Shown here: positions 1-62,572 of the stretch, one piece after another
Layout of the letters: every line of letters begins with the position of its first letter
Position numbering within the stretch: position 1 is the first letter of the stretch
IMG/VR virus record: IMGVR_UViG_2671180890_000001
Strand: one strand, 5' to 3'
Source of the DNA: a virus
Lineage: Duplodnaviria > Heunggongvirae > Uroviricota > Caudoviricetes
DNA: 62,572 nucleotides
The notes under the pieces: generated by a model
What the model was told of the DNA's origin: nothing
What the model saw: the letters and a program-made list of their open reading frames with translations, nothing else
Database searches by the model: none
Made by a program: the position numbers and the translations under genes

Positions 1-1745
1 ACTGCAGCAAAAAACAGCCAGGTTGCAGCAGCCCAAAGCGAGAGCGCGGCAGCCGGTTCTGCGACTTCAGCAGCTGGATCAGCAACTGCTGCGGCTAACA
101 GCCAGAAAGCTGCGAAGACGAGTGAAACTAACGCAAAGTCCAGCCAGACGGCAGCGAAGACCAGCGAAACGAATGCCAAAGCCAGTGAAACTGCGGCGAA
201 AAGCAGTCAGGATGCAGCGGCCCAAAGCGAGAGTGCCGCAGCCAGTTCTGCAAGCGCGGCGGCTGCTTCTGCCACTGCATCAGCTAACAGTCAAAAAGCA
301 GCAAAAACCAGTGAAACCAACGCAAAGGTGAGCGAAACAGCGGCTGCGAACTCAGCGAAAGCATCGGCAGCAAGCCAGACGGCAGCTAAAGCAAGCGAAG
401 ATGCAGCCAGAGAGTACGCAAGCCAGGCTGCGGAGCCGTATAAATATGTCTTACAGCCGCTGCCTGATGTGTGGATACCATTTAACGATTCGCTGGATAT
501 GATTACGGGCTTTTCGCCATCATATAAAAAAATTGTTATTGGTGACGATGAAATAACGATGCCTGGCGACAAGATTGTTAAGTTTAAACGTGCATCGAAA
601 GCAACCTATATTAACAAATCTGGTGTGCTGACAGAGGCTGCCATTGACGAGCCACGATTTGAACGTGATGGTCTGCTTATTGAGGGGCAAAGAACAAACT
701 ACATGCTCAATTCGGAAAGCCCTGCCAGTTGGGGGCGATCGTCAAATATGGATGTGCCCGAAACAGGGACGGATAATTTTGGTTTTACCTATGGAAAGTT
801 TGTCTGCAACGATTCTCTGATTGGGCAAACCTCAGCCATTAATATGGCATCAATTGCTGCAACAAAGTCAGTTGATGTCTCAGGCGATAATAAATATGTG
901 ACAACCTCATGTCGTTTTAAAACAGAACTGCAGGTAAGGTTGCGTATCCGGTTTGATAAATATGACGTAGCGCAACAACTTTTCTTGGTGATGCGTATAT
1001 TGATACACAAAACGCTTGAAATTAATATGACAGGCGGTGCTGCCTCAAGGATTACAGCGAGAGTCAGAAAGGACGAAGCTACCGGATGGATTTTTGCAGA
1101 GGCAACAATTCAGGCAATTGATGGGGAGTTAAAAATAGGTTCTCAGATACAGTATTCTCCTAAGCAGGGCGGGCAACCGTATCTGGTGACTATATTTATC
1201 TGGCCACCCCACAAGTAGAAAATGGGCCTTGTGTATCATCTTTTATTATATCAGGAACGACGGCGGCGACCCGCGCAAGCGATATAGTTACAGTTCCCAT
1301 TAAGAATAATTTTTATAATCTTCCTTTTACGGTTCTTTGTGAGGTACATAAGAACTGGTATAAAACGCCAAATGCAGCGCCGCGTGTTTTTGATACCGGC
1401 GGTCATCAAACCGGAGCGGCTATTATTCTTGGCTTCGGTTCTTCAGCAGATTACGACGGATTTCCTTATTGCGATATTGGAGGAGCTAACAGACGGGTAA
1501 ACGAAAACGCATCGCTTGAAAAAATGGTTATGGGATGCGTGTAAAGTCAGATCAGTCTACGTGCTCAGTAAGTAACGGCGTATATCCAGCGAAACAAAAA
1601 CCACATGGTCCTGTATTCAGAACACCGCAATTATCCGTATTGGAGGCCAGACTACAGCCGGGTTACGTCATTTATTTGGTCATGTCAGGAATTTCAGAAT
1701 ATGGCACAAGGCATTGACTGATGCTCAGGTGGGGAGTCAATCTAA
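1..1745 (+). pseudogene. stf: Side tail fibre gene, C-terminal two thirds, fold-back copy broken by homopolymer frameshifts
   Basis: Frame 1 translation matches the 793 aa product of 10583..12964(-) except at GG>G and AAA>AAAA sites near 970-1010 and an indel near 1185. Confidence 0.75.
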
Positions 1746-2026
1746 TGAAAGATTTAACACTCAAATTTGCCGACAGGGCCGACTTTTCGGCCTTTATGGA
1801 GAGTATTGGCTATTATGATGACGAGTCGATGCAGGATGATATTCTTATTGACGTGATAGGTAACGTGTACAAAGAAACCGGAGAACTTACTGAAGATGGC
1901 GAGCCGGTATGTGTTAAGGAAGACGGATATTTTGTAAACGTGCGCATCATTAATGATGCAAAAAAATCGTCAATATTCGATGAATACGTGGTTGCTGTTG
2001 AGCATCAACTTCGTGGCTGGATGTGA
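1745..2026 (+). CDS. Hypothetical acidic 93 aa protein (fold-back copy of 10302..10583)
   Basis: Identical translation to 10302..10583(-). Confidence 0.5.
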   Translation: MKDLTLKFADRADFSAFMESIGYYDDESMQDDILIDVIGNVYKETGELTEDGEPVCVKEDGYFVNVRIINDAKKSSIFDEYVVAVEHQLRGWM

Positions 2027-2035
2027 GGAAGAAAA

Positions 2036-3076
2036 ATGGCTACATCGACAGTAATTCCTGAAGACATCAAAACGCTAAAATCCGACGTTAGCAAATTAAA
2101 AAACGATCAAGGAAGCTACGCAACAAAATCATATGTAGACAGCAAAGATGAAACCGTTGGTGACTGGTCTGCTTCATGGTATCAGCAGGTATTGCCAACT
2201 AGCGGAGCTATATTTGGGAGAAAACTCCGCTCAACTCACCGGACGGCAGGTGTTGAGGATGCGTATTGCGAACTATACCTCAAAAAATGGATAGACAGTC
2301 CAGGTAACGCAATGGCGCGCCTTAACCTGAACGATAACGGGACAAACATTTGCTGGGACTTTACCAACCTTTATGGCGGTACGATGATTTTTCCCGGTGA
2401 CAGCGGATACCTCAAAATGGGTAACTGCCTTATGTCATACAGCAAGCGTGGAAGTAACGCGCTTATTAAATTTGATTACACCGACACATTACAGATCAAA
2501 TATGCCAATCATGGGTCAACCATGACATTAAACACACAGGGAACCGCTTATGCTGGTGTTACTGCTCAATTGTGGGGCAACTCCAGCCGTCCTGTTGTTT
2601 ATGAAGTCGGTGTTGATGGTGGCGCTTATATGTTCTATGCGCAGAAAAATACCGATAACACCTATATGTTAAGCGTTAATGGTGCATGTCATGCCACCGC
2701 ATTTAACCAGCATTCCGACCGGGATCTGAAAGACAACATTCAGGTGATCGATAATGCAACCGACCGCATCCGTAAAATGAACGGCTATACATACACGCTT
2801 AAAGAAAACGGTATGCCCTATGCTGGTGTCATTGCACAGGAAGCTCTGGAAGCAATCCCAGAAGTTGTAGGTTCCGCAGTGAAATATCAGGACGGTGCAA
2901 GCGGATCGGAAGGTGAAGAAGGTGAACGTTATTACACAGTAGATTATTCTGGTATTACTGGCTTGCTTGTTCAGGTAGCCAGAGAGTCAGACGACAGAAT
3001 AACAGCACTGGAAGAAGAAAACGCAGAATTAAAACAAAGATTATCTGCAATTGAGGCGGCGCTTGCGTCTAAATAA
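2036..3076 (+). CDS. Tail fibre or receptor-binding protein with C-terminal S74-type intramolecular chaperone domain (fold-back copy of 9252..10292)
   Basis: Identical 346 aa translation. Confidence 0.65.
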   Translation: MATSTVIPEDIKTLKSDVSKLKNDQGSYATKSYVDSKDETVGDWSASWYQQVLPTSGAIFGRKLRSTHRTAGVEDAYCELYLKKWIDSPGNAMARLNLNDNGTNICWDFTNLYGGTMIFPGDSGYLKMGNCLMSYSKRGSNALIKFDYTDTLQIKYANHGSTMTLNTQGTAYAGVTAQLWGNSSRPVVYEVGVDGGAYMFYAQKNTDNTYMLSVNGACHATAFNQHSDRDLKDNIQVIDNATDRIRKMNGYTYTLKENGMPYAGVIAQEALEAIPEVVGSAVKYQDGASGSEGEEGERYYTVDYSGITGLLVQVARESDDRITALEEENAELKQRLSAIEAALASK

Positions 3077-3103
3077 TATTAAGGGGCCGAGCGCCCCGTT
3101 TTA

Positions 3104-3412
3104 TTGGGTGGGATGAAAATGGATATAACACCTTTCCTTCATGCACTTTGTGCTGTGGCTGCGCAGGTACTGGTTGGTCTTTTTACCGGAAACTGGGCTT
3201 ACGGAGCGATAGCCGGTTGTACGTTCTTCATTGCGCGTGAACACACCCAGGCAGAATATCGCTGGATTGAAATGTTCGGGCATGGCAAGCGGATTAACAT
3301 GCCGTGGTGGGGCGGTTTTGATCCGCGCGTGTGGGATGTGGCAAGCCTGATGGATTTTGCTGTGCCGGTGGTGGCGTGTCTGCTGGTCTGGCTGTTGGTT
3401 TATCGTGGGTGA
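3104..3412 (+). CDS. Small membrane protein (fold-back copy of 8916..9224)
   Basis: Identical 102 aa translation, hydrophobic segments. Confidence 0.45.
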   Translation: MGGMKMDITPFLHALCAVAAQVLVGLFTGNWAYGAIAGCTFFIAREHTQAEYRWIEMFGHGKRINMPWWGGFDPRVWDVASLMDFAVPVVACLLVWLLVYRG

Positions 3413-3574
3413 AAAAAGGTGAGCTGTATATGCAACGGAGGAAGAAACCCCGTTGCTGGAAGCCTGGAAAAAGTATCGGGTGTTGTTGAATCGTGTTGAT
3501 ACATCACTATCTCCAGATATCGAGTGGCCAAGTCAACCATAAATCAATATCCCCTGCAATGCAGGGGATATTTC

Positions 3575-4540
3575 TTAATTATCAGTAGATTGTTCCTCTA
3601 GTAACAACTCAATTCTGCTTAGTATTTCTTTAGATATTTTTCGGCTATCAATTTTTATAGTTACAAAATTACCTTTATATCTAGCCGTGATCCCTTCCCC
3701 ATATTTTTTCTCGTCTTTTGTTTTTTCCTCGTCGCCAACCAGAACAGAGTCAGATAATATTTGTATAATCCGTGAAGCTTCTAAATCCTCGCCGTTTTTT
3801 TTAATTGCCAGAAGATGATGAGCAGCATTGCTCATGGCAGCCATGTTTTTTTTGTAGACCTTAAACAAAGAATCTCCAGCACGAGCTGACAGTTCTCCTG
3901 GATGATTGAAGATAGCTAATATATCTTTTGGTAGACCAGCTGTATTAATACAGCGAGTGATAATATTTCTGTCTATATTTTCAGCCTCGGCTAATGCTTT
4001 AACGTTACCATCAAAGTCATTTAGCTTGCGTAAGTATCTCTTTCCTCTTTCGTATGCACTAATAGGCCTATAATCGTTACCAATTTGGGATAACCAATGC
4101 ATCTGTTCATCGTCGAGATCACCTATTAAGACGCGATAGTCACATCCTGTTAATATCGCTGCTTTTCTTCTACGTGAGCCGTCAGCGACTTCAACGATTC
4201 CAGACACTTTTCTGGCGAAAGCTGGATTTTGTTGTCCAGACGTTAGAAAAGATGGGATTAAATCGGCTAGAGAGGATTCATTTAATAAATCTTGATCGCG
4301 TTCATTACCTAGCCATACCATTGTTGCCATTTCAACTTTATCTGCGGGAATTGTCTCTAACTTAAAGTTAACATTACGTCCGCATACTGGCAAAGTTATG
4401 CTGTTACCGGTTAATGAACTCAGTTGACGTTTTAAATCACCAACCATAGGTGATACGGGCTGATGTTCAGGGGCATGATGATTATTACTCATAATGCGAT
4501 TAATATCTGGAGCATTTTTTAGAAGAGAGCGCTGTTTCAT
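3575..4540 (-). CDS. sopB: SopB/ParB partition protein (fold-back copy)
   Basis: Identical to 7788..8753(+). Confidence 0.85.
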   Translation of the reverse strand: MKQRSLLKNAPDINRIMSNNHHAPEHQPVSPMVGDLKRQLSSLTGNSITLPVCGRNVNFKLETIPADKVEMATMVWLGNERDQDLLNESSLADLIPSFLTSGQQNPAFARKVSGIVEVADGSRRRKAAILTGCDYRVLIGDLDDEQMHWLSQIGNDYRPISAYERGKRYLRKLNDFDGNVKALAEAENIDRNIITRCINTAGLPKDILAIFNHPGELSARAGDSLFKVYKKNMAAMSNAAHHLLAIKKNGEDLEASRIIQILSDSVLVGDEEKTKDEKKYGEGITARYKGNFVTIKIDSRKISKEILSRIELLLEEQSTDN

Positions 4541-5707
4541 TATTCGTTCTCCCAGCGAGGTTTTATTAGATCATCAAAAATTTCTCGGCAAACAGGGTCC
4601 CATATAGAAACAGCATTTCTCCATGCATTCAATGTTGAACGTTGGTTTGCTGCTTGTTCAAATACTGTTCTCATTTTTATCTGGCCTTTACCTACTTCAT
4701 CGGTAACGCGTACAACCTGACGTAATACCATTGATCCCCATGTATTTCTTATTTGTTCTTCCATCCATCGTGATTGATTCCCTGTAGTGAGACTATATTT
4801 AGTCAGAAGTAAGCGAACGGTTGGCTCAAATCCACCTAGGTCAACGCTTTCCAATAGATCGAGAAGCATTGTGAAAAAACTGTAGAACAGAAGCGTAATC
4901 AAATAATTCTGCAGGTGTAGCAACAACAATAACGTCAGCGGCACAAACAACGTTAATGGTTCCTGTACCGAGGTTCGGAGCACTATCTATAACGATAACA
5001 TCGTAGTTATCCCAAACTGATTCAATAGCTGCGCGCAGCATAAGGTGTGGAGGATGAGGCAATTTACCCTGAGCATGATATTGCATGAGATCTGTTTCTA
5101 TACGATGTAAAGCTAGGCAGCTAGGGATAATGTCTAGCCCAGGCCAACATGTTGGCTTTATAGCATATTCAGCGTTATCGCGTTCTCCTAAGTAAAATGG
5201 CAGTAAAGTATCCTCGGCATGGATATGTAAATCAGGAACATAACCGTGATACATAGAGGCCGTGCCTTGAGGATCGTTACCTTCAACCAAAAGAACACGA
5301 TGACCTTGTAATGCTAACCATTGAGCTTGATGTACCGCAGACGATGTTTTATAAACGCCGCCTTTGTGTGACATAACGGCAAGCACAACAGGGTTTTTAT
5401 CTTGTGGTCGTTGGTTTGGGTTGCCAAAAACTGCTCGCATACTGTTGATTTGATCTATGGTATAACCAGCACGACGTTCAATTCTTCCTCTCATTTCAAA
5501 GTCAGGTGCAGGTAAACGCCCGCTCTTCTCAGCATCTCTAATTGCTTGAGGAGTTACACCAATTAAATCTGCTACTTCAGTTATACCCCATCGGCGGGTG
5601 ATACGCCGAGCTTCAGGACTATCATCACCGAATTGAGCGATAGCAATTGCTTGGGTCATTTCTTGACCTCTCGTAACACAATCTTGCAATAACTTTTTCA
5701 AAGACAT
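4540..5707 (-). pseudogene. sopA: SopA/ParA partition ATPase, fold-back copy with a 1-nt homopolymer frameshift (A6 here versus T5 in the primary copy near 7450)
   Basis: ORFs 4841..5707 and 4540..4983 together reproduce the 388 aa SopA of 6622..7788 in two frames. Confidence 0.8.
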
Positions 5708-6143
5708 ACTGTCATCTCCAGCTTGTAACTTTGCTTAATAATTAAATCTTTGCTTATTTCTAGCAAATTTGCATGAAAAAGGCAAAGCAAAACGAAAAAC
5801 GCAAAGGTGAATATTTGAGCTAAATCATCTTTTGTTCCCCTCCCGAAATGCATAAAACGAACAACGATATAATCATAACTAATTGATATTTATTATCTTT
5901 TTTAAAGAAAGGAAATCATGTAAAACTAGGGAAACATGATAAGAATCATCAATGAGATACGTTTTCTCTATTAGTTCTCCCAATCTTACCAATACGAGAA
6001 CATAAACAGAGAACATAAAAATCAAGTAATGATACAAACACAATAAAGAACATAAATAAAGAATTAAAACCAATGCTAAATAAAGCAGTACATAATATGA
6101 GAACATTACACCAAATGAGAACATTAATCAAGAACACAACGAA

Positions 6144-6185
6144 ACATAATTCCCCATTATACGTGCGTATAATGGGGAATTATGT
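6144..6185. repeat. Left hairpin telomere (telL) read-through: 20 bp arms around a non-self-complementary TG centre at 6164-6165
   Basis: ACATAATTCCCCATTATACG-TG-CGTATAATGGGGAATTATGT; arms closely resemble the N15 telO palindrome. Confidence 0.85.
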
Positions 6186-6189
6186 TTCG

Positions 6190-6460
6190 TTGTGTTCTTG
6201 ATTAATGTTCTCATTTGGTGTAATGTTCTCATATTATGTACTGCTTTATTTAGCATTGGTTTTAATTCTTTATTTATGTTCTTTATTGTGTTTGTATCAT
6301 TACTTGATTTTTATGTTCTCTGTTTATGTTCTCGTATTGGTAAGATTGGGAGAACTAATAGAGAAAACGTATCTCATTGATGATTCTTATCATGTTTCCC
6401 TAGTTTTACATGATTTCCTTTCTTTAAAAAAGATAATAAATATCAATTAGTTATGATTAT
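6190..6460. promoter_or_regulatory. AT-rich iteron array (about 6 copies of TATGTTCTC-like motif) between telL and sopA; candidate sop promoter or protelomerase/partition protein binding region
   Basis: Repeated ATGTTCTC / GTTGTGTTCT motifs read directly; the predicted ORFs here are mirror-symmetric and low complexity. Confidence 0.35.
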
Positions 6461-6621
6461 ATCGTTGTTCGTTTTATGCATTTCGGGAGGGGAACAAAAG
6501 ATGATTTAGCTCAAATATTCACCTTTGCGTTTTTCGTTTTGCTTTGCCTTTTTCATGCAAATTTGCTAGAAATAAGCAAAGATTTAATTATTAAGCAAAG
6601 TTACAAGCTGGAGATGACAGT

Positions 6622-7788
6622 ATGTCTTTGAAAAAGTTATTGCAAGATTGTGTTACGAGAGGTCAAGAAATGACCCAAGCAATTGCTATCGCTCAATTCG
6701 GTGATGATAGTCCTGAAGCTCGGCGTATCACCCGCCGATGGGGTATAACTGAAGTAGCAGATTTAATTGGTGTAACTCCTCAAGCAATTAGAGATGCTGA
6801 GAAGAGCGGGCGTTTACCTGCACCTGACTTTGAAATGAGAGGAAGAATTGAACGTCGTGCTGGTTATACCATAGATCAAATCAACAGTATGCGAGCAGTT
6901 TTTGGCAACCCAAACCAACGACCACAAGATAAAAACCCTGTTGTGCTTGCCGTTATGTCACACAAAGGCGGCGTTTATAAAACATCGTCTGCGGTACATC
7001 AAGCTCAATGGTTAGCATTACAAGGTCATCGTGTTCTTTTGGTTGAAGGTAACGATCCTCAAGGCACGGCCTCTATGTATCACGGTTATGTTCCTGATTT
7101 ACATATCCATGCCGAGGATACTTTACTGCCATTTTACTTAGGAGAACGCGATAACGCTGAATATGCTATAAAGCCAACATGTTGGCCTGGGCTAGACATT
7201 ATCCCTAGCTGCCTAGCTTTACATCGTATAGAAACAGATCTCATGCAATATCATGCTCAGGGTAAATTGCCTCATCCTCCACACCTTATGCTGCGCGCAG
7301 CTATTGAATCAGTTTGGGATAACTACGATGTTATCGTTATAGATAGTGCTCCGAACCTCGGTACAGGAACCATTAACGTTGTTTGTGCCGCTGACGTTAT
7401 TGTTGTTGCTACACCTGCAGAATTATTTGATTACGCTTCTGTTCTACAGTTTTTCACAATGCTTCTCGATCTATTGGAAAGCGTTGACCTAGGTGGATTT
7501 GAGCCAACCGTTCGCTTACTTCTGACTAAATATAGTCTCACTACAGGGAATCAATCACGATGGATGGAAGAACAAATAAGAAATACATGGGGATCAATGG
7601 TATTACGTCAGGTTGTACGCGTTACCGATGAAGTAGGTAAAGGCCAGATAAAAATGAGAACAGTATTTGAACAAGCAGCAAACCAACGTTCAACATTGAA
7701 TGCATGGAGAAATGCTGTTTCTATATGGGACCCTGTTTGCCGAGAAATTTTTGATGATCTAATAAAACCTCGCTGGGAGAACGAATAA
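6622..7788 (+). CDS. sopA: SopA/ParA partition ATPase, F-plasmid SopA type
   Basis: 388 aa; Walker-type KGGVYKTS motif; near full-length resemblance to F SopA (from memory). Confidence 0.95.
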   Translation: MSLKKLLQDCVTRGQEMTQAIAIAQFGDDSPEARRITRRWGITEVADLIGVTPQAIRDAEKSGRLPAPDFEMRGRIERRAGYTIDQINSMRAVFGNPNQRPQDKNPVVLAVMSHKGGVYKTSSAVHQAQWLALQGHRVLLVEGNDPQGTASMYHGYVPDLHIHAEDTLLPFYLGERDNAEYAIKPTCWPGLDIIPSCLALHRIETDLMQYHAQGKLPHPPHLMLRAAIESVWDNYDVIVIDSAPNLGTGTINVVCAADVIVVATPAELFDYASVLQFFTMLLDLLESVDLGGFEPTVRLLLTKYSLTTGNQSRWMEEQIRNTWGSMVLRQVVRVTDEVGKGQIKMRTVFEQAANQRSTLNAWRNAVSIWDPVCREIFDDLIKPRWENE

Positions 7789-8753
7789 TGAAACAGCGCT
7801 CTCTTCTAAAAAATGCTCCAGATATTAATCGCATTATGAGTAATAATCATCATGCCCCTGAACATCAGCCCGTATCACCTATGGTTGGTGATTTAAAACG
7901 TCAACTGAGTTCATTAACCGGTAACAGCATAACTTTGCCAGTATGCGGACGTAATGTTAACTTTAAGTTAGAGACAATTCCCGCAGATAAAGTTGAAATG
8001 GCAACAATGGTATGGCTAGGTAATGAACGCGATCAAGATTTATTAAATGAATCCTCTCTAGCCGATTTAATCCCATCTTTTCTAACGTCTGGACAACAAA
8101 ATCCAGCTTTCGCCAGAAAAGTGTCTGGAATCGTTGAAGTCGCTGACGGCTCACGTAGAAGAAAAGCAGCGATATTAACAGGATGTGACTATCGCGTCTT
8201 AATAGGTGATCTCGACGATGAACAGATGCATTGGTTATCCCAAATTGGTAACGATTATAGGCCTATTAGTGCATACGAAAGAGGAAAGAGATACTTACGC
8301 AAGCTAAATGACTTTGATGGTAACGTTAAAGCATTAGCCGAGGCTGAAAATATAGACAGAAATATTATCACTCGCTGTATTAATACAGCTGGTCTACCAA
8401 AAGATATATTAGCTATCTTCAATCATCCAGGAGAACTGTCAGCTCGTGCTGGAGATTCTTTGTTTAAGGTCTACAAAAAAAACATGGCTGCCATGAGCAA
8501 TGCTGCTCATCATCTTCTGGCAATTAAAAAAAACGGCGAGGATTTAGAAGCTTCACGGATTATACAAATATTATCTGACTCTGTTCTGGTTGGCGACGAG
8601 GAAAAAACAAAAGACGAGAAAAAATATGGGGAAGGGATCACGGCTAGATATAAAGGTAATTTTGTAACTATAAAAATTGATAGCCGAAAAATATCTAAAG
8701 AAATACTAAGCAGAATTGAGTTGTTACTAGAGGAACAATCTACTGATAATTAA
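7788..8753 (+). CDS. sopB: SopB/ParB centromere-binding protein
   Basis: 321 aa; ParB motif GSRRRKAA; start overlaps sopA stop (TAATGA). Confidence 0.9.
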   Translation: MKQRSLLKNAPDINRIMSNNHHAPEHQPVSPMVGDLKRQLSSLTGNSITLPVCGRNVNFKLETIPADKVEMATMVWLGNERDQDLLNESSLADLIPSFLTSGQQNPAFARKVSGIVEVADGSRRRKAAILTGCDYRVLIGDLDDEQMHWLSQIGNDYRPISAYERGKRYLRKLNDFDGNVKALAEAENIDRNIITRCINTAGLPKDILAIFNHPGELSARAGDSLFKVYKKNMAAMSNAAHHLLAIKKNGEDLEASRIIQILSDSVLVGDEEKTKDEKKYGEGITARYKGNFVTIKIDSRKISKEILSRIELLLEEQSTDN

Positions 8754-8754
8754 G

Positions 8755-8783
8755 AAATATCCCCTGCATTGCAGGGGATATTG
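8755..8783. terminator. Bidirectional hairpin terminator after sopB
   Basis: Perfect inverted repeat ATATCCCCTGC-A-TTGCAGGGGATAT. Confidence 0.5.
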
Positions 8784-8915
8784 ATTTATGGTTGACTTGG
8801 CCACTCGATATCTGGAGATAGTGATGTATCAACACGATTCAACAACACCCGATACTTTTTCCAGGCTTCCAGCAACGGGGTTTCTTCCTCCGTTGCATAT
8901 ACAGCTCACCTTTTT

Positions 8916-9224
8916 TCACCCACGATAAACCAACAGCCAGACCAGCAGACACGCCACCACCGGCACAGCAAAATCCATCAGGCTTGCCACATCCCACACG
9001 CGCGGATCAAAACCGCCCCACCACGGCATGTTAATCCGCTTGCCATGCCCGAACATTTCAATCCAGCGATATTCTGCCTGGGTGTGTTCACGCGCAATGA
9101 AGAACGTACAACCGGCTATCGCTCCGTAAGCCCAGTTTCCGGTAAAAAGACCAACCAGTACCTGCGCAGCCACAGCACAAAGTGCATGAAGGAAAGGTGT
9201 TATATCCATTTTCATCCCACCCAA
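8916..9224 (-). CDS. Small integral membrane protein, function unknown
   Basis: 102 aa ORF with hydrophobic segments; start uncertain. Confidence 0.45.
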   Translation of the reverse strand: MGGMKMDITPFLHALCAVAAQVLVGLFTGNWAYGAIAGCTFFIAREHTQAEYRWIEMFGHGKRINMPWWGGFDPRVWDVASLMDFAVPVVACLLVWLLVYRG

Positions 9225-9251
9225 TAAAACGGGGCGCTCGGCCCCTTAATA

Positions 9252-10292
9252 TTATTTAGACGCAAGCGCCGCCTCAATTGCAGATAATCTTTGTTTTAAT
9301 TCTGCGTTTTCTTCTTCCAGTGCTGTTATTCTGTCGTCTGACTCTCTGGCTACCTGAACAAGCAAGCCAGTAATACCAGAATAATCTACTGTGTAATAAC
9401 GTTCACCTTCTTCACCTTCCGATCCGCTTGCACCGTCCTGATATTTCACTGCGGAACCTACAACTTCTGGGATTGCTTCCAGAGCTTCCTGTGCAATGAC
9501 ACCAGCATAGGGCATACCGTTTTCTTTAAGCGTGTATGTATAGCCGTTCATTTTACGGATGCGGTCGGTTGCATTATCGATCACCTGAATGTTGTCTTTC
9601 AGATCCCGGTCGGAATGCTGGTTAAATGCGGTGGCATGACATGCACCATTAACGCTTAACATATAGGTGTTATCGGTATTTTTCTGCGCATAGAACATAT
9701 AAGCGCCACCATCAACACCGACTTCATAAACAACAGGACGGCTGGAGTTGCCCCACAATTGAGCAGTAACACCAGCATAAGCGGTTCCCTGTGTGTTTAA
9801 TGTCATGGTTGACCCATGATTGGCATATTTGATCTGTAATGTGTCGGTGTAATCAAATTTAATAAGCGCGTTACTTCCACGCTTGCTGTATGACATAAGG
9901 CAGTTACCCATTTTGAGGTATCCGCTGTCACCGGGAAAAATCATCGTACCGCCATAAAGGTTGGTAAAGTCCCAGCAAATGTTTGTCCCGTTATCGTTCA
10001 GGTTAAGGCGCGCCATTGCGTTACCTGGACTGTCTATCCATTTTTTGAGGTATAGTTCGCAATACGCATCCTCAACACCTGCCGTCCGGTGAGTTGAGCG
10101 GAGTTTTCTCCCAAATATAGCTCCGCTAGTTGGCAATACCTGCTGATACCATGAAGCAGACCAGTCACCAACGGTTTCATCTTTGCTGTCTACATATGAT
10201 TTTGTTGCGTAGCTTCCTTGATCGTTTTTTAATTTGCTAACGTCGGATTTTAGCGTTTTGATGTCTTCAGGAATTACTGTCGATGTAGCCAT
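9252..10292 (-). CDS. Second tail fibre or receptor-binding protein with C-terminal peptidase S74-type intramolecular chaperone domain
   Basis: 346 aa; C-terminal SDRDLKDNI ... YTVDYSGITGLLVQ ... coiled-coil tail typical of auto-cleaving fibre chaperone domains. Confidence 0.7.
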   Translation of the reverse strand: MATSTVIPEDIKTLKSDVSKLKNDQGSYATKSYVDSKDETVGDWSASWYQQVLPTSGAIFGRKLRSTHRTAGVEDAYCELYLKKWIDSPGNAMARLNLNDNGTNICWDFTNLYGGTMIFPGDSGYLKMGNCLMSYSKRGSNALIKFDYTDTLQIKYANHGSTMTLNTQGTAYAGVTAQLWGNSSRPVVYEVGVDGGAYMFYAQKNTDNTYMLSVNGACHATAFNQHSDRDLKDNIQVIDNATDRIRKMNGYTYTLKENGMPYAGVIAQEALEAIPEVVGSAVKYQDGASGSEGEEGERYYTVDYSGITGLLVQVARESDDRITALEEENAELKQRLSAIEAALASK

Positions 10293-10301
10293 TTTTCTTC
10301 C

Positions 10302-10583
10302 TCACATCCAGCCACGAAGTTGATGCTCAACAGCAACCACGTATTCATCGAATATTGACGATTTTTTTGCATCATTAATGATGCGCACGTTTACAAAATA
10401 TCCGTCTTCCTTAACACATACCGGCTCGCCATCTTCAGTAAGTTCTCCGGTTTCTTTGTACACGTTACCTATCACGTCAATAAGAATATCATCCTGCATC
10501 GACTCGTCATCATAATAGCCAATACTCTCCATAAAGGCCGAAAAGTCGGCCCTGTCGGCAAATTTGAGTGTTAAATCTTTCAT
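10302..10583 (-). CDS. Hypothetical acidic protein between the two fibre genes
   Basis: 93 aa ORF; start overlaps stf stop. Confidence 0.5.
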   Translation of the reverse strand: MKDLTLKFADRADFSAFMESIGYYDDESMQDDILIDVIGNVYKETGELTEDGEPVCVKEDGYFVNVRIINDAKKSSIFDEYVVAVEHQLRGWM

Positions 10584-12964
10584 TAGATTGACTCCCCCAC
10601 CTGAGCATCAGTCAATGCCTTGTGCCATATTCTGAAATTCCTGACATGACCAAATAAATGACGTAACCCGGCTGTAGTCTGGCCTCCAATACGGATAATT
10701 GCGGTGTTCTGAATACAGGACCATGTGGTTTTTGTTTCGCTGGATATACGCCCGTTACTTACTGAGCACGTAGACTGATCTGACTTTACACGCATCCCCA
10801 TAACCATTTTTTCAAGCGATGCGTTTTCGTTTACCCGTCTGTTAGCTCCTCCAATATCGCAATAAGGAAATCCGTCGTAATCTGCTGAAGAACCGAAGCC
10901 AAGAATAATAGCCGCTCCGGTTTGATGACCGCCGGTATCAAAAACACGCGGCGCTGCATTTGGCGTTTTATACCAGTTCTTATGTACCTCACAAAGAACC
11001 GTAAAAGGAAGATTATAAAAATTATTCTTAATGGGAACTGTAACTATATCGCTTGCGCGGGTCGCCGCCGTCGTTCCTGATATAATAAAAGATGATACAC
11101 AAGGCCCATTTTCTACTTGTGGGGTGGCCAGATAAATATAGTCACCAGATACGGTTGCCCCGCCCTGCTTAGGAGAATACTGTATCTGAGAACCTATTTT
11201 TAACTCCCCATCAATTGCCTGAATTGTTGCCTCTGCAAAAATCCATCCGGTAGCTTCGTCCTTTCTGACTCTCGCTGTAATCCTTGAGGCAGCACCGCCT
11301 GTCATATTAATTTCAAGCGTTTGTGTATCAATATACGCATCACCAAGAAAAGTTGTTGCGCTACCGTCATATTTATCAAACCGGATACGCAACCTTACCT
11401 GCAGTTCTGTTTTAAAACGACATGAGGTTGTCACATATTTATTATCGCCTGAGACATCAACTGACTTTGTTGCAGCAATTGATGCCATATTAATGGCTGA
11501 GGTTTGCCCAATCAGAGAATCGTTGCAGACAAACTTTCCATAGGTAAAACCAAAATTATCCGTCCCTGTTTCGGGCACATCCATATTTGACGATCGCCCC
11601 CAACTGGCAGGGCTTTCCGAATTGAGCATGTAGTTTGTTCTTTGCCCCTCAATAAGCAGACCATCACGTTCAAATCGTGGCTCGTCAATGGCAGCCTCTG
11701 TCAGCACACCAGATTTGTTAATATAGGTTGCTTTCGATGCACGTTTAAACTTAACAATCTTGTCGCCAGGCATCGTTATTTCATCGTCACCAATAACAAT
11801 TTTTTTATATGATGGCGAAAAGCCCGTAATCATATCCAGCGAATCGTTAAATGGTATCCACACATCAGGCAGCGGCTGTAAGACATATTTATACGGCTCC
11901 GCAGCCTGGCTTGCGTACTCTCTGGCTGCATCTTCGCTTGCTTTAGCTGCCGTCTGGCTTGCTGCCGATGCTTTCGCTGAGTTCGCAGCCGCTGTTTCGC
12001 TCACCTTTGCGTTGGTTTCACTGGTTTTTGCTGCTTTTTGACTGTTAGCTGATGCAGTGGCAGAAGCAGCCGCCGCGCTTGCAGAACTGGCTGCGGCACT
12101 CTCGCTTTGGGCCGCTGCATCCTGACTGCTTTTCGCCGCAGTTTCACTGGCTTTGGCATTCGTTTCGCTGGTCTTCGCTGCCGTCTGGCTGGACTTTGCG
12201 TTAGTTTCACTCGTCTTCGCAGCTTTCTGGCTGTTAGCCGCAGCAGTTGCTGATCCAGCTGCTGAAGTCGCAGAACCGGCTGCCGCGCTCTCGCTTTGGG
12301 CTGCTGCAACCTGGCTGTTTTTTGCTGCAGTTTCACTGGCTTTAGCATTCGTTTCGCTGGTCTTCGCTGCCGTCTGGCTGGACTTTGCGTTGGTTTCGCT
12401 CGTCTTTGCGGCTGTCTCGCTATTTTTCGCGTTGGTTTCTGATTTTTTAGCTGCTGTCGCGGAGTTTGCCGATGCAGTCTGTGAGGTCGCTGCCGCCTGT
12501 GCGCTGTTAGCTGCATTCGTTTCTGAGGTTTTCGCCGCGTTCTTCGATGATGCCGCTGCAGTTTCGGATTTCTTTGCCGCCGCTGCGCTCTGAGAAGCGG
12601 CTTCGGCGTTGCGTGCCGCTTCTTCCACCATTTCCTGAAAACGGCGCAATGCCTCCGGCATGACATCATCTTCCGTCATGGCACCGAGAAAATCATTCAG
12701 CGTACCTGGTCTGGAGCCTTCATAGACGGTAATGGTCCCGGCATGTGAAGGCGGAAAACCTTCAACCAGCAGGGTGACGCTGTACTGGCCATACTCAACA
12801 TCCATGCTGTAACGCCCGGCTTCATCAGGATTTTCAGAGGCCACCGTGTTCACCAGTACCGTGGTGCTGTTACGCTTTGCCTTCAGTTGAATAGTGCAGT
12901 TCTGTATTGGTTTTCCCGCACCATCTTTCAGCACACCTGAGATTTTTACTGCTGCCATATCCAC
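10583..12964 (-). CDS. stf: Side tail fibre protein: lambda Stf-like N-terminus, Ala/Ser-rich tandem repeats, divergent C-terminal domain
   Basis: 793 aa; N-terminal KISGVLKDG...SHAGTITVYE as in lambda Stf; repeats of KTSETNAKxSxTAA. Confidence 0.85.
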   Translation of the reverse strand: MDMAAVKISGVLKDGAGKPIQNCTIQLKAKRNSTTVLVNTVASENPDEAGRYSMDVEYGQYSVTLLVEGFPPSHAGTITVYEGSRPGTLNDFLGAMTEDDVMPEALRRFQEMVEEAARNAEAASQSAAAAKKSETAAASSKNAAKTSETNAANSAQAAATSQTASANSATAAKKSETNAKNSETAAKTSETNAKSSQTAAKTSETNAKASETAAKNSQVAAAQSESAAAGSATSAAGSATAAANSQKAAKTSETNAKSSQTAAKTSETNAKASETAAKSSQDAAAQSESAAASSASAAAASATASANSQKAAKTSETNAKVSETAAANSAKASAASQTAAKASEDAAREYASQAAEPYKYVLQPLPDVWIPFNDSLDMITGFSPSYKKIVIGDDEITMPGDKIVKFKRASKATYINKSGVLTEAAIDEPRFERDGLLIEGQRTNYMLNSESPASWGRSSNMDVPETGTDNFGFTYGKFVCNDSLIGQTSAINMASIAATKSVDVSGDNKYVTTSCRFKTELQVRLRIRFDKYDGSATTFLGDAYIDTQTLEINMTGGAASRITARVRKDEATGWIFAEATIQAIDGELKIGSQIQYSPKQGGATVSGDYIYLATPQVENGPCVSSFIISGTTAATRASDIVTVPIKNNFYNLPFTVLCEVHKNWYKTPNAAPRVFDTGGHQTGAAIILGFGSSADYDGFPYCDIGGANRRVNENASLEKMVMGMRVKSDQSTCSVSNGRISSETKTTWSCIQNTAIIRIGGQTTAGLRHLFGHVRNFRIWHKALTDAQVGESI

Positions 12965-12967
12965 TCC

Positions 12968-13000
12968 ACAAAAAAGCCCGCCTGAACCGGCGGGCTGTCA
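12968..13000 (-). terminator. Rho-independent terminator downstream of lom
   Basis: GCCCGCC/GGCGGGC stem followed by a T-run on the minus strand. Confidence 0.5.
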
Positions 13001-13022
13001 TAACACTGTGTTACCTGGCTAA

Positions 13023-13622
13023 TCAGAATTTATAACCGACACCCACGATGAAACCGTCAGTGCGCCAGTCACCACTGCCGGAGCCTTCATAAGCAATATC
13101 AATGGCCACGGATTCGGTCGGGTTAAACTGCACGCCAGCCCCCCACGCCAGAGACGTGTTGCTGTGGCGACCGTCATCACTTCCGGTCAGCACATCGTGC
13201 GTTTTCCCCTTGCTGTCAGTTACGCGGAGATAATCCCCGGAAAAAGTCGAAACACGGCTGTAAGCCACACCTGCCATCGCATAAGCACTGAACCATTCAT
13301 TCACGCGTACAGACGGCCCCGCCATCATGCTGAACCAGCGGTTACGCACTGAATCTTCATGCCAGCGGGTATCGCTGTAATGCGTTTTTTGCTCATCTTT
13401 GGCATTGGCATAACTGAATGACGTCACCAGCCCCAGCGTGTCCGTAAATTCATAACGGTATTTCACGTTAATGCCCTTCAGGTCATCGTTGCCGGGCATA
13501 TCAGTATGGGTCTGAAGATACCCGGCGCTTAGTGTGGACTGATGCTCTGCTGCGCTCGCTGGCGTACCAGCGGCGACCAGCCAGACTACTGTGGACAGAA
13601 TAACAGCACATAATTTACGCAT
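13023..13622 (-). CDS. lom: Lom-family outer membrane protein (Ail/Lom)
   Basis: 199 aa; signal peptide; C-terminal AYEGSGSGDWRTDGFIVGVGYKF as in lambda Lom. Confidence 0.85.
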   Translation of the reverse strand: MRKLCAVILSTVVWLVAAGTPASAAEHQSTLSAGYLQTHTDMPGNDDLKGINVKYRYEFTDTLGLVTSFSYANAKDEQKTHYSDTRWHEDSVRNRWFSMMAGPSVRVNEWFSAYAMAGVAYSRVSTFSGDYLRVTDSKGKTHDVLTGSDDGRHSNTSLAWGAGVQFNPTESVAIDIAYEGSGSGDWRTDGFIVGVGYKF

Positions 13623-13635
13623 AATTACCTCTCGC

Positions 13636-13668
13636 TTTTCTGCAATAAAAAAGGCGCCATTTCTGGCG
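13636..13668 (-). terminator. Rho-independent terminator downstream of J
   Basis: GGCGCCA-TTTC-TGGCGCC hairpin followed by a T-run on the minus strand. Confidence 0.45.
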
Positions 13669-13689
13669 CCCGTATCTGGGTTATAAAAT

Positions 13690-16600
13690 TCAGCTGATAC
13701 TGATGCCTGCAGTGGCTTTCTTCATCACAACAACCAGCAAATCGCTGATACTTGCTGTGGGATACCAGCCATTTACCCACCATGCTGATACAGAAAACTC
13801 CAGTGTCATTACGCCACTGCCTGCAGGCATATCAATAACACCCGTGTAAATCAGAGTATTATCCAGAGCCGTTCGGTTATAAATTTCAGCCCCGTTTTTC
13901 TTCACTATCAGGCGGCATGACGAATAAGTATCGCTATTCTCCCGTTCATGTCTGGCACCGCTGAAAGCCACCGCTGGAATAACAATTTGCCGGTCAAACG
14001 GCTGATCGTCATAAACCCTGACGGTAATGGTCCCTGATGGCCACCGCTCCGGTGCACGGGAGTCCCGGGGGAAAGCTTTGCCCACTGTTTTAACGAGATC
14101 GCCTTCAATCTGGTTCGCGGACAGTTTTCCCAGAACCCGACAGTTCTCGTTAATCGTGACGTTGTTGAGCGTCCCGGAGTTCGCATTCACGCTACCGCTG
14201 ATATCGGCATTTTTCGCCGTCAGCCGCCCGTCCGGTGTCAGGGAAAATGCCGGAGGATTACCGCCGCTGGTAATGGTGGGAGCCGTCAGATATTTCAGGA
14301 ACACTTCATTCATGAATATCTGGTTGCCCTGCGCCACAAACATCGGCGTTTCATTCCCGTTTGCCGGGTCAATAAACGCGATACGGTTAGCGGCAACCAG
14401 GAACTGACTCAGTTTGCCTTCCTCCGTATCCTCCATGCTGAGGCCAAGCCCCGCGACATAATGTTTGCCGTCTTTGGTCTGCTCAATTTTGACGCCCCAC
14501 ATGGCATTCCATTTATCGTTGGCATCTTTCCACTCTTTCGAAAACTCATCCAGTCTGCTGGCGTTATCCTCCGTCAGGTCGACTTTTTCCAGCAGCTCCT
14601 TGCCGAGATGGGATTCGGTTATCTGGCCTTTGAAAAAATCCAGGTAACCTTCTGCATCATCGCTCGCCCGACCGACAGCCTCCACGAATGCCGATTTGCC
14701 AACGGTGTTCACACTGCGGATGTAAAAATAATAATCATGGCCCGGCTTGATATTGATACTGGCGGCTATCCAGTACAGCGCCGTACCAAGATAACGTGCG
14801 CTGGTTTCAACCTGCCTGATATCCGTAATCCGCTTTTCCGAGAACCAGAACTCAAACTGTACCGTCGGATCATAAACGGCAAGATGCGGCGTTGCGGTTA
14901 TCTGAAAATAGCCCGGCGTCAGCTCAATCCGCGACGGTGCTGCCGGTGCGGCAATCCGGAACGATACCGACGCCGGATCTCCCTGCTGCCCCCACGCATT
15001 TACCGCCCGGACTGTCAGCCTGTAGTTCCCCAGCGCCAGTTGCGTGAAGCGGTATGTGGTTTCCGTCGTCCGGGCCGTGCTGACCAGCCGCTCACTGCCG
15101 TCGTCCGCTGTTACGGTCAGACGGAGCAGGAAGCTCACGCCCTTCACCACCTTCGGTGTGTCCCATCGCGCCAGCACCTGATATTCCCCGCTGTCTGCAG
15201 TGACTTCTGCGGTCAGGTGCTGCACCGCTGGCGGCGTGACACCGTTCACCGTGCCACTCTGTTCGCCGTCAAAGTGCGCCCCGTTATCCACGATGGCCTC
15301 TTTTTCCGGCACATGCTGCACGGCGGTGATGGCATACGTGCCGTCGTCGTTCTCACGGATACTCACGCAGCGGAACAGTCGCTGGCGCAGCGTCGGCAGC
15401 TTCAGCCCCCATACGCTGTATTCAGCAACACCGTCAGGAACACGGCTCACTTTTACCTTCACGCCGTCGGTGACGGACTGAACCTCCACGCTGACCGGAT
15501 TGCCACTTCCGTCAACCAGGCTTATCAGCGTGGTACCGGAGGATGGCAGCGTGATTTCACGGTCGAGCGTCAGCGTCCGGGTCTGGCTGTTCACCGCCAG
15601 CACACGACCACCGGTGCTGATACCGGCATAGTCATCATCACAGATTTCAATAACATCGCCCGGTACATGGCGAAGCCCTTCTGCGCCGACGCTGAAATCC
15701 ACGGTCTGCGTTTCCAGCAGTTCTGTTTTAATCAGCCACAGCCCGGCGCGGTGTGCCTGCCCCCGGCTGGTACAGCCAAAGGCGTCCATCTTCGTGACGT
15801 TACGACCGTAACGGAGAATGGCCTGCGTATCTTCAACAAGCTCTGTCGCCGTCTCCCAGCCGTTGTTCGGGTCAATCCAGTTCACCTCAACGGCATTATG
15901 GCGGTCCTTCAGGGCGCTGAAACTGTAGCGGAACGGCGCGCCATCATCCGGCATCACCACATTACTGCGGTTATAGGTCCACACCTTATCCGACGGCCGG
16001 TCCTGCACGAACGTCAGCGTCTGCCCGTTCCATACCGGCATACAGCGCATCGCCGAGCAGAAATCACTGAGCACATCCCACGCCTTGCGCTGTGTGGTCA
16101 GGTAAGCGTTACAGGTGATGCGCGGCTCCGTGCCGCCAAAGCCGTCCGGCACCGACTGGTCGCAGTACTGGCCGATGACATACAGCGCCCATTTATCCAC
16201 ATCCGCCGCACCAAGACGTTTCCCCATGCCGTAGCGCGGATGGGTCAGCATATCCCACAGACACCAGGCCATGTTGTTGCTGTATGCCGGTTTAAACGTC
16301 CCGTCCCAGATACCGCTGTATTGCCGCGTCTGCGGGTTATAGTTCGACGGCACCTGCAGAATGCGCCCGCGAAGATGATAATTACGGCTCACCTGCTGGC
16401 TGCCGAACTGCTCCGAATCCACCTGTACGCCGACCAGTGCCGTGTTCGGGTAGCCCTGTTTCACATCGATGATTTCGGTGTATGACGACCAGAGCGTTTT
16501 GTTCTGCAGCTGGTCTGTGGTGCTGTCCGGCGTCATCCTGCGCATCCGGATATTAAACGGGCGCGGCGGCAGGTTATCCACCACCACCGAGGCCAGATAC

Positions 16601-17085
16601 TGCGAGGTGGTTTTGCCCTTAATGGTGATGTCTTTTTCTGTCACCCAGCCACCGTTACGCTGTATCTGAACCAGCAGGCGGACTTCCGATGGATTCCTGT
16701 CCCCCTTTGAGGTGGTTTCCACCAGTGCCTGCACACCGAAGGTAAAGCGCAGACGGTCGATGTTTGCCGACGTGATGGTCCGGGTGATCGGCGTGTCATA
16801 TTTCACTTCCGTACCCAGCACCGTCTCGGAACCGGAGGATTCAAATCCCTCCGGCGGTGTCTGCTCCTGCTCACCTGCCCGGAACACCACCGTGACACCG
16901 GAGATGTTGGTATTCCCCTCACTGTCCAGCACCGGTGTACTGTTCAGCAGCACGCTTTTTAATCCATCCACCGGACCTTCAATCGGCCCTTCGCTGATGG
17001 CATCGATCACACTCAGTAACTGCGTGGATTTCAGGTTATCCTTCGCTTCGCGCGGGGTATGCCCCTTACTGCTGCCTTTACCCAT
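13690..17085 (-). CDS. J: Tail tip / host specificity protein J with a non-lambda C-terminal receptor-binding region
   Basis: 1131 aa; lambda J-like from [19 protein letters not shown] through about residue 980, then divergent last ~150 aa. Confidence 0.95.
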
Positions 17086-17145
17086 TCGTCATGCTCCATA
17101 AACGACAAAACCGCCCGGAGGCGGTTTCACATAAAACATTTTGCA

Positions 17146-17817
17146 TCAGCGACCAATCACCACAACCTGACCACCGTCCCCTTCGTCTGCCGTGCTGATC
17201 TCCTGAGAAACCACCCGCGACCCCACACGCATTTCACCGTACAGAACAGGCAGAACATTGCCCTGAGCAACCATGTTATCCAGTGAGGAAAAATAGGTGT
17301 TCTGTTTGCCGTTATCCGTTGTCTGTGTACGGGGAGTTCTGGCTTTCGGTGCCAGCATCTGCGCCACACCACCGAGCACCATACTGGCACCGAGAGAAAA
17401 CAGGATGCCGGTCATACCACCGGCCCCAATGGCTGCCCCCCATGCTGCAAGGGTGGCTCCGGCAGTAAAGAATGATCCGGCAATGGCGGCAGCTCCCAGG
17501 ACAATCTGGAATACACCACCTGACTTGGCCCCGGCGACTCTGGGAACAATATGAATCACAGCGCCATCAGGCAGAGTCTCATGTAACTGCGCCGTTAATC
17601 CGGACGTGCTGACATCCCGCCCGGCAATCCGTACCTGATACCAGCCGTCGCTCAGTTTCTGACGAAACGCCGGGAGCTGTGTGGCCAGTGCGCGGATGGC
17701 TTCAGCCCCCGTTTTCACACGAAGGTCGATGCGGCGGCCAAATCGTTGCAAATCCCCGTAAAGGCAGATGCGTGCCATTCCCGGTGACGCCAGAGGGAGT
17801 GTGTGCGTCGCTGCCAT
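17146..17817 (-). CDS. I: Tail assembly protein I
   Basis: 223 aa, lambda I-like. Confidence 0.9.
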   Translation of the reverse strand: MAATHTLPLASPGMARICLYGDLQRFGRRIDLRVKTGAEAIRALATQLPAFRQKLSDGWYQVRIAGRDVSTSGLTAQLHETLPDGAVIHIVPRVAGAKSGGVFQIVLGAAAIAGSFFTAGATLAAWGAAIGAGGMTGILFSLGASMVLGGVAQMLAPKARTPRTQTTDNGKQNTYFSSLDNMVAQGNVLPVLYGEMRVGSRVVSQEISTADEGDGGQVVVIGR

Positions 17818-18458
17818 TTGTCGGTATACCTCTCTCGTTTACTCAGTTGTTCAGGAATATGGTGCAGCAGCTCGCCATCACCACAGTAAATGGCGGCATG
17901 ATTCGGCACCGATGAACCAAAGCAGCACAGCAGCACGTCGCCAGGCTGCGCCTCTGTCAGTGCGACACGGTAAAAACCAGTCGCCTCCATATTGTCAAGA
18001 TAGAGATTCTGACCGTTACGCCACCAGTCATCCCCGCGATGAAAATCCGGCATCTCAATCCCCGCCAGATGATAAGCATCCCGGAACAGCGTGTAACAGT
18101 CCGTCACCCCGTGCTCAAAGCGACGCCCGGTGAGATGCGGCACACAGCGGAACTTGTGAATCGCCCCCCGGCAGACCAGCCACCACGGCAAATCACTCTG
18201 CACCTGCAGCCGCCGGTCAGCCTCACTCAGCCAGGGCAGACCACCGGGATGACTGTGGACCAGTGCCACAATCTCACCCTGCATCTCTGCCTGCAGCCAG
18301 TCCTCCGGAGCCATCCGGAAATAATCCTCCGGCTCACCGGAGATATTCACGCAGGGGAAATATCTTTCCCCCTCCGGCGCTCTCACCACGAAGCCGCACG
18401 ACTCCGCTGGCGCACATCGCCGGGCGTGCGCCAGAATCGCTGATTCTGTCTCTGTCAT
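17715..18458 (-). CDS. K: Tail assembly protein K (NlpC/P60-like)
   Basis: Lambda K-like; ORF start may be upstream of the true start. Confidence 0.85.
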   Translation of the reverse strand: MTETESAILAHARRCAPAESCGFVVRAPEGERYFPCVNISGEPEDYFRMAPEDWLQAEMQGEIVALVHSHPGGLPWLSEADRRLQVQSDLPWWLVCRGAIHKFRCVPHLTGRRFEHGVTDCYTLFRDAYHLAGIEMPDFHRGDDWWRNGQNLYLDNMEATGFYRVALTEAQPGDVLLCCFGSSVPNHAAIYCGDGELLHHIPEQLSKRERYTDKWQRRTHSLWRHREWHASAFTGICNDLAAASTFV

Positions 18459-18463
18459 GGGAT

Positions 18464-19162
18464 TTACTGCGAAAGTTTGTTAATGGAAAGGAAGCCGCCA
18501 AAGTTGCCGACGTTATTGCGAAACTTACAGCCGCTCAGGCATTTGCTGCATTTATCCTTCGTGATATCGGACGTTGGCTGGTCATATTCATCCGCGACAG
18601 CCGGACCGCTATAACCGCACTCGTCACCGCGATAGGTCCAGGTGCAGGTGTTGGCCAGCATGATACGTCCCGGAAAAACAGCGCCATCCGTTTCCGTCGG
18701 CGTGGACAGTACAAAGGAGGCACTCACCGCGCTCAGTTCGCTGCACTGCTCAATGCGCCAGCGGCTGATCACCTCCTGCTCCGGATCGGCGTAACTGTTT
18801 CCGTTGACGAAGTTCACCGCATCCAGAAAACGGGCGTAAACCTTACGCCGGACCACCGTTCCGCCGACCAGACTCTGCATATCTTCCGCCATCCCGGTGA
18901 CCATACCGTACAGGTTAGAAACCGTCAGCGTGGGGCGCGTACTGGTGCCTTTGCCATTCAGTTCAAAACCGCTCCCCTGAATGGGATACGGCTGATACTG
19001 TCGCCCCTGCCAGGTGACCGGCTCACCTTTTTCGTTCTGCTCATTACAGAAAAAATAACGTTCTCCACCGACCTCTGTCAGATCGATTTCCCAGAGCACC
19101 ACGCTGGCCGACTGCTCCGCACGGGTGCATTCATTCAGTGTTTCCTGCCGGATATCCTGCAT
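18464..19162 (-). CDS. L: Minor tail protein L
   Basis: 232 aa, lambda L-like. Confidence 0.9.
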   Translation of the reverse strand: MQDIRQETLNECTRAEQSASVVLWEIDLTEVGGERYFFCNEQNEKGEPVTWQGRQYQPYPIQGSGFELNGKGTSTRPTLTVSNLYGMVTGMAEDMQSLVGGTVVRRKVYARFLDAVNFVNGNSYADPEQEVISRWRIEQCSELSAVSASFVLSTPTETDGAVFPGRIMLANTCTWTYRGDECGYSGPAVADEYDQPTSDITKDKCSKCLSGCKFRNNVGNFGGFLSINKLSQ

Positions 19163-19491
19163 CAGTTCACCACCTGTTTAAACTCTGCGCTGAACTCAAC
19201 ACGCAACATACTGACCTGCGACGACCATTTTGCGCAGGTCACCTTTATCTGCCTGTAACCATAAGGCGGCGTCCACAGAAAGGCCTTCCAGCCCCCGTGC
19301 TCAGCCAGAAACGACTCCAGCGCCGTGGCCTCCTCACGGGAGACAGACAGCGTCACGCTGTACGTTTTCAGGTCAGCGTTCAGCCCGGCAGGCGCACGCT
19401 GGGAATAGCCATCACCAAAGCGCACCTCCCTGACGGAAGGAGCCGATGTCACATCCATCCCGGGTTTCACTTTCCAGCGGAAGGTTTTCAT
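19162..19491 (-). CDS. M: Minor tail protein M
   Basis: 109 aa, lambda M-like. Confidence 0.9.
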   Translation of the reverse strand: MKTFRWKVKPGMDVTSAPSVREVRFGDGYSQRAPAGLNADLKTYSVTLSVSREEATALESFLAEHGGWKAFLWTPPYGYRQIKVTCAKWSSQVSMLRVEFSAEFKQVVN

Positions 19492-22049
19492 CGTCCACCT
19501 CCGGAGAACAGACCACCATCGCGCATCTGTGCCTGGATTTCATCACGGGCACCCTTGCGGGCCATGTCATACACCGCCTTCATCATCTGTGGACCTGGCA
19601 GACCATTCGTACCGTCGTTCTGAATCACCACGTTGTTGTTCTGCTCAAACCTGATACCCTCTGAACGCCGCATTTGCGCCGGACTTCCGGTGCCACCGAC
19701 ATAACCGCCGGTGGCATAGCCGCGCATCAGCCGGTAGAGATTTCCCACGCCAATCCGGCTGGTTGCCTCCTTCGTGAAGACAAATTCACCACGGTGAACA
19801 ATCCCCGCTGGCTCATATTTGCCGCCGGTTCCCGTAAATCCTCCGGTCGCAAAATGGAATTTCGCCGCAGCAGCCTGAATGGCTGTACCGCCTGACGCTG
19901 ATGCGCCACCACCGGCAGCACCGCCAATGGCGCTGCCGATACTCCCGACAATTCCCACCATTGCCTGCTTAAGCAGAATTTCTGTCATCATGGACAGCAC
20001 GGAACGGGTGAAGCTGCGCCAGTTCTGTTCACTGCCGGTCAGCATCGCCGCCATATTTTGCGCAATACCATCAAAGGTCTGCGTGGCAGCACTTTTAACC
20101 TGCGACATACTGTCCGTGGCGCTCTCTTCCCACTCACTCCAGCCTGACTTGAGGCCTGCCATCCAGCTCCCGCGAAGCTGGTCTTCAGCTGCCCAGGTCT
20201 TTTTCTGCTCTGACATGACGTTATTCAGCGCCAGCGGATTATCGCCATACTGCTCCTTCAGACGCTGTTCCGTGGCTTCCCGCGCTGCCTGCCGGTCAGT
20301 CAGCCCCCGGCTTTTCGCATCAATGGCGGCCCGTTTTGCCCGTTGCTGCTGTGCAAATTTATCCGCCTGCTGCGCCAGCGCGTTCAGGTGCTCCTGATAC
20401 GTAACCTTGTCGCCAAGTGCAGCCAGCTGGCGTTTGTACTCCAGCGTCTCATCTTTATGCGCCAGCAGGGATTTCTCCTGTGCAGACAGCTGGCGACGTT
20501 GTGCGGCCTCCTCCAGTACCGCGAACTGACTTTCTGCCTTCCACAAATCCCGGCGCTGCTGGCTGATTTTCTCATTCGCTCCGGCATGCTTCTCCAGCGT
20601 CCGGAGTTCTGCCTGAAGCGTCAGAAGGGCAGCATGAGCACTGTCTTCCTGACGATCGCCCGCAGACACCTTCACGCCGGACTGTTTCGGCTTTTTCAGC
20701 GTCGCTTCATAATCCTTTTTCGCCGCCGCCATCAGCGTGTTGTAATCTGCCTGCAGGATTTTCCCGTCCTTCAGTGCCTTGTTCAGTTCTTCCTGACGGG
20801 CGGTATATTTCTCCAGCGGCGTCTGCAGGCGTTCGTAAGCCTTCTGCGCCTCTTCGGTATATTTCAGCCGTGACGCTTCGGTATCGCTCTGCTGCTGCGC
20901 ATTTTTGTCCTGTTGAGTCTGCTGCTCAGCCTTCTTTCGGGCGGCTTCAAGCGCAAGACGGGCCTTTTCACGATCATCCCAGTAACGCGCCCGCGCTTCA
21001 TCGTTAACAAAATAATCATCCTTGCGCAGATTCCAGATGTCGTCTGCTTTCTTAAACGCAGCCTCTGCCTTAATCAGCATCTCCTGCGCGGTATCAGGAC
21101 GACCAATATCCAGCACCGCATCCCACATGGATTTGAATGCCCGCGCTGTCCTCTCTGCCCAGGTCTCCAGCGTGCCCATGTTCTCTTTCAGGCGGCGGGT
21201 CTGGTCATCAAACCCTTTCGTTGCGGCCTCGTTCGCCGCCTGCAATGCTCCGGCTTCATCGCCGGAACGCTGCAACTGAGCAACATACGCAATCTGCTCC
21301 GCCGTCACGTTATGGAACTGGCGTGCCATCGCCGTCAGCCCCGACGTCGGGTCTGTGGTCAGCTTCCCGAAGGCTTCAGCGACCTTGTCCACCTCCACGC
21401 CGGATACAGAGGAGAAACGCGCCACACTCTGGCTGATGGACGCAATCTGAGCCTCACCGCTTACCCCCGCCTTGACCAGTGCGCTGAGTGACTCGCTGGT
21501 CTGGTTAAACGTCAGCCCTGCCGCCTGCCCGGCTCTGGACAGGACCAGCATACGATCTGCCGTCAGTCCCGCCTGATTGCCGGAAAGGACCAGCGTTTTG
21601 TTGAAATCGGACAGGGTTGAGTTGCCCTGATACCAGGCATACGCCAGCGCACCGGTCGCCACCGCCAGCGAGGTGGCCCCCACCATCGGCAGGGTGATCG
21701 CACCGGCAAGCCCCCGGAACATGGGGATCATCCCGCCGAAGGAGTCCTTAACCTGACCCCCCTGTTGCAGCAGGATCAGCCACGGACTTTGCCCGCCTGC
21801 AAGCTGCGTGGCCACGTCGGTGAACTGTGCAGGCAGCATACGCATGGCGGCTTTATACTGCCCGACGGAAATCCCCGCTTTCTGTGCAGCCAGCGCCTGT
21901 CGGCTCAGCGACTGTTCAACGACTGCCGCTGTTTTTTTCGCATCACTTTCCGTACCGGAAAAATGACGCCTGACTCTGGCCATCTGCTCGTCAAATCTGG
22001 CCGCATCCAGACTCAAATCAACGACCAGATCGCCTACCGGTTCAGCCAT
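19488..22049 (-). CDS. H: Tail tape measure protein H
   Basis: 853 aa, same length as lambda H. Confidence 0.95.
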   Translation of the reverse strand: MAEPVGDLVVDLSLDAARFDEQMARVRRHFSGTESDAKKTAAVVEQSLSRQALAAQKAGISVGQYKAAMRMLPAQFTDVATQLAGGQSPWLILLQQGGQVKDSFGGMIPMFRGLAGAITLPMVGATSLAVATGALAYAWYQGNSTLSDFNKTLVLSGNQAGLTADRMLVLSRAGQAAGLTFNQTSESLSALVKAGVSGEAQIASISQSVARFSSVSGVEVDKVAEAFGKLTTDPTSGLTAMARQFHNVTAEQIAYVAQLQRSGDEAGALQAANEAATKGFDDQTRRLKENMGTLETWAERTARAFKSMWDAVLDIGRPDTAQEMLIKAEAAFKKADDIWNLRKDDYFVNDEARARYWDDREKARLALEAARKKAEQQTQQDKNAQQQSDTEASRLKYTEEAQKAYERLQTPLEKYTARQEELNKALKDGKILQADYNTLMAAAKKDYEATLKKPKQSGVKVSAGDRQEDSAHAALLTLQAELRTLEKHAGANEKISQQRRDLWKAESQFAVLEEAAQRRQLSAQEKSLLAHKDETLEYKRQLAALGDKVTYQEHLNALAQQADKFAQQQRAKRAAIDAKSRGLTDRQAAREATEQRLKEQYGDNPLALNNVMSEQKKTWAAEDQLRGSWMAGLKSGWSEWEESATDSMSQVKSAATQTFDGIAQNMAAMLTGSEQNWRSFTRSVLSMMTEILLKQAMVGIVGSIGSAIGGAAGGGASASGGTAIQAAAAKFHFATGGFTGTGGKYEPAGIVHRGEFVFTKEATSRIGVGNLYRLMRGYATGGYVGGTGSPAQMRRSEGIRFEQNNNVVIQNDGTNGLPGPQMMKAVYDMARKGARDEIQAQMRDGGLFSGGGR

Positions 22050-22476
22050 ACCGGACTCCTCCTGCGATCCCTTCTGATACTGTCATCAGCATTACGTCAT
22101 CCTCCGTCATGTCCGCCACATCCGGGGAAGCGGGGATAACTTCATTCCCGTCCGGGACAAAACGAACGCCTCCGGCAAGCCCTGCCGCTTTCTGCATCAG
22201 CACATCATCTTCAGGCTCTTCGTCAGCCTCGCGCCGGTTCAGCAGACTGAAATCCAGCGGATGCATATCCGGATCGCTGAAAAACAGGCTGAGTACGGTG
22301 TACGTCAGCCCGGAAAAGTGCATATCCAGCAGAACATCATGAAAATAATGGGTACTGTAAAAGCGGTGCCAGTCGGCGTACTCCGTGGATGACATCCCGG
22401 CAAGCATGGCGCGCCAGTCGGGTCGCCCCATCTCTCGCGCCAGTTTCAGGGCAAAACTCAGCTCACCGTCGAACAC
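22042..22476 (-). CDS. T: Tail assembly chaperone T segment, expressed as G-T fusion by programmed -1 frameshift
   Basis: Begins at slippery site G GGA AAG at the 3' end of G; lambda T-like. Confidence 0.8.
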   Translation of the reverse strand: MFDGELSFALKLAREMGRPDWRAMLAGMSSTEYADWHRFYSTHYFHDVLLDMHFSGLTYTVLSLFFSDPDMHPLDFSLLNRREADEEPEDDVLMQKAAGLAGGVRFVPDGNEVIPASPDVADMTEDDVMLMTVSEGIAGGVRYG

Positions 22477-22880
22477 TTTCCCGCAGAAACAGGCTCTGCA
22501 GGCCCGGCGTCCTCTGTCTGTTCAGGAGCATCATTCACCACAAACTCATACATACCGGACAGCCGGTACACCACGTTTTCAGCATGAGAAATTGCCTCCG
22601 CGGGCCAGGTGGTAAGCACTTCCTGCTCAATCTGTTTAACGGCTTCATTCATGGACGGCATCTGCGTCTTCTTCGGATGGTTATGCCACAGGGACATCGC
22701 CACCACAAAAGCACCGGTTCTGATAAGGTCTGCCAAAGCAACCTGTTGGTTGCTGTCGGAGTCCGCCTGTTCTGCCTGTCGTTTCATCAGGGCGAGATGC
22801 TCAATACGCTGCAGGGCTGACAGTTCAGAAAGCGTGACGGTCACGCCGTTATGTTCAAATGATTCGGTTTTCAGGAACAT
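22458..22880 (-). CDS. G: Tail assembly chaperone G
   Basis: 140 aa, lambda G-like. Confidence 0.9.
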   Translation of the reverse strand: MFLKTESFEHNGVTVTLSELSALQRIEHLALMKRQAEQADSDSNQQVALADLIRTGAFVVAMSLWHNHPKKTQMPSMNEAVKQIEQEVLTTWPAEAISHAENVVYRLSGMYEFVVNDAPEQTEDAGPAEPVSAGKCSTVS

Positions 22881-22895
22881 CGCTGACTCTCCGGA

Positions 22896-23636
22896 TTAAC
22901 TGGCGGTGACGTTGATTTCTGCAACCGCAGCAAACTCACCATTACCGGATACGACCGGAATGTTGACCTTGCCTGCAGCAACGCCGTTCACGGTGATGGT
23001 CATACCACTGACCGACACGGTGGCTTTTGTTTTATCCGCAGACACCGCACGAAAGCTCTTGTCGGTTACGCCCTCCGGCTGGAAGGCCACGGTCAGCGTG
23101 GTGCTCTGCCCTTTCACCACCGAGGTGCTGGCAGGCGTCACGGTCATGCCGGTTGCCGCTGTTACCGTGCTGCGATCTTCTGCCATCGACGGACGTCCCA
23201 CATTGGTGACTTTCACCGTGCGGGTGATCACTTCCTTCGCCGTCACCGCCTTACCGATACTGCTGACCCAGCCACGGAACACATCGACCGTGCCGTTCGG
23301 GAAGCGGATTTTATAGGCACGGGTATCGCCTTCATTAAACCACGCCAGCAGCGCCTGCTGCCCCTGCTCTCCGGGCATCCACGCCAGCGTGAAGCTGGTA
23401 TCTCCGGCAGATTTCTGCCCCTGCCCGGTCGCAGTCCAGTCTGCATCTTCATCATCGAGATAGCTGTCGTCATAGGACTCAGCGGTCAGTTCGCCGGGCG
23501 TCAGGTCTTTAACTTTTGCCAGACGCGACCAGTCAACGTCTGAAAGCGGATTCGCATAAGGGTCACCGCTCCCCTTATAAACCCACAGGGTGGTCCCGGC
23601 ACCTTTCACCGGCATTGTAGGATTTGGTACAGGCAT
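22896..23636 (-). CDS. V: Major tail tube protein V
   Basis: Lambda V-like from [14 protein letters not shown]; ORF extends 10 codons upstream. Confidence 0.9.
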
Positions 23637-23643
23637 AGCGTCC

Positions 23644-24039
23644 TCACATTTCATAGGTAATGACATAAGTCAGATCGGCTGAACTCCACAGGCCCGCATC
23701 ATCGTCGCGCCGGTAGTCATAGCCGCTGGCCACCATACTGGTGATCAAATCTGACAGTGCCGGGATATCGCTCATCACCGGATAAATCCGGGACTCCATC
23801 CACGCATCCAGCTCTGAATCCGGCACCTGAGCAGGCAGGAAAACTTCGATATGCAGCTCCGCCTGCCAGGTATCGCTGTCCAGCTCTTCGCCCGTGTATT
23901 CAGCGCCGGTGAGATAAACGGCAACTGCCGGAAAATCCGCCTCATCAAAAACAGCGGGGCGACCATCAAAAAGCGTCGCCCCGGTGTCATGCTTCTCCAG
24001 TGCATCCAGTACGGCTGCACGGAGTTCAGTATGTTTCAT
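23644..24039 (-). CDS. U: Tail terminator protein U
   Basis: 131 aa, lambda U-like. Confidence 0.9.
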
Positions 24040-24613
24040 CGCTTTATTACCATTCTCAGTTGATGCTGCAGCGCATAGCCCAGCTCTTTCGGAAGACGTT
24101 CACGCCGTATCCGCTCAATATTCTGTTTAAACGCCGTGGTCAGCGGCACCGCCATCGGGATTTTCACCACATCAATGGGGTAACGGTTTTTCCCGGCCAC
24201 ACGCTGCATGACATGCCACCGGCCATTTTTCAGTTGCTGAATAAACGCGCCGGGAATACGACGGTTTCCCACCACAAGCACGCTACCGCCACCTTTCAGG
24301 GATGAACGCTGCCCCTTTTTACGACGCCTGCGGCGGGACAGGACAACCCGCGCATTCCCCAGCTTGATTACGGGCAAATCCCCCGGTTAACCTTGATTCT
24401 GGCCTGCGGATTTTTGACCGTGGCCCTTTTCAGCCTGGCCCTTTCCTTTACCAGTTTCCGGCGTACCTTTGTCTCACGGGCAACCTGTGCCGCCGACTGC
24501 GATATCGCGGATGAAGCAACGCGGTTAATGGCCATTGCGGCGGCACCGGGCACCGCCGTTCTGCTGATACGGCTGAGGTTTTCAACGGCCTGCTCAAGAC
24601 CTTTTATGGCCAT
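24036..24613 (-). pseudogene. Z: Tail completion protein Z split by a 1-nt frameshift in a G-run near 24375 (probable consensus error)
   Basis: ORFs 24368..24613 and 24036..24377 together match lambda Z (192 aa) in two frames. Confidence 0.75.
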
Positions 24614-24624
24614 ACATCCCCCTT

Positions 24625-24978
24625 TCAGCGGCGACGGTTAACGGCAGGCGGTACGCCCCGCCCAAGCCAGAGATGACAGCTTCCGCCATCATCCGGCGAA
24701 ATCCGGTCTATCCAGAAGTTTTCCTCACCGATGGTCAGCGTGTCGCCGCGCCGCAGCTGCCGCACATCATCAGTCCGGACAAACAGGAACGGGCTGGAGC
24801 CTTCAACGCGCACGCCCTGTCCGGCATAGCTGATATTTTCAGGATCATCAAAAACACCACGTATCACAGCACCGGACTGCTCACCGGATGTCATGGTGGC
24901 TGACGTTCCCATGTACCCGCGTATCGTTTCATCGGCGCGGGCAATGGCAGCATCGAACAGGTTATCGAAATCAGCCAC
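24625..24978 (-). CDS. FII: Head-tail joining protein FII
   Basis: 117 aa, lambda FII-like. Confidence 0.9.
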   Translation of the reverse strand: MADFDNLFDAAIARADETIRGYMGTSATMTSGEQSGAVIRGVFDDPENISYAGQGVRVEGSSPFLFVRTDDVRQLRRGDTLTIGEENFWIDRISPDDGGSCHLWLGRGVPPAVNRRR

Positions 24979-24989
24979 AGCGCCTCCCG

Positions 24990-25385
24990 TTATTGCATTC
25001 TGGCCAGGCCGCGCTCTGTCATTTCAGCTGCCACACCGGCAGAGACACGGAACGCCGTTCCCGGCAGCACAAATGCCACAGGCTCATCCCGCGTGGCGTG
25101 AAGTGCATCAGTATGCAGCGTCACCAGTGCCACAACCGTGACCAGATCAGCCGTATCAGTCACGGTATCCGGCTGCGCTGATACAACCTCATTTTCATGT
25201 CCGGTCAGCGCATTTTCCGGGCTGACAGATGTGTCCTGACCAGCAGCGTCATCCGTGTCATCAAGCTCCTCTTCCAGCTCTGCCACACGGAGTGCCAGTT
25301 CTTCTTTCGTCCCCGTCAGGCTGACATCACGGTTCAGTTGCTCACCCAGCACCTGAAGACGGGCAATCAGTTCATCTTTCGTCAT
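24990..25385 (-). CDS. FI: DNA packaging protein FI
   Basis: Lambda FI-like from MTKDELIARL. Confidence 0.85.
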   Translation of the reverse strand: MTKDELIARLQVLGEQLNRDVSLTGTKEELALRVAELEEELDDTDDAAGQDTSVSPENALTGHENEVVSAQPDTVTDTADLVTVVALVTLHTDALHATRDEPVAFVLPGTAFRVSAGVAAEMTERGLARMQ

Positions 25386-25426
25386 GGACTCCTCCACAGA
25401 GAGAAAATGGCCCCGAAGGGCCATGA

Positions 25427-26452
25427 TTACGCCAGTTGTACGGACACGAACGCATCAGGGTCAGCCAGCAGCATCAGCGGTGCTGACTGAATCATGGTGA
25501 ACTCACGCGCCGGATCGCCGGTGGTCACCCAGTTTTTCGGGTAGCGGGCAGAGGCGTTAATACCTTCGCGCTGTGCGTCCGCATCCTGAATGCAGCCATA
25601 GGTGCGCAGACCGCGTGCCTGAGTGTTCCCCAGCACCATCGTGTTGTCCGGCAGGAAGTTCTTTTTGACGTCGTTTTCCACGTACTGTCCGGAATACACG
25701 ACGATCGCCGTATCGCCATACATCCCCTTATAGGACACCGCTTCGCCCAGGTCTTTTACCGCTGTCTCCAGCTCGGAATTAGAGCCGCGACGGGTATCCA
25801 GCTTCTCCTTGACGGCTTTGAAGGAACGGAACAGCGCCCAGCCTTTCGGATCAAACACGATGATATTCACCACACCGCTGGCGTTCAGCGCGTAGGCTTC
25901 GATATCGTCGGTCGGGTCATACGTGGACTTGTCACGCTTGCTCCACTCCGTACCGCCGGACTGCGTGATGTTGTTCGCCACACTGCGGCCCATATCCACT
26001 TCAACCGGATCGAAGGCTTCACCGGTCATGGTATATTTGCCCTTAAGCACGGCAGAAACGGCCTGCATCTCTTCGACCTGAGCAATGGCCAGCTCTTCGT
26101 CTCGCATGTTCTGCAGAATGATGCGACGGCGGCGGTAAGCCGGGTCCGCCAGATTCTGTGGATCTTCATCCGGCAGGCGACGCAGGGTCATCTGCGGATT
26201 CACCTCATGCTTCGGCTTGACATATCCCGGTGTAAATTCAGAGGTGGAGCCGCCACGGGAGCGGATAACCTCACCGGAAACAATCGGCGAAACGTACAGC
26301 GCCATGTTTACCAGTCCCGGAATTTGTGAGAGATAGACTTTCTCCGTGGTGAAGGGATAGCTCTCACGGAAAAAGAGACGCAGAAACAGCGGATCAAACT
26401 TAAATTTCTTCTCATTTGCCGCCAGCAGCTGGGCGGTTGTGTACATCGACAT
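25427..26452 (-). CDS. E: Major capsid protein E
   Basis: Lambda E-like from MSMYTTAQLLAANE. Confidence 0.95.
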   Translation of the reverse strand: MSMYTTAQLLAANEKKFKFDPLFLRLFFRESYPFTTEKVYLSQIPGLVNMALYVSPIVSGEVIRSRGGSTSEFTPGYVKPKHEVNPQMTLRRLPDEDPQNLADPAYRRRRIILQNMRDEELAIAQVEEMQAVSAVLKGKYTMTGEAFDPVEVDMGRSVANNITQSGGTEWSKRDKSTYDPTDDIEAYALNASGVVNIIVFDPKGWALFRSFKAVKEKLDTRRGSNSELETAVKDLGEAVSYKGMYGDTAIVVYSGQYVENDVKKNFLPDNTMVLGNTQARGLRTYGCIQDADAQREGINASARYPKNWVTTGDPAREFTMIQSAPLMLLADPDAFVSVQLA

Positions 26453-26507
26453 AAAAAAATCCCGTAAAAAAAGCCGCACAGGCGGCCTTTAGTGATGAAG
26501 GGTAAGG

Positions 26508-26840
26508 TTAAACGATGCTGATTGCCGTTCCGGCAAACGCGGTCCGTTTTTTCGTCTCGTCGCTGGCAGCCTCCGGCCAGAGCACATCCTCATAACGGAA
26601 CGTGCCGGACTTGTAGAACGTCAGCGTGGTGCTGGTCTGGTCAGCAGCAACCGCCAGAATGCCAACGGCAGCACCGTCGGTGGTGCCATCCCACACAACC
26701 AGCTTACGGGTGGAGGTGTCCAGCATCAGCGGGGTCATTGCAGGCGCTTTCGCACTCAATCCGCCGGGCGCGGTTGCCGTATGTGCCGGGTCACTGTTGC
26801 CCAGCGGCTGGTAATGGGTAAAGGTTTCTTTGCTCGTCAT
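26508..26840 (-). CDS. D: Head decoration protein D
   Basis: Lambda D-like from [12 protein letters not shown]. Confidence 0.9.
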
Positions 26841-26849
26841 AAACATCCC

Positions 26850-28149
26850 TTACACTGGTGTGTTCAGCAAATCGTTAACGGCATCAGATGCCGGGTTACC
26901 TGCAGCCAGCGGTGCCGGTGCCCCCTGCATCAGACGATCCAGCGCAGTGTCACTGCGCGCCTGTGCACTCTGTGGTGCTGCGGCCAGAATACGGCGGGCC
27001 GTTTCCACGGTCATACCGGGGGTTTCGGCCAGCACGCATGCCTGTTCTTCGCGTCCGTGAGCCTCCTCACAGTTGAGGATCCCCATAATGCGACTGTTTT
27101 CTGCCGCAACCGCTGCGGTGATCTGCGCGTTCACGTCCGGCTGCGCAGCGCTGGCGTTCTCGCCCTCCGTCGCTGGCACCACGCCAGTAACGTCAGCCTG
27201 CGAAGCAGTGGCTGAAACAGTTGTTGATTGAGTCTCTTTGGTCATTCGCCCTCCTGAGAGACGGGATTTACGTGCATCCAGTGCATCACGCATGACGGTG
27301 ATCGCATCGGTACTGTTCACAAGTTCATCAGCCAGTCCGGCATCAATGGCCTCCTGACCGCTGTACACTGCAGCCTCGGTATCCAGCACAGCCTGCACGG
27401 ACAGGCCGGTATATGCCGACACCTTCTGTGCAAACATCCGGCGGGTTGCATCCATCCGGGACTGCAGTGTTTCCCGGACATCATCCGGTAGATGGCTGTA
27501 GGGGTTGCCATCCACCTTATGGCTGCCGCTGTAAATCAGCGTGATTTCCACGCCCTGTTTCTCCAGCGCAGCGCCGTAATTACTGTGAGCCATCATGACG
27601 CCGATGGAGCCTGTCCGGGCGGTCTGCGTGACCAGACGCCGGGAGGCGGCGCTGGCAAGCAGCTGACCTGCACTGCAGTTCATGTCGTTGGCCAGCGCCC
27701 ATACCGGCTTTATGTCACGCACACGGGCGATGATGTCAGCACAGTCAAATGCTCCCGCCACCATCCCGCCCGGTGTGTCCATATCGAGCAGAATGCCGTC
27801 CACCATCGGATCGCTGGCAGCCTGTTGCAGACGAGCGATAATGCCGTTGTAACCGGTCATTCCCGAATACGGCTGCAGCGCCCGCGTCCGGCTGACCAGC
27901 GTACCGGACACCGGCAGCACGGCGATGCCGTTCATGACCTGATAACTGCGGGCCTGTCGTGGTCCGTCATCATCACCGGATAACGCCAGCGCCGCTGGTG
28001 CCTCTCCGGCAGTCAGGCTGTCGCCGGATACTGCATCCGTCAGGCGACTGATCCCAAGCTGGCCTGCAAGCGCACAAAAGAAAACCCGCGCATAGGCGGG
28101 TTCAAGCATCAGCGGCTCATTAAAAGCCATGCTGGCAATATGCGGGAGA

Positions 28150-28169
<20 letters not shown>
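26850..28169 (-). CDS. C: Head protease / scaffold C, with in-frame Nu3
   Basis: Lambda C-like from (V)TAELRNLPHIASMAF; ORF track extends upstream into B. Confidence 0.9.
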
Positions 28170-31850
<3,681 letters not shown>

Positions 31851-31876
<26 letters not shown>

Positions 31877-32396
31877 TCAGCAACCCCGGTATCAGTTCAT
31901 CCAGCGCGGCTGCTTTGTTCATGGCTTTGATGATATCCCGTTTCAGGAAATCAATATGCCGGTTATCCAGCTCAGGAAAACGTCGCTGCACCGACAGAGG
32001 AATACCGTCGAGAATACTGGATATTTCCCTTGCTATACGCGACAGCACGAAAGTACAGAATGCGGTTTCCACCACTTCAGCCGATTCTTTGGCATTTTTC
32101 AGTTCCTGCGCCGTCGCCTGAGCACGGGTCAGGCGATGGCGCTCAAATTCAAGTGTTCCGGGGTGAAGATCTGCCTCGCTGGCCAGCCGCAGTTCTTCAA
32201 CCTCCCGGCGCAGCTTTTCGTTCTCAATTTCAGCATCCCTTTCGGCATACCATTTTATGACGGCGGCAGAATCATAAAGCACCTCATTACCCTTGCCACC
32301 GCCTCGCAGAACGGGCATTCCCTGCTCCTGCCAGTTCTGAATGGTACGGATACTCGCACCGAAAATATCAGCCAGCTGCTTTTTGTTGACTTCCAT
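31851..32396 (-). CDS. nu1: Terminase small subunit Nu1
   Basis: 181 aa, lambda Nu1-like with winged HTH. Confidence 0.95.
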
Positions 32397-32479
32397 TGTT
32401 CATTCCACGGACAAAAACAGAGAAAGGAAACGACAGAGGCCAAAAAGCCCGTTTTCAGCATCTGTCGTTTCCTTTCTTT

Positions 32480-32600
32480 TCAGGGGGTGTTTTAAATAAA
32501 AACATTAAGTTACGGCGAAGAAGAACGGAAACGCCTTAAACCGGAAAATTTTCATAAATAGCGAAAACCCGCGCGCCTTCCGCCCCGTAACAGGCCGGAT
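32480..32600 (-). promoter_or_regulatory. cos packaging site (cosB-like R and I1 elements, cosN region)
   Basis: Reverse complement closely matches lambda cosB (AAACGAAAACCCGC ... CATAAATAGCGAAAAC ... TTAAATAAAAACATTAAG); cohesive-end core differs from lambda. Confidence 0.7.
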
Positions 32601-32685
32601 CGCCGGAAAGGACCCGCAAAGATGAGAATAATTATTACTTGCATTAATATCCGGCTTCTTCCACCATCGCACCGGACGGGCGACT

Positions 32686-32830
32686 ATGAGGGACAAAACC
32701 GCGCACCATAAACGCGGTAAAAACCCGGTGTGCATCGTTTTTGATTATTCCCGCACACTCGCGCAGAAGGAGTTCCCCGTCGGGCTACGGTCATGGTTAA
32801 TGCGGGAATACAGCGACGATACAGCGCATG
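32686..32830. repeat. Direct repeat copy 1 (about 145 bp, ~90 percent identical to 34472..34620), flanking the AT-rich moron
   Basis: Shared core GCGGTAAAAACCCGGTGTGCATCGTTTTTGATTATT...GAGTTCCCCGTCGGGCTACGGTCATGGTTAATGCGG. Confidence 0.7.
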
Positions 32831-32943
32831 ATGTGTCAGGCTTGAATACATTTATCCGTTAAAAGGGATATCAGTTAAGTTATCCCGTGTAGGGTATAAG
32901 CCATTATCAAAGCCACTCAGTAGCGAATGGCTTTTGTAATGGA

Positions 32944-33393
32944 CTATTTAATTAGTGATGCTGCGTATTCGATTAGATATAACTTAGGTGCCAACCAGAT
33001 TTTTAACCATGTCATATTGGTTACTACAGCAATAATAAAACTTACCCACAGAACAAAAACTGCTGCTAATGGTAAGATAAGAAAACTAATCTCACCGTTA
33101 CTTTCCCAAATCATAGTCGGTTTGTATTTAGGCTTCCCTTTTTCCCATGACCATCCGTCATTATCGAACTTACCAATTTCAACTTTTTGGTACTGTTTCT
33201 TCATAAACCAAATAACCAGCGGAATTGTTGAAATTGCTATTAATGTTTTAATCAGGCTATCAACCATATTCCATACCAGCAACTGATGAACAACATCCGG
33301 AATCTGTGCCTGACTGAATGCAATGGCGGAATCAATTCCATCGCTGGCCTTCTTCAATAAATCAACAAGAATTTTATTTGCTTCTTCTTGCAT
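32944..33393 (-). CDS. Moron gene: small membrane protein, function unknown
   Basis: 149 aa, two or three hydrophobic segments, AT-rich coding sequence. Confidence 0.5.
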   Translation of the reverse strand: MQEEANKILVDLLKKASDGIDSAIAFSQAQIPDVVHQLLVWNMVDSLIKTLIAISTIPLVIWFMKKQYQKVEIGKFDNDGWSWEKGKPKYKPTMIWESNGEISFLILPLAAVFVLWVSFIIAVVTNMTWLKIWLAPKLYLIEYAASLIK

Positions 33394-33517
33394 GTTTATA
33401 TCCTGTAAGTTGTAAGCCTGTTCGAAAAAAAATAAACAACTACGAGAGACAGAAAAAATATCTCAGGCTCTCTTTCTATAAGCTTTTAGTTGAGGATGTT
33501 CTGCAAAACAAAACTGG

Positions 33518-34378
33518 TTAGTTATGTAACTGCTTCCGGAATACAACAGCCGACGTGCTACAACGTAAAATTCGCTTGATTGTGGCAGTTGAGGAAACAG
33601 ACTTGCATTTCTCAACATCATCAATAATGACCACATCCGGTACAGGAATGACGCGGGTATGCAATGTTTTTGCACTAATAACATCACAGCCATTCAGTGG
33701 TCGAATATCTGCATCTTCAGGCACTACCAGAAGCACACGTTTTTCCGGTGCAGAAAAGCCAGCAGCAAGAGTGCGTGACAATAAAGTCATTCCGCTGCAT
33801 GGCTTCATACAAATTTCAGAAATATGATTCTTTTCGTCCAAATGATGCTGGACATCATTTTTATCATCACTCAACAACTCTGCTGTTAATACAATCCCTG
33901 CTGTCTCAGATTTCCAGGAAATGCTGATATCCTGATCATCTGCATCAACATCATATTCCATCGAGTAAGGACTAAAGCTACGTCCAACGAACGCATCATT
34001 TACCAGTACACGCCCACCCTGTCTGACCTGAAAGTCAACGCGCCCTGAAAGCTGATTTGCTGTTACAAGCAATGCCTTTTTTCTTTTTGTTTTATTGCTC
34101 ATTGCCACCAACTGTTCAGCCATCTCTCTTGTCACACTACCAGAAACTCTTTCTTGAATTTTCACAGAAAATTTTCTGGATGTAGTAGCATCGACATTAA
34201 AAAATCTGGATGTCATCAGGCAGTTATTAACAATTGGCATCAGCTCACTTACGATTGTAAAAAATTCCCGGTAAAGCTCATTTTGCTTTTCAACACACAG
34301 CTTTCCACAATCGTCCAGCTTACGCTCAAGAGCACTTAACCTTTCCATTATTGAATTAATTTTTTGCAACTCTTTCAT
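33518..34378 (-). CDS. Moron gene: 286 aa protein with N-terminal coiled-coil, function unknown
   Basis: ATG start at MKELQKIN; ORF-track N-terminal extension to 34639 is an artefact of reading through repeat copy 2 and a sopC-like palindrome. Confidence 0.5.
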   Translation of the reverse strand: MKELQKINSIMERLSALERKLDDCGKLCVEKQNELYREFFTIVSELMPIVNNCLMTSRFFNVDATTSRKFSVKIQERVSGSVTREMAEQLVAMSNKTKRKKALLVTANQLSGRVDFQVRQGGRVLVNDAFVGRSFSPYSMEYDVDADDQDISISWKSETAGIVLTAELLSDDKNDVQHHLDEKNHISEICMKPCSGMTLLSRTLAAGFSAPEKRVLLVVPEDADIRPLNGCDVISAKTLHTRVIPVPDVVIIDDVEKCKSVSSTATIKRILRCSTSAVVFRKQLHN

Positions 34379-34402
34379 CAAAACCTCCTGACAAAGATAC
34401 CG

Positions 34403-34418
34403 TGCGACCACGGTCGCA
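34403..34418. promoter_or_regulatory. sopC-like centromere palindrome (TGCGACCACGGTCGCA), site 1
   Basis: 16 bp perfect palindrome; one G-to-C change per half-site from the F sopC core TGGGACCACGGTCCCA. Confidence 0.6.
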
Positions 34419-34471
34419 CGCTCCTGAATACATGCCCTGTTTCTTCCACCCTCGCACAGGACTGGCGAGCA

Positions 34472-34620
34472 TGAGGGACAAACCCGCGAATCATTAGCGC
34501 GGTAAAAACCCGGTGTGCATCGTTTTTGATTATTTCCGCACACTCGCGCAGAGGAGTTCCCCGTCGGGCTACGGTCATGGTTAATGCGGAAATACGGCGA
34601 CGATGCAGCGCGGTATTTAA
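34472..34620. repeat. Direct repeat copy 2 (pairs with 32686..32830)
   Basis: See copy 1. Confidence 0.7.
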
Positions 34621-34622
34621 TG

Positions 34623-34638
34623 TGCGACCACGGTCGCA
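34623..34638. promoter_or_regulatory. sopC-like centromere palindrome, site 2
   Basis: TGCGACCACGGTCGCA. Confidence 0.6.
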
Positions 34639-34658
34639 AACGAGAAACAAAGAGATTT

Positions 34659-34970
34659 TTATGCTACAGAGGAACAAGCTGGCGGGTAATTCAGCGTAGT
34701 GAATACCGGCATCTCCATCTTGTATGCGTAATGATACTCAGCAGTTGCTCCAGCAGACGCTTTCCAGCCAGGAAGCATCAAAATAGCATCAGCACAACGA
34801 AGCATTGCAAAGCAAATATCCATGTATTCACGTTGTGTCAGACCATTAGGCAAAGTGGCTGGATTCAAGACAGAGTGACCATGTCGTGACAAACGATCTG
34901 CCTCTTTATTAAAGGCGTCACGATTAAAGTTCTCATATCCCGTCATTGGCCCGGCAATATAAATTTTCAT
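34659..34970 (-). CDS. DUF4406-like protein (nucleoside 2-deoxyribosyltransferase-like fold)
   Basis: 103 aa; N-terminal MKIYIAGPMTG motif. Confidence 0.55.
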   Translation of the reverse strand: MKIYIAGPMTGYENFNRDAFNKEADRLSRHGHSVLNPATLPNGLTQREYMDICFAMLRCADAILMLPGWKASAGATAEYHYAYKMEMPVFTTLNYPPACSSVA

Positions 34971-35011
34971 TCACTATCCAACAAATTGAGCTCGTTTTTG
35001 ATACAGAGGGA

Positions 35012-35461
35012 TTAATTCAGGCATTGCGTCTTGATGTATTCCTGCAAGTAGTTAACCTGCGCAGTTATCCTGTCGATCCCACTTCGGAGACGGTAATAAT
35101 TGAGTTCAGCATCTGCTGTAAGTCTTGGGCTTTCTCCATTGCCCATGCCGCTGGCTCCGGTCGTTGACTTTGCACAGGTGGCGGCGACTTGCAGGCGCTT
35201 ACGCCCAGCAGAAACATCAGCACGGAGGCTTTCGATAGTCGCGTTAGCATCAGCAAGCTCCTTTGTATATCTGGCATCGAGTTCCGCTACGTCACGTTGA
35301 CGCTTCTGCATATCAGCGATTGTGGATGTGGCTTTATCGCGCTGCTCTTTGTAGGCGATGGCGTTATCACGGTAATGATTAACAGCCCACGACAGGCAGA
35401 CGATGATGCAAATAACCAGAGCGGAGATAATCGCGGTTACCCTGCTCATTGTTGACCCCAC
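35012..35461 (-). CDS. Rz: Spanin inner membrane subunit Rz
   Basis: Lambda Rz-like ([30 protein letters not shown]). Confidence 0.9.
35065..35277 (-). CDS. Rz1: Spanin outer membrane lipoprotein Rz1, embedded in Rz in the +1 frame
   Basis: Lipobox LGVSAC followed by a proline-rich segment; true start probably an internal Met. Confidence 0.75.
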
Positions 35462-35946
35462 AAACAGACTTCACGCTCAATCTCACGACGAGTCATCAGG
35501 CCTTTCCATTGCTTACCGCCAGCAGATATCCAGCGACGTAGCTGATCACATGCGCCTTTGATATCGCCCTGGTTTATTTTGCGAAGAAGCGTCGATGTTC
35601 TGAAATTACCAGCACCCACGTTGTAAACGAACGAGTAAAGAGCGCCGCGCGTTGTTTCCGGTATATCGACTTTGATGTACGGGTTAATTTGTCTGGCGAC
35701 AGTGGCAAGGTCTTTATTCAGGAGAGCTTTGCATTCTGCTTCGGTATACGTTTTACCTAGCATGATGTCTTTTCCAGTGTGTCCGTAACATACAGTCCAT
35801 ACGCCAACAATATCTTTGTATGGTATGTAACTGACACCTTCCAGACCATCGTTACCACTTGGGCCAGTGATGAGCATAGACGCTATGGCAATAGCCCCGC
35901 CACCAATAGCCGCTGTGACAGCTTTGCGTAATGATGACTGCATCAT
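35446..35946 (-). CDS. Endolysin, lysozyme-type with N-terminal signal-anchor-release segment
   Basis: 166 aa; hydrophobic Gly/Ala-rich N-terminus then lysozyme-like core. Confidence 0.8.
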
Positions 35947-36215
35947 ATTTCCTTCGGTGCTCTCTTCCCCAGCTCTCCAATAACCATCGCTGTAGCAGAA
36001 AGATTATTGGTATTAGTTTTATCCAATATGTCCTGCAATATCTTCGTGCGCTTCATCTGCTCGCGTTTATTGAGCCGGTATGTAAGCACACCGAGGATAA
36101 TGCTGAACGCGACACCGATAATGAAGCCCCAATCCTGCAATGACAGGCTGGCAAAGAACGCAGCAAGACCAGCGCTACCATAAGATGCACTGCTGTATCG
36201 TTCATCCATCTTCAT
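35943..36215 (-). CDS. Holin (pinholin-like)
   Basis: 90 aa, hydrophobic transmembrane segments and charged C-terminus, directly upstream of endolysin. Confidence 0.6.
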
Positions 36216-36310
36216 ATCTCTTACCTCGCAATAGTTGCTGAGGTTTCGGCTTGGAAACTATATGGCGAAAATAACCCCTACCAAAAACGGCAGGGGAATA
36301 TATTCTCCAG

Positions 36311-37432
36311 TTACTCAAATAACTTTTTCACTTCATCAACTGTCTGAAGATAACGTTCGCCCTCAATCTCAATACCTATTGCCTGACGTCCTAACTTCAG
36401 CGCAGCTTTAATAGTTGAGCCTGATCCCATAAAGAAATCGGCAACGATATCTCCGGGGCGTGAACTACTCTTTATAATATGTTCCATCATCGCTGCAGGT
36501 TTTTCACATGGGTGCTTGCCAGGATAATATTGCACAGGAGGAAACTCCCATACATCGGTATAAGGTACATCAGCAGTAACATGAAATGGACGGCGTAAAT
36601 TTTCATACTGAGCCTTCAAATCATCATACTGCTTCTTTACTTCCTCATAATGCAATTTCAGATCGCTATAACGCTTTTCATGTTCTGAATAATCAACATT
36701 AAAAGGATATGGACACGGGACACCGAGTGAATCTGCCTTCCTGCGAAATAATTCGCATAGTTTATTAAAATCAATTAATGATGGAAGCCGCCACTGCGAA
36801 TAAGAAAACCAGTGTGAACACATCTGCTTTCCTGTCGCTGAATTAATGTCTGCGGCTGATATATCTAACTGACGGCGAGCCAGCGAAAAAGCATCAATTA
36901 GTGGAGAAAAAATATTTTTTCTTAAATCTGCACATTTTGAAGCATAACCTGACTGACCTTTAGCATAACCTGACGCGCCGTAATGCTCTGCAAATAATAT
37001 TCTTTCAGTAGCAGGAAAATAAGCCCTTAAACTTTCTTTATGACAACCGCGCCACATACCACTGGGTTTAGCCCAAATGATATGGTTCAGAACATTGAAA
37101 CGGTCGCGAGTTAATAATTCAATTTTTGACGCAAGGCGAGAGCCGGTAAACATATACAGGCTGCCATTAGGGGCCAATATCCGCCAAAATTCTGCCAAAA
37201 ATTCGTCAATCCACCCCAAAAAGTCAGCATCGCTATCCCACTGGTTATCCCATGCGTTAGCCTTTACGCCGAAGTATGGTGGGTCTGTTGCAATCAAATT
37301 GACCGAGTTATCAGGGATGGTTTTGATAAATTGCAGAGAATCTGCGCAAACGAGTTGTGCGCCATGAATATTAGTGGTTTTGAACATAGCTATTATTTTT
37401 TTGCCTGGGTAAGCTAACCCGGCGATGCGCAT
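36311..37432 (-). CDS. Orphan DNA methyltransferase (N6-adenine or N4-cytosine, DPPY class)
   Basis: DPPY catalytic motif near the N-terminus and FxGSGST AdoMet motif near the C-terminus; no adjacent restriction enzyme gene. Confidence 0.85.
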   Translation of the reverse strand: MRIAGLAYPGKKIIAMFKTTNIHGAQLVCADSLQFIKTIPDNSVNLIATDPPYFGVKANAWDNQWDSDADFLGWIDEFLAEFWRILAPNGSLYMFTGSRLASKIELLTRDRFNVLNHIIWAKPSGMWRGCHKESLRAYFPATERILFAEHYGASGYAKGQSGYASKCADLRKNIFSPLIDAFSLARRQLDISAADINSATGKQMCSHWFSYSQWRLPSLIDFNKLCELFRRKADSLGVPCPYPFNVDYSEHEKRYSDLKLHYEEVKKQYDDLKAQYENLRRPFHVTADVPYTDVWEFPPVQYYPGKHPCEKPAAMMEHIIKSSSRPGDIVADFFMGSGSTIKAALKLGRQAIGIEIEGERYLQTVDEVKKLFE

Positions 37433-37517
37433 CGCGGGTGGGCTTTAGGTTCAGCCTATAGCTCTGGCATGGGTTGACCGCAGGACAAGCTGCAACTTGT
37501 CCTGCGCCCACTTTTCA

Positions 37518-37550
37518 GGCACAAAAAAACCGCCATAAAGGCGGCTTGTT
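37518..37550 (-). terminator. Strong Rho-independent terminator (candidate tR-prime-like late terminator) upstream of the methyltransferase
   Basis: GCCGCC-TTTAT-GGCGGC followed by T7 on the minus strand; additional hairpins nearby. Confidence 0.45.
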
Positions 37551-37632
37551 GGCTGTTGGGTACAAAAAACCCAACTTAACAAAACAATAACTAAAAACCG
37601 TCATTTTGCCAAGCTTTTTCGTTTTTGTGCTG

Positions 37633-37648
37633 TGCGACCGTGGTCGCA
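37633..37648. promoter_or_regulatory. sopC-like centromere palindrome, site 3
   Basis: TGCGACCGTGGTCGCA within the 20 bp palindrome TGTGCGACCGTGGTCGCACA. Confidence 0.6.
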
Positions 37649-37654
37649 CAGCTT

Positions 37655-37882
37655 TTAGAAAGTTGCCTGCTTATATTCATCGGTCAAAGAATATCGACCA
37701 GATCCGCTACGCTTTGCAACCCCAAAACAGATCATCTGTTCGATGATAAATTCAACGGCAGCTTGACTCAAAAAACAGGCTTCGCTTAACTCTTTCAGGG
37801 AAATGCGTGGGTATCCACGCATAACACATTCCACACTCAGGGCCGCTTCAGTCATATTTCCACGAATTTCATTAATATTCAT
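37655..37882 (-). CDS. Hypothetical small protein
   Basis: 75 aa ORF. Confidence 0.4.
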   Translation of the reverse strand: MNINEIRGNMTEAALSVECVMRGYPRISLKELSEACFLSQAAVEFIIEQMICFGVAKRSGSGRYSLTDEYKQATF

Positions 37883-37895
37883 AACGCCTCTCTAA

Positions 37896-38135
37896 TCAAT
37901 CTTGAAACTGGAAATCAACATCAGCCATAAAGCGGTTCAACTCAGCCAGTTTTGGCCCCATAGTCCCAACTAAGCGACCAGCCAGTCGGTCTGTTAGGTT
38001 GGTACTGTTGAAACCATATTCCTTTTCGAAACGTTCAATCTTCTGCCACAACTCATACAGTTCGTTAGCTATCTCCGCAACGTCGTCGCGCATTTTTTCG
38101 TTACCTTGATAATTCATAATATCCTCCAAATTCAT
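37896..38135 (-). CDS. Hypothetical small protein
   Basis: 79 aa ORF. Confidence 0.4.
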   Translation of the reverse strand: MNLEDIMNYQGNEKMRDDVAEIANELYELWQKIERFEKEYGFNSTNLTDRLAGRLVGTMGPKLAELNRFMADVDFQFQD

Positions 38136-38282
38136 ATAGTTAGTGGGTTATTACCCCTCAATGACACGAACTGTAACTCTGCCAAACGAACACATCCAGT
38201 GTTATTTTTCGCTTTTTAGTGAAATTTTTAATTTGCGTTGTTTTCTTGTTTTAGTGTATTTTATGGATATGGAGGCTATAAT

Positions 38283-38594
38283 ATGTTTAACGTGATAACC
38301 CACCCTGCAGCACTGGATGAACTGCTTGAACTACCAGATGATTTGCGAGGTCGCATGACCAGATTAATTGAGCGACTGGAGAAAGAAGGCAACAAACTGA
38401 AGATGCCCCATAGCCGTGTAATAGGTGGAGGGCTTTTTGAACTACGAGTAGGGGATAAAAACATCGCAAGAACGCTGTACGCCTACGCGACTGGTAACGA
38501 AATTTATCTATTGCATGCATTTGTAAAAAAGACACAGAAAACACCGGTGAAGGCTATCGAAATCGCCAGAACTCGCCTGAAGGAGATGAACTGA
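38283..38594 (+). CDS. Type II toxin, RelE/HigB superfamily (phage Gp49-like)
   Basis: About 103 aa from MFNVITHP; toxin precedes antitoxin as in hig modules. Confidence 0.7.
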   Translation: MFNVITHPAALDELLELPDDLRGRMTRLIERLEKEGNKLKMPHSRVIGGGLFELRVGDKNIARTLYAYATGNEIYLLHAFVKKTQKTPVKAIEIARTRLKEMN

Positions 38595-38881
38595 TGAAAG
38601 CGAAAGGCATCCCGTTTAACGAAGTAAAAGAAAAACTCCTCAACACTCCAGAAGCCGTCAAAGGATATGAAGAGGCCGACAAAGAGCTGGAGATGGTCGA
38701 AATGTTATACGAAATGAGGGAAAGAGCAGGTTTAACGAAATCAGCTCTGGCTGAACGAATGGGGTTGCGACCGTCAGCCATCAGCCGCCTGGAAAGCAAT
38801 CCTTTAGGGGCAAGTATGAAAACTTTGGCTAAATATGCTCATGCCTGCGGCGCAACCATCGATATTCGCGCTGTTTATTAA
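38594..38881 (+). CDS. HTH (XRE-type) antitoxin, HigA-like
   Basis: 95 aa; HTH segment LTKSALAERMGLRPSAISRLE; ATGA overlap with the toxin stop. Confidence 0.7.
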   Translation: MKAKGIPFNEVKEKLLNTPEAVKGYEEADKELEMVEMLYEMRERAGLTKSALAERMGLRPSAISRLESNPLGASMKTLAKYAHACGATIDIRAVY

Positions 38882-38923
38882 TTAGACTCTTTTACTACCC
38901 CGTCCAGAAGGGCGGGGTGTGCA

Positions 38924-39127
38924 TCAATGATGTGAACGCTCAACAGCGATAGTTTGCTGACAATGCTGGGCAATCTCTCGCGACATGTTGATGAGTCGTG
39001 AAACCTCACCAATATGTAGGCTGGCTTCTGGAGAAGCCAGGGTGACGCTAACCAGATCCAGAACGGCGTCAATATCTCTTAAATTTGAATCGAGTTGTTC
39101 AAGAGTTGATACGGCTGCTTCAGACAT
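38924..39127 (-). CDS. Hypothetical protein
   Basis: 67 aa ORF. Confidence 0.35.
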   Translation of the reverse strand: MSEAAVSTLEQLDSNLRDIDAVLDLVSVTLASPEASLHIGEVSRLINMSREIAQHCQQTIAVERSHH

Positions 39128-39209
39128 TAAATCTCATACCATTTAACTAAAAAAGGTTATTTATACTGTATAAAATTACAGGGTAAAACTCAAACTTTAC
39201 GGTCAATTT

Positions 39210-39452
39210 TCAATGAATTAACTGCGTAAACTGCTGTGTGACCCGATACTTATGCTCTCTCCCTATGCCACGATCAACTTTCTCAAGAAGTCCAGTACGG
39301 ACAGCAGAATCAAGCATCCTTTTAACAATTCTGCTATTTAACCCAACATCAAAAGAAAGCATCGAAGCGAAAACAAAACCATCACCACCATCAGAAAAGC
39401 TCTTTTCGCTCCGTTTTCGTATCATTTCAAAAAGCAATGCCTTTTTATCCAT
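39210..39452 (-). CDS. Hypothetical protein, possible winged-helix DNA-binding
   Basis: 80 aa ORF. Confidence 0.4.
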   Translation of the reverse strand: MDKKALLFEMIRKRSEKSFSDGGDGFVFASMLSFDVGLNSRIVKRMLDSAVRTGLLEKVDRGIGREHKYRVTQQFTQLIH

Positions 39453-39470
39453 TTATCCCTCCGTGACCAG

Positions 39471-39797
39471 TCACGCTTTGAGCGCAAGTTTCAGCCTCGT
39501 GGTTGTAAGGTGGCATGACCCTTCGCCATCAAAAATGCATTCTGAAACAGGCATTTTTTGACCACATCGCTGGCAAGTAGTAGATAGCTGCTTCTGCAGC
39601 TCCTTATAGTTTTTCCTGATCAGCAAACCAATGACTTCGTTCTCCGAATATGGAACTCGCCCTGGTCTACGCAATACACAAATTTCCCCCAACATACGTA
39701 ACTCGTCAGGTTCTAGAATCCAGTCCCGTCTTGATGTGCCTTCCTTCTTCAACCGTTCCCTGCGTCTCCTTTGCCGTTCTGCCGGTGTCAGCGCCAT
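39471..39797 (-). CDS. Hypothetical protein with basic N-terminus and Cys-rich C-terminus
   Basis: 108 aa ORF. Confidence 0.4.
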   Translation of the reverse strand: MALTPAERQRRRRERLKKEGTSRRDWILEPDELRMLGEICVLRRPGRVPYSENEVIGLLIRKNYKELQKQLSTTCQRCGQKMPVSECIFDGEGSCHLTTTRLKLALKA

Positions 39798-39812
39798 AAA
39801 TCCTCCTGAAAA

Positions 39813-40343
39813 TTACTTAACCCAATTAACTACACCGCCAGCGGCCACAACCGCCCTTTCACAGTCACGCTCATATCTCAAAGGTTGAAATACACCATCA
39901 ATAAAATATTTATCTCCACCAAACGCTGCAGGAAGTGAAACAGAAAACTGAATATGACCATCCAGAGTTACCGGAGAGTTGCCAGCCAGTCTACGCAACA
40001 CAGCCTTAACGGCCTCAATACGGTCATCATCAACTTTTTCTACAATATTGGAATTTAAATACTTCGAAGCCTTGCTATGCCAATCGCTGGTTTTAGGGTC
40101 TTGTCCATCCATCAAACGCCAAGCTTCAGCGATTAACTCATAGCCAGTGACAGTGGCTTCCTGCGCATCACCAATAAGTCGTGTAATCTCTCTTTCAAGC
40201 CGACCGCCTAGCTCTGTTTTAGTGCAATGTTCTGACCAATCGCCAGCCTCAAGCAGCGCGAGAATGCTTAAAATATCGTCCAATAGAACGGTAGTATTAT
40301 CGACTTCCTTCTGAAACTCACCGGCTACTGATTTATGCATCAT
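39813..40343 (-). CDS. Hypothetical protein
   Basis: 176 aa ORF. Confidence 0.45.
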   Translation of the reverse strand: MMHKSVAGEFQKEVDNTTVLLDDILSILALLEAGDWSEHCTKTELGGRLEREITRLIGDAQEATVTGYELIAEAWRLMDGQDPKTSDWHSKASKYLNSNIVEKVDDDRIEAVKAVLRRLAGNSPVTLDGHIQFSVSLPAAFGGDKYFIDGVFQPLRYERDCERAVVAAGGVVNWVK

Positions 40344-40642
40344 TCGTCATCCTCATCTGAGTCATCCTCATCACAGGATGAGAGTAGTGGGTTAGTCATT
40401 CGCCCTACTTGAGTGGCGTAGCCACGCCGACAGAGATTGCGCAGCACACTGTATATTTCGAACATCTCGGTTCGTTCATCACCAACATCAAGCTCAGATG
40501 CTATAGCGTGGCATTCAGTCGCGAGAGCCGATATTTTCTGAAATAACTCTGCTTTATTCACTCTTCGACTCCTGCGGCGGTTCTGGTAGTGGCATCCAGT
40601 GAGTTGCTTGCTCAATACCATTACCCGGCTTAATCGTTGCAT
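40340..40642 (-). CDS. Hypothetical protein with poly-acidic C-terminal tail
   Basis: 100 aa ORF ending CDEDDSDEDDE; start overlaps the upstream gene so one start is wrong. Confidence 0.4.
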   Translation of the reverse strand: MQRLSRVMVLSKQLTGCHYQNRRRSRRVNKAELFQKISALATECHAIASELDVGDERTEMFEIYSVLRNLCRRGYATQVGRMTNPLLSSCDEDDSDEDDE

Positions 40643-41303
40643 CTCCGCGCCGAAAGGTGCTTCCGGTATAGCGTGCGGAGCATATTAGCGGTTCAACCAG
40701 AGAGCTATCGAAATTCACCGAAATAAGCACGTTCTGGCCCTTTTCAGGCATTCGCTCACTACAGCTTATCCAACCATCCGGAGTTACCGGATAGTTGCCA
40801 GCCTCATACGCGACCCTTATCCAGTGCATAAGCATTTCAGTACTTACACATCCACAATCAACATCAATTTTGTCATGCTGCTGTTCCAGCCATTGCTCAA
40901 AAGTTAACTTGTAAGTTTGGCTTACAGGTTTGGCTTCCAGTTCTGCTATGTGATTTTTGGCTGATTCCAACTCAATCGACAATTTTTCCAACTGCTCTTT
41001 ATGATTTTTATATTCCTGATATGCGTGCCAGGACTGACCTTTGCGCACACTATCAGTGATATCAGTAATCTGTTCTGGTGTTAGCGTGGTCAGTGGCTGT
41101 GATGGGAAAATAAGCACTTTCCCGGAATCCCAATCAAAACCAGCGTGAATTGACTGAACCTCAACTGAAGGTGTTGAACCAATGCTGCCAGGCGAATGAA
41201 CAACGATTGTTACATCCATATCGCGACGATGGCTGTGGTTGTTGGACAAAATACGATTCAACAAAATACGATTCACCAACTCAGAAAATTTAGAAAATTT
41301 CAT
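40554..41303 (-). CDS. DUF551-type phage protein
   Basis: C-terminal PDGWISCSERMPE ... HWMPLPEPP pattern. Confidence 0.5.
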   Translation of the reverse strand: MKFSKFSELVNRILLNRILSNNHSHRRDMDVTIVVHSPGSIGSTPSVEVQSIHAGFDWDSGKVLIFPSQPLTTLTPEQITDITDSVRKGQSWHAYQEYKNHKEQLEKLSIELESAKNHIAELEAKPVSQTYKLTFEQWLEQQHDKIDVDCGCVSTEMLMHWIRVAYEAGNYPVTPDGWISCSERMPEKGQNVLISVNFDSSLVEPLICSARYTGSTFRRGDATIKPGNGIEQATHWMPLPEPPQESKSE

Positions 41304-41668
41304 GCTGATTCACCTTTCTCTGCTCTCTCCTGTCGGAACATCACTATCATCAGGTCGCCTTTTGTCGCTATCTTGGCTGTTGTGCCTGGCTCAATGCGGC
41401 TAAGTTCAAATGCGTCATAGAACGCCTCCAACGCTTTCTGGCGTTTTTCCTGTTTGCGGCGCTTTCCCCACTGCTTTAGAAAAACAGAGGCCGCCCACTT
41501 CCCCGCACTGAACATGATGTAAAACCAACCGAGAAGTGCCAGACCGGTATTTAGGGCCGTATCGATCGTTATCGTGGTGTCGATATTCACTACGCCACCT
41601 CCTGAAAATTTCCCTGATAAAACGCCAACACACGCTGCATAACTTCGCTCTTCCGACAATCGTGACAA
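41300..41668 (-). CDS. Hypothetical membrane-associated protein
   Basis: 122 aa ORF with one hydrophobic segment. Confidence 0.4.
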   Translation of the reverse strand: MSRLSEERSYAACVGVLSGKFSGGGVVNIDTTITIDTALNTGLALLGWFYIMFSAGKWAASVFLKQWGKRRKQEKRQKALEAFYDAFELSRIEPGTTAKIATKGDLMIVMFRQERAEKGESA

Positions 41669-42009
41669 ATCATGTTCAAGCGCCTGTCGTAACGACGTAT
41701 TTCTCCGTCAGGTAATGACCAGATAAGGTCTGGATCAACCACTACCGATTTCTTCGGCTTTACTCTTGATAGTTTTTTACGGGCGTTTTGCCAGTCCTTG
41801 CGTGCTTGTGCAGACAGAAATATCCCGGAGCCAGAGATATACAAATCACCACTGGCAGCAAGCTCTCTTGATAAACGACTAACAGCACACCGGCTAATAC
41901 CAGTTTCATCCGCAAGTTGCCTAACCGTTCCTCGTCCATTCAGGCGCACGAGTTCCACAATTTGTTTATTCAGTTCTTCCCTCTGTTCTGGTGTAAAAGC
42001 CTTTGCCAT
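41590..42009 (-). CDS. HTH DNA-binding protein
   Basis: 139 aa; HTH-like RQLADETGISRCAVSRL. Confidence 0.5.
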   Translation of the reverse strand: MAKAFTPEQREELNKQIVELVRLNGRGTVRQLADETGISRCAVSRLSRELAASGDLYISGSGIFLSAQARKDWQNARKKLSRVKPKKSVVVDPDLIWSLPDGEIRRYDRRLNMICHDCRKSEVMQRVLAFYQGNFQEVA

Positions 42010-42608
42010 TACGATTCTCCTTGCCCTTTTACAAGACGGGAGAAAATTGCGGATACATATTTAGCCTGATGAATAGCATCAGCCAGGGCATTGTGTCGTT
42101 CGCCATCAAATGGCATATCTTTTTTAGGATTAAAACCAATAAACTGACCAAGATTAACGATTGTTCGAACATCCTGATCATTAAAATATTCCCACGGACA
42201 GGCTAAGCCAACGCGCTCATAAGCACCGCGTAAAATTACATTATCGAACGTTGCTCCATTTCCCCATACTTTCAATTTTTTTAAATTACATGCATGGCAA
42301 GTAATAAAGTGTGATAATTCAAAAAGTGCATCCTTAATATCAAGGACATCATTAGTACAAATAGCGGCTCTGGCTTCCTTGCTCTGTTTCAACCACCATA
42401 AAATGGTATCACCATCGGCGATACCACCATTCAACATCGAGCTTCTGAGATTCACTGGCACATAAAAAGTAGGACCTAATTCCTCACTTTCTGGAGAAAA
42501 AAACACTGCCCCGATAGAAACAATTGGAGCACATGTGTTAGTACCCATTGTTTCAAGGTCAATCATTACATCAGACCGTTTCCTGTCGTAAATAATCTGA
42601 TTAGTCAC
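42009..42608 (-). CDS. 3'-5' exonuclease, DEDD family
   Basis: 199 aa; DLETMG exo I motif and C-terminal H...D motif. Confidence 0.7.
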   Translation of the reverse strand: MTNQIIYDRKRSDVMIDLETMGTNTCAPIVSIGAVFFSPESEELGPTFYVPVNLRSSMLNGGIADGDTILWWLKQSKEARAAICTNDVLDIKDALFELSHFITCHACNLKKLKVWGNGATFDNVILRGAYERVGLACPWEYFNDQDVRTIVNLGQFIGFNPKKDMPFDGERHNALADAIHQAKYVSAIFSRLVKGQGES

Positions 42609-42631
42609 GAATAATTCTCCTCAACGTTTAT

Positions 42632-42835
42632 CTATACCCAAATTTTCTGTTGATATGTTCTGGATGGTTTTGGCGTTCTTTCTGATTCAGGTAAATGAAC
42701 ATAAACGCAATATCCATCACCTAAAAAATCAGAACGAACAACCAGAACTTTCTTACCACGCCGCCGATAAGTATCTGAAAGACGCTCTGCTTCATCATGC
42801 GTCATCGGCCCCTGCTTAAATGGCGTTATTTTCAT
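42632..42835 (-). CDS. Hypothetical small protein
   Basis: Start taken at MKITPFKQ; the ORF-track extension reads through a sopC-like palindrome. Confidence 0.4.
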   Translation of the reverse strand: MKITPFKQGPMTHDEAERLSDTYRRRGKKVLVVRSDFLGDGYCVYVHLPESERTPKPSRTYQQKIWV

Positions 42836-43136
42836 TTTCTTGTGCGACCACGGTCGCACCCTCTCTGATTTCCAAGTAACGCTTAATCCAAAGATTTTCT
42901 ATATGCTTATTACCTGGCTGATTTGATAAATACCAATCGGCAATTACAGACTGCTTATTACTATCTGGTCGTGTCCTGTAACCACAAGTTGGACACCAGA
43001 TAACATATTCATTTCTTACCCCCGAATACCTTAATTCTGGCTTCGACGGTTTCCTGAACATAACTTGTTTACAAAGACAGAATGGCACTTCCTGCCCGAT
43101 GGCGTTTGATGATTTCACTGCGCTTCTCCGCCGCAT
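42816..43136 (-). CDS. Zinc-ribbon protein, possibly Lar-family restriction alleviation
   Basis: CxC ... CPTCG cysteine pairs; start uncertain. Confidence 0.35.
   Translation of the reverse strand: MRRRSAVKSSNAIGQEVPFCLCKQVMFRKPSKPELRYSGVRNEYVIWCPTCGYRTRPDSNKQSVIADWYLSNQPGNKHIENLWIKRYLEIREGATVVAQENENNAI
42843..42858. promoter_or_regulatory. sopC-like centromere palindrome, site 4
   Basis: TGCGACCACGGTCGCA. Confidence 0.6.
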
Positions 43137-43779
43137 TTAATAATGCAGTTCGATTTAAGCTCAGACATCGCGACTTAATTAAAAGCCAGCGTTCTTTATA
43201 ATCTTGTCTCCAGCTATCAATAGATATATTCAGTAGAAAACTCAGATGCCTGTCCTGTTCTCTCTCATCAACTGCCTCAGCACACGTAAGTTCTGATTTA
43301 ACCTGTTGTGCCGCGTAATAAATCAATTTCCGCATGGCTTTTTTCGTGGAGGCCTTCATTTTTTTAAAGCCGCCCCCCGAATGAGCAACCAGAAAATCAA
43401 GCCATAACCACTGACAAACAATCACATCATTGTTGTAATCAGGCTTGCATCCGTAGCAATAATAAAGCCAGGCTGATTCCTCGTTATTCAACTGACCAAT
43501 AGCCCTGCGCCAGCTGGCGCTCTGAAAATCAATATCAGTGAGCAACATTGATGATTGTTTAAATGTTTTCCCCTGGTGGAATCTAACCGGCTCAGCAGGA
43601 ACGGACACTTCGTATGAGTTATCATCCCCCACACTGATTGACCGGACTGGTTTATTGTTAAACCGTCCTGATCTACCGAGACGCATCTGCTCAAGCTGGA
43701 CCTCCAGAATGCCACGCTGGCGATAATGAACATCAGCCAATGCCGTAGAGACGCAGCTGCGTATATACTCAAGCTCCAC
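43069..43779 (-). CDS. Putative late antitermination protein Q-like
   Basis: 236 aa; position immediately downstream of cro on the same strand; family assignment not verified. Confidence 0.4.
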   Translation of the reverse strand: MELEYIRSCVSTALADVHYRQRGILEVQLEQMRLGRSGRFNNKPVRSISVGDDNSYEVSVPAEPVRFHQGKTFKQSSMLLTDIDFQSASWRRAIGQLNNEESAWLYYCYGCKPDYNNDVIVCQWLWLDFLVAHSGGGFKKMKASTKKAMRKLIYYAAQQVKSELTCAEAVDEREQDRHLSFLLNISIDSWRQDYKERWLLIKSRCLSLNRTALLNAAEKRSEIIKRHRAGSAILSL

Positions 43780-44017
43780 GCTTACGACTCTCCTTAATCG
43801 ACTGCTTTACCCGCCGAGTTGTAAAGTCACTCTTCAGCTTATAAGCAGTACGAACTTCAATATCGCTTTGCCGCAATGAAGGAATCTCTCCAGCGGTTAA
43901 CCATTGGTAAACAGCTCCGGGTGTTACACCTACCCCTGCCGCTGCTTTTTCTACACTGCCAAAATGGCGAATAAGTTCTTCTGGTTTCATGTTGTTATTA
44001 TAAACAATAAACAACAA
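43769..44017 (-). CDS. cro: Cro-like repressor
   Basis: 82 aa with HTH (VGVTPGAVYQWL), divergent from the CI-like repressor. Confidence 0.6.
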   Translation of the reverse strand: MLFIVYNNNMKPEELIRHFGSVEKAAAGVGVTPGAVYQWLTAGEIPSLRQSDIEVRTAYKLKSDFTTRRVKQSIKESRKRGA

Positions 44018-44081
44018 TTAAAGCCAGCTATAATAAATAAATTTTATAGCCAGCTATAAGAAGATCATTTATGATTACAGT
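44018..44081. promoter_or_regulatory. Divergent promoter/operator region between cro and cB
   Basis: Repeated AGCCAGCTATAA / TTATAGCCAGCTATAA motifs. Confidence 0.5.
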
Positions 44082-44678
44082 ATGAAAACACGAGGCGAAC
44101 GACTGAAAGCACGCCGTTTAGAGATGAAGCTGACGTTGCGAGAAGTTGCTGAGGCTGTCGATATCTCTATAGCAGGCGTCCAAAACTTAGAACGTGGCGA
44201 CGTAATGCCGTCACTGGAGATAGGTATTGCCCTGGCTAAGTGCTTACGCAAGCCAGTGCATTGGGTGCTATATGGGACAGAATATGACCCTGATCGCATT
44301 CCTGTTATTGGCACAACTGAAAGTGGGCCGGATGAAGAGTGGAAGCCGGGACAGGTTCCAAATACTGAGCGATTCCTGCCATTCATCAGCCAGCGCAATA
44401 CTGTGTATGCGTTAACTATCAGCAATCTTACGCAGGGAAACTATCAGCCAGGCGATTTTCTCCTGGTCGATTCTGCGCTGGAACTGGTCCCCGGCGAGGA
44501 TGTTCTGGTTCGTGATACTGCAGGAAATATCACTATCCAGCGCCTGGCCCGTTTTGATGATGAAAATTACTATCTGGATGGAACAAACTCACAACGCGCC
44601 ATCTTCAGGAAAAGCGATCTTGAATTTGTTCACCAAATAGTCGGAACGATCAAATCATTCATGGTTGAGGGTAGATGA
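44082..44678 (+). CDS. cB: Prophage repressor, CI/CB-like (HTH plus C-terminal S24-like domain)
   Basis: 198 aa; N-terminal HTH_XRE LTLREVAEAVDISIAGVQNLERG. Confidence 0.8.
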   Translation: MKTRGERLKARRLEMKLTLREVAEAVDISIAGVQNLERGDVMPSLEIGIALAKCLRKPVHWVLYGTEYDPDRIPVIGTTESGPDEEWKPGQVPNTERFLPFISQRNTVYALTISNLTQGNYQPGDFLLVDSALELVPGEDVLVRDTAGNITIQRLARFDDENYYLDGTNSQRAIFRKSDLEFVHQIVGTIKSFMVEGR

Positions 44679-44923
44679 CTTAATACGGGGTTTATTGTTT
44701 GCTGTAAATCTGGTTTAATGCAGGGCATATGTTCTGTGGGTTGACTCAGGTTACAGCAGCAGAAAAAAGACGAAAAAAAACCCGAGTCGGCAAACTCGGG
44801 TCCTTTTCAGGAAGCAGCCACAGTAACGCGACGGATTCCGTCAATTCAAGATGCGTTTATTGTGGCTGCTCCTGCGGATTTTTTCAACCCGAAAAAACAT
44901 AATTCGCATGGAATTGCTAAAAA

Positions 44924-47900
44924 ATGACATTAAACGATTTCTATGCGGATCGCTTTGGCAGCGATCCGTTCTCGCTAATTGAAGCAGCACGGGATGAACT
45001 AACCGAGCTGGCACAGATGGCTGGTATCAACTGGCCTGCCTGTTCCGACAACATCCAACTCAACCCTCGCGGGGGGGTTGAGCGTTACTCTTCATACAAT
45101 AAAACATCTCCAGAAGCTCTCGAAAAGAGCCTGAAAGGACGCGTAGAAATTTACTCCAGGCTGGAACACAGCAAAGGGATTGATTACCCGTTCATTAACT
45201 TCGTCCATAAAGGCAGCGATGCTGGCTCATGGAGCGGTTTCTCCTTCCTGTTTTCTGAATATCGCCGTGAGCAACAACGGAATAATGCGACCGTGGTCGC
45301 ACAACCGGAAGAAGAACGGGAAAGAATAGAACGTCAGGCCGAAGCACGTCGTCGCCGTGAAGAACAAAAACGAATTAATGACCTGAAAAACAACCAAATG
45401 GACCATGAACGTTTGCTGGGATGGCTGGCATTCCACAGCGCGTGGGAACATGCTCCGGCTGAAGACGGCTCATGGCCATATGCGATTAAAAAAGGTATTC
45501 GTGACGTTTTTAGTTCATGTGATGTGCGTCGCGTGACCAGTCACGACAGTGCGAAATGGAGCCGGGGGCCAACCACATATATGGCTATCCCTCTGGCTCA
45601 CCTGGACAGTCGTTATGATGGTCGTATTGTGGGTTGGCAGCGAATCGACAAACAAGGTGGGAAATACCAGACCAGCGCAGTAACCAGCGGCGATTTCGTC
45701 GGTGCCTGCTTTGTTATCGGTGAGCTGAAAGGGGCGCAAAACATCGCTGTTACAGAAGGTTTTGCTACTGGTGCATCCATCTGGCTTGCCACGAAAAAAG
45801 ATAAACGCTTTGACGCTGTGGTTGTCGCTGTATCCGCTAACAACATGGTTCATGTTGTGGAACAACTGGTAAACATGTACCCGGCGGCAAAAATCACCTG
45901 CGCACTGGATAATGACCGGAAATCTGCCACAGAAGGAAAAGGGAATACCGGCCTGCGGACTGGCTATGAAATCTTATCGAAATTCAACGATGTCCGCTGC
46001 GTCTATCCAACTTTTGAAGACGATCCGCAAATGGAGTGCAGTGACTTCAACGACCTGCACAAACTACGTGGACTTCGTGAAACAGCACGTCAACTGTTTG
46101 CAACAGCAAACCGCCTGAAAACCGGTACTGATTTGCTATCTCTGACGCTCAACCGCCTGAAGACAATTAAGCGGGATAACCGTCGTACTTTTGCCAAAGA
46201 GCTGCTGAGAGCGGTGGATATTGGCATGCTAACCTGTCCGGTTCCTAACAGTCCGTCAGATTTATTTAACATGTTCTGCATCGTTCTGCGTGAAATGGGA
46301 CTGGAAAATATCTATCGTGCTACGGTAAAAGACCACATTGCCCGTCGCCTGAATAAAAAGTGCCGTATTGCCCAGGCTCCGCGCTCTTTCAGCGAACGCA
46401 TAACTGATCCCAATAAACGACCTCAACATATCACCTATAAGCGTTTTGAAACTTCGGTAATGACCGATGATGTCCTGAAGTACGTGCAATCACTACAGGG
46501 GATAGTCATCGTCCGTGCTGGTATGGGTTCCGGCAAATCTACTGGATTGTTACGACCGTTAATGCATAGCTCAGAACGTGGTATCTCTGTTGCTCACCGT
46601 GTCTCCCTTATTGGTGGCCTGTGGGAAATGATGACAGAAGGAAAAGGTGTAAAAGCCGATATCCTGCACTATCAGGATCCTGGCTATCAGGAAATGGCTC
46701 CATACGCCAGTAAACTGACCATCTGCATAAACTCGATTGTTAAAAACTGCTGGCAACCGTTGATGCGCCAGCACGACTATTTTGGCTTTGACGAGGCCAC
46801 ACAAGGGCTACGTGCCGTTCTTTCCGGTCGGGCTATGGAAAACCCGGTGGCTGTATTCAATACGCTAATTGACGCGCTGGCCAGAACGGAACAACACCCA
46901 ATCATGGTGGATGCTGATGCGAACGATCTGCTGGTTGACCTGGCTGAACTGGCTATGAAACGCCGTGAAGAACTAGGTTTACCGGCATGGCTGCAGATCC
47001 ACGTAATTGAATTACCTGTTGATGTTCGCAACCGCGAAACAGGTGAGCCAATCCGGGTTTTTTATACAGAAAAAGATCGCATCATGACCGAGGTGGTGAA
47101 AGCTGTATCGGATGGCGAAAAAATCATGTTGGCCACCGACAGCTCCACCTTTGCAGAAGATGTGACAGCCACCCTGAGAATGCATTTTCCTGGTAAGAAA
47201 TTTCTGTGTGTAAACCAGAAAAACAAACCAGAGCCAGAAGTTGAAGCATTTACCAATCAACCGAAAAAGATGGTCAAAAAATACGACGGCCTGATTTATA
47301 GCCCGTCTATTTCATCCGGCGTGTCGATTGAGCAAAAACATTTTGACCGTCATTTCGGCATGTTCTGTGGTGAAGTTGTACCCAGCGACGCAGTGCAAAT
47401 GCTACGCCGCGACCGTACAGCAAAAGAATTTATTATCGGCTTTGATAAAGCTCGTGCAAAACGTGAAACTGACCCGCAAAAAATAGAACGAGCATTCGCC
47501 CAGGCATTGCTTGCTACTGCAGGTATGAACGGTGAACTGACGGATGTCGTTTTCGATGGCGACCGTATATCAATGGGGGTGGCCAATACCGACTTTACCA
47601 GGATGAAAATTAAAGCAGCCGCAATTGAAGCGTCTGCACGTAACGACTACGCCAGCAACATGATCTGCATCATGCACAGCGACGGTTATAAGATATCGCC
47701 GCTGGCCACCGATTATGCTGCAAATGATATCGGTAAAGATCTGCGTAAAGAAGCGCGGGATATTGTGTGGGAACAGACACTGGATCTGCATCTCAATACA
47801 GAAACTCCACAAGAATCAGAGCGTGAAGAACTGCTAAAAAAACGCGCGCTGACGCTTGAAGAACAGGCAAAACTTGTCCGCTGGGATATTGAGAACGAAC

Positions 47901-48919
47901 TGAAACTACCGGTTGAAGAAGGCACGCTGAAATTCTATTTCGATGGTGCTCGAGACAAAGTTCGCCGCTATGAAACAATGCTTTTAGATGAGGTAACAGC
48001 TCGTCGTTACGACCGGGAAGAAGCAGCCATCAATTTTACCTACGCATACCGTCAGGCGGGACAGTGGCAATATTTTGTAGTGACCGCAATGACTCGCGAG
48101 CAGGCTGATGATGTCTTTAAAACTAAATTCCCTGGAATAATCGACTACAAGGTAAAAGCTACTCCTACTGTTGAAGTCGGGGCGCGCGGTTTCTATGCGC
48201 TTAAATCAGCAACTCTCCGGCAGTACTTTATCGACTGCGGTATCAACCCTGAGACTATGACCGGCGAGGCGACTCAGGAGCGTCTCAAATTTGCTCGAGA
48301 TAACCTCATGACAGCCGAACGCCGTGACCTGTTGAATAACGTTCTGCACATTGGTGGTTTTATGACGCCAAAAGGGAAGCCTAAAGTGCCGGAAGCGTTG
48401 TTTAAAAACATTTGCGACTCTCTTGGCCTTAAAACAGGTAAACGTCGCGGCAGAGACGGCGATAAGCGTCCAACCTTGCGTTTTGTTGAGCCTGAATCAG
48501 CGGCATTTATGCTGGATATTCTTGCTCAGCGTCAGAAAGATGGCCTAACCCTGAAAACGCGTAAAGCCGAGAAGACTGCCATCGAAATGGATCGCGATTT
48601 GGATCTCAATATATATATGGATGATAAAACGCGATCCACAAACGAGCAGGTTCAAAACGCCCCTCATTCAGTAATTTCTGAGGCTTTGGCTGTGTTGCCA
48701 GTGGTTGTACCTGAGTCCTGGGCGATGAGTGCGCTTTCCGGTGAGGAGCTGGCCACTATGTCATCATGGTCATCAGCTAGCATAGCTATGACGTTTGCAT
48801 CTCTGTACCTCACAGAGTTCATGGATCACTTATCCAGCAATGAACTGCGGCGGTTACGTGAATACATTACCGGGAATAGCCCATGCAGCTACGAAGAGCA
48901 GGGCGCTTTCTATGGGTAA
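44924..48919 (+). CDS. repA: RepA multifunctional replication protein (primase plus helicase), N15 RepA-like
   Basis: 1331 aa; TOPRIM-like CALDNDRK region; Walker A GMGSGKST. Confidence 0.9.
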   Translation: MTLNDFYADRFGSDPFSLIEAARDELTELAQMAGINWPACSDNIQLNPRGGVERYSSYNKTSPEALEKSLKGRVEIYSRLEHSKGIDYPFINFVHKGSDAGSWSGFSFLFSEYRREQQRNNATVVAQPEEERERIERQAEARRRREEQKRINDLKNNQMDHERLLGWLAFHSAWEHAPAEDGSWPYAIKKGIRDVFSSCDVRRVTSHDSAKWSRGPTTYMAIPLAHLDSRYDGRIVGWQRIDKQGGKYQTSAVTSGDFVGACFVIGELKGAQNIAVTEGFATGASIWLATKKDKRFDAVVVAVSANNMVHVVEQLVNMYPAAKITCALDNDRKSATEGKGNTGLRTGYEILSKFNDVRCVYPTFEDDPQMECSDFNDLHKLRGLRETARQLFATANRLKTGTDLLSLTLNRLKTIKRDNRRTFAKELLRAVDIGMLTCPVPNSPSDLFNMFCIVLREMGLENIYRATVKDHIARRLNKKCRIAQAPRSFSERITDPNKRPQHITYKRFETSVMTDDVLKYVQSLQGIVIVRAGMGSGKSTGLLRPLMHSSERGISVAHRVSLIGGLWEMMTEGKGVKADILHYQDPGYQEMAPYASKLTICINSIVKNCWQPLMRQHDYFGFDEATQGLRAVLSGRAMENPVAVFNTLIDALARTEQHPIMVDADANDLLVDLAELAMKRREELGLPAWLQIHVIELPVDVRNRETGEPIRVFYTEKDRIMTEVVKAVSDGEKIMLATDSSTFAEDVTATLRMHFPGKKFLCVNQKNKPEPEVEAFTNQPKKMVKKYDGLIYSPSISSGVSIEQKHFDRHFGMFCGEVVPSDAVQMLRRDRTAKEFIIGFDKARAKRETDPQKIERAFAQALLATAGMNGELTDVVFDGDRISMGVANTDFTRMKIKAAAIEASARNDYASNMICIMHSDGYKISPLATDYAANDIGKDLRKEARDIVWEQTLDLHLNTETPQESEREELLKKRALTLEEQAKLVRWDIENELKLPVEEGTLKFYFDGARDKVRRYETMLLDEVTARRYDREEAAINFTYAYRQAGQWQYFVVTAMTREQADDVFKTKFPGIIDYKVKATPTVEVGARGFYALKSATLRQYFIDCGINPETMTGEATQERLKFARDNLMTAERRDLLNNVLHIGGFMTPKGKPKVPEALFKNICDSLGLKTGKRRGRDGDKRPTLRFVEPESAAFMLDILAQRQKDGLTLKTRKAEKTAIEMDRDLDLNIYMDDKTRSTNEQVQNAPHSVISEALAVLPVVVPESWAMSALSGEELATMSSWSSASIAMTFASLYLTEFMDHLSSNELRRLREYITGNSPCSYEEQGAFYG
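45286..45301. promoter_or_regulatory. sopC-like centromere palindrome, site 5, inside repA codons 121-127
   Basis: TGCGACCGTGGTCGCA encoding NATVVAQ. Confidence 0.6.
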
Positions 48920-49103
48920 TCAGTGGATATTATCTTTGTGTCTCTTGCTTTGTGTGTTCCAGCAATGGTTTTGGTTCATAGATCGAAAGTCTCACAAGGA
49001 AAACATGAAGGCCAGGAAGGCGATGTTTCGTGGTGAACAACTCGCGCAGACTTATCGTATGTGGAAACGTTTCTATCGTGATTTTTCGGTGAACGGGGAG
49101 TAA
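48912..49103 (+). CDS. Hypothetical small membrane protein
   Basis: Internal Met MGNQWILSLCLLLC; overlaps repA stop. Confidence 0.4.
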   Translation: MGNQWILSLCLLLCVFQQWFWFIDRKSHKENMKARKAMFRGEQLAQTYRMWKRFYRDFSVNGE

Positions 49104-49107
49104 AAAT

Positions 49108-49434
49108 ATGTCTACTACTGCATTTTTGGACAAACTTGATTACCGTCAGCTGCAGTTTTGCCGGGATGAATGCGATCGACGCATTAAGGCTATCCAGGAG
49201 GAAGAAAAAAAGGTTGCCTGGGCTGTAACAGATCGTGGCCTTATCTTTGGCTGGTTCCGTACGGAGGATTATCTGAAAGCAGTGGAATTATTGGCGCGTG
49301 AGGCTGCTGAGCGTTGGGAACGAGCCGACAAGGAAAACCCGGAGACGAAGTATGAACTGAATCTCTACATCGAGGGCAACCGTCTACCATTGTCAGAGTA
49401 TAACGCTTTGTTTGCTGATGGTGAGTGGGGTTAA
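49108..49434 (+). CDS. Hypothetical protein
   Basis: 108 aa ORF. Confidence 0.5.
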   Translation: MSTTAFLDKLDYRQLQFCRDECDRRIKAIQEEEKKVAWAVTDRGLIFGWFRTEDYLKAVELLAREAAERWERADKENPETKYELNLYIEGNRLPLSEYNALFADGEWG

Positions 49435-49832
49435 AAATGGCTGTTCAATCATACAAATACGAATCCCCTTTGGATAAGGGATACATTCGTATCAAGTTAA
49501 GTCGTTCTCAACATAAGGCTATTTTTAAGGTAAGGAAAATTCGCATATTGGATGCGTATGCGTATTACTACAACGGTGAAAATGTTGTTGTTGAACACTT
49601 TCTTGCACGATGGTTTGTAGCTCTGATTTTTGTCCCTCTCCTGTTAATTGGTACTTTTGTGGATGGTTTTCCTAGTACATGGCGGGAGATAAAGAAAGGC
49701 CTATTCCCGCGTAAGTACGGCAGATTTTCGCAAGATAGCTGGCGAGTTATACCTGGTAAACATTCTGTGGATGAGCAGCCGATTGTTGATTACTGGTTGA
49801 AGCGTATGGCTGATGCTAAAAAAGTTGATTGA
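49425..49832 (+). CDS. Hypothetical membrane protein
   Basis: 135 aa ORF with a central hydrophobic segment. Confidence 0.5.
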   Translation: MGLKMAVQSYKYESPLDKGYIRIKLSRSQHKAIFKVRKIRILDAYAYYYNGENVVVEHFLARWFVALIFVPLLLIGTFVDGFPSTWREIKKGLFPRKYGRFSQDSWRVIPGKHSVDEQPIVDYWLKRMADAKKVD

Positions 49833-49921
49833 ATAGTGATGACTGTTCAAGTTAAACCGTTCTCGGCATATTTTATTTAATGGAATAACATATTATTAAT
49901 CAAATAGGTTAAGTTAATATT

Positions 49922-50734
49922 ATGCGTAACAAAAAAACAACAGCTTTATTACTCTCTATCTTGTTATTATCTGGATGCACTTATCAATATGATAATAAGG
50001 CATCAACGGACGTTGAGTATAAATTCGAAAAAGAAAAAAGAGTACCTATCAACTCTGTTGGTGATTTTAGCAGCAAAATACTCACAGGTAAGGAATTTAA
50101 TAGAATTATTGCATCAAAGATAGATGATGGTTCATGGCGTGGATATGTCGTTCACTCATTAACATACGCGCCATACAACAACGTTTTAACATCTCAAGGT
50201 TTGTCTATCCCTAGAAGTATCACATACTCAGGAACATATCTTAACCGTGATTTTGTTGAGAATAGCGGTAGTGATAGCGTGATAACATCTCGAGATATGT
50301 CTGGATGGTATGGTTTTCATGTCGATTCCTCTGAAATAACAAAGCATGGAAGCTATGTTGGTGCTAATGCTTTTGGAATATCTGCTGATGTAGAAGTGTT
50401 AAATACTTTAGGTGCCGAAATTATCTTTGGTAGTACACAAATAAATGAAGGGAACCCTGAAACAATATGGGCAGATATTGATATAAAAGGACAAATACCA
50501 AAAGATGTTAATGTAAAAGACCTTAGAATTGAATATTTAGCAAAGATAAATGGGTTAAGCAGTAATCATATTGATATAACATCACCTACTATTTTTAACC
50601 CGTCAGATATGAGCCATAAAACTCAGGTTTTTATGGGTGAGTTATTAGCCGCGCGCCTAATAAATATTAAAACGGGAGAAATTTATCCAGTACAGCTAGA
50701 GTGGGTGTTCCGTTCGCGTGAGGCTTTCTTATAA
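49922..50734 (+). CDS. Moron lipoprotein, function unknown
   Basis: 270 aa; signal peptide with lipobox LLSGC; strongly AT-rich gene. Confidence 0.6.
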   Translation: MRNKKTTALLLSILLLSGCTYQYDNKASTDVEYKFEKEKRVPINSVGDFSSKILTGKEFNRIIASKIDDGSWRGYVVHSLTYAPYNNVLTSQGLSIPRSITYSGTYLNRDFVENSGSDSVITSRDMSGWYGFHVDSSEITKHGSYVGANAFGISADVEVLNTLGAEIIFGSTQINEGNPETIWADIDIKGQIPKDVNVKDLRIEYLAKINGLSSNHIDITSPTIFNPSDMSHKTQVFMGELLAARLINIKTGEIYPVQLEWVFRSREAFL

Positions 50735-50864
50735 CGGAACAATAACATTGTTCATGTTCTGATCGTTTGTTCAAGCAAACTATAAAAACACCTGTCCCCG
50801 TGACTGGTCACGGGGTAAAATGTCTTTGCAAATTATTGACGTGTGCGTCGTTTTGGAGGTAAAG

Positions 50865-50950
50865 TCACCTCGCTGCGGTAAATCCCGCAGTCGGGACTTC
50901 GCAATCCTGGCAAAACGAAGCGCACAACACGCGCCAGCGTGTTTTTTTGT
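50865..50950 (+). ncRNA. Candidate c4-like cis-antisense regulatory RNA upstream of icd-ant
   Basis: TTGACG and TAAAGT promoter-like hexamers, CTGCGG/CCGCAG stem-loop, ACACGC/GCGTGT terminator plus T7; two 8 nt blocks complementary to a site about 100 nt downstream. Confidence 0.4.
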
Positions 50951-51111
50951 GTGTATAGACCTGCGCATATCCGAATTATGGTGGCTCAGGTGGGGCTGAC
51001 TTCGGTCGGGCCGGTTTCTTCGTTTACCGGTATTGCGAACCCCGCCTGGGCTACCACCAATAAAGAGATTCGCAACTCTGGTGGTAGCACGACCAATAAA
51101 ACGGAGTGCAT

Positions 51112-51279
51112 ACCATGTTCAAATTCAAATTTGCGGCAGTCGTTCGCACAGACAAAAAGTCCCACATTCATCATCTTTCCACTATCGCGTCATCTGAACG
51201 GGAAGCTCGTCGCCAGTTCGCCAGCCGGTTTGTCCTGGTATTGTCTGCCCGTATTCCGGTGCGCGAGGTGGCTGCATGA
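51112..51279 (+). CDS. icd: Icd-like cell division inhibitor (55 aa)
   Basis: MFKFKFAAVVRTDKK ... SSEREARRQFAS pattern; not in the ORF track because under 60 aa; coordinates approximate. Confidence 0.45.
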   Translation, partial: TMFKFKFAAVVRTDKKSHIHHLSTIASSEREARRQFASRFVLVLSARIPVREVAA

Positions 51280-51509
51280 ATCAGGTAAAAATGAACACTG
51301 TTGGCCTGCTGGAATCGTTGGATGAACGTCTGGCTCAGGTCTATGCGCTCGTATCATCAGCCCATCGGACAGTCTCCAGTTGTGAGGCGTCGATTTACCT
51401 CTCAGAGGCTGGAAAACTTCTGCAGATTGCGTGTGAGTTAACGCATGAAGCACAGGGATATTCTGCGTCTCTCTCGTCGCACTTGCTGCGCGATAAGGAG
51501 GCTGAATGA
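51276..51509 (+). CDS. Hypothetical protein in the antirepressor operon
   Basis: 77 aa ORF, translationally coupled to the flanking genes. Confidence 0.5.
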   Translation: MNQVKMNTVGLLESLDERLAQVYALVSSAHRTVSSCEASIYLSEAGKLLQIACELTHEAQGYSASLSSHLLRDKEAE

Positions 51510-52288
51510 GCGCGTTAGCAGTCTTTTCCTTTCAGGAAGAGCATCAGGTTCGTGTAGTGATGATTAACGGTGAGCCGTGGTTTGTGGCTAAGGATGTATG
51601 TGATGCTTTAAGACTCGTTAATTCCCGGAAGGCGCTAATGTCTCTGGATGAGGATGAAAAGGGTGTAACTTTAAGTTACACCCCTGGCGGAGAGCAAAAG
51701 CTAAATATTATTTCAGAGTCAGGTCTATACACCCTGATCCTCCGCTGCCGTGACGCGGTGAAGCAAGGCACAACAGCTTGGCGGTTTCGCAAATGGGTAA
51801 CGAACGAAGTCTTGCCCTCTATTCGCAAAAATGGAGAGTACGTTTACATCGAGCCTGAGCCAATGCGAGCAGCGGAGCCGTTGAACTGGAGGCAGAAAGA
51901 GTATCTGCGAGGGCTGATTAACGATATAGCACAAAGTTTTCAGTACCGAAATGCCTGGATTAGCGGTGTATGGTTAGCTTTGCGTCGGGCGTGTCGTAAT
52001 CCATCCCCGAACCCCATAACGGTTGATGATTTGCCAGCAATTACGGCAGAACTGCGCCGGATTTTGACGGCTGCTGAGTCGGCATTGGGGAACATGCGCA
52101 CGTATGAACGAGAGTTGTTGCGTGATGTTGTTCGTGGGGGTAGGCGGAGTATGTCGTGTGGTGATTTACCCATCACCGATATTAACTCTGATCTGGAAAA
52201 GGCGTTACCCGCGCATTTTGAACTGGCAGTTCAAAAACTTGAGCAGTTATCCGCGCAGCTAAAGCCAGCAGAAATCACCAATAAATAG
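51506..52288 (+). CDS. Antirepressor with Bro-N domain
   Basis: 260 aa; N-terminal FSFQEEHQVRVVMINGEPWFVAKDVCDAL. Confidence 0.75.
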   Translation: MSALAVFSFQEEHQVRVVMINGEPWFVAKDVCDALRLVNSRKALMSLDEDEKGVTLSYTPGGEQKLNIISESGLYTLILRCRDAVKQGTTAWRFRKWVTNEVLPSIRKNGEYVYIEPEPMRAAEPLNWRQKEYLRGLINDIAQSFQYRNAWISGVWLALRRACRNPSPNPITVDDLPAITAELRRILTAAESALGNMRTYERELLRDVVRGGRRSMSCGDLPITDINSDLEKALPAHFELAVQKLEQLSAQLKPAEITNK

Positions 52289-52459
52289 GGTTGACCAGCC
52301 CGAATTTATGCCCTTCTTAGAGAAGGGAAGCCTCGCAGTCGGGGCGGTGATGTCTGTGGTTGCAGCCGCGTTTCCTCCGTTACTTCTGCCCTTTGCAGGG
52401 GGCAGGCGAGGTAGGTCACACAACAAGGCACCGTTAATTCGGTGCCTTTACTGTATGCT

Positions 52460-54355
52460 TTAACCGAAATATGTCAGCCATGCTAACTGCATTGCTGACA
52501 TGGGGCTGTTTGCACTGCCGGACCACGCATAATTCTGGCCATTATAATGAAACTCAACAACGTATGAGCCATCACCAATATTTCTCACCGGCTTAAATAC
52601 CGGCTTAGATACAGGCGAAGAAGGTGCAGGCGGTTGCTGTTCTTCTACGCTATCTTCCTCTTCCTCTTCCTCTATCTCAATTTCGTCGTCATCCAGATCG
52701 TCATCCTCTGATAATTCATCCGCCAGTTCAGGTATTGCTTCCAGTTCTTCTTCGTCAGGCATAACGATTTCTGGAGTATCTATTTTCAGTTGCCATTGTC
52801 CGTTTTCGCCAACAAATTGCCCCAGAGCATCAGCAGCAAATTCCAGGTATCGACTAATCATTGTTGGGCTAAATTTGAACGCTCTTAGAGTGCTGTTCGT
52901 GATTTTTATAGAGGGGTCCTGCTCTACCAGCTGCTTAACTGTGTTATGCAGACGAACCCCGGCATCTCCTCTGGCGAATCCAGGCATTTCGTCATCAAGC
53001 TGCTGCAATGCTTCCAGCCTGGTATTTTCGTTTCCAGTATTTGGCCTCCATGTCTTTGAGAAGTTGGCCAGCTTGAATTGCTTATAGTGTAATTGAGTGT
53101 TTTCATCGTCATGGCCTAAAATTTCCATAAAGAAAACATCTTCATCTACGTTTTTCCAACGAGGATCTACGCGGAAAAACATTTCATACGCAATACGGGC
53201 ATAAATAGCACGACTATCTTTATAAACACGGCGGTCATCTTTGAAAAATGATTTAACCCACGGGTTAAAAGCCTTTGCTAATATGGCATTAATACGTCCG
53301 TTTTCAGAGCGTGTGTCGTTATCTCCATAACCTTTAACGACATCATCAAAATCAGATGCTGCTGGGCATGAGCGAAGTACATTTATTAAATAAACAAATG
53401 TTTTTGCTTCGCATAATGTATATATTTTTCTGGTTATATCATCAGAAGTTCTTTTTTTAGCTTGGCCTAAAAAATCAACGGTATACTTACCAGAAACAGT
53501 AAATGTACCTTGATACATAATCTCAATCATTCGTCTTCCTGACAATGCAGCAAGTGCAAATGCCAAAGGAGCCATACCTGAACGAGTGTTTAGATTATTT
53601 AATGTAGCAGGGCTATTTATAATATCGTAAATAGCTTGCATATATTTAGGGTAATCAATGACCACCACGTTACGTTTCTTATTGTGCAGAACGTCCGCCC
53701 ATCGTTGCTGGATAGATGCACGTTCGGCAGGGCTTAGTTGAAGATGATAGAGAATCTCATGGTTAACTTTTAGCTGATTCAACTCCTCAAGTAAGGCAGA
53801 TCCTTGCTGTAGTAATTTATATAAATAATCGCGCTTATCTTTCCAGTTATCGCTAGTTAAATCAGAAATGGCGAATTGCCACTCTTTATATTTATTTGAT
53901 AATTTCAATAACTTATTATGACTTTTGTTATCGCCAATTCTGATATTAGATAAATCTTCTGATAGAGGGAGAATTAATTTTAATTTTGCCTGTAAAGCTG
54001 ACATTCTCTGGCGAATATCGGCAGCAGGTAGAGAAAGCCATGACAATAGCTCCTCATTATATAAAGGATACTTTTCAGATAGGCGATGTATATTTTTTTC
54101 AAAGCTATGATGAAGTTTATCATCAAACCGTTTTCTGGCCCTGCTCATATAGGCATTGAATGTGTTGGCTGTAATTCTTTTTTCTAATCCTTTCCCCCTA
54201 AACTTTCGCTTGTCATTAAATAATGCATTTTTAAATTTTAATGCAACAGCCTTTATTTTTTTTGTTTTCTCCCCTTGAGGACGGTCAGAGTTATCTATTG
54301 ACTCAACATCGCTAACAAGTGAGTTTATTAATTCACCGATTTTTACTTTGCTCAT
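52460..54355 (-). CDS. telN: Protelomerase TelN
   Basis: 631 aa; adjacent to the telomere palindrome; N15 TelN-like length and position. Confidence 0.9.
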   Translation of the reverse strand: MSKVKIGELINSLVSDVESIDNSDRPQGEKTKKIKAVALKFKNALFNDKRKFRGKGLEKRITANTFNAYMSRARKRFDDKLHHSFEKNIHRLSEKYPLYNEELLSWLSLPAADIRQRMSALQAKLKLILPLSEDLSNIRIGDNKSHNKLLKLSNKYKEWQFAISDLTSDNWKDKRDYLYKLLQQGSALLEELNQLKVNHEILYHLQLSPAERASIQQRWADVLHNKKRNVVVIDYPKYMQAIYDIINSPATLNNLNTRSGMAPLAFALAALSGRRMIEIMYQGTFTVSGKYTVDFLGQAKKRTSDDITRKIYTLCEAKTFVYLINVLRSCPAASDFDDVVKGYGDNDTRSENGRINAILAKAFNPWVKSFFKDDRRVYKDSRAIYARIAYEMFFRVDPRWKNVDEDVFFMEILGHDDENTQLHYKQFKLANFSKTWRPNTGNENTRLEALQQLDDEMPGFARGDAGVRLHNTVKQLVEQDPSIKITNSTLRAFKFSPTMISRYLEFAADALGQFVGENGQWQLKIDTPEIVMPDEEELEAIPELADELSEDDDLDDDEIEIEEEEEEDSVEEQQPPAPSSPVSKPVFKPVRNIGDGSYVVEFHYNGQNYAWSGSANSPMSAMQLAWLTYFG

Positions 54356-54525
54356 CTTTCCTCTCCTGATTATCCGCTCGGATTATCGTAACACAATTTG
54401 AGAATAAGATAACTAATAACGCGTTAACTTAGGCACAAACTAACAGAACACAACAACGGATAATAAATAAAAACACAATATCGGAACGTTAAAATTTGTT
54501 CCTTGACTTTGTTCTGAAAATCAGC

Positions 54526-54567
54526 ACATAATTCCCCATTATACGCACGTATAATGGGGAATTATGT
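54526..54567. repeat. Right hairpin telomere (telR) read-through: same 20 bp arms around a CA centre at 54546-54547
   Basis: ACATAATTCCCCATTATACG-CA-CGTATAATGGGGAATTATGT. Confidence 0.85.
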
Positions 54568-54737
54568 GCTGATTTTCAGAACAAAGTCAAGGAACAAATT
54601 TTAACGTTCCGATATTGTGTTTTTATTTATTATCCGTTGTTGTGTTCTGTTAGTTTGTGCCTAAGTTAACGCGTTATTAGTTATCTTATTCTCAAATTGT
54701 GTTACGATAATCCGAGCGGATAATCAGGAGAGGAAAG

Positions 54738-56633
54738 ATGAGCAAAGTAAAAATCGGTGAATTAATAAACTCACTTGTTAGCGATGTTGAGTCAATAGAT
54801 AACTCTGACCGTCCTCAAGGGGAGAAAACAAAAAAAATAAAGGCTGTTGCATTAAAATTTAAAAATGCATTATTTAATGACAAGCGAAAGTTTAGGGGGA
54901 AAGGATTAGAAAAAAGAATTACAGCCAACACATTCAATGCCTATATGAGCAGGGCCAGAAAACGGTTTGATGATAAACTTCATCATAGCTTTGAAAAAAA
55001 TATACATCGCCTATCTGAAAAGTATCCTTTATATAATGAGGAGCTATTGTCATGGCTTTCTCTACCTGCTGCCGATATTCGCCAGAGAATGTCAGCTTTA
55101 CAGGCAAAATTAAAATTAATTCTCCCTCTATCAGAAGATTTATCTAATATCAGAATTGGCGATAACAAAAGTCATAATAAGTTATTGAAATTATCAAATA
55201 AATATAAAGAGTGGCAATTCGCCATTTCTGATTTAACTAGCGATAACTGGAAAGATAAGCGCGATTATTTATATAAATTACTACAGCAAGGATCTGCCTT
55301 ACTTGAGGAGTTGAATCAGCTAAAAGTTAACCATGAGATTCTCTATCATCTTCAACTAAGCCCTGCCGAACGTGCATCTATCCAGCAACGATGGGCGGAC
55401 GTTCTGCACAATAAGAAACGTAACGTGGTGGTCATTGATTACCCTAAATATATGCAAGCTATTTACGATATTATAAATAGCCCTGCTACATTAAATAATC
55501 TAAACACTCGTTCAGGTATGGCTCCTTTGGCATTTGCACTTGCTGCATTGTCAGGAAGACGAATGATTGAGATTATGTATCAAGGTACATTTACTGTTTC
55601 TGGTAAGTATACCGTTGATTTTTTAGGCCAAGCTAAAAAAAGAACTTCTGATGATATAACCAGAAAAATATATACATTATGCGAAGCAAAAACATTTGTT
55701 TATTTAATAAATGTACTTCGCTCATGCCCAGCAGCATCTGATTTTGATGATGTCGTTAAAGGTTATGGAGATAACGACACACGCTCTGAAAACGGACGTA
55801 TTAATGCCATATTAGCAAAGGCTTTTAACCCGTGGGTTAAATCATTTTTCAAAGATGACCGCCGTGTTTATAAAGATAGTCGTGCTATTTATGCCCGTAT
55901 TGCGTATGAAATGTTTTTCCGCGTAGATCCTCGTTGGAAAAACGTAGATGAAGATGTTTTCTTTATGGAAATTTTAGGCCATGACGATGAAAACACTCAA
56001 TTACACTATAAGCAATTCAAGCTGGCCAACTTCTCAAAGACATGGAGGCCAAATACTGGAAACGAAAATACCAGGCTGGAAGCATTGCAGCAGCTTGATG
56101 ACGAAATGCCTGGATTCGCCAGAGGAGATGCCGGGGTTCGTCTGCATAACACAGTTAAGCAGCTGGTAGAGCAGGACCCCTCTATAAAAATCACGAACAG
56201 CACTCTAAGAGCGTTCAAATTTAGCCCAACAATGATTAGTCGATACCTGGAATTTGCTGCTGATGCTCTGGGGCAATTTGTTGGCGAAAACGGACAATGG
56301 CAACTGAAAATAGATACTCCAGAAATCGTTATGCCTGACGAAGAAGAACTGGAAGCAATACCTGAACTGGCGGATGAATTATCAGAGGATGACGATCTGG
56401 ATGACGACGAAATTGAGATAGAGGAAGAGGAAGAGGAAGATAGCGTAGAAGAACAGCAACCGCCTGCACCTTCTTCGCCTGTATCTAAGCCGGTATTTAA
56501 GCCGGTGAGAAATATTGGTGATGGCTCATACGTTGTTGAGTTTCATTATAATGGCCAGAATTATGCGTGGTCCGGCAGTGCAAACAGCCCCATGTCAGCA
56601 ATGCAGTTAGCATGGCTGACATATTTCGGTTAA
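54738..56633 (+). CDS. telN: Protelomerase TelN (fold-back copy)
   Basis: Identical 631 aa translation. Confidence 0.85.
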   Translation: MSKVKIGELINSLVSDVESIDNSDRPQGEKTKKIKAVALKFKNALFNDKRKFRGKGLEKRITANTFNAYMSRARKRFDDKLHHSFEKNIHRLSEKYPLYNEELLSWLSLPAADIRQRMSALQAKLKLILPLSEDLSNIRIGDNKSHNKLLKLSNKYKEWQFAISDLTSDNWKDKRDYLYKLLQQGSALLEELNQLKVNHEILYHLQLSPAERASIQQRWADVLHNKKRNVVVIDYPKYMQAIYDIINSPATLNNLNTRSGMAPLAFALAALSGRRMIEIMYQGTFTVSGKYTVDFLGQAKKRTSDDITRKIYTLCEAKTFVYLINVLRSCPAASDFDDVVKGYGDNDTRSENGRINAILAKAFNPWVKSFFKDDRRVYKDSRAIYARIAYEMFFRVDPRWKNVDEDVFFMEILGHDDENTQLHYKQFKLANFSKTWRPNTGNENTRLEALQQLDDEMPGFARGDAGVRLHNTVKQLVEQDPSIKITNSTLRAFKFSPTMISRYLEFAADALGQFVGENGQWQLKIDTPEIVMPDEEELEAIPELADELSEDDDLDDDEIEIEEEEEEDSVEEQQPPAPSSPVSKPVFKPVRNIGDGSYVVEFHYNGQNYAWSGSANSPMSAMQLAWLTYFG

Positions 56634-56804
56634 AGCATACAGTAAAGGCACCGAATTAACGGTGCCTTGTTGTGTGACCTACCTCGCCTGCCCCCTGCAA
56701 AGGGCAGAAGTAACGGAGGAAACGCGGCTGCAACCACAGACATCACCGCCCCGACTGCGAGGCTTCCCTTCTCTAAGAAGGGCATAAATTCGGGCTGGTC
56801 AACC

Positions 56805-57587
56805 CTATTTATTGGTGATTTCTGCTGGCTTTAGCTGCGCGGATAACTGCTCAAGTTTTTGAACTGCCAGTTCAAAATGCGCGGGTAACGCCTTTTCCAG
56901 ATCAGAGTTAATATCGGTGATGGGTAAATCACCACACGACATACTCCGCCTACCCCCACGAACAACATCACGCAACAACTCTCGTTCATACGTGCGCATG
57001 TTCCCCAATGCCGACTCAGCAGCCGTCAAAATCCGGCGCAGTTCTGCCGTAATTGCTGGCAAATCATCAACCGTTATGGGGTTCGGGGATGGATTACGAC
57101 ACGCCCGACGCAAAGCTAACCATACACCGCTAATCCAGGCATTTCGGTACTGAAAACTTTGTGCTATATCGTTAATCAGCCCTCGCAGATACTCTTTCTG
57201 CCTCCAGTTCAACGGCTCCGCTGCTCGCATTGGCTCAGGCTCGATGTAAACGTACTCTCCATTTTTGCGAATAGAGGGCAAGACTTCGTTCGTTACCCAT
57301 TTGCGAAACCGCCAAGCTGTTGTGCCTTGCTTCACCGCGTCACGGCAGCGGAGGATCAGGGTGTATAGACCTGACTCTGAAATAATATTTAGCTTTTGCT
57401 CTCCGCCAGGGGTGTAACTTAAAGTTACACCCTTTTCATCCTCATCCAGAGACATTAGCGCCTTCCGGGAATTAACGAGTCTTAAAGCATCACATACATC
57501 CTTAGCCACAAACCACGGCTCACCGTTAATCATCACTACACGAACCTGATGCTCTTCCTGAAAGGAAAAGACTGCTAACGCGCTCAT
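56805..57587 (-). CDS. Bro-N antirepressor (fold-back copy)
   Basis: Identical 260 aa translation. Confidence 0.7.
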   Translation of the reverse strand: MSALAVFSFQEEHQVRVVMINGEPWFVAKDVCDALRLVNSRKALMSLDEDEKGVTLSYTPGGEQKLNIISESGLYTLILRCRDAVKQGTTAWRFRKWVTNEVLPSIRKNGEYVYIEPEPMRAAEPLNWRQKEYLRGLINDIAQSFQYRNAWISGVWLALRRACRNPSPNPITVDDLPAITAELRRILTAAESALGNMRTYERELLRDVVRGGRRSMSCGDLPITDINSDLEKALPAHFELAVQKLEQLSAQLKPAEITNK

Positions 57588-57817
57588 TCAGCCTCCTTAT
57601 CGCGCAGCAAGTGCGACGAGAGAGACGCAGAATATCCCTGTGCTTCATGCGTTAACTCACACGCAATCTGCAGAAGTTTTCCAGCCTCTGAGAGGTAAAT
57701 CGACGCCTCACAACTGGAGACTGTCCGATGGGCTGATGATACGAGCGCATAGACCTGAGCCAGACGTTCATCCAACGATTCCAGCAGGCCAACAGTGTTC
57801 ATTTTTACCTGATTCAT
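57584..57817 (-). CDS. Hypothetical 77 aa protein (fold-back copy of 51276..51509)
   Basis: Identical translation. Confidence 0.45.
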   Translation of the reverse strand: MNQVKMNTVGLLESLDERLAQVYALVSSAHRTVSSCEASIYLSEAGKLLQIACELTHEAQGYSASLSSHLLRDKEAE

Positions 57818-58357
57818 GCAGCCACCTCGCGCACCGGAATACGGGCAGACAATACCAGGACAAACCGGCTGGCGAACTGGCGACGAGCTTCCCGTTCAGA
57901 TGACGCGATAGTGGAAAGATGATGAATGTGGGACTTTTTGTCTGTGCGAACGACTGCCGCAAATTTGAATTTGAACATGGTATGCACTCCGTTTTATTGG
58001 TCGTGCTACCACCAGAGTTGCGAATCTCTTTATTGGTGGTAGCCCAGGCGGGGTTCGCAATACCGGTAAACGAAGAAACCGGCCCGACCGAAGTCAGCCC
58101 CACCTGAGCCACCATAATTCGGATATGCGCAGGTCTATACACACAAAAAAACACGCTGGCGCGTGTTGTGCGCTTCGTTTTGCCAGGATTGCGAAGTCCC
58201 GACTGCGGATTTACCGCAGCGAGGTGACTTTACCTCCAAAACGACGCACACGTCAATAATTTGCAAAGACATTTTACCCCGTGACCAGTCACGGGGACAG
58301 GTGTTTTTATAGTTTGCTTGAACAAACGATCAGAACATGAACAATGTTATTGTTCCG

Positions 58358-59170
58358 TTATAAGAAAGCCTCACGCGAACGGAACACCCACTCTAGCTGT
58401 ACTGGATAAATTTCTCCCGTTTTAATATTTATTAGGCGCGCGGCTAATAACTCACCCATAAAAACCTGAGTTTTATGGCTCATATCTGACGGGTTAAAAA
58501 TAGTAGGTGATGTTATATCAATATGATTACTGCTTAACCCATTTATCTTTGCTAAATATTCAATTCTAAGGTCTTTTACATTAACATCTTTTGGTATTTG
58601 TCCTTTTATATCAATATCTGCCCATATTGTTTCAGGGTTCCCTTCATTTATTTGTGTACTACCAAAGATAATTTCGGCACCTAAAGTATTTAACACTTCT
58701 ACATCAGCAGATATTCCAAAAGCATTAGCACCAACATAGCTTCCATGCTTTGTTATTTCAGAGGAATCGACATGAAAACCATACCATCCAGACATATCTC
58801 GAGATGTTATCACGCTATCACTACCGCTATTCTCAACAAAATCACGGTTAAGATATGTTCCTGAGTATGTGATACTTCTAGGGATAGACAAACCTTGAGA
58901 TGTTAAAACGTTGTTGTATGGCGCGTATGTTAATGAGTGAACGACATATCCACGCCATGAACCATCATCTATCTTTGATGCAATAATTCTATTAAATTCC
59001 TTACCTGTGAGTATTTTGCTGCTAAAATCACCAACAGAGTTGATAGGTACTCTTTTTTCTTTTTCGAATTTATACTCAACGTCCGTTGATGCCTTATTAT
59101 CATATTGATAAGTGCATCCAGATAATAACAAGATAGAGAGTAATAAAGCTGTTGTTTTTTTGTTACGCAT
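58358..59170 (-). CDS. Moron lipoprotein (fold-back copy)
   Basis: Identical 270 aa translation. Confidence 0.55.
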   Translation of the reverse strand: MRNKKTTALLLSILLLSGCTYQYDNKASTDVEYKFEKEKRVPINSVGDFSSKILTGKEFNRIIASKIDDGSWRGYVVHSLTYAPYNNVLTSQGLSIPRSITYSGTYLNRDFVENSGSDSVITSRDMSGWYGFHVDSSEITKHGSYVGANAFGISADVEVLNTLGAEIIFGSTQINEGNPETIWADIDIKGQIPKDVNVKDLRIEYLAKINGLSSNHIDITSPTIFNPSDMSHKTQVFMGELLAARLINIKTGEIYPVQLEWVFRSREAFL

Positions 59171-59259
59171 AATATTAACTTAACCTATTTGATTAATAAT
59201 ATGTTATTCCATTAAATAAAATATGCCGAGAACGGTTTAACTTGAACAGTCATCACTAT

Positions 59260-59667
59260 TCAATCAACTTTTTTAGCATCAGCCATACGCTTCAACCAGT
59301 AATCAACAATCGGCTGCTCATCCACAGAATGTTTACCAGGTATAACTCGCCAGCTATCTTGCGAAAATCTGCCGTACTTACGCGGGAATAGGCCTTTCTT
59401 TATCTCCCGCCATGTACTAGGAAAACCATCCACAAAAGTACCAATTAACAGGAGAGGGACAAAAATCAGAGCTACAAACCATCGTGCAAGAAAGTGTTCA
59501 ACAACAACATTTTCACCGTTGTAGTAATACGCATACGCATCCAATATGCGAATTTTCCTTACCTTAAAAATAGCCTTATGTTGAGAACGACTTAACTTGA
59601 TACGAATGTATCCCTTATCCAAAGGGGATTCGTATTTGTATGATTGAACAGCCATTTTTAACCCCAC
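59260..59667 (-). CDS. Hypothetical membrane protein (fold-back copy of 49425..49832)
   Basis: Identical translation. Confidence 0.45.
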   Translation of the reverse strand: MGLKMAVQSYKYESPLDKGYIRIKLSRSQHKAIFKVRKIRILDAYAYYYNGENVVVEHFLARWFVALIFVPLLLIGTFVDGFPSTWREIKKGLFPRKYGRFSQDSWRVIPGKHSVDEQPIVDYWLKRMADAKKVD

Positions 59668-59984
59668 TCACCATCAGCAAACAAAGCGTTATACTCTGAC
59701 AATGGTAGACGGTTGCCCTCGATGTAGAGATTCAGTTCATACTTCGTCTCCGGGTTTTCCTTGTCGGCTCGTTCCCAACGCTCAGCAGCCTCACGCGCCA
59801 ATAATTCCACTGCTTTCAGATAATCCTCCGTACGGAACCAGCCAAAGATAAGGCCACGATCTGTTACAGCCCAGGCAACCTTTTTTTCTTCCTCCTGGAT
59901 AGCCTTAATGCGTCGATCGCATTCATCCCGGCAAAACTGCAGCTGACGGTAATCAAGTTTGTCCAAAAATGCAGTAGTAGACAT
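59658..59984 (-). CDS. Hypothetical protein (fold-back copy of 49108..49434)
   Basis: Identical translation. Confidence 0.45.
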   Translation of the reverse strand: MSTTAFLDKLDYRQLQFCRDECDRRIKAIQEEEKKVAWAVTDRGLIFGWFRTEDYLKAVELLAREAAERWERADKENPETKYELNLYIEGNRLPLSEYNALFADGEWG

Positions 59985-60172
59985 ATTTTTACTCCCCGTT
60001 CACCGAAAAATCACGATAGAAACGTTTCCACATACGATAAGTCTGCGCGAGTTGTTCACCACGAAACATCGCCTTCCTGGCCTTCATGTTTTCCTTGTGA
60101 GACTTTCGATCTATGAACCAAAACCATTGCTGGAACACACAAAGCAAGAGACACAAAGATAATATCCACTGA

Positions 60173-62151
60173 TTACCCATAGAAAGCGCCCTGCTCTTCG
60201 TAGCTGCATGGGCTATTCCCGGTAATGTATTCACGTAACCGCCGCAGTTCATTGCTGGATAAGTGATCCATGAACTCTGTGAGGTACAGAGATGCAAACG
60301 TCATAGCTATGCTAGCTGATGACCATGATGACATAGTGGCCAGCTCCTCACCGGAAAGCGCACTCATCGCCCAGGACTCAGGTACAACCACTGGCAACAC
60401 AGCCAAAGCCTCAGAAATTACTGAATGAGGGGCGTTTTGAACCTGCTCGTTTGTGGATCGCGTTTTATCATCCATATATATATTGAGATCCAAATCGCGA
60501 TCCATTTCGATGGCAGTCTTCTCGGCTTTACGCGTTTTCAGGGTTAGGCCATCTTTCTGACGCTGAGCAAGAATATCCAGCATAAATGCCGCTGATTCAG
60601 GCTCAACAAAACGCAAGGTTGGACGCTTATCGCCGTCTCTGCCGCGACGTTTACCTGTTTTAAGGCCAAGAGAGTCGCAAATGTTTTTAAACAACGCTTC
60701 CGGCACTTTAGGCTTCCCTTTTGGCGTCATAAAACCACCAATGTGCAGAACGTTATTCAACAGGTCACGGCGTTCGGCTGTCATGAGGTTATCTCGAGCA
60801 AATTTGAGACGCTCCTGAGTCGCCTCGCCGGTCATAGTCTCAGGGTTGATACCGCAGTCGATAAAGTACTGCCGGAGAGTTGCTGATTTAAGCGCATAGA
60901 AACCGCGCGCCCCGACTTCAACAGTAGGAGTAGCTTTTACCTTGTAGTCGATTATTCCAGGGAATTTAGTTTTAAAGACATCATCAGCCTGCTCGCGAGT
61001 CATTGCGGTCACTACAAAATATTGCCACTGTCCCGCCTGACGGTATGCGTAGGTAAAATTGATGGCTGCTTCTTCCCGGTCGTAACGACGAGCTGTTACC
61101 TCATCTAAAAGCATTGTTTCATAGCGGCGAACTTTGTCTCGAGCACCATCGAAATAGAATTTCAGCGTGCCTTCTTCAACCGGTAGTTTCAGTTCGTTCT
61201 CAATATCCCAGCGGACAAGTTTTGCCTGTTCTTCAAGCGTCAGCGCGCGTTTTTTAGCAGTTCTTCACGCTCTGATTCTTGTGGAGTTTCTGTATTGAGA
61301 TGCAGATCCAGTGTCTGTTCCCACACAATATCCCGCGCTTCTTTACGCAGATCTTTACCGATATCATTTGCAGCATAATCGGTGGCCAGCGGCGATATCT
61401 TATAACCGTCGCTGTGCATGATGCAGATCATGTTGCTGGCGTAGTCGTTACGTGCAGACGCTTCAATTGCGGCTGCTTTAATTTTCATCCTGGTAAAGTC
61501 GGTATTGGCCACCCCCATTGATATACGGTCGCCATCGAAAACGACATCCGTCAGTTCACCGTTCATACCTGCAGTAGCAAGCAATGCCTGGGCGAATGCT
61601 CGTTCTATTTTTTGCGGGTCAGTTTCACGTTTTGCACGAGCTTTATCAAAGCCGATAATAAATTCTTTTGCTGTACGGTCGCGGCGTAGCATTTGCACTG
61701 CGTCGCTGGGTACAACTTCACCACAGAACATGCCGAAATGACGGTCAAAATGTTTTTGCTCAATCGACACGCCGGATGAAATAGACGGGCTATAAATCAG
61801 GCCGTCGTATTTTTTGACCATCTTTTTCGGTTGATTGGTAAATGCTTCAACTTCTGGCTCTGGTTTGTTTTTCTGGTTTACACACAGAAATTTCTTACCA
61901 GGAAAATGCATTCTCAGGGTGGCTGTCACATCTTCTGCAAAGGTGGAGCTGTCGGTGGCCAACATGATTTTTTCGCCATCCGATACAGCTTTCACCACCT
62001 CGGTCATGATGCGATCTTTTTCTGTATAAAAAACCCGGATTGGCTCACCTGTTTCGCGGTTGCGAACATCAACAGGTAATTCAATTACGTGGATCTGCAG
62101 CCATGCCGGTAAACCTAGTTCTTCACGGCGTTTCATAGCCAGTTCAGCCAG
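60173..62151 (-). pseudogene. repA: repA 3' two thirds, fold-back copy, frameshifted (T6 here versus A7 in the primary copy near 47838) and truncated at the chimeric junction
   Basis: ORFs 60173..61114 and 61240..62136 match RepA residues from about 673 onward in two frames. Confidence 0.75.
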
Positions 62152-62572
62152 CCGCCTTCACATGCCGGACCATTACCGTCTATGAAGGCTCCAGACCAGG
62201 TACGCTGAATGATTTTCCTCGGTGCCATGACGGAAGATGATGTCATGCCGGAGGCATTGCGCCGTTTTCAGGAAATGGTGGAAGAAGCGGCACGCAACGC
62301 CGAAGCCGCTTCTCAGAGCGCAGCGGCGGCAAAGAATCCGAAACTGCAGCGGCATCATCGAAGAACGCGGCGAAAACCTCAGAAACGAATGCAGCTAACA
62401 GCGCACAGGCGGCAGCGACCTCACAGACTGCATCGGCAAACTCCGCGACAGCAGCTAAAAAATCAGAAACCAACGCGAAAAATAGCGAGACAGCCGCAAA
62501 GACGAGCGAAACCAACGCAAAGTCCAGCCAGACGCAGCGAAGACCAGCGAAACGAATGCTAAAGCCAGTGAA
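62152..62572 (+). repeat. stf: Fold-back copy of stf codons about 70-210 (primary 12333..12753), continuous with window position 1
   Basis: Translation ...FLGAMTEDDVMPEALRRFQEMVEEAARNAEAASQSAAAAK... with three homopolymer indels; last codons KASE join first codons TAAKNSQ as in the primary copy. Confidence 0.7.

Follow-up and report, generated by a model that had tools for sequence, protein, structure and literature searches.

The late region of the DNA analysed here (the window, 62,572 nucleotides; IMG/VR record IMGVR_UViG_2671180890_000001) carries two AT-rich genes between copies of a direct repeat, which raises the question of how they came there and whether they form a system that benefits the host. 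The window is a linear E. coli phage-plasmid of the N15-like kind, and its packaging genes are of lambda type. It is 98% collinear with the linear plasmid pCAVP367-48, which is annotated with a protelomerase, SopAB and CyRepA1. Along the minus strand come holin, lysozyme, Rz, DUF4406, the cargo (a 286-aa gene followed by a 149-aa gene), cos, Nu1 and A; this bears out the original prediction that the cargo lies between the lysis genes and cos. The DUF4406 gene (34659..34970, minus strand), a homologue of N15 gp57, is the conserved left neighbour and lies outside the cargo. At the other end, a cosN-like site (32574..32585) reads GGGCGGAAGGCG on the minus strand and aligns with lambda-type GGGCGGCGACCT in related loci; the canonical GGGCGGCGACCT stands at the aligned position in loci L109 and L082, and GGGCGGAAGGCT in L139. 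From this alignment and the lambda cos sequence, we take the putative site to be cosN. The interval between the lysis cassette and cos is a variable accessory slot.

The segment is AT-rich, as predicted: GC content across 32900-34400 was 0.36-0.44 versus 0.48-0.60 in both flanks, and the 286-aa gene (40.9%) and the 149-aa gene (36.0%) fell below the window average of 48.1%. The cargo thus has the deviant base composition expected of a moron (0.36-0.41 versus 0.48). Both coding sequences are annotated likewise in near-identical RefSeq plasmids. The dN/dS ratio was 0.25 for the 286-aa gene compared with its homologue in L139 and 0.09-0.15 for the 149-aa gene, so both are real genes under purifying selection.

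The flanking repeats are copies of a widespread lambdoid element

The direct repeats said to flank the cargo are present and include the coordinates given earlier, but at ~188 nt they are longer than the ~145 bp claimed. They consist of two collinear blocks split by a 1-nt indel, the first of 128 nt at 86% identity (32640-32767 and 34425-34552) and the second of 60 nt at 95% identity (32768-32827 and 34552-34611), a length far above chance expectation. We refer to the repeated element as the core; copy 1 (32640..32827, minus strand) is proximal to cos and copy 2 (34425..34611, minus strand) is proximal to the lysis genes. Next to copy 1 lies an extension (32828..32943) that accompanies the core in many lambdoids and ends in a hairpin (AAGCCA...TGGCTT, 32910-32933) directly downstream of the 149-aa gene. 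Homology of extension and core to Ayreon and Stx phage 1717 spans 32942/32946 to 32650. A terminator is annotated at this hairpin in Ayreon, the stem carries a compensatory change in Stx phage 1717 (AGCCCA...TGGGCT), and from its sequence the hairpin could act as a terminator in both directions.

The core was present in 433 phage records. Among 5426 complete E. coli genomes, 4130 (~76%) carried it downstream of lysis genes, at 8793 places in all. Among the RefSeq records sampled, most matches carried no annotated feature, apart from an occasional overlapping CDS. The 5' half of the core is present in lambda (46868-46974), the element adjoins differing packaging modules in different phages, and N15 lacks it. 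When contigs were scanned with a 16-mer from the core, almost all matches were due to chance; the core was found in 4 of 120 loci, two of the four resembling contamination. The core is a non-coding intergenic element general among lambdoid phages, not a duplicated insertion target. Transposition with target-site duplication was rejected as the origin of the repeats, which are 188 nt long, 86-95% identical and copies of a widespread element, while the cargo contains neither transposase nor integrase. As by-products of this analysis, the ~190-nt conserved and usually unannotated non-coding element and the predicted SopB sites at the cargo junction, described next, may be more useful than the cargo itself.

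Copy 2 of the core lies between two N15-type palindromes situated 220 bp apart. The first, GTGCGACCACGGTCGCAC (34402..34419), is placed 23 nt upstream of the 286-aa start codon and is identical to N15 IR1/IR4, the sequences of N15 IR1-IR4 being those of Table 4 of PMC7205306. The second, GTGCGACCACGGTCGCAA (34622..34639), also occurs at the empty site of a sister plasmid described below. The 18-bp palindrome GTGCGACC-NN-GGTCGCAC, exact or with one mismatch, was located at 34402, 34622, 37632, 42842 and 45285, which makes five sites in the window versus 0.01 expected by chance. Cognate sopA and sopB genes are annotated on the 98%-identical plasmid in the region corresponding to window positions 6218-8896. 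By their sequence, the palindromes (IR sites) are predicted to be N15-type partition centromere sites that bind SopB.

A single crossover in the core probably accounts for the two copies

At the sites that differ between the two copies, copy 2 agreed with the sister plasmid L002 at 12 of 12 in alignment columns 1-90 and with L109 at 24 of 24 in columns 134-266. Copy 1 displayed the opposite pattern, agreeing with L002 at 22 of 24 sites in columns 134-266. In copy 1 the cos-side part has the L002 haplotype and the cargo-side part the haplotype shared by Ayreon, the Stx phage and L109; in copy 2 the lysis-side part is that of L002 and the cargo-side part that of L109. The copies are reciprocal chimeras of two haplotypes with the crossover mapping to an invariant stretch of ~44 nt, as expected from a single homologous crossover inside the core.

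The site is empty in L002 (pZ1323HEC0355-3), where DUF4406, an IR site, a single chimeric core and cos follow one another without cargo. The cargo is thereby located between two genes that are adjacent in a relative, and the comparison proposed with the original prediction, in which related phage-plasmids would have a single repeat and no cargo, gave that result for L002. A donor-like arrangement was found in L139 over the 8.8 kb of contig that was compared: extension, core, IR, a 276-aa gene and cos, with neither a second core nor the 149-aa gene. In N15 the final gene ahead of cos is immediately preceded by an IR site, and the slot holds a Dcm methylase and gp59. One decay variant was mapped in detail, and its deletion removes the membrane gene and also the C-terminal end of the 286-aa gene; two shorter matches resemble similar losses of both genes, and variants in which both are destroyed are in circulation. 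Filled, empty, one-gene donor-like and decayed states are all observable. The proposal that the cargo was gained by recombination at a duplicated target therefore stands in part: relative to L002 there is an insertion of foreign composition that involved recombination via the repeat, but the repeat is a ubiquitous lambdoid element and its copies are reciprocal chimeras.

The locus is probably a real and ordinary phage mosaic insertion in which a crossover in the core brought in two independently circulating, late-transcribed lytic-cycle genes. A single homologous crossover in the invariant core stretch would have linked a genome like pZ1323HEC0355-3, devoid of cargo (order DUF4406, IR, core, cos), with donor DNA in which core, IR, 286-aa gene, 149-aa gene, terminator hairpin, extension and core follow one another, through Campbell-like integration of a circle or through unequal exchange. 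The outcome would be two reciprocally chimeric core copies on either side of the cargo, and recombination between the copies would restore the empty site. The cargo itself would be a mosaic of two genes circulating independently, with the 286-aa ORFan taking the "IR, gene, cos" position occupied by gene 59 in N15, and the 149-aa two-TM gene representing a cassette whose other occurrences are in early operons, in temperate as well as virulent phages. Core haplotypes recombine freely in nature, which obscures the precise order of the recombination events. The locus provides a clear-cut case from nature in which late-region cargo is exchanged between phage-plasmids and integrated lambdoid prophages via a shared non-coding linker.

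The core as a candidate structured RNA

A different reading of the repeats is that the core is a functional structured RNA of the late transcript, such as a processing, stability or insulator element, and that its duplication was selected and is not a mere scar. RNAalifold analysis of 66 distinct copies yielded an interrupted stem of 28 pairs, confined to the late-sense strand, with 99.2% of cells paired. Single-sided changes were nearly all transitions that preserve G-U on the late-sense strand and give A-C mismatches on the other (22 sequences, pair 38-86), and one pair changes from C-G to U-A. However, covariation was weak, with double changes at one pair only, a shuffle control beat the observed score in 3 of 500 runs, a level that structureless trees can also give, and single-sequence z-scores were only about -1. 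A search of Rfam 15 with 32400-34750 returned nothing at the gathering threshold and, at permissive E-values, only eukaryotic miRNA and lncRNA noise, which also counts against this reading. Moreover, a single copy suffices in the empty-site plasmid and N15 has none. On balance we consider a selected RNA element unlikely.

A plus-strand 58-aa open reading frame overlapping the core (32686-32862) was free of coding constraint, which fits an RNA, and we rejected it as a gene. Its variable sites fell 16/9/13 by codon position with no third-position bias, its 14 synonymous versus 34 non-synonymous variants were near neutral (chance expectation, 24% synonymous), it was broken in 43 of 94 distinct copies (46%), and it had no Pfam match. 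The small RNAs AgvB, AsxR and Pas were likewise rejected as the identity of the repeat, as they map to the Q-to-holin region and the Rfam models of AgvB and AsxR gave no match.

Each cargo gene also occurs on its own

The 286-aa gene (33518..34378, minus strand) starts at an ATG preceded by AGGAGG; the mechanically called reading frame is 373 aa long, begins at a TTG and extends back into copy 2. Its product is a lineage-restricted protein of phrog_2571, to which PHROGs assigns no function. In the AlphaFold2 model (pLDDT 54) a helical hairpin at the N-terminus is followed by a middle part rich in beta structure and a C-terminal alpha/beta part; the earlier description as a coiled-coil protein accordingly suits the first ~55 residues, predicted to form the hairpin, but not the remainder. 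Exhaustive HMMER searching of 1.84 billion representatives recovered same-family fragments only, plus two weak matches to residues 101-191. Of these two, P0025 belongs to another prophage, where its gene lies in the late region between Q and holin. Foldseek searches of viral and PDB libraries gave no match at E <= 0.001 for either cargo protein. Marginal similarity of the 286-aa protein to RecA/P-loop proteins recurred in hmmsearch against the PDB (E 0.2-1.1, including P4 and Wzc) and in Foldseek (E at least 2.6e-3, on the pLDDT 54 model). The Walker A motif GxxxxGK[ST] of a P-loop NTPase is absent from the C-terminal domain, where the corresponding sequence, CSGMT, has no lysine. Because this lysine is missing and BLASTP against the plasmid's own SopA was insignificant (E 2.8), we keep these sequence and model matches as a lead only.

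The 149-aa gene (32944..33393, minus strand) encodes a two-TM protein of phrog_3054, also without a function assigned by PHROGs. Two hydrophobic stretches (~43-65 and ~101-127) support its earlier description as a membrane protein, and its AlphaFold2 model reached a pLDDT of 64. Within the family the N- and C-terminal amphipathic helices are strongly conserved and the TM/loop hairpin varies. Homology of the gene to prophage genes ends at, or <=~10 nt from, the ends of the reading frame.

Searches of Pfam, PADLOC and PHROGs with both proteins returned only "unknown function" PHROGs and nothing from Pfam; the sole PADLOC match (DrmMII, E 0.023, 11.5 bits) was noise. Remote homology searches and structure prediction placed neither of the two in a known family of defence, exclusion, lysis or structural proteins, in line with the initial impression that no family was recognisable.

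The notion of a two-gene system was not supported. In the L139 relative (79% identical) the 276-aa homologue is intact and, within the 8.8 kb compared, alone, without flanking repeats, an arrangement that the original prediction had named beforehand as telling against it. In 177 phage records and many prophages, mostly within early operons, the 149-aa family is found by itself. Judging by this distribution, the genes are not an obligate pair and neither would need the other. The two genes do occur jointly, at 94-100% identity, in 27 complete genomes, in one of which they lie in an integrated lambdoid prophage. Co-inheritance and joint loss are a pattern also expected of a dependent pair.

Expression of the cargo and its possible roles

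A simple consensus search, which weak or non-sigma-70 promoters may escape, found nothing resembling a sigma-70 site ahead of the 286-aa gene; the IR hairpin at 34402..34419, 23 nt before the ATG, scores as terminator-like on the late strand. Of the promoter and terminator that a moron would have as its own, the cargo shows a terminator-like hairpin downstream and, in the same search, no sigma-70-like site upstream. As no promoter was found upstream, expression from the late operon is likely. We infer that both genes would be read in the Q-dependent late transcript, from which it would follow that they serve the lytic cycle rather than the lysogen; the consensus scan being crude, a weak or non-sigma-70 promoter could nevertheless drive lysogenic expression. 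The likeliest role of the 149-aa protein would be at the membrane, for instance blocking secondary infection or tuning envelope events. The supposition that the cargo benefits the host is unsupported on three counts: no promoter-like site upstream, a terminator-like hairpin before the 286-aa gene, and lytic-cycle operons as the usual contexts of the 149-aa family.

We weighed the possibility that a cytoplasmic 286-aa protein and a membrane-bound 149-aa protein make up one superinfection-exclusion or abortive-infection system favouring the lysogen. The genes are adjacent on the same strand of an AT-rich insert, are co-inherited in the 27 genomes and are both hit by the mapped deletion; in addition, the 149-aa family adjoins sieB in P22-like prophages and varies most in its periplasm- or loop-facing part. 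Against this, each gene is found without the other and conserved co-occurrence across relatives was not observed, no significant PADLOC or Pfam match and no homology to a described defence or exclusion protein was obtained, and upstream there is a terminator-like hairpin where no promoter was found. The 149-aa family also occurs in virulent phages and in N-dependent early operons, which argues for expression in lytic growth and not in lysogens. A DefenseFinder survey of seven N15-like phage-plasmids detected no complete defence system (bioRxiv 10.1101/2025.09.12.675607), which further counts against such a pair. The locus is weak as a defence candidate, and we hold this reading to be distinctly unlikely.

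A composite proposal would see in phrog_3054 a membrane effector of the lytic cycle, widespread and so far undescribed (such as a block to superinfection or DNA entry, or an inhibitor of membrane-associated host defence), that recruited as partner the 286-aa ORFan with its degenerate RecA/P-loop-like C-terminus, the core being separately an unannotated structured RNA of lambdoid late transcripts. Taken as a whole, this combination appears quite improbable. It is very unlikely that the cargo consists of lysis or late-stage accessories, such as a regulator of holin timing or envelope disruption, recruited beside the lysis cassette. Its location in the late operon right after holin, lysozyme, Rz and DUF4406 would suit such a role, as would a 149-aa protein with two TM helices and conserved terminal amphipathic helices, but elsewhere the 149-aa family resides in early operons distant from lysis genes, sister plasmids with missing or broken cargo have otherwise closely similar late regions, and no holin, antiholin or spanin family matched. 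A bacteriocin-like cassette of 286-aa toxin and 149-aa inner-membrane immunity protein, as in TelA-ImmA of Klebsiella telomere phages, can be practically dismissed: a soluble protein with a small inner-membrane protein in a telomere phage, and a deletion that takes the membrane gene with the 286-aa C-terminus, would agree with it, but there is no homology to pore-forming bacteriocins or anything else, TelA-ImmA maps elsewhere (between repA and telN), the 276-aa homologue remains whole with no membrane gene beside it, the 149-aa family mostly lacks any such partner, and the surveyed N15-like phage-plasmids are without telocin homologues (bioRxiv 10.1101/2025.09.12.675607).

Comparison with known systems

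The mosaic insertion that we favour can be set beside several described arrangements. The moron concept is due to Hendrix and colleagues. Like the lambdoid morons and mosaic joints between lysis genes and cos (bor, lambdap78 and lambdap79 in lambda; ylcI/ynfO in DLP12 and Qin), the locus has extra genes of deviant composition between genes adjacent in relatives, with homology breakpoints that coincide with gene boundaries; bor and DUF3950 genes occupy the same interval in other lambdoids. Unlike them, the cargo had no promoter of its own detectable by the simple consensus search, and a long duplicated linker stands on either side of the insert. The cargo is also read in the same sense as the late operon; bor, lambdap78 and the ylcI-type DUF3950 genes (PhiR34_1, PhiR70_1) run antisense to that operon.

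Several phage membrane proteins exclude superinfection, among them Imm and Sp of T4, SieA of P22 and SieB of lambda and P22. The 149-aa protein resembles them as a small phage inner-membrane protein whose family adjoins sieB in P22-like prophages and is found in early regions of virulent phages, but no homology to them could be detected.

Two papers (PMC3945230, PMC2327257) propose that relaxed homologous recombination gives rise to mosaics among temperate phages. The likeness lies in exchange at short conserved stretches between diverged genomes, here ~44 nt. The exchanges treated there are replacements, whereas here the product is an insertion bounded by duplications, and this requires a circular intermediate or unequal exchange. 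TelA-ImmA of the Klebsiella telomere phages is a genuine cognate pair of soluble and inner-membrane protein with proven expression in the lysogen, located between repA and telN (PMC12042878). The cargo shares its two-gene soluble plus inner-membrane layout on a telomere phage, but differs in locus and has no sequence or fold similarity to it.

The gene 59 slot of N15 likewise has, just ahead of the final gene or genes before cos, an 18-bp palindrome identical to IR1/IR4, and the DUF4406 (gp57) neighbour is conserved in both. The cargo varies between the two, being Dcm methylase and gp59 in N15 and the 286-aa and 149-aa genes here. By BLASTP, gp59 and the 286-aa protein are unrelated; the core is absent in N15, and there are five IR sites here. 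The IR at 34402, a predicted SopB site, directly adjoins the 286-aa ribosome-binding site, and could thereby couple plasmid partition proteins to expression of the late cargo.

Layout of the locus

Repeat, GC and ORF analyses confirmed an AT-rich two-gene segment lying between direct repeats, with a GC content of 0.36-0.44 between the repeats versus 0.48-0.60 outside them. The original prediction had described the repeats as about 145 bp long; they are indeed direct and contain the intervals claimed, but their true length is about 188 nt. Each copy is made of two collinear blocks, one of 128 nt (32640-32767 and 34425-34552, 86% identical) and one of 60 nt (32768-32827 and 34552-34611, 95%), with a 1-nt indel offset. 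We refer to this repeat as the core, with copy 1 proximal to cos and copy 2 proximal to the lysis genes. All genes of the locus are on the minus strand, in the order DNA methylase (36311-37432), holin, lysozyme, Rz, DUF4406 (34659-34970), the 286-aa gene (33518-34378, with an ATG start preceded by AGGAGG) and the 149-aa gene (32944-33393), followed by cos, Nu1 and A. The coding sequences of both cargo genes are also called by RefSeq on near-identical plasmids. Between cosN and Nu1 is a 26-nt inverted repeat (32421-32477, AGAAAGGAAACGACAG...CTGTCGTTTCCTTTCT), which we take to be the counterpart of lambda cosB, where gpNu1 binds the R sites.

Origin of the duplicated core

The two cores had been read as a duplicated insertion target. 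This reading fails, as they are copies of a widespread sequence. It matched 433 phage records, with Stx phages, mEp460 and Ayreon among them. Of 5426 complete E. coli genomes, 4130 have it, at 8793 places in all and with as many as nine copies in one genome. The suggested check, whether related phage-plasmids have a single repeat and no cargo, came out positive in the sister plasmid pZ1323HEC0355-3. We compared copies 1 and 2, in a late-sense alignment, with the single core of this plasmid and with a second haplotype represented by locus L109 and Ayreon. In columns 1-90, copy 2 agreed with the sister plasmid at all 12 sites that differ between the copies, while copy 1 agreed with the other haplotype at 11 of them and had a base unique to it at the remaining one. 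Across columns 134-266 it was copy 1 that followed the sister plasmid (22 of 24 sites) and copy 2 that followed L109 (24 of 24). Both copies switch haplotype within the invariant columns 91-133. By this comparison, the copies are reciprocal chimeras, the signature of a single homologous crossover inside the core, in which either a circular intermediate would have integrated or an unequal exchange would have taken place. Acquisition by recombination was thus right in outline, with the repeats being scars in a ubiquitous linker. The sister plasmid may equally well represent the ancestral empty site or a product of recombination between copies 1 and 2.

The type of event is already known. Work on relaxed homologous recombination proposes exchange via short conserved sequences as a source of temperate-phage mosaics (PMC3945230, PMC2327257). 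The locus behaves like the lambdoid mosaic or "moron" zone between Rz and cos (bor and lambdap78/79 in lambda; ylcI/ynfO in DLP12 and Qin) and is similar to the gp58/gp59 slot of N15. Its more intriguing points are the core, a widespread and largely unannotated element, and a partition site that abuts the 286-aa gene.

Nature of the core element

An annotated feature was absent at nearly all core matches among the sampled RefSeq rows. The core lies downstream of lysis genes with any packaging module, whether lambda Nu1/A or HNH plus terminase (Stx phage 1717). Phage lambda carries its 5' half between bor and lambdap78 (46868-46974), and N15 lacks the core. In many phages the core runs on into an extension of about 110 nt (about 300 nt together) that ends in a hairpin, a terminator according to the Ayreon annotation. 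In the window the extension is present at copy 1 only, directly after the 149-aa stop codon (core plus extension 32640-32943; core alone 34425-34611).

A 58-aa ORF (32686-32862, plus strand), antisense to the late operon and followed by a hairpin and T-run, spans copy 1, where it is intact, as it also is in the consensus. Of 94 distinct core copies, 43 lack it or have it in broken form. In copy 2 it has a stop codon and a frameshift; in one variant its N-terminus is unrelated yet in frame. Variable sites were distributed 16/9/13 over the three codon positions, and 14 variants were synonymous and 34 non-synonymous (chance expectation, 24% synonymous). With no codon-position or synonymous bias there is no sign of protein-level selection, and we rejected the core as a 58-aa protein-coding gene. 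In the late sense, RNAalifold predicted a 28-pair interrupted stem, in which nearly all single-sided changes keep G-U pairs and one pair changes from C-G to U-A. Covariation is weak, with double changes at only one pair and a shuffle control reaching the observed score in 3 of 500 runs; fold z-scores were about -1 and there was no Rfam match to the core. A function of the core as RNA is possible. We also observed the E. coli prophage core, at 88-95% identity, in a 'Candidatus Nanosynbacter' MAG contig and a 468-bp Thiomicrorhabdus contig, where it most likely represents enterobacterial phage DNA contaminating those assemblies.

Partition palindromes

Copy 2 is bracketed by 18-bp palindromes, GTGCGACCACGGTCGCAC (34402-34419) and GTGCGACCACGGTCGCAA (34622-34639), and further N15-type palindromes occur at 37632, 42842 and 45285. 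The window thus holds five, versus 0.01 expected by chance and four in N15. Their sequence is that of IR1 and IR4, centromere repeats of N15 to which SopB binds (PMC7205306, Table 4). The five are scattered over the late and regulatory regions, with those at 34402 and 34622 only 220 bp apart; the sister plasmid has the DUF4406-adjacent palindrome only. The 286-aa start codon follows the palindrome at 34402 after 23 nt, and on the late strand this palindrome was also scored as a terminator-like hairpin. In N15, an identical palindrome carries a terminator annotation and stands ahead of gene 59, beyond which no gene intervenes before cosR. SopB-dependent silencing from this position is possible.

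The cargo genes

The original prediction had paired the two genes as a candidate host-benefiting system. Neither protein matches a known family, and nothing supports such a system. The evidence speaks against the two being one unit, since a 286-aa homologue occurs alone at one locus and 149-aa homologues occur alone in prophages. The 286-aa protein is an ORFan, with 15 matches in a word-indexed search of 5.8 billion proteins, and exhaustive HMMER against 1.84 billion representatives added only fragments and two weak partial matches. Full-length relatives are at least 79% identical, and all named ones belong to Escherichia, with most of the contigs measuring about 46 kb. At the locus of the most divergent, a 276-aa protein (P0009), the order is Rz, extension, one core, palindrome, 276-aa gene, cos and Nu1, with neither a 149-aa gene nor a second core. 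The predicted model of the 286-aa protein is poor (pLDDT 54), with a helical hairpin (1-55), a beta region (100-170) and an alpha/beta domain (198-282). Matches to RecA/P-loop ATPases were marginal, both by hmmsearch (P4 and Wzc, E 0.2-1.1) and by Foldseek (PilF, GspE, KaiC and thymidine kinase, E at least 2.6e-3). The sequence reads CSGMT...VVIIDD and has no lysine of the Walker A type; a BLASTP comparison with the SopA of the plasmid itself was insignificant. We regard this possible similarity as a lead, not a classification.

The 149-aa protein belongs to phrog_3054 and has 488 relatives in the databases; tblastn matched it in 177 phage genomes. Virulent N4-like Vibrio phages and myoviruses of about 146 kb are among the carriers. 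In lambdoid and P22-like prophages, homologues of 74-89% identity occur singly in the early-left operon, where they follow N, adjoin sieB and precede cIII. At the nucleotide level, homology to these genes starts at the start codon (33393) and ends about 10 nt or less short of the stop, at 32956 or 32948, and homology to Ayreon and Stx phages begins at or just past that stop (32946 or 32942). Because the two genes occur separately and homology breaks at ORF ends, the cargo is itself a mosaic of two independent cassettes. In the family alignment, the helices of the N-terminal ~40 and C-terminal ~22 residues are highly conserved, and the two transmembrane helices and their loop, which is deleted in 121-aa P22-type members, are variable; this pattern is opposite to that typical of holins. 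Since no sigma-70-like promoter was found upstream of the 286-aa gene, and the other contexts of the 149-aa family are N- or Q-dependent lytic operons, we infer that the cargo would be expressed late, in the lytic cycle, with a phage-serving membrane function for the 149-aa family. For the 149-aa protein, the most natural guess would be that it blocks secondary infection. TelA-ImmA, a toxin-immunity cassette from telomere phages of Klebsiella (PMC12042878), resembles the cargo in layout only, being at another locus and unrelated in sequence. Neither a complete defence system nor a telocin homologue turned up in a recent survey that covered seven N15-like phage-plasmids (bioRxiv 10.1101/2025.09.12.675607).

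Both genes are under purifying selection, with dN/dS of 0.25 for the 286-aa gene versus the 276-aa homologue and 0.09-0.15 for the 149-aa gene versus three prophage homologues. Despite this, the cargo is dispensable. A deletion at GCTGC microhomology (32965-33793), which takes out nearly all of the 149-aa gene plus the 93 terminal codons of the 286-aa gene, circulates in several plasmids, phage YDC107_1 and one IMG/VR contig, and a shorter cargo remnant was also found. Among the 5426 complete E. coli genomes, 27 have both genes intact, one of them within a chromosomally integrated lambdoid prophage (E. coli MS1657, 1979685-1993119) that carries ninB to Q and a lambda-family holin. Its module, 99.8% identical, consists of DUF4406, palindrome, core, palindrome, 286-aa gene, 149-aa gene, core and cos. 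This prophage has retained the two cores and the two N15-type palindromes along with the cargo, although the partition palindromes are now purposeless there. Evidently, DNA of the late region has passed from the phage-plasmid lineage to integrated prophages.

The replicon and its telomeres

The linear plasmid pCAVP367-48, to which the window is 98% collinear, is annotated with a protelomerase, the CyRepA1 replication protein, SopA, SopB, a Q antiterminator and a lambda-like virion module. The replicon is therefore an N15-like telomere phage-plasmid. Perfect fold-back palindromes mark both plasmid ends, with arms at ~3432-6111 and 6218-8896 (centre ~6165) and at 46940-54545 and 54548-62151 (centre ~54546). 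The palindrome centre, TCAGCACATAATTCCCCATTATACGCACGTATAATGGGGAATTATGTGCTGA, resembles telRL, the target of the N15 protelomerase. Both hairpin telomeres are therefore read through in the window, either by assembly unfolding of a covalently closed linear plasmid or at a replicative dimer junction. The fold-back duplicates telN, the icd/ant region, C4 RNA and sopAB. Above the Rfam gathering score, isrK and C4 antisense RNA matched at 50872-51061 (plus strand; isrK, one match, 50872-50947), indicating a P1/N15-type antirepressor immunity region (icd/ant). C4 matched twice because the ends are folded back, the second match (58032-58119, minus strand) being the telomere image of the first. Further accessory cargo of the replicon is annotated on pCAVP367-48: upstream of the late region, a RelE/ParE toxin and its HTH antitoxin (14292-14890), within the part collinear with the window, and, in a less conserved stretch, a macro-domain protein encoded between the genes for the tail fibre and for tail-fibre assembly (43567-44469).

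Follow-up and report, generated by a model that had tools for sequence, protein, structure and literature searches.

Five scattered palindromes as probable N15-type SopB centromere sites of a linear plasmid-prophage, one of them inside repA

The centromere sites of N15 were reportedly described, together with SopA and SopB, by Grigoriev and Lobocka in 2001, and those of phiKO2 are said to have been described by Casjens et al. in 2004. IR-type centromeres may occupy different locations on a replicon (PMC3177203, which is also the source of the F sopC consensus used here). The N15 16-mers are the sequences IR1-IR4 in Table 4 of PMC7205306. On a 4xIR array, foci form with N15 SopB but not with a hybrid SopB that carries the DNA-binding domain of F (PMC7205306). 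Site-specific SopB binding and plasmid stabilisation are known only for N15 (PMC7205306; Ravin and Lane, 1999, as cited there). Much of the framework for what follows is already published: N15 IR1-4, the mapping of specificity with F/N15 hybrid SopB, and the effect of Sop on late genes.

The DNA analysed here (the window, 62,572 nucleotides) is, judged by its sequence, an N15-like (Ravinvirus) linear plasmid-prophage of E. coli. Its top matches are Ravinvirus records, and it combines a protelomerase gene beside a telomere palindrome with an N15 gene 37-type RepA and lambdoid virion genes. The 631-aa ORF at 52460-54355 adjoins the right telomere palindrome, and the corresponding region of YDC107_1 is annotated as protelomerase. 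The window is as long as 62.6 kb because the assembly reads through both hairpin telomeres; the actual genome runs from about 6165 to 54546 (48.4 kb), and its unique part holds all the sites described below. DNA identity with phiKO2 is only about 75%.

The palindrome TGCGACCNNGGTCGCA has exactly five exact matches in the window (sites A-E in the table), with central dinucleotides AC, AC, GT, AC and GT in coordinate order. It was absent from each of 100 dinucleotide-preserving shuffles, and allowing up to three mismatches added no degenerate copy in the window. The count of five given in a preliminary description of this DNA is therefore correct. So is its remark that each half-site carries one G-to-C change relative to the F sopC core TGGGACCACGGTCCCA, from which every site differs at two bases. 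Each site stands alone, with 220 bp to 5.2 kb to the next, and together they span 10.9 kb of the genome arm with the replication, immunity and late-regulation genes. All five have the N15-type IR form: a 16-bp palindrome, a TGCGACC arm and a free central dinucleotide. A centromere of the F sopC type, with tandem 43-bp repeats containing TGGGACCACGGTCCCA, was considered and rejected: the window holds no TGGGACC site, and no tandem repeat family of the sites was found in it.

Table. Features of the window that bear on the five palindromes (positions of orthologous sites are those of the respective records)
Feature	Coordinates	Strand	Evidence or position	Orthologous sites
Left hairpin telomere	6144..6185		Palindrome centre 6164/6165; assembly reads through (repeat analysis)	
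sopA, partition ATPase	6622..7788	+	NF010259 SopA equivalog, 734.3 bits (cutoff 725)	
sopB, centromere-binding protein, putative ligand of the five sites	7788..8753	+	NCBIfam NF010252, 407.6 bits (cutoff 274)	
Site A, extra palindrome TGCGACCACGGTCGCA	34403..34418		Exact match; extends to 20-bp palindrome CGTGCGACCACGGTCGCACG	
187-bp lambdoid non-coding segment	34425..34611		Exactly between sites A and B	
Site B	34623..34638		20 bp past the stop codon of the minus-strand DUF4406 gene (34659-34970)	N15 45562; phiKO2 48618; PY54 44409
Late promoter and terminator	37527..37612	-	-35 TTGGCA 37612-37607; -10 TATTGT 37589-37584; intrinsic terminator 37547-37527	
Site C	37633..37648		Flanked by the gp51 homologue (stop at 37655) and the late promoter; forms the centre of a 24-bp palindrome	N15 41125; phiKO2 45385
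Site D	42843..42858		211 bp downstream of the Q stop codon	N15 35931; phiKO2 40346
Q-like antiterminator gene	43069..43779	-	Pfam PF06323, E = 4e-84	
repA, N15 gene 37-type replication protein	44924..48919	+	NCBIfam NF042913 CyRepA1	
Site E	45286..45301		In repA, third base of codon 121 to end of codon 126, N-A-T-V-V-A	N15 33480; phiKO2 37906
Right hairpin telomere, beside telN	54526..54567		Palindrome centre 54546/54547; mirrored telN ORFs; repeat analysis	

Very probably, in our view, the SopAB partition system of an N15-type linear plasmid-prophage uses the five palindromes as its centromere (parS-like "IR") sites. The partner proteins are at hand. Both sopA and sopB are intact and score above their equivalog cutoffs, the latter at the place where a SopB homologue had already been proposed, and the operon lies next to the left telomere, whose palindrome is 437 bp upstream of sopA. 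The window SopB is 73% identical to that of N15. Aligned to the F SopB DNA-binding domain (3MKY), its recognition helix reads ENIDRNIITRC. The signature D-R-N is shared with N15 SopB, whereas F and PY54 have S-R-K. Among the telomere-phage contigs compared, the D-R-N helix pairs only with the GCGACC arm (16 contigs plus the window, phiKO2 and PhiR46_1) and the S/D-R-K helix with the GGGACC arm (five contigs including PY54), without exception. This covariation comprises essentially two clades and may reflect a single evolutionary event. The residues reported to contact DNA in F SopB are S189, R190, K191, R195 and R219, and in the alignment the window protein retains the equivalents of R190, R195 and R219. 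The G/C difference between the arms falls at position 3. It is not a strict discriminator, since F SopB in vitro depends least on this position of the arm and N15 SopB is described as relaxed, working also on sopC (PMC7205306).

Sites B to E are positional orthologues of N15 IR1-IR4 and of the phiKO2 sites. In N15 the 16-mer is found within repA, behind Q, ahead of the late promoter and at a fourth place, 45562, over which the N15 record has a stem-loop annotated as "putative rho-independent terminator". All five sites, flanks included, are conserved in YDC107_1 and PhiR46_1, the closest relatives. In IMG/VR, about 45 N15-clade repA loci were fetched by peptide patterns outside the site. In these, sites are always found at +362/365 in repA and at -2075 to -2091 from the repA start, and a third always lies 5.6-8.6 kb upstream of that start, which is the distance of the late promoter from the repA start in the window and in N15. 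On these comparisons the 16-mer is the N15 centromere itself and not a new variant of sopC, and the arrangement is largely known already. The earlier reading of dispersed centromeres as in N15 was sound in this respect, and only the label "sopC-like" has to give way to the N15 IR sequence. The comparison of positions with N15 that it called for leaves four orthologous sites and one extra copy.

The extra copy, site A, is a lineage-specific duplicate of the site after the DUF4406 gene, and the other four are inherited from an ancestor shared with N15 and phiKO2. Site A is common to YDC107_1 and PhiR46_1, and the 220-bp pair of sites A and B also occurs in several IMG/VR contigs. A minus-strand gene of 286 aa with no assigned function has its ATG at 34378, and site A is 24 nt upstream of it.

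Site E offers the clearest sign that the sequence is kept as DNA. Window RepA is 83-85% identical to N15 and phiKO2 RepA over the N-terminal 300 aa. The preliminary description placed the palindrome in codons 121-127 (NATVVAQ); it is indeed inside repA, and it ends one codon earlier. No third position in codons 121-125 varies among 33 distinct repA sequences of the N15 clade. Residue 121 varies (C/G/H/N/R), yet its codon is NNT throughout. Where neighbouring codons keep their amino acid, the mean third-position heterozygosity is 0.37, and only 12% of these codons are invariant. In distant RepA clades (41-64% identity, PY54 among them) the F-type palindrome TGGGACCNNGGTCCCA stands at the same codons, where the peptide ATVVA is replaced by GT(T/V)VP. 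Both arms have changed together between the clades, at the cost of amino-acid replacements. Taken at the level of sequence comparison, these patterns show that the site inside repA is maintained by DNA-level selection.

If the five palindromes are centromere sites, their use can be pictured in steps. A SopB dimer would bind each 16-bp palindrome through the helix-turn-helix and the conserved arginine that corresponds to R219 of F SopB. If ParB/SopB of F is a guide, the bound protein would nucleate a larger SopB assembly, by spreading or condensate formation, on adjacent DNA. The SopA ATPase would then place the complexes in such a way that both daughter cells receive the low-copy linear plasmid. 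Binding by the window SopB, and stabilisation of the plasmid through it, are expected from the likeness to N15.

The sites beside the late promoter, downstream of Q and within repA keep a fixed placement, a hint that they do more than serve partition. SopB-IR complexes might also modulate late transcription, the expression of repA or replication, hence the fixed positions. This reading would extend the centromere reading and not replace it, and we regard it as a tentative one, against which we lean somewhat. In its favor, the positions are conserved across N15, phiKO2 and the roughly 45 IMG/VR loci, and despite the switch to the F-type arm, PY54-like phages retain a site in repA, one following the DUF4406 gene and one that precedes repA by about 2.1-2.8 kb. 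A gap of 20 nt separates site C from the conserved late promoter's -35, which agrees with the earlier description of this site as late promoter-proximal; likewise, the site noted beside the Q-like gene (site D) is where it was said to be. The late promoter region aligns with those of N15 and phiKO2 at 83% mean column identity, and its -35, -10 and terminator are already annotated in both. The sequence itself, however, displays nothing regulatory, and the site count and several positions differ between lineages (N15 has four, the window five, Klebsiella-type loci at least six and PY54 about 11), which argues against precise regulatory elements. The proposal that SopB spreading silences late genes and repA falls within this extended reading. 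Silencing by F SopB is seen mainly on overproduction. In N15, late gene expression is reported to be facilitated by the Sop system (Ravin, Rech and Lane, 2008), which is in line with a dual role in general and opposite in sign to the silencing version.

A related, more general proposal is that the positions of the sites, besides their presence, are under selection, the SopB complexes having a conserved second function in repA expression or replication and in late transcription. We think this rather unlikely. Telomere phages with only 41-64% identity between their RepA N-termini retain the repA, post-Q and post-DUF4406 sites. This persistence spans at least two, possibly three, specificity classes (arm position 3 being C, G or T), matched by the SopB recognition helix wherever the helix is readable. 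The class switch altered both arms at every site and entailed Ala-to-Gly and Ala-to-Pro replacements in RepA. If the proposal is true, a multi-site centromere can switch specificity in concert, perhaps by way of a SopB intermediate with N15-like relaxed specificity.

Could the repeats instead be recombination junctions or module boundaries for mosaic exchange, with no binding function here? A 17-bp direct repeat made up of sites A and B exactly flanks a 187-bp lambdoid insert, so the earlier observation that two sites bracket a repeat holds. The insert is a direct repeat, 86-95% identical, of 32640-32827 beside cos and is homologous to the right-end region of lambda and other lambdoid phages. 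Relatives also differ in the genes between sites, with 5.6-8.6 kb separating repA from the late-promoter site. But the junction proposal leaves unexplained the frozen synonymous positions of repA, the compensatory change in the palindrome and the N15 experiments (PMC7205306), and we find it very improbable. Hairpins in RNA or DNA, serving as intrinsic terminators or structural elements unrelated to partition, are to us equally hard to credit. Site A, alone among the five, is terminator-like (on the minus strand), and the stem-loop annotation at 45562 in N15 points the same way. Against this, a T tail is present at only one of the five sites, and one site lies in sense orientation within an essential gene. 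Moreover, the two central bases vary freely and the arms do not, as is typical of a site for a dimeric protein, and a two-base centre alone is too small for a loop. Site A could act as a weak terminator hairpin as well as a centromere site.

The gp51 homologue, the small gene next to site C, has a weak winged-HTH match below the Pfam cutoff. An operator for some other DNA-binding protein (the CB repressor, Cro or a small HTH protein such as gp51), which the position of site C directly after that gene might suggest, has next to no chance of being right: the same sequences serve experimentally as SopB centromere sites in N15 (PMC7205306), the CB operators annotated in the N15 record lie between cB and cro and between cB and repA, neither of which intergenic regions contains a site, and the arm sequence co-varies with the SopB recognition helix.

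With the centromere reading preferred, the five palindromes can be labelled as SopB centromere sites; the YDC107_1 and PhiR46_1 records leave them unannotated. Of modest wider interest are a centromere site held inside an essential replication gene by DNA-level selection, and a G/C(/T) switch at arm position 3 that goes in concert with SopB residues 189 and 191. The two results make up a natural data set on the evolution of ParB-centromere specificity, and hence of plasmid incompatibility, in a case where the centromere is scattered over many loci.

Among known systems, chromosomal parS is alike in having several single 16-bp ParB/Spo0J palindromes across a region, with no tandem array. It is unlike in its sequence, in its ParB subfamily and in its chromosomal, origin-proximal context. 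F sopC shares the 16-bp palindrome bound by a homologous SopB, 14 of 16 bases and the purine-pyrimidine centre; it differs in the arm TGGGACC, in the tandem 43-bp repeats at one locus, and in a SopB with the S-R-K helix that is not functional with N15 sites (PMC7205306). PY54, with SpyA/SpyB, is a telomere phage with scattered palindromes, including ones at the same repA codons and after the DUF4406 gene. Its arm, however, is the F-type TGGGACC, its sites number about 11, a second repA site lies at about +624, and the SpyB helix is S-R-K. In phiKO2 (NC_005857), four features annotated as "putative plasmid partitioning site", all TGCGACCACGGTCGCA, match in relative position, one in repA and one directly after a DUF4406/nucleoside deoxyribosyltransferase-like gene; the difference is four sites against five. 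N15 likewise has four, the extra one here being site A, 220 bp from site B. Its central dinucleotides also include TC and AT, whereas those of the window are all AC/GT, and the repA site in the N15 record reads AGCGACC...GGTCGCA, whereas that of the window is a perfect palindrome. N15 and the window have in common the palindrome TGCGACCNNGGTCGCA in scattered single copies, a SopB with the D-R-N helix, and four site positions: at repA codons ~121-126, some 200 bp beyond the Q gene, immediately upstream of the late promoter -35, and by the cos-proximal end of the late accessory genes.

The five palindromes of the window are, with high probability, the centromere sites of its SopAB partition system. 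The pattern TGCGACCNNGGTCGCA has exactly five matches there in an exact pattern search, and the genome-wide count thus returns the palindromes of the preliminary description and no others (sites A to E in the table). Additional degenerate sites were absent from the window when up to three mismatches were allowed, the surroundings of sopAB and of the telomeres included, and so was any F-type site, with the arm (palindrome half) TGGGACC. An origin by chance or low complexity is excluded, since none of 100 dinucleotide-preserving shuffles of the window contained a match. The central dinucleotides (AC or GT) are as had been claimed, and each site differs from the F sopC core by two bases, again as claimed, judged against the consensus TGGGACCACGGTCCCA (PMC3177203).

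Palindromic sites and repeat-flanked genes of the window, with the centromere sites of N15
Feature	Position	Setting	Basis or counterpart
Site A	34403	extra site; 17-bp direct repeat with site B, 220 bp apart	repeat search
Site B	34623	20 bp past stop of DUF4406 gene	gene annotation by domain match
Site C	37633	ends 20 nt upstream of -35 TTGGCA (37612-37607)	alignment to N15, phiKO2
Site D	42843	211 bp downstream of Q	Q matches Pfam PF06323
Site E	45286	repA codon 121 third base through codon 126, N-A-T-V-V-A	same place in N15, phiKO2
Gene flanked by 187-bp repeat	32944-33393		phrog_3054
Gene flanked by 187-bp repeat	33518-34378		phrog_2571
N15 site	33480	within repA (gene 37)	genome record and motif search
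N15 site	35931	184 bp past Q (gene 40)	genome record and motif search
N15 site	41125	between gene 51 and annotated late promoter -35 at 41162	genome record and motif search
N15 site	45562	past gene 58	genome record and motif search

The window is longer than the genome because the assembly reads through the hairpin telomere at each end. Two perfect inverted duplications have their centres at 6164/6165 and 54546/54547: 1-6164 mirrors 6165-12331, and 54547-62151 mirrors 46940-54546, with 100% complementarity save for single-base indels. The last 400 bases or so (62167-62572) mirror about 12333-12738 and lead back into the mirror image of the left arm, so that the two ends join. A linear plasmid with hairpin ends has thus been artificially circularised by the assembly, and the 62151/62152 junction of the record is chimeric. 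The real plasmid spans about 6165-54546 (48,382 bp), and all five sites are in its unique part. Several relatives in PLSDB and RefSeq have an inflated size and two matches per record, which suggests the same read-through.

At 98% identity the region matches Escherichia phage YDC107_1 (genus Ravinvirus) and PhiR46_1; for N15 and phiKO2 the figure is about 75%, across the immunity and replication genes. Its repA (44924-48919) matches the CyRepA1 family (NCBIfam). Of 5426 complete E. coli genomes, 17 have this repA region, plasmid-borne in all; so do 213 PLSDB plasmids, for the most part from Klebsiella. An Rfam scan of the window gave no match at or near the palindromes; the sole matches, near 50.9 kb, were a C4 antisense RNA (82 bits) and an isrK-like RNA (53 bits) at 50872-51061, mirrored at 58032-58119. 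Both lie upstream of the antirepressor-like genes found between repA and telN, as would fit an anti-immunity locus of the N15/P1 type under small-RNA control. Elsewhere, degenerate tandem repeats with periods of 42 bp and 189 bp (66-80% identical) occupy 11988-12466, within a large tail-fibre ORF on the minus strand (10583-12964).

A sopC variant new to and specific for this phage is excluded: N15, phiKO2 and many IMG/VR contigs have the same motif. Because the N15 and phiKO2 sites carry the same sequence, the "one G-to-C change per half-site" of the preliminary description is the hallmark of the N15 class. The natural sites of N15 are listed as IR1 to IR4, the sequences found in its genome (PMC7205306). 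At 33480-33495, the repA site, the N15 record reads AGCGACCACGGTCGCA, an imperfect palindrome that gives a GCT Ala codon on the repA strand, whereas the IR1 oligonucleotide in Table 4 has TGCGACC (PMC7205306). In the phiKO2 RefSeq record four "putative plasmid partitioning sites" are annotated, in the same four relative positions as in N15, and all four read TGCGACCACGGTCGCA. Foci of N15 SopB form on a 4xIR array; F SopB works with sopC alone, but the relaxed N15 SopB accepts sopC as well (PMC7205306). The identity with IR1 to IR4 supports the dispersed, N15-like centromere that had been proposed, and the sites in repA, after Q and before the late promoter coincide with N15 centromere positions. 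By analogy with N15 and F, SopB of the window would bind each palindrome as dimers, nucleate partition complexes and spread from there; SopA would position these complexes, allowing the low-copy linear prophage to be inherited.

The predicted SopB homologue is borne out: sopA (6622-7788) and sopB (7788-8753) both pass NCBIfam equivalog cutoffs. The protein is 73% identical to N15 SopB and can be aligned to the F SopB DNA-binding domain known from its crystal structure, in which S189, R190, K191, R195 and R219 are the reported sopC contacts. Of these, R190, R195 and R219 are kept; at 189 and 191 the window protein shares D and N with N15 and phiKO2. Among contigs in which both the SopB helix and the sites were readable, helix D-R-N goes with no arm other than GCGACC (in 16 contigs as well as in the window, phiKO2 and PhiR46_1), and helix S-R-K or D-R-K with GGGACC-type arms (five contigs, PY54 included), without exception. 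This covariation favours SopB as the ligand; it is supportive rather than statistically independent, because it amounts essentially to two clades. Another protein is an unlikely ligand: the N15 data and the covariation speak against it, as does the lack of any site on either side of cB, where CB operators are annotated in the N15 record.

Several neighbourhoods of the sites are shared with relatives. Past the -35 near site C come a -10 and an intrinsic terminator (37547-37527), and this whole stretch can be aligned to the late promoter regions annotated in N15 and phiKO2. As for site D, all N15-clade loci examined have a site 2075-2091 bp upstream of the repA start. The counterpart of site B is 17 bp past the homologous gene in phiKO2 and 54 bp past it in PY54. 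Sites A and B exactly bracket a 187-bp lambdoid non-coding segment (34425-34611), in keeping with the claim that two sites flank a repeat. Its second copy (32640-32827), a direct repeat 86-95% identical, adjoins cos, with two function-unassigned genes between the copies. The repeat has homology to non-coding DNA near the right end of lambda and of many lambdoid or Stx phages. The 286-aa and 149-aa "moron" genes beside site A have no Pfam match, only function-unassigned PHROGs. It looks as if a site was duplicated when the module was acquired. The A/B pair is found in YDC107_1, PhiR46_1 and several IMG/VR contigs, and is therefore a lineage trait, not an error. That the palindromes act as terminators or hairpins is weakly arguable for site A alone, which was flagged, weakly, as a terminator; the others were not.

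The site within repA is kept at the DNA level. Homologues of the RepA N terminus were gathered from IMG/VR by peptide patterns outside the site. Codons 121-125 have invariant third positions in all 33 distinct N15-clade sequences, and residue 121 varies (C/G/H/N/R) with its codon always ending in T; where neighbouring codons keep their amino acid, mean third-position heterozygosity is 0.37, just 12% of them being invariant. The sole polymorphic position is position 16 of the site in repA-strand reading (position 1 in the plus-strand read of N15, AGCGACCACGGTCGCA), with a T variant in 14 of the 33. Distant clades (41-64% RepA identity, PY54 included) have the F-type palindrome TGGGACCNNGGTCCCA at the same codons, both arms switched together and the peptide being GT(T/V)VP in place of ATVVA. 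In a third group the repA site reads TGCGACC..GGTCACA, and sites elsewhere TGTGACC..GGTCACA. The third palindrome class, TGTGACCNNGGTCACA or TGCGACCGTGGTCACA, codes ATVVT at these codons (loci L213-L216 and L219). One locus (L198, 63% RepA identity) is without any site in 18.7 kb, and a genome-contig profile search with the RepA alignment gave a single locus, from Pseudocitrobacter. Were the palindromes purely recombination junctions, the frozen synonymous positions in repA would be left unaccounted for.

A second role of the centromere sites, beyond partition, is plausible on comparative grounds, because their placement (late promoter, after Q, in repA) outlasts the specificity switch. The title of a 2008 study by Ravin, Rech and Lane states that the N15 Sop system facilitates late gene expression. 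The sites involved were reportedly those close to Q and to the late promoter. The idea of coupling is thus not new, and the sign reported for N15 is opposite to the silencing of late genes and repA put forward in the preliminary description. Site number varies by lineage (four in N15 and in phiKO2, five in the window, at least six in Klebsiella-type loci, about 11 in PY54), which speaks against a precise regulatory function for each and every site.

Other telomere phages depart further from this arrangement. Distant clades (L200-L212, L217 and L220, the last being PY54) have a second palindrome in repA at +618 to +630, besides that at +362 to +371, unlike the window and the N15 clade. Some PY54 sites are hybrid (one GGG arm with one GCG or GTG arm), including one within spyB at 22251. 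In Klebsiella-type loci (L174, L176, L179, L185, L186 and L188) pairs of sites 47 bp apart lie 5.8-6.0 kb upstream of repA, the distance of the late-promoter site in these loci, and some have further pairs, 155 bp apart, more upstream; the 47-bp spacing recalls the 43-bp repeat of F sopC. The comparative interest of the window is modest: a repA-embedded site kept at the DNA level, and a concerted switch of arm position 3 and SopB residues 189/191. What it carries is a dispersed centromere of the N15 type, characterised before, in a previously unstudied relative and with one copy more than the four of N15 and phiKO2.

Follow-up and report, generated by a model that had tools for sequence, protein, structure and literature searches.

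Analysis of a 62,572-nucleotide stretch of viral DNA (IMG/VR record IMGVR_UViG_2671180890_000001, hereafter the window) revealed that the segment in front of a late-region methyltransferase gene (37390-37519) is, as judged from aligned sequences, a conserved and covarying RNA structure that is absent from Rfam. This structure is the one new point here. The N15 (2000) and phiKO2 (2004) annotations already had the gene as an orphan located behind a late promoter and terminator. We consider it quite likely that the gene product is an N15-gene-52-type orphan N6-adenine DNA methyltransferase of a linear plasmid-prophage, encoded at the head of the late operon and showing broad methylation of the M.EcoGII type. 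Characterisation of the M.EcoGII enzyme family dates back to 2016-2018.

Genomic Context of the Methyltransferase Gene

Deposited records match the window at 98-100% identity and place it among the N15-like linear plasmid-prophages of E. coli. The Escherichia phages YDC107_1 and PhiR46_1 are 98% identical to the region over 2.3 kb. Of 5426 complete E. coli genomes, 15 carry the region, each time on a plasmid (~36-75 kb, mostly ~46-50 kb). A profile search found TelN, SopA, SopB and Q all encoded in the window. The Q-type late antiterminator gene (43069..43779, minus strand; PF06323 Phage_antiter_Q, E 4e-84) is the equivalent of N15 gp40 and phiKO2 gp38, the former being labelled 'late transcription activator' in the N15 GenBank record.

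Upstream of the methyltransferase, on the same minus strand, lie a small gp50-like gene with no assigned function (37896..38135; phrog_4830, E 5.5e-40), syntenic with gp50 of N15 and phiKO2, and a gene for a small gp51-like winged-helix protein (37655..37882; phrog_331, E 3e-32). SfV orf47 matches phrog_331 too (E 6e-35), and of 136 methyltransferase loci, 85 have a gp51 homologue on the same strand at a distance of 50-280 nt upstream. Searching the PDB with gp51 gave generic winged-helix matches only, all with E > 0.04, and no significant relative. Downstream lies the lysis cassette (35012..36215, minus strand), which consists of holin (35943-36215; Pfam matches below cut-off), lysozyme (35446-35946; Phage_lysozyme, 4.5e-46) and Rz (35012-35461; Phage_lysis, 8e-37), the last with an embedded ORF for an Rz1-like lipoprotein (35065-35277, minus strand; lipobox-like LLGVSAC). 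ARAGORN detected no tRNA and no tmRNA over the window.

Identity and Probable Specificity of the Enzyme

The longest open reading frame at the locus (36311..37432, minus strand, 373 aa) contains DPPY and FFMGSGST and scores 159.8 bits with Pfam PF01555 (N6_N4_Mtase), for which the cut-off is 26.7 (E 1.2e-46, residues 44-361 covered), which bears out the initial annotation of a methyltransferase with DPPY and FxGSGST motifs. Since the homologues, M.EcoGII included, all begin at a methionine 34 residues before DPPY, and since the first 15 codons of the frame sit in the conserved leader, the true start is probably the ATG at 37387-37385. The length of 373 aa given earlier is thus that of the open frame, while the homologue starts point to a protein of 358 aa. 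The ATG at 37432 was considered as a start codon and rejected: it falls in the conserved P4 loop motif GAUGCGCA of the leader, and homologues with upstream stop codons begin 34 residues before DPPY.

The 358-aa protein (36311..37387, minus strand) is an orphan beta-class N6-adenine DNA methyltransferase, orthologous to N15 gp52 and belonging to the M.EcoGII family. DPPY lies at residues 35-38 and FFMGSGST at 318-325, the beta-class order of motif IV before motif I, and the best solved relative, M.RsrI, matches in two stretches with the same motif order. Identity is 83.8% to N15 gp52, 61.5% to phiKO2 gp52, 58% to the PY54 protein and 55% to OS31_p25. BLASTP comparison with M.EcoGII (query sequence from Supplementary Table S1 of PMC11551740) gave 56% identity over 359 residues (E 2e-142, two gaps only), a level that does not guarantee equal (lack of) specificity; the alignment spans the full length of the protein, central target-recognition region included.

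It seems unlikely that the enzyme is instead a sequence-specific orphan, Dam-like or with some other short motif, serving a regulatory role (in timing, packaging or replication) or, as the initial annotation assumed, guarding against one host restriction system. Homologues are often annotated as 'DNA adenine methylase' or 'dam', but such 'dam' labels are automatic annotation. The window protein carries a 9-residue insertion in its central region relative to M.EcoGII, yet the target-recognition region there aligns with that of M.EcoGII along its full length. A further methyltransferase, M.PflMI, is said to be sequence-specific. The similarity-network cluster has been named M.EcoGII-M.PflMI, that is, after this second enzyme too (PMC11551740), but all three characterised members (~55-58% identity) are non-specific or extremely relaxed.

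Very improbable is the reading that a partner endonuclease, encoded on another part of the phage or by the host, makes up a restriction-modification system with the enzyme. The host chromosome lies outside the window, which leaves some room for it, but no restriction endonuclease gene was found beside the methyltransferase, which is preceded by small gp50/gp51-type genes and followed by holin, lysozyme and Rz, and no restriction gene is annotated in the near-identical phage PhiR46_1 (46 kb, fully annotated, 98% identical). The previous statement that no restriction partner is nearby is thus upheld. Flanked by the gp51-like and holin genes, and with no adjacent endonuclease gene, the locus does not have the make-up of a Type II restriction-modification system; moreover, dozens of unrelated temperate phages have the same gene as a solitary one in the late region, and a non-specific methyltransferase would have no meaningful cognate endonuclease.

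Organisation of the Late Transcription Unit

A predicted SopB-binding centromere inverted repeat (37629..37652, no strand assigned), with 11-nt arms that are 100% complementary, occupies the position of IR3 in N15. Its 16-mer palindrome core, TGCGACCACGGTCGCA, occurs in 5 copies in the window, while 0.55 are expected. The N15 IR3 oligonucleotide (Table 4, PMC7205306) matches the N15 row of our five-phage alignment at the palindrome, and the phiKO2 record has a 'putative plasmid partitioning site' annotated where the window has the palindrome. The initial annotation listed a sopC-like site and a perfect 11 bp stem hairpin; both are real, but because the palindrome core is repeated five times in the window, hairpin and sop-like site are one object, the IR3 equivalent, which had been counted twice.

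Next to this site, a consensus scan identified a putative pR'-like late promoter (37584..37612, minus strand) with a -35 element TTGGCA (37612-37607), a spacer of 17 nt and a -10 element TATTGT (37589-37584), which line up with those annotated in N15 and phiKO2. The initial transcribed region (37555..37583, minus strand) contains TTTTnnTAnGTTGG, which is invariant in the five-phage alignment, and a 7-bp hairpin (37575-37555). By analogy with lambdoid pR', the -10-like TTTTnnTAnGTTGG is possibly a sigma70 pause element. A tR'-like intrinsic terminator follows (37517..37547, minus strand; stem and T run at 37547-37527), with an 8-bp stem of which 5 pairs are GC and a T7 run, in agreement with the strong GC-stem/T7 terminator described before. 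Together with the preceding hairpin, it folds as RNA at -23.5 kcal/mol (z -4.1), and a terminator is annotated at the equivalent of 37547-37527 in N15 and phiKO2. A second intrinsic terminator lies in the gap between methyltransferase and holin (36265..36296, minus strand; 36296-36275), with a 9-bp stem including 6 GC pairs and a fold of -16.3 kcal/mol (z -4.3); the N15, phiKO2 and SfV records all have a terminator annotated at this position. The 'stacked terminators' originally proposed are therefore two separate ones, located upstream (37547-37527) and downstream (36296-36275) of the methyltransferase gene.

The window aligns base for base to the late stretch of N15 and phiKO2, whose GenBank records give the order gp51, plasmid-partition site, -35/-10 of a 'putative late promoter', terminator, gene 52 adenine methylase, terminator, and holin or later genes. 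The same N15-type unit is found in the window, from the SopB inverted repeat through -35/-10, terminator, gene 52 and second terminator to the lysis genes, with the Q gene on the same replicon. With this shared annotated order, the -35/-10 elements and the Q gene at 43069-43779, the suggested Q-type late promoter/terminator layout is supported. The gene order in the lambdoid phage SfV is Q, terminator, orf47, methyltransferase, terminator, S, and the window enzyme likewise has the late-region location of the M.EcoGII family, between Q/terminator and the lysis genes.

A Conserved Structure in the Methyltransferase Leader

The methyltransferase had been described as lying immediately behind the terminator, but a conserved structured segment of 130 nt separates them. 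Covariance modelling and covariation analysis delimited this element (37390..37519, listed on the minus strand) as a three-way junction followed by two hairpins. RNAalifold on the MAFFT alignment alone recovered only P1 and fragments, and a hand-set structure and covariance model were then used. The hand-set structure comprises P1 (37510-37506 with 37443-37439), P2 (37505-37479), P3 (37477-37451), P4 (37437-37419) and P5 (37414-37403), all given on the minus strand.

The covariance model matched the window leader with 68.9 bits (E 8e-16) and gave a single match per locus, always abutting the downstream ATG. Among 60 phage records, the element was found only in front of the methyltransferase gene. 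It sits 5' of the family in telomere phages and lambdoid prophages alike, and loci encoding proteins 95% identical to M.EcoGII have the same leader type. In the covariance-model alignment, 88% of cells are paired, compared with 73% in shuffled alignments and 30-47% with slid partners, and 22 of 31 pairs are changed on both sides; in a structure-blind MAFFT alignment, 81% are paired (72% shuffled), with 18 of 31 pairs doubly changed. Single-sequence folding gave the leader z values of -4.1 on the sense and -4.5 on the antisense strand.

Conservation between terminator and ATG could also arise from shared ancestry, or from a DNA site such as a gp51 operator at the P4 palindrome, with no functional RNA structure; we regard this as improbable. 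Several observations fit it: P1 (the closing helix UGGGC/GCCCA) is invariant and hence gives no covariation signal, in P4 the loop is a DNA palindrome (TGCGCA or GTGCAC) set between inverted repeats, the winged-helix gene is the usual neighbour of the leader, and related sequences without structure can beat the shuffle control. The slid-partner control, however, keeps relatedness and yields only 30-47% paired cells, against 81-88% observed. In addition, 18 to 22 of the 31 pairs change on both sides with pairing kept, the P2 and P3 stems differ between clades in sequence and length and are still paired, and the gp51-like gene is missing from 22 of 80 distinct leader contexts.

An Rfam 15 search of window positions 37250-37750 on both strands at E up to 10 returned only sub-threshold chance matches (AgrB, ctRNA, isrK) on the terminator hairpins, and the leaders of six related loci had no Rfam match at E up to 0.1. 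Literature searches turned up no earlier account of the leader, nor of an antisense RNA. A small ORF in the leader was also considered and rejected: 1-2-nt indels occur throughout the homologous leaders, and ORFs of 43-53 aa, one of which is annotated in PhiR46_1, are not conserved.

Possible Functions of the Leader

Our tentative interpretation, held with somewhat less than even confidence, is that the leader is an undescribed regulatory RNA of M.EcoGII-family genes, either a two-state 5' UTR or a cis-antisense sRNA, that gates a toxic m6A methyltransferase, with gp51 as a possible trans-factor comparable to Com of Mu. In the form of a two-state 5' UTR, UGGGCG would pair either with GCCCA or with CGCCCGU. 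The duplex that would sequester the start has energies of -10 to -11 kcal/mol (self) against -7 to -8.5 kcal/mol (cross) in the lambdoid groups. In the N15 group, window included, the values are -6.85 and -6.83 kcal/mol, and a 6-bp helix in the window (AGCUAU:AUAGCU) has -7.0. With self and cross energies equal, a start-codon-sequestering helix is not supported for the N15 group, although the lambdoid relatives do support one.

As to the trans-factor, no small CxxC...CxxC ORF of the Com-like zinc-ribbon kind was found in the window. In the Vibrio loci L083, L101, L102, L104 and L118, a CxxC...CxxC ORF lies between leader and methyltransferase; these Com-like ORFs match phrog_6417 'translational regulator' at 3e-5, with Pfam Zn_ribbon_Com below cut-off.

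The strand on which the element acts bears on the cis-antisense form, in which a plus-strand sRNA with a three-way junction and a short U run would silence the methyltransferase in lysogens, comparable to a type I antitoxin or to P22 sar. Taken by itself we rate this form as possible but doubtful. On the sense strand, P3 has 20.2% A.C cells and only 1.2% G.U, and its cells are paired in 95.7% of cases when read as antisense, compared with 76.7% as sense. The RNAalifold consensus energy is also lower for antisense (-34.2 kcal/mol) than for sense (-17.0 kcal/mol). Of 55 sequences folded singly, 38 have the lower energy as antisense (49 for the junction core), and 40 of 55 relatives share an antisense extended -10 (TGnTAnnnT) at an unchanging position. 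For the window, the predicted plus-strand fold is the closed junction with UUUU after it (-59 kcal/mol, z -4.5). However, a correctly spaced TG is missing from the N15 group, window included (TGGGTAAGCT), no good -35 was found, and the antisense U run is short (2-5 nt). The alternative helix AUGGGCG:CGCCCGU is G.U-rich on the sense strand, as is P5 in the aligned sequences read by eye, and the spacing from leader to ATG is fixed. The counts for the anti-start helix are a mixture of G.U and A.C.

Proposed Expression and Role of the Methyltransferase

The methyltransferase would be the first gene of a Q-dependent late operon. The transcript would start at the sigma70 late promoter (37612-37584), which comes directly after the SopB centromere site, and in the absence of Q it would end at the terminator 37547-37527 after ~50 nt. 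With Q (43069-43779), RNA polymerase would pass this terminator and transcribe the leader, the methyltransferase, the second terminator, holin, lysozyme, Rz and the virion genes. In an N15-type unit, passing the promoter-proximal terminator would require Q, and in N15 itself SopAB reportedly helps.

Most likely, the enzyme is an adenine methylase of low or absent sequence specificity, which would make progeny DNA resistant to many of the adenine-sensitive restriction systems in the next host. As such an activity would be harmful to a growing cell, expression would have to be kept off in the lysogen, and the 130-nt structured element together with the missing Shine-Dalgarno sequence is probably an added post-transcriptional gate. 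The sequence comparisons show the identity of the gene, its family, the synteny and the covarying structure; Q dependence, lack of specificity, the anti-restriction role and the gate are inferred.

Late expression and an anti-restriction role have support and were already proposed for a characterised relative, M.EcoGII. That enzyme acts on A whatever the surrounding sequence, stays silent in the lysogen and harms the cell if expressed constitutively, and its authors propose late, protective expression (PMC5778455); the late, protective enzyme suggested by the initial annotation is consistent with this and is not a new idea. OS31_p25 has an 'extremely relaxed' specificity, and PhiARM81ld_p56, an enzyme of a linear plasmid-prophage, is non-specific (PMC7556043). 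Two points count against this reading. In Yersinia phage P840, both lysis and lysogeny still took place after a transposon had inserted into the orthologue ORF62 (PMC10612081), so that under laboratory conditions the gene can be dispensed with. Heavily m6A-modified DNA would also be more open to type IV restriction, which depends on methyl-adenine.

Because the characterised relatives are non-specific, the motif-based check formerly recommended, and 'no motif' taken as refutation, would mislead. Methylome surveys of carrier strains should expect near-global m6A in virion DNA and not a motif, and a missing motif in lysogens would be uninformative about this gene. M.EcoGII-type enzymes are widely used tools. 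The covarying RNA and its winged-helix neighbour offer a testable candidate for the means by which a genome-wide adenine methylase is silenced until lysis, and this candidate control element spans N15-like plasmids to Stx and SfV-type prophages.

Comparison With Known Systems

The closest counterparts are gene 52 of N15 (AF064539; Ravin et al., 2000) and of phiKO2 (AY374448; Casjens et al., 2004), which encode orthologous proteins. Both phages are, like the window, linear plasmid-prophages with TelN, SopAB, dispersed SopB sites and Q, and share with it the order gp50, gp51, partition site, -35/-10, terminator, methyltransferase, terminator and late genes. They differ in details: SopB sites number five in the window and four in the published description of N15 (PMC7205306), and the -10 of the window is TATTGT, compared with TATCTT in N15. 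The N15 record starts gp52 at an internal methionine (284 aa), while the N15 ORF itself has 362 aa, and the structured element is annotated in neither the N15 nor the phiKO2 record.

M.EcoGII, from a prophage of E. coli O104:H4 C227-11, resembles the window enzyme in its N terminus, in the order DPPY...FxGSG, in an alignable central region and in being prophage-borne. It resides in integrated lambdoid prophages, whereas the window enzyme, with its activity predicted from sequence, is carried by a linear plasmid-prophage. The same family is found in other hosts with PhiARM81ld_p56 of an Aeromonas linear plasmid-prophage and OS31_p25 of a Serratia phage, the latter located directly before holin and lysozyme genes (PMC7556043).

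A more distant parallel is provided by com-mom of Mu and by the com-like gene with a non-specific methyltransferase (Hin1523, Hia5, Nma1821) in Mu-like prophages, in which a late, host-toxic and broad adenine modification is post-transcriptionally restrained and protects phage DNA (PMC3299994). The Vibrio relatives of the window enzyme have a Com-like zinc-ribbon ORF as Mu does, while the window is without one. Hia5-type enzymes and Mom are protein families other than that of the window methyltransferase; the likeness lies in a late, toxic and broad adenine modification, with translational control as a further, putative parallel in the window.

The methyltransferase gene and its replicon

The open reading frame at 36311..37432 (minus strand) encodes 373 aa with the motifs DPPY and FFMGSGST, as the initial annotation had described, and matches Pfam N6_N4_Mtase with 159.8 bits. 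Its closest solved relatives are all of the beta class (M.RsrI, a DpnA-like methyltransferase, M.MboIIA and CcrM). Two small genes (gp50-like and gp51-like) lie upstream, and holin, lysozyme and Rz genes lie downstream. The remark that no restriction partner is nearby was borne out: between its gp51-like and holin neighbours the gene adjoins no endonuclease gene in the window, and none is annotated across the whole of a 46-kb relative. Because a Met stands exactly 34 residues before DPPY in every homologue examined (N15, an Enterobacter phage, phiKO2, PY54, SfV and M.EcoGII), with an in-frame stop just 5' of it in several of them, the start is almost certainly ATG 37387, which predicts a protein of 358 aa. 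ATG 37432 was rejected as the start, as its 15 extra codons come from a conserved leader in which this ATG occupies the P4 loop. Annotation of relatives is uneven. N15 gp52 (AF064539 41387-42475; 6046-7134 of L003, a collected methyltransferase locus) is annotated from an internal Met as 284 aa while the ORF has 362 aa, the PhiR46_1 gene (14970-16091) is annotated 15 codons too early, and a 53-aa 'hypothetical protein' (PhiR46_1 14790-14951) is annotated between gp51 and the methyltransferase, apparently across promoter, terminator and leader.

Full-length matches to the methyltransferase were found by tblastn in 93 phage records. Identity is 83.8% to N15 gp52, 61.5% to phiKO2 gp52, 58% to PY54 ORF60 and 55-57% to a large set of lambdoid phages (Stx2 phages, phiP27, SfV orf48, mEp460 and 1720a-02). 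M.EcoGII (sequence from Supplementary Table S1 of PMC11551740) is 56% identical over 359 residues (E 2e-142), starting from Met16 of the long ORF; Murray et al. called the 1720a-02 enzyme 'very similar' to it (PMC5778455). M.EcoGII methylates adenine in any context, is unexpressed in the lysogen, and makes constitutive clones sick (PMC5778455). OS31_p25, 55% identical to the window enzyme, has 'extremely relaxed' specificity, and PhiARM81ld_p56, from a linear plasmid-prophage, is non-specific (PMC7556043); the characterised members of this M.EcoGII-type family are thus all non-specific. In the Yersinia telomere phage P840, lysis and lysogeny both still occur with an insertion in the orthologue (PMC10612081). 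The window gene is inferred to encode a non-essential and probably non-specific m6A methyltransferase.

Genes for a protelomerase (631 aa), SopA, SopB, a CI-like repressor and a Q antiterminator identify the window as an N15-like linear plasmid-prophage. By nucleotide comparison, positions 35900-38200 share 98% identity with Escherichia phages YDC107_1 and PhiR46_1; for phiKO2 and an Enterobacter Ravinvirus the figure is about 74%. Among 5426 complete E. coli genomes, 15 carry the 1.45 kb around the methyltransferase, each time on a plasmid of about 36-75 kb (mostly about 46-50 kb). The window shows mirror symmetry at 1-12331 and 46940-62151 (centred on 6164/6165 and 54546/54547), with arms 100% complementary and separated by just 2 nt; the contig consequently runs around each of the two covalently closed hairpin telomeres. 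Judged from these positions, the true replicon is about 48.4 kb (6165-54546), one end on the sopA side and the other on the telN side, and the mirrored contig ends are probably an artefact of assembling long reads from a plasmid with hairpin ends. An overlapping pair at 38238-38881 (plus strand), a Gp49/HigB-like toxin gene (PF05973) and an HTH_3 antitoxin gene, is the counterpart of N15 gp49 and gp48.

SopB sites and the putative late promoter

A perfect palindrome with 11-bp arms lies at 37629-37652, upstream of the methyltransferase on the minus strand, and aligns to N15 IR3 (oligo f3t in Table 4 of PMC7205306) in a five-phage alignment. Five exact copies of the SopB-site core TGCGACCACGGTCGCA occur in the window, where chance would give 0.55 (34403-34418, 34623-34638, 37633-37648, 42843-42858 and 45286-45301), whereas four IRs are described for N15. 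Two of the cores, spaced 220 bp, stand just downstream of the lysis genes and a DUF4406 gene (34659-34970, minus strand; nucleoside 2-deoxyribosyltransferase-like), itself downstream of the lysis genes. The initial annotation had placed a sopC-like site, an 11 bp hairpin and a terminator upstream of the gene. All exist, but the core of the palindrome is the SopB-site core, so that on sequence the palindrome is the sop-like site itself and the three features are therefore two.

After the palindrome, the minus strand carries a promoter-like site (TTGGCA-17-TATTGT, 37612-37584) and an intrinsic terminator with a T7 run (37547-37527); a second terminator (36296-36275) separates the methyltransferase from the holin gene. 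The GenBank records of N15 and phiKO2 give the same string: gp51, (partition site), -35, -10 'putative late promoter', terminator, gene 52 methylase, terminator. The IR, -35, -10, terminator, a hairpin and an invariant TTTTnnTAnGTTGG just past the -10 are conserved in the five-phage alignment. This TTTTnnTAnGTTGG (37573-37583), which includes a -10-like TAAGTT, is invariant at homologous positions of N15, phiKO2 and PY54, and the hairpin next after it keeps its pairing across phages despite differing sequences. Together they look like a sigma70 pause and Q-loading region; at lambdoid pR', Q loads at a sigma70-dependent pause. The homologous gene of lambdoid SfV follows Q and Q's terminator and is itself followed by a terminator and holin. 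Because this layout is annotated in N15 and phiKO2, conserved in the alignment and paralleled in SfV, the proposed Q-antiterminated late unit is supported by homology and anatomy, and is established knowledge for the N15-like group. The N15 Sop system reportedly facilitates late gene expression, according to the title of a paper cited as reference 39 in PMC11652158. The methyltransferase finding is real but ordinary: gene, location and rationale were all known beforehand, and two details had been mis-read.

A covarying RNA element before the methyltransferase gene

The segment from terminator to ATG can be aligned among N15, phiKO2 and PY54, although their methyltransferases are only about 60% identical, and its hairpin arms differ in sequence while retaining complementarity. 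The SfV gene is directly preceded by the same element. From the upstream regions of 160 loci encoding relatives of the enzyme, 41 leaders with less than 93% mutual identity were obtained, the structure was set by hand, and a covariance model was built from alignment and structure. In the window (37390-37519, minus strand), P1 (UGGGC/GCCCA) closes a three-way junction with P2 and P3, and the hairpin P4 follows; a further hairpin, P5, was recognised by inspection, aligns inconsistently and lies outside the 31 counted pairs. The model gave exactly one match per locus, each ending at the downstream start codon (window: 37382-37519, 68.9 bits).

In the model-based alignment 88.1% of cells are paired (73.3% in shuffles, 30-47% with slid partners), with both-side changes in 22 of 31 pairs; a structure-blind MAFFT alignment gave 80.8% (72.1% and 30-44%, respectively) and 18 of 31. 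P1 is invariant except for one G-C to C-G flip and therefore has no covariation support of its own. With the SfV leader as a blastn query against 50,697 phage records, 60 records matched at one place each. Among the listed places, every one with known methyltransferase coordinates is directly 5' of that gene, and all are unannotated or only 'hypothetical protein'. The leader is also present at loci encoding proteins with 95% identity to M.EcoGII. Rfam 15 held no family matching it on either strand, and no earlier description appeared in the literature searched. What is absent from databases is this covarying element, whose function can only be inferred, and its link to the phrog_331 family.

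Possible modes of action of the leader

By reading of the sequences, no Shine-Dalgarno precedes the methyltransferase ATG in any group of leaders of this kind (type I, as matched by the model). The invariant UGGGCG can pair with either GCCCA (P1) or the P3 5' arm (CGCCCGU or ACCCAU), but not with both at once, and single-sequence folds divide between both states. Five core pairs of the second pairing are compatible in 49-55 of 55 distinct sequences, and two outer pairs in 37 and 39. When lambdoid leaders adopt the second state, the 3' arm of P3 becomes available to pair with the 9-16 nt before the AUG (-10 to -11 kcal/mol within a leader versus -7 to -8.5 when mismatched). For the N15 group these self and mismatched energies do not differ, and the only such helix in the window is AGCUAU:AUAGCU, of 6 bp.

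The leader might be a sense 5'-UTR switch restraining a toxic methyltransferase. Its UGGGCG alternative helix is rich in G.U on the sense strand, and by reading of sequences so is P5, which speaks against the other model, in which a cis-antisense sRNA might exert the restraint. P3, however, pairs better on the antisense strand (95.7% versus 76.7%) because its sense-strand cells are 20% A.C versus 1% G.U, and the consensus fold of the antisense strand has twice the stability (-34.2 versus -17.0 kcal/mol). In 40 of the 55 relatives an antisense extended -10 (TGnTAnnnT) occupies a constant position, where the N15 group lacks it, and the plus strand of the window folds to a closed junction followed by UUUU. 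Since P3, fold, -10 and G.U evidence points both ways, both the sense switch and the antisense sRNA were kept.

Neighbouring genes and other leaders

Both gp51 (37655-37882) and SfV orf47 belong to phrog_331, a family of small, putative winged-helix proteins. An iterated profile placed a phrog_331 gene on the methyltransferase strand, within 50-280 nt ahead of it, in 85 of 136 methyltransferase loci; of 80 distinct type I leader contexts, 58 have such a gene. It is the usual immediate upstream neighbour of leader and methyltransferase in lambdoid and telomere phages (e.g. 2160-2354 of locus L006). In lambdoid loci, 1-16 nt separate its end from the leader; the gap in telomere phages holds the SopB site, promoter and terminator. 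Structural comparison of gp51 gave no significant solved relative, generic winged helices being the only matches. The phrog_331 protein may be a regulator of the methyltransferase.

Orthologues from Vibrio, Aliivibrio and Psychromonas have a different conserved leader, GCCUUGAGUACCUGAGACCCA...UGGAGAGGAAGCA...GUAUUCAAGGCUC, about 150 nt 5' of the gene (loci L040, L042-L046, L057, L059, L063, L067, L069, L078, L099, L105, L108, L113, L117, L125, L128 and L142-L144), with a long-range closing helix, variable hairpins and then a normal Shine-Dalgarno. The two loci searched, L099 and L144, gave no Rfam match to it; L144, on an Aliivibrio chromosome, carries a group II intron domain (RF02001, 54.7 bits; 5174-5343) downstream of the methyltransferase region.

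Five Vibrio loci carry a 36-42-aa Com-like zinc-ribbon ORF (LRCPxCNKLLC...KCxRCK), of which the window has none, immediately upstream of the methyltransferase (L083 2355-2471, L101 2325-2441, L102 2331-2441, L104 2335-2460 and L118 2325-2453), each followed by a hairpin covering the methyltransferase ribosome-binding region. In the four searched with the model (all except L083), the type I leader ends at the start codon of this ORF. The ORF matches phrog_6417 'translational regulator', and Pfam Zn_ribbon_Com below cut-off. The arrangement recalls that of Mu-like prophages, where com-like genes precede the non-specific adenine methyltransferases Hin1523 and Hia5 at the mom position (PMC3299994).

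Follow-up and report, generated by a model that had tools for sequence, protein, structure and literature searches.

The gene pair and its control region

Two overlapping genes occupy positions 38283 to 38881 on the plus strand of the analyzed DNA, a stretch of 62,572 nucleotides that will be called the window. The first gene (38283..38594) encodes a predicted Gp49/Tad-type toxin of the RelE superfamily (103 amino acids plus stop) and is the orthologue of N15 gp49, while the second (38594..38881) encodes a predicted antitoxin with an XRE-type helix-turn-helix (HTH) domain (95 amino acids plus stop), orthologous to N15 gp48. Both open reading frames (ORFs) of the original prediction were confirmed on the plus strand by the ORF list and by the sequence itself: the toxin ORF extends from the ATG at 38283 to the TGA at 38592-38594, and the antitoxin ORF from the ATG at 38594 to the stop codon at 38879-38881. 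The claimed overlap of the two frames is real, but it does not comprise 4 bp as had been stated, since at the junction TGATG only one base, the A at 38594, is common to both ORFs. In N15 the corresponding junction TAATG likewise gives a 1-bp overlap, and in phiKO2 the frames overlap by 4 bp (ATGA).

The toxin gene is preceded by a Shine-Dalgarno sequence on the plus strand (GGAGG, 38271..38275), which lies 7 nt 5′ of the ATG and is unchanged in eight relatives. Mechanical extension of the ORF offered a TTG at 38238 as an alternative start codon. It was rejected, as it is the ATG at 38283 that is preceded by the Shine-Dalgarno sequence and that agrees with the annotations of N15 and phiKO2 and with those made by PGAP. 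The Shine-Dalgarno sequence of the antitoxin gene (AGGAG, 38581..38585, plus strand) is situated within the 3′-end of the toxin gene, 8 nt 5′ of the ATG, and is kept in N15 and phiKO2. Its position inside the toxin gene, together with the TGATG junction, suggests that translation of the two genes is coupled. The operon is bicistronic with the toxin gene in first position and overlapping ORFs, the architecture of the tad-ata/gp49-gp48 group.

DNA identity to the orthologues of N15 and phiKO2 amounts to 74-81% and protein identity to 80-92%, and synonymous sites are saturated. The dN/dS values against the same orthologues are 0.02-0.04 for the toxin gene and about 0.09 for the antitoxin gene. 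Because the protein identity is much higher than the DNA identity, synonymous sites are saturated and dN/dS is low, both frames must be under strong purifying selection. The toxin and antitoxin ORFs are genuine genes, and chance ORFs are excluded.

A gap of 147 bp separates the toxin gene from a divergent homologue of gp50, which resides on the minus strand and starts at 38135. Within this gap, an operator-like palindrome of 18 bp, termed O1 (38207..38224; TTTCGC-TTTTTA-GTGAAA), may be bound by the HTH antitoxin. The 6-N6-6 arrangement recurs in degenerate form as O2 (38242..38259; TTTCTT-GTTTTA-GTGTAT), which is located 35 bp away, centre to centre, and overlaps a putative -10 region. The pattern underlying both sites, TTTCNNNTTTTAGTGNA, occurs twice in the 62.6 kb, both times at this place, against an expected number of 0.12. 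O1 falls within the part of the spacer that is most strongly conserved among eight relatives. Its arms are perfect (TTTCAC/GTGAAA) in six of the eight, while the left arm in the window (TTTCGC) has one mismatch. Taken together, these features make it plausible that O1 and O2 are operators through which the antitoxin could regulate its own operon. In the N15 record, the O1 palindrome is labelled "putative rho-independent terminator".

By eye, a putative sigma-70 promoter of the operon can be read at 38233..38262 on the plus strand, composed of a -35 region TTGCGT (38233-38238), an 18-nt spacer and a -10 region TATTTT (38257-38262). These positions are kept in the eight relatives, and their agreement with the consensus is weak (8/12). 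Transcription from this promoter would be expected to start near 38269. The promoter scan did not yield an operon promoter at its threshold, since a score of 8/12 lies below it. O1 is positioned upstream of the putative -35 region and not over the promoter. Neither by eye nor by the promoter scan could a convincing internal promoter be found upstream of the antitoxin gene. For the N15 pair, Dziewit and coworkers are said to have identified two promoters, of which one precedes the antitoxin gene, and overexpression was reportedly bactericidal.

The next gene 3′ of the antitoxin gene (38924..39127) lies on the opposite strand in convergent orientation and is a homologue of gp47 (phrog_6301). Between the two convergent genes there is a G+C-rich hairpin at 38897..38918, ACCCCGTCC-AGAA-GGGCGGGGT, with a folding energy of -19.4 kcal/mol (z -3.4). 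It is possible that this hairpin acts as a bidirectional terminator or as a 3′ stabilizer. The terminator scan, which found no canonical terminator downstream of the operon, omitted it because there is no T-run on either strand. The sole terminator-like match of that scan lies antisense within the antitoxin gene and was dismissed as chance. A scan of the region 37000-40500 against Rfam gave nothing near any gathering score, and a RyhB-like match at 38160-38231 (23.9 bits vs 55) was also put down to chance.

The host replicon and the distribution of the gene pair

The original prediction had placed the pair on a linear plasmid prophage, which the gene content and the ends of the element bear out. 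The window encodes the protelomerase TelN (52460..54355, minus strand), a RepA-like protein of 1331 amino acids, a Q antiterminator and a cB-like HTH repressor, and the genes for SopA and SopB are located at 6622..8753. Two very long perfect palindromes with their centres at 6164/6165 and 54546/54547 represent the hairpin telomeres. Their apexes read CCCCATTATACG-TG-CGTATAATGGGG and CCCCATTATACG-CA-CGTATAATGGGG, so that the two central, non-palindromic bases of one end are complementary to those of the other. This is exactly the product that a staggered protelomerase cut at a single tel site would leave in two hairpins. From the palindromes and their complementary apexes it follows that the real replicon extends from 6165 to 54546 and comprises 48,382 bp. 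Everything else in the 62.6-kb window stems from reading round the hairpins and from artificial joining. The toxin-antitoxin pair resides within the single-copy part of the replicon. Five copies of an 18-bp palindrome are dispersed across 34402-45302, one of which lies 634 bp upstream of the toxin gene. This palindrome is annotated in phiKO2 as "putative plasmid partitioning site" and is centromere-like here. The element that carries the pair is thus a linear plasmid prophage with hairpin ends, closely related to N15.

By tblastn, the toxin is 92% identical to the product of N15 gene 49 and 91% identical to phiKO2 Gp49. The antitoxin shares 85% and 80% of its residues with N15 gp48 and phiKO2 Gp48, respectively. 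At the DNA level (megablast), the region is approximately 99% identical to the Escherichia phages YDC107_1 and PhiR46_1 and 75% identical to phiKO2. The neighbouring genes are also common to N15, phiKO2 and the window, with gp51 and gp50 in divergent orientation, followed by gp49 and gp48 and by the convergent gp47. Among 5426 complete Escherichia coli genomes the locus was present in 15, always on plasmid records and never on a chromosome. Most of these plasmids have a size of about 46 kb, and three records measure 61.5-75 kb. PGAP names the two products on the E. coli plasmids "type II toxin-antitoxin system RelE/ParE family toxin" and "helix-turn-helix" protein, and the same locus with the same annotation was found in PLSDB on 28 plasmids of E. 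coli, E. albertii, E. fergusonii and Shigella.

A more distant version of the pair is found on the chromosomes of Buttiauxella agrestis. There, a Gp49 toxin (70% identical) and its HTH partner (52% identical) overlap by 4 bp and are inserted between the formate dehydrogenase and the hyc hydrogenase (hydrogenase-3) genes, with no phage genes nearby. To judge from these sequences, the two genes form an autonomous cassette that travels together in unrelated contexts. Type II toxin-antitoxin modules typically move in this way, as a pair in which divergence is faster in the antitoxin than in the toxin. The O1/O2 motif is absent upstream of the chromosomal cassette of Buttiauxella, and the proposed operators can therefore not be extended to distant homologues.

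The gp49-gp48 pair of N15 has been described as a toxin-antitoxin stabilizing system and homologue of tad-ata by Dziewit et al. (2007, J Bacteriol 189:1983), according to what PMC2701414, PMC5906591, PMC3581621, PMC4489591 and PMC3606827 relate of that work. The restriction of the locus to plasmids in E. coli is consistent with such a stabilization of the replicon. Another conceivable main role is defence against phages, i.e. abortive infection or superinfection exclusion, instead of plasmid addiction. A shut-off of host transcription, or a phage protein displacing or destabilizing the antitoxin, would then set the mRNase free to block translation before the cycle of the invader ends. It is generally known that links between defence and the toxin-antitoxin systems of the RelE/ParE superfamily are being recognized increasingly often, and a Gp49-family HigB of an E. 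coli toxin-antitoxin-chaperone system is reported to mediate abortive infection in response to a lambda tail protein (PMC11980606). That example, however, requires a SecB-like chaperone. No gene for such a chaperone follows the antitoxin gene here, since the next gene is convergent, and the locus hence does not have the toxin-antitoxin-chaperone (TAC) organization.

PADLOC also gave local matches, in which the toxin resembled NsnC with its C-terminal half (E 2.6e-7) and the antitoxin resembled HTH_VI and PDC-M64B/C, but these are matches at the level of domains and do not make up a complete system. As the matches (NsnC C-terminus, HTH_VI, RmrA, PDC-M64) cover local domains only, we did not accept them as evidence for a defence system. 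Moreover, the phenotype published for the N15 orthologue, as far as it is related in the citing papers, is replicon stabilization, and in E. coli the locus is confined to phage-plasmids, which fits addiction. We therefore hold it unlikely that defence is the main role, and assume that the pair chiefly serves stabilization. Defence and addiction are mutually compatible.

Toxin fold, antitoxin and proposed mechanism

The original prediction had expected a Gp49-like toxin with a RelE fold in the first position and an XRE-HTH antitoxin in the second, and had named a search with the Gp49 profile as a check. This search yielded a match over the full profile. Residues 12-100 of the toxin align with positions 1-90 of the 90 positions of Pfam Gp49 (PF05973, also known as DUF891, COG4679 or Tad-type toxins) with 101.6 bits (cut-off 23.9; E 2.5e-29). 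The same family was detected in all 119 full-length homologues among the matches listed. The Pfam scan did not reveal any match of the toxin at E ≤ 0.1 to the HigB families of the Rts1 type and the E. coli K-12 type (PF05015, PF09907). Of the proposed designation "HigB/HigA-type", the gene order and the RelE superfamily therefore stand, while membership in the Pfam family of the Rts1-type HigB does not. The proper label of the toxin is Gp49/Tad (tad-ata group). In NCBIfam there is no specific model for the toxin, the sole match being TIGR02683 with 15 bits against a cut-off of 62.9, and in PHROGs it belongs to phrog_2523, "unknown function".

A confident structural model of the toxin was obtained with AlphaFold2 from 46 homologues (pLDDT 88.3, pTM 0.81). 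The predicted elements are E3-6, H8-15, H19-35, E44-48, E51-57, E62-70, E73-82 and H89-102, i.e. a RelE/BECR fold in which two N-terminal helices are combined with an antiparallel sheet of four strands and a long helix at the C-terminus. A long helix alpha-3 is a trait of Gp49-like toxins (PMC9098466). When the model was compared to the PDB by Foldseek, the best matches were the ribosome-bound HigB1 of Mycobacterium tuberculosis (7nbu_Y; TMq 0.78) and its crystal form 7awk, as well as HigB of Streptococcus pneumoniae (6af4; 0.75). YoeB and RelE came next. The structures of HigB from E. coli and Shigella were weak fold matches (E 0.07-0.09).

The fold in itself would also accommodate a gyrase poison of the ParE type in place of an mRNA endonuclease, and PGAP uses the generic name "RelE/ParE family toxin". 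Yet the toxin does not match ParE (PF05016) at E ≤ 0.1 in the Pfam scan, ParE structures rank well lower with TMq values of 0.41-0.51 compared to 0.75-0.78 for HigB1 and HigB, and RelE-type catalytic residues are conserved. A gyrase-poisoning toxin is thus hardly credible.

The residues in question were matched by sequence alignments and by the residue lists given in PMC9098466 and PMC7984235. R45, E53, R55, N60, R63, F80, K82, Q85 and K86 of the toxin align with K58, E66, R68, N73, R77, F93, K95, Q98 and K99 of HigB1 (HigB-TAC), which are proposed to act in catalysis or to contact the mRNA, R63 being one position out of register with R77 in a loop. E53, R55, R63, F80 and K82 are invariant across the 46 homologues. 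The alignments hence indicate that the proposed RelE-type catalytic residues are kept in the toxin. According to a survey from 2025, Gp49-family toxins are ribosome-dependent mRNases (PMC11980606). By analogy, we infer a ribosome-dependent RNase activity of the toxin studied here. To our knowledge, neither RNase activity nor ribosome dependence nor the biochemical target of N15 gp49 itself has been directly demonstrated.

Two members of the Gp49 family, HigB2 and HigB3 of M. tuberculosis, are non-toxic and lack several of the proposed catalytic residues (PMC9098466). The existence of such proteins leads to the question of whether the pair could be a regulatory module of the prophage, in which gp48 regulates neighbours, e.g. 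gp50-gp51, and gp49 acts as a co-repressor with little or no toxicity. The conserved O1 within the divergent control region that the gp50 homologue and the toxin gene have in common would fit such a function, as would the label "repressor" of a gp48 homologue in one phage record. However, our toxin has the residues that HigB2 and HigB3 are missing (at the positions equivalent to K58, N73, F93 and K99), and several catalytic positions are invariant in the 46 homologues. Furthermore, the two genes form a cassette in the Buttiauxella chromosome without any phage genes, and the N15 pair has been published, at least in the form in which later papers cite it, as a toxin-antitoxin stabilizing system. 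A purely regulatory pair is consequently very unlikely. Since the cassette and the gp50-gp51 operon share the conserved divergent control region, gp48, with or without gp49, might still couple the maintenance of the prophage to phage gene expression, and free toxin might abort the infection by a competing phage without a chaperone. We consider both additions to the toxin-antitoxin function rather improbable.

The antitoxin consists of about 33 N-terminal residues followed by the XRE-type HTH at residues 36-92. It matched the Pfam families HTH_3 (46.9 bits, cut-off 23; E 2.8e-12) and HTH_31 (37.5 bits, above the cut-off). Its nearest solved relatives, according to sequence matches in the PDB, are HigA2 of M. 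tuberculosis, HipB and HigA of S. pneumoniae. In PHROGs the protein was assigned to the transcriptional regulator phrog_1373 (E 3e-36), and in NCBIfam no specific model applied, matches to HipB, PuuR and RstR all being below their cut-offs. Together with the identity to N15 gp48, these data agree with the antitoxin that had been predicted for the second gene.

Taking all results into account, the locus is very probably a functional type II toxin-antitoxin operon of the Gp49/Tad-Ata group and the direct orthologue of N15 gp49-gp48, which encodes a ribosome-dependent mRNase and an autoregulating antitoxin and kills or arrests cells that have lost the prophage. A single promoter in the 147-bp gap would transcribe first the toxin and then the antitoxin gene, the translation of which may be coupled via TGATG. 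With its RelE/BECR fold and the long C-terminal helix, the toxin is most likely inserted into the A site of the ribosome, where it would cut the mRNA, as A-site mRNA cleavage has been demonstrated for M. tuberculosis HigB1, its closest structural relative. The N-terminal part of the antitoxin would bind and neutralize the toxin, and a dimer of its XRE HTH would repress the operon, probably at O1 and O2 (6-N6-6). If the low-copy linear plasmid prophage is lost, the antitoxin, which we infer to be labile, would no longer be renewed, and the free toxin would kill or arrest the cell. Such a post-segregational killing may serve as a back-up to the SopAB partition system.

The locus as such is already known. 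It is orthologous to N15 gp49, the namesake and founding member of Pfam Gp49, and to a published stabilizing system, a relationship that the original prediction had missed, and standard pipelines name the pair. The significance of the analysis is thus mostly one of correct annotation. The phage-plasmid possesses the full N15 maintenance set, consisting of the protelomerase, RepA, SopAB together with its scattered centromere-like sites and the addiction module, which bears on the stability with which such prophages are maintained in clinical Escherichia.

Comparison with known systems

The HigBA systems of Rts1 and E. coli K-12 (PF05015, PF09907) resemble the pair in that the toxin gene comes first, the antitoxin has an HTH domain, the toxin belongs to the RelE superfamily and plasmids are stabilized, as is presumed for the pair, but their toxins are members of another Pfam family. 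More similar in structure are M. tuberculosis HigB1 (HigB-TAC, Rv1955; 7NBU/7AWK) and S. pneumoniae HigBA (6AF3/6AF4), which have in common with the toxin the proposed catalytic residues and the Gp49-type RelE fold with its long C-terminal helix. In addition, the antitoxin of S. pneumoniae HigBA aligns with that of the window. On the other hand, HigB1 and S. pneumoniae HigB are only 24-28% identical to the toxin. HigB1 is part of a three-gene module with a SecB-like chaperone, unlike the two-gene operon described here. The toxin, with 103 amino acids, is also shorter than HigB1 (about 120 amino acids). Its C-terminus falls one residue short of the position occupied in HigB1 by R117, which contacts the P-site tRNA.

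[quoted passage not shown] This Tad-Ata group combines a COG4679 toxin with a COG5606 or COG1396 antitoxin. The two systems are presumably distant in sequence, and their carriers differ, being a plasmid of an alphaproteobacterium in the first case and an integrative conjugative element in the second.

Closest of all is gp49-gp48 of N15 (Ravinvirus N15). In the window, the toxin and the antitoxin differ from the N15 proteins by 8 and 14 substitutions, respectively, at a nucleotide identity of about 77-80%. The left arm of O1 carries one mismatch, and the spacer to the gp47 homologue measures 42 bp as compared to about 380 bp in N15. Nevertheless, the two loci agree in their gene order, the 1-bp junction, the neighbouring genes and the upstream palindrome, and both are carried by linear plasmid prophages that encode TelN and SopAB.

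Candidate control sites between the gp50 and gp49 homologues

N15 (L003, 2924-2944) carries the palindrome TTTCAC-N6-GTGAAA ahead of gene 49, and its annotation lists this site as a putative rho-independent terminator. Since the site lies in a divergent promoter region and is conserved in eight relatives, it fits better as a candidate operator than as a terminator. The copy in the window (38207-38224) has the left arm TTTCGC, in which G replaces A, while in KpLi5 the right arm is altered to GTTAAA. The same spacer contains two blocks, ACACGAACTGTAACTCTG and CACATCCAG (38166-38200), which hardly change across carriers ranging from E. coli plasmids to Klebsiella phages; the spacer sequence flanking them is variable. 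The blocks may constitute the promoter, or a regulatory site, of the divergent gp50-gp51 operon.

On the other side of the cassette, the gp47 homologue (67 aa; 38924-39127, minus strand) is convergent to the antitoxin gene. It shows a secondary PHROG match to the anti-repressor family phrog_10889 (E 6.9e-8).

Hairpin telomeres and the extent of the replicon

Two giant perfect palindromes were found at 1-12692 and 46940-62572, centred at 6164/6165 and 54546/54547. Their apexes are N15-type tel cores, CCCCATTATACG-TG/CA-CGTATAATGGGG, and the central dinucleotides of the two palindrome ends are complementary to each other. Because of these features we conclude from the sequence that the replicon is a linear plasmid of 48,382 bp with hairpin ends (6165..54546), and that sequencing ran around both telomeres. 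Moreover, the segment 62214-62534 at the end of the window is the reverse complement of 12371-12692, so the record seems to have been circularised artificially by a false join near 62152-62213.

Repeats with a period of 189 nt, tandem as well as dispersed, were noticed at 11988-12365, 58-339 and 62442-62534. One frame of the repeat sequence is rich in Ala/Ser/Lys, and the repeats look like part of a tail-fibre gene. They adjoin the end point of the left palindrome and may have contributed to the assembly join.

Related cassettes in other genomes

Homologous Gp49 and HTH cassettes are also present on Buttiauxella chromosomes (L004-L007, 3001-3596), located between a formate dehydrogenase (molybdopterin) gene and the hydrogenase-3 maturation genes hycI/hycH. 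No mobile-element genes were detected within 3 kb of these cassettes. The PLSDB plasmid records CP088810.1, CP088379.1, CP088430.1 and CP088562.1 (36-92 kb) each contain the toxin-antitoxin region twice. These are likely not real duplications but products of hairpin read-through in assemblies of linear phage-plasmids, the same kind of duplication as in the window.

Dispersed centromere-like palindromes

The 18-bp palindrome GTGCGACCGTGGTCGCAC occurs five times in the window (34402-34419, 34622-34639, 37632-37649, 42842-42859 and 45285-45302; 0-1 mismatch on the better-matching strand) versus 0.01 copies expected by chance. The gp51 homologue has one of these copies directly upstream of it; from this copy to the toxin gene the distance is 634 bp. 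A direct repeat of approximately 188 nt (32640-32827 and 34425-34611; 86-95% identical, spacing 1785 bp) was also observed, the second copy of which sits exactly between the palindromes at 34402 and 34622. The five palindromes are probably dispersed centromere sites of SopB; the annotated 'putative plasmid partitioning site' of phiKO2 is identical to this palindrome.

Follow-up and report, generated by a model that had tools for sequence, protein, structure and literature searches.

An accessory segment of an N15-like linear phage-plasmid combines a Ren-family gene, an Ea-type module-shuffling cassette and conserved telomere-phage genes

The Ea proteins of lambdoid phages, including lambda Ea22, the Ea22 variants of Stx phages, L0065 of 933W and EaA, EaD and EaE of P22, are built alike, with a linker between a variable N-module and a C-terminal domain that can be swapped, and their genes lie between exo and xis. 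Lambda Ren, encoded at the start of the nin region after replication gene P, is reportedly defined by escape from Rex exclusion, a phenotype that goes back to Toothman and Herskowitz in 1980. The Ea22 proteins of lambda and the Stx phages are pro-lysogenic and form coiled-coil tetramers with variable C-terminal domains, and ea22 of 933W is split by an insertion similar to the one that we describe below (PMC10834534, PMC8614690). The Rex proteins interact with Ren (bioRxiv 10.1101/2021.04.19.439022), and the EaE-like protein Oad2 (HK446 gp27), which is sometimes fused to Ead/Ea22, binds and inhibits the OLD nuclease of P2 (bioRxiv 10.64898/2026.07.10.737580).

The window analysed here, 62,572 nucleotides of viral DNA (IMGVR_UViG_2671180890_000001), comes from an E. 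coli N15-like linear phage-plasmid to which pCAVP367-48 is 99.9% identical, and it is syntenic with N15 genes 41-51. At 38924-42009, on the minus strand, it contains eight tightly packed ORFs (O1 to O8) between a 3'-5' exonuclease of the Rv2179c-like type (PF16473, E 5.5e-67) and a RelE/ParE toxin with its HTH antitoxin. A sequence-only reading had described eight small minus-strand genes in this position, and both the ORFs and the flanks proved to be as described, except that two ORFs had been given too great a length: the acidic-tailed protein has 73 residues rather than 100 and the DUF4752 protein 96 rather than 122. Each ORF matched a PHROG family in profile searches (E between 6e-32 and 6e-72), so all eight are genes rather than ORFs that arose by chance, and they are likewise annotated in pCAVP367-48 and in phage PhiR46_1. 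Neighbors in the gene string overlap by 1, 1, 4, 8 and 4 nt and SD-like sites are present, and a search of the coding strand of the block for an internal promoter or terminator found none that was convincing. The block would be transcribed early: it follows cro-Q, and a late-promoter/terminator-like site (37612-37527) comes after it.

In five N15-like relatives (from E. coli, Shigella and E. albertii) the flanks are constant and the slot is variable, and 61% of complete E. coli genomes contain parts of the block. It is a patchwork of the ordinary accessory kind, assembled from gene families that are common in E. coli prophages. The earlier view that nothing could be assigned from sequence does not hold, since each of the eight ORFs belongs to a family and the evolutionary layers can be told apart; nor is the block uniformly one of small acidic proteins, a description that fits O1, O4, O5 and O6, whereas O2, O3, O7 and O8 are basic (pI 9.6-10).

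The gene next to the exonuclease, O8 (41590-42009, minus strand), overlaps the exonuclease stop by 1 nt at its start and encodes a basic winged-helix protein of 139 aa that matches PF06163 (DUF977; E 1.1e-29, score 103.6 against a cut-off of 22.1) and, weakly, other wHTH families. It also matches phrog_142, "Ren-like exclusion protein", over residues 1-138 (E 2.7e-42), just as lambda Ren does over its full length (E 1.6e-41). Both proteins carry a region of the winged-helix type at the N-terminus and the motif CRxSxxMxRVLAxY at the C-terminus (NMICHDCRKSEVMQRVLAFY in O8 against NLVFKECRQSAAMKRVLAVY in Ren, 50% identity, pairwise E 9e-6), although similarity detectable by BLAST is confined to this motif of 20 residues. 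Ren is shorter (96 aa), O8 having an inserted basic segment, and Ren falls short of the Pfam DUF977 model that O8 matches. Nor does O8 adjoin replication genes as ren does, since here it follows the exonuclease; DUF977 genes of other prophages do lie where Ren does, behind the replication genes. O8 is present in all five of the N15-like relatives compared (98.6-100% identity), and in sibling plasmids it is constantly adjoined by O7 (41300-41590, minus strand, GTG start at 41590), a basic DUF4752 protein of 96 aa (PF15944, E 5.8e-41, 138.9 bits against a cut-off of 27; also phrog_667) with a hydrophobic N-terminal segment whose best 19-mer (residues 12-30, KD 1.27) lies under the usual transmembrane threshold. 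O7 also occurs in lambdoid nin regions. O8 and O7 are constant partners of the exonuclease, derived from lambdoid nin-type regions.

At the opposite end of the block, O3 (39471-39797, minus strand; 108 aa, basic, five Cys) is 80% identical to N15 gp46 and matches phrog_536, "transcriptional regulator" (E 5.6e-32); it is 96-99% conserved in sibling plasmids, and its homologues extend to telomere, epsilon15-like and Vibrio phages. O2 (39210-39452, minus strand; 80 aa, basic; phrog_13995), possibly a winged helix, is 67% identical to N15 gp47 and is degraded in some sibling plasmids. O1 (38924-39127, minus strand; 67 aa, acidic) matches phrog_6301 (E 1.8e-35) and, weakly, phrog_10889, "anti-repressor" (7e-8); tblastn retrieved it from 13 phage records only, all of the N15/phiKO2 type, its relatives including an unannotated N15 ORF (39619-39807, 56% identity) and phiKO2 Gp47. 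In N15, gp46, gp47 and this ORF correspond to O3, O2 and O1 in order and in position beside the RelE/HTH pair, and the rest of the slot is filled with the unrelated gp42-gp45. Judged by these sequence comparisons O3, O2 and O1 are conserved backbone genes of telomere phages. Both O3 and O2 are likely to be small regulators that bind DNA, the case for O2 coming from sub-threshold wHTH-type matches (RP-C, Dimerisation and Sso10a, E about 0.02-0.03), and they do not resemble fast-evolving acidic inhibitors.

Between these two conserved parts lie O6, O5 and O4. O6 (40554-41303, minus strand) is an acidic protein of 249 aa in which N-module A is followed by a long helix (about residues 76-124, predicted at low confidence), the linker AGNYPVTPDGW and a C-terminal DUF551 domain; the DUF551 assignment of the sequence-only reading is borne out by a match to PF04448 at residues 177-244 (E 3.5e-24, 85.9 bits against a cut-off of 22) that covers profile positions 1-68 of 68. 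O4 (39813-40343, minus strand), also acidic (176 aa; phrog_20174, 19524 and 343), joins N-module B through the linker AGNSPVTLDGH to a short C-terminal domain, "A", at residues 120-176; the exact protein is found on more than 800 contigs, many of them from S. sonnei. P22 EaA and 933W L0065 also carry the linker, in the form AGNSPV(T/I)P.GW, together with DUF551. Neither O6 nor O4 matched PF13935 (Ead_Ea22) at E<0.1, and no pairwise similarity of either to lambda Ea22 was found; the domain is carried by the O6 homologues P0171 and P0172 (73-79% identical) and by the fusion protein P0297, and the phrog_368 profile is shared with lambda Ea22. Module swaps among the relatives reveal the Ea-type layout of N-module, central helix or coiled coil and exchangeable C-terminal domain: prophages elsewhere combine the N-module of O4 with DUF551, and N-module A is joined to an EaE-like domain in the sibling plasmid pEA26_5. 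In this telomere phage O6 and O4 lie downstream of Q and the exonuclease, in a probable early accessory operon beside a nuclease gene as is typical of Ea-type genes; their relatives occupy exo-xis or nin regions. Together O6, O5 and O4 are a cassette of the module-shuffling family of Ead, Ea22, EaA and EaE.

A 31-nt linker-coding repeat is present in both Ea-type genes on the minus strand, at 40773-40803 inside O6 (the putative recombination joint) and at 39957-39987 inside O4, and the two copies bracket an insertion of 816 bp. In PhiR46_1 and S. sonnei a single gene corresponds to O6 residues 1-186 followed by O4 residues 120-176, the latter being its C-terminal part. These single-gene relatives can be aligned to either side of the insertion, and what the two alignments have in common is exactly the 31-mer; a three-way alignment supports the same joint. 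We read this as the recombination of a segment of 816 bp, comprising the DUF551 domain, O5 and the second N-module, into one ancestral gene at the linker repeat, an event comparable to the gene-splitting insertion in 933W ea22.

O5 (40340-40561, minus strand; 73 aa; phrog_4220, E 8.8e-42) begins with a GTG at 40561 that, together with its SD, lies within the last 8 codons of O6, so that the two genes overlap by 8 nt. Among 88 related loci the GTG start recurs in about 85 and the 8-nt overlap with an upstream ORF in 68, and the 71 upstream ORFs that were found, representing 46 distinct proteins, end with few exceptions in (Q/R)E(V/S)K(G/S)E*. Because its SD and GTG are embedded in the preceding gene, O5 is probably translationally coupled to that gene. 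AF2 predicts a two-helix hairpin (residues 3-23 and 28-56; block-mean pLDDT 90-97 over residues 1-40) followed by a disordered poly-acidic tail (pLDDT <50 at residues 66-73). The O5 family is rare (58 clusters among 1.84 billion representatives), and in nature O5 is also found fused, either to the C-terminal end of Ead_Ea22+DUF551 proteins or ahead of O4-type N-modules. O5 is a free-standing, detachable module of the Ead/Ea22/EaA/EaE system.

The tail CDEDDSDEDDE had been called DNA-mimic-like, and given that the net charge of O5 is -10, its pI 4.3 and the poly-Asp/Glu composition of its C-terminus conserved across the family, it was reasonable to consider an anti-restriction protein of the Ocr or ArdA kind. 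Ocr and ArdA share with O5 only an acidic overall composition, however, and they carry their charge on a folded surface. In O5 nine acidic residues lie within the last 11 positions, the last eight residues are predicted to be disordered and the helices from 3 to 56 are nearly neutral, so a folded domain with an acidic side-chain array imitating the DNA backbone is not predicted. Foldseek found no PDB structure of similar fold, DNA mimics included (best E 3.7, generic helical hairpins only), and a sequence search of the PDB returned nothing relevant; moreover, the divergent relatives P0324 and P0319 have, in place of the tail, a fusion to another module. We rejected O5 as a structured DNA mimic, a role that we judge very improbable, and see no DNA mimic among the eight proteins.

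The same shuffling family that includes O6, O5 and O4 also includes Oad2. In pEA26_5 the N-module of O6 carries a C-terminal domain of the Oad2 type (E 2e-4), and such a domain is also encoded immediately before O5-like genes (E 3e-7); over its first 43 residues Oad2 shows 95% identity to the N-terminus encoded by another gene upstream of O5. The C-terminal domains of the window itself are DUF551 and A, as opposed to the EaE type of Oad2; no ORF of the window matched Oad2 or EaE directly, and none carries an EaE/Oad2-type domain. Given that this relative inhibits OLD, O8 and the Ea-type cassette may plausibly act against defence systems. Comparison of O1-O8 with the PADLOC defence and anti-defence models gave no significant match (best E 0.002-0.014, over short stretches), and as no ORF matches a known model of either kind, function is something that we infer. 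The anti-defence context proposed for the block is nevertheless supported in part, in that O8 falls in the PHROG of lambda Ren, the cassette is related to Oad2 and the block is closely preceded, within one string of genes, by a Lar-like restriction-alleviation ORF (42816-43136; phrog_6795, E 1.5e-45). The region is also variable and accessory, of a type that harbors counter-defence genes elsewhere, but the proposal does not extend to O1-O3, which belong to the conserved backbone.

A stronger version of this proposal, that the block is a dedicated anti-defence island in which most of the eight proteins inhibit immune systems (restriction-modification, Rex, OLD-type nucleases and others) and in which the slot reflects an arms race, could draw on the Ren-family protein, the adjacent Lar-like ORF, the Oad2-like domain in the sibling plasmid and the hypervariability of the slot, as well as on homologues of Lar_restr_allev, DinI and pol III theta that adjoin O5-like genes in other prophages. 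We nonetheless think it unlikely given the result with PADLOC, the apparently DNA-binding O3 and O2 within a conserved backbone and the developmental, rather than anti-defence, phenotype of the characterized Ea22 proteins; O8 and O7, moreover, are near-invariant within the lineage, contrary to what an arms race predicts. That phenotype would fit modulators of development or host physiology with no role in counter-defence, which would bias the lysis-lysogeny decision, prophage induction, host replication or the cell cycle. The exo-xis genes of lambda and the Stx phages alter induction and host survival (PMC10834534, PMC8614690), and the DUF551 protein YfdS of the cryptic prophage CPS-53, together with YfdQ and YfdR, contributes to the inhibition of DnaA-dependent initiation and to tolerance of oxidative stress (PMC4776307). 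YfdS shares DUF551 with O6 and, in CPS-53-like prophages, is encoded in an early operon beside a 3'-5' exonuclease; it lacks the N-module of O6, however, and YfdQ and YfdR are absent from the window. The regulator-like O3 and O2 would also suit such a role. A purely developmental account is doubtful all the same, given that the phenotype said to define Ren is one of escaping exclusion, that an EaE-type relative directly inhibits a defence nuclease and that C-terminal domain shuffling as extreme as this is more typical of conflict interfaces.

The nucleic-acid-binding modules of the block (the wHTH of O8, the Zn-ribbon-like O3 and the Tudor/SH3-like DUF551) might alternatively serve as accessory factors that direct the Rv2179c-like exonuclease or RepA to substrates. 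Consistent with this, the exonuclease, O8 and O7 form a constant trio, DUF551 is fused to an Rv2179c-like exonuclease domain in P0289 and adjoins the exonuclease in CPS-53-like prophages, in Klebsiella prophages this exonuclease also comes after O5-like genes, and Ren has been described as "likely involved in DNA replication". Yet N15 has a different exonuclease and none of O4-O8, which indicates that these five genes are dispensable for the telomere-phage lifestyle, and in siblings the slot genes are freely exchanged or cut to one gene. Homology to replication or recombination accessory proteins, which the sequence-only reading had itself set against an anti-defence role, was absent in comparisons with the lambda, P22 and N15 sets, and we regard this alternative as decidedly improbable.

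On balance we favor, with modest confidence, a reading in which the block belongs to the cro-side operon of an N15-like telomere phage-plasmid as its non-essential, accessory portion and was assembled in three evolutionary layers. The first, beside the exonuclease, would be the O8 and O7 pair, constant in the plasmid lineage and found otherwise in lambdoid nin regions; the second would be the hypervariable slot of O6, O5 and O4, in which an N-terminal scaffold and conserved linker present an interchangeable C-terminal binding domain; and the third would be the telomere-phage backbone of O3, O2 and O1. Upon derepression the string would be transcribed from the cro promoter through Q, and its products would be non-enzymatic binders. 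The Ea-type proteins and O5 may bind host or rival-element proteins stoichiometrically, and such binding could tune the lysis/lysogeny decision and counter exclusion or defence; O8 may counter Rex-type exclusion on the model of lambda Ren. The acidic tail of O5 would be a flexible polyanionic appendage and not a structured DNA mimic.

More tentatively, the Ead, Ea22, EaA and EaE proteins together with O5-type hairpins might form a single combinatorial platform for counter-defence, a possibility that we would not put high. An oligomerizing N-scaffold would carry interchangeable "warhead" domains (DUF551, domain A, the EaE/Oad2 type and O5), each C-terminal domain neutralizing a different immune protein of the host or of a prophage; exchange would take place at the 31-nt linker and at the translation-initiation region of O5 in the last 8 codons of the gene upstream, and O5 would be a warhead deliverable as a fusion or by itself.

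For now the block counts as an ordinary accessory region, and its analysis adds annotation, not a new kind of system. Most E. coli genomes contain members of the DUF977, DUF4752, DUF551 and Ea22-like families, for none of which there is a mechanism. Among these families the small acidic-tailed protein can now be placed as a detachable module of the Ea family that appears to be translationally chained to its neighbor, and the window offers a clean natural example of how such genes may be rebuilt, one gene having apparently become three by recombination at a 31-nt linker. If, as the example of Oad2 suggests, the C-terminal domains of Ea-type proteins are inhibitors with specific targets, new anti-defence specificities could conveniently be mined from this architecture.

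The region that carries the eight minus-strand ORFs at 38924-42009 (the block, O8 to O1 from the side of the 3'-5' exonuclease gene to that of the RelE/HTH pair) matched the linear E. coli plasmid pCAVP367-48 (NZ_CP145143.1, 47.6 kb) at 99.9% across its full length. It also matched two phages, PhiR46_1 and YDC107_1, at about 97.5% except for one exchanged cassette. The gene order is that of phage N15, running from RepA (1331 aa) through the CB repressor, cro, Q, the exonuclease and the small genes to the oppositely oriented RelE/HTH pair, two further small genes, a DNA methylase and the lysis genes, and thus the block fills the slot held in N15 by genes 42-47. Of the 5426 complete E. coli genomes, 3328 contained pieces of the block, chiefly in chromosomal prophages; the complete eight-gene arrangement occurred in just four genomes, plus six plasmid records.

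Inverted duplications make up both ends of the window (1-12500 and 49000-62572). They are centred on palindromes at 6164/6165 and 54546/54547, and their arms extend without gaps for at least 1378 and 3943 nt at about 95% identity. The mirrored ORFs include two TelN-sized 631-aa genes, at 52460-54355 on the minus strand and 54738-56633 on the plus strand, and the unique part of the window (6165-54546, 48.4 kb) is approximately the size of the linear plasmid. These duplications have the look of an assembly that read through both hairpin telomeres, or of a head-to-head replication intermediate.

All eight ORFs proposed in the sequence-only reading are present, and every one matches a PHROG family (E 6e-32 to 6e-72). 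Two of them, the acidic-tail ORF O5 and the DUF4752 ORF O7, had been drawn too long, and their corrected GTG starts, at 40561 (73 aa) and 41590 (96 aa), agree with RefSeq annotation and are each preceded by an SD-like site. The description of the products as small acidic proteins fits O1, O4, O5 and O6, and fails for O2, O3, O7 and O8, which have pI values of 9.6-10.

Successive genes from the exonuclease to O4 overlap by 1, 1, 4, 8 and 4 nt, and gaps of 15, 18 and 82 nt precede O3, O2 and O1. A consensus scan of the coding strand found no convincing promoter or terminator within the block. Beyond it, on the minus strand at 37527-37612, lies a promoter-like site (TTGGCA and TATTGT, spaced by 17 nt) with a strong terminator-like hairpin and T-run after it, placed where N15 annotates -35/-10 signals and a stem-loop before the methylase and lysis genes, and we consider it a candidate Q-dependent late promoter with terminator. 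Given these two observations, calling the block early is a sensible inference; in the literature N15 cro-Q is treated as a two-cistron operon. O1 and the antitoxin gene end convergently, and within the 42 nt that separate their stops (38882-38923) is a GC-rich inverted repeat, ACCCCG...CGGGGT, which has a T-run on neither side and could serve as a bidirectional attenuator or RNA-stability element. An Rfam scan of 37400-44200 returned only sub-threshold chance matches.

At the RelE/HTH end of the block, O3 (108 aa) and O2 (80 aa) are 80% and 67% identical to N15 gp46 and gp47, and O1 (67 aa) has a 56% identical homologue in N15 in an unannotated ORF (NC_001901, 39619-39807) between gene 47 and the antitoxin gene 48. 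O1 corresponds to phiKO2 Gp47 and was found in telomere phages only (13 records), and O3, which belongs to phrog_536, annotated as transcriptional regulator, is present in epsilon15-like and Vibrio phages as well. These three are backbone genes of the lineage, as opposed to a fast-evolving arsenal.

At the exonuclease end, O8 (139 aa) falls in DUF977 (E 1.1e-29), and its winged-helix matches are sub-threshold. It resembles lambda Ren, with which it shares the C-terminal motif CRxSxxMxRVLAxY, and in profile searches both reached phrog_142, 'Ren-like exclusion protein' (E 2.7e-42 for O8, 1.6e-41 for Ren). DUF977 genes take the position of Ren, directly 3' of the replication genes, in a Qin-like prophage and one more lambdoid contig. 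O7 is a DUF4752 protein (E 5.8e-41) whose hydrophobicity is under the usual transmembrane threshold, and its family also occurs in nin regions soon after lambda-P-type or DnaB-type replication genes. The exonuclease-O8-O7 trio is constant in the five N15-like relatives examined in detail (from E. coli, Shigella and E. albertii), with O8 98.6-100% identical across them; N15 has none of the three.

Between these ends lies a variable slot, occupied in the window by O6 (249 aa, with a C-terminal DUF551 domain), O5 and O4 (176 aa). In PhiR46_1 and a S. sonnei plasmid it holds a single gene of 219 or 224 aa that equals O6 residues 1-186 joined to O4 residues 120-176. On alignment of the DNA the single gene matched the window on both flanks, and the two alignments shared one 31-nt sequence, encoding the linker AGNSPVTPDG, that is present twice in the window (40773-40803 and 39957-39987); the window thus carries an insertion of 816 bp, the repeat-to-repeat distance, containing the DUF551 domain, O5 and a second N-terminal module.

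Other exchanges of the same parts were found. E. albertii pEA26_5 carries an EaE-like domain on the N-module of O6, many prophages join DUF551 to the N-module of O4, and P22 EaA and 933W L0065 have the identical linker plus DUF551. O6 shares phrog_368 with lambda Ea22, and its relatives at 73-79% identity carry Pfam Ead_Ea22 with DUF551; O6 and O4 themselves do not reach the PF13935 profile, and neither has pairwise similarity to lambda Ea22. In published work Ea22 is described as pro-lysogenic and as built from an N-terminal region, a coiled coil that forms tetramers and a C-terminal domain that varies, and its gene in 933W is noted to be split by an insertion (PMC10834534, PMC8614690). The AF2 model of O6 was poor (mean pLDDT 57), with two readable features alone, a predicted long helix at residues 76-124 and a five-stranded DUF551 domain (pLDDT 64-88), and Foldseek against the PDB gave a best E of 0.43. 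At times DUF551 is fused to an Rv2179c-like 3'-5' exonuclease domain (as in P0289), and in chromosomal prophages DUF551 or O5-like genes often adjoin such an exonuclease (for example at 6433-7244 of locus L005 and 6001-6857 of L011), which together hint at a functional link between the modules and the nuclease.

The acidic tail of O5 (CDEDDSDEDDE) had been read as DNA-mimic-like. The O5 family is small and was found in Escherichia and Klebsiella prophages only, where it forms 56 clusters at 90% identity; a set of 1.84 billion proteins contained 58 representatives. Its core motif GDERTEMFEIY is nearly invariant, and its tail is kept in composition (10-20 Asp/Glu, often with Trp or Phe). AF2 confidently predicted a two-helix hairpin (residues 3-23 and 28-56; block-mean pLDDT 90-97 over 1-40). 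Given that the protein minus its tail is approximately neutral, that the tail has pLDDT below 50, that neither O5 nor its profile matched a PDB sequence, and that Foldseek with the O5 model against the PDB gave a best E of 3.7, O5 does not match a structured DNA mimic, and we do not retain that reading. O5 also lacks the C4 zinc motif of the TraR/DksA-like protein 'Orf73' from the Stx exo-xis region, and the idea that the two are one protein was rejected.

The context of O5-like genes points elsewhere. In 88 related loci the gene nearly always starts with GTG 8 nt ahead of the upstream stop codon, and its upstream neighbours encode 46 different proteins, among which at least four types of C-terminal domain occur; with few exceptions these proteins finish in (Q/R)E(V/S)K(G/S)E*. 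The shared residues are encoded by the SD and start codon of O5 itself, with GGTGAATAA reading Gly-Glu-stop in one frame and Met-Asn-Lys in the other. O5 thus carries its own translation-initiation region, and is translationally chained to any preceding gene. A dedicated partnership with DUF551 was rejected, since the upstream gene varies and in 933W the same 'PLPEPPQE' junction, where the DUF551 gene ends, continues into the unrelated L0064 (about 95 aa; L099 2133-2498, minus strand) in place of an O5-type gene; L0064 resembles an ASCH/PUA-like fold by eye and gave no Pfam match. The junction is thus an exchange point of a general kind.

Natural fusions confirm the relationship of O5 to Ea-type modules. 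A 1-nt deletion near the end of a DUF551 gene brings it into frame with the O5-like gene, giving Ead_Ea22, DUF551 and O5 as a single polypeptide (P0297), and such fusions of 319-358 aa (P0297, P0298) recur in many assemblies (IMG/VR loci L030-L039, L048 and L050-L052, at about 2950-3010). In further proteins (P0300, P0324) an O4-type N-module is linked with the O5 core, and some EaA-like or N15-gp45-like proteins have an O5-like hairpin as C-terminal domain. From these sequence comparisons, O5 is best regarded as a detachable module within the Ea-type shuffling family.

Oad2 (HK446 gp27) is reported to inhibit the P2 OLD nuclease directly, is related to P22 EaE, and is at times fused to Ead/Ea22 proteins (2026 preprint, bioRxiv 10.64898/2026.07.10.737580). 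Oad2 was detectably similar to the pEA26_5 slot protein (E 2e-4) and to a gene immediately upstream of an O5-like gene (E 3e-7), and its first 43 residues were 95% identical to another gene upstream of an O5-like gene; none of the window's ORFs carries an Oad2/EaE-type domain. Outside the block, between Q and the exonuclease and overlapping the end of Q by 68 nt, a minus-strand ORF of 106 aa (42816-43136) matches phrog_6795, 'Lar-like restriction alleviation protein' (E 1.5e-45), with a Pfam Lar_restr_allev match under the cut-off (E 3.6e-4); it is not among the genes listed for pCAVP367-48 or PhiR46_1 in the tables shown. Genes akin to those for counter-exclusion and restriction alleviation are thus present in the neighbourhood. 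PADLOC and NCBIfam scans of the eight ORFs and PDB sequence searches with six of them gave nothing significant. BLASTP of all ORFs against the early and nin proteins of lambda, P22 and N15 matched only O8 with Ren, O6 with EaA/orf87 (the DUF551 part), O3 with gp46 and O2 with gp47, and gave no match to Ral, Gam, Abc1/2, gp17, Kil, Ea8.5, Orf60a/61/63 or Ea10. An anti-defence role is plausible for O8 and the Ea-type cassette, and unlikely for O1-O3.

The block is a mosaic accessory segment, ordinary in kind. What it adds is modest: the change from one gene to three at a 31-nt linker, a translation-initiation region for O5 that is embedded in the upstream gene, and O5 itself as a free-standing module of the Ea family.
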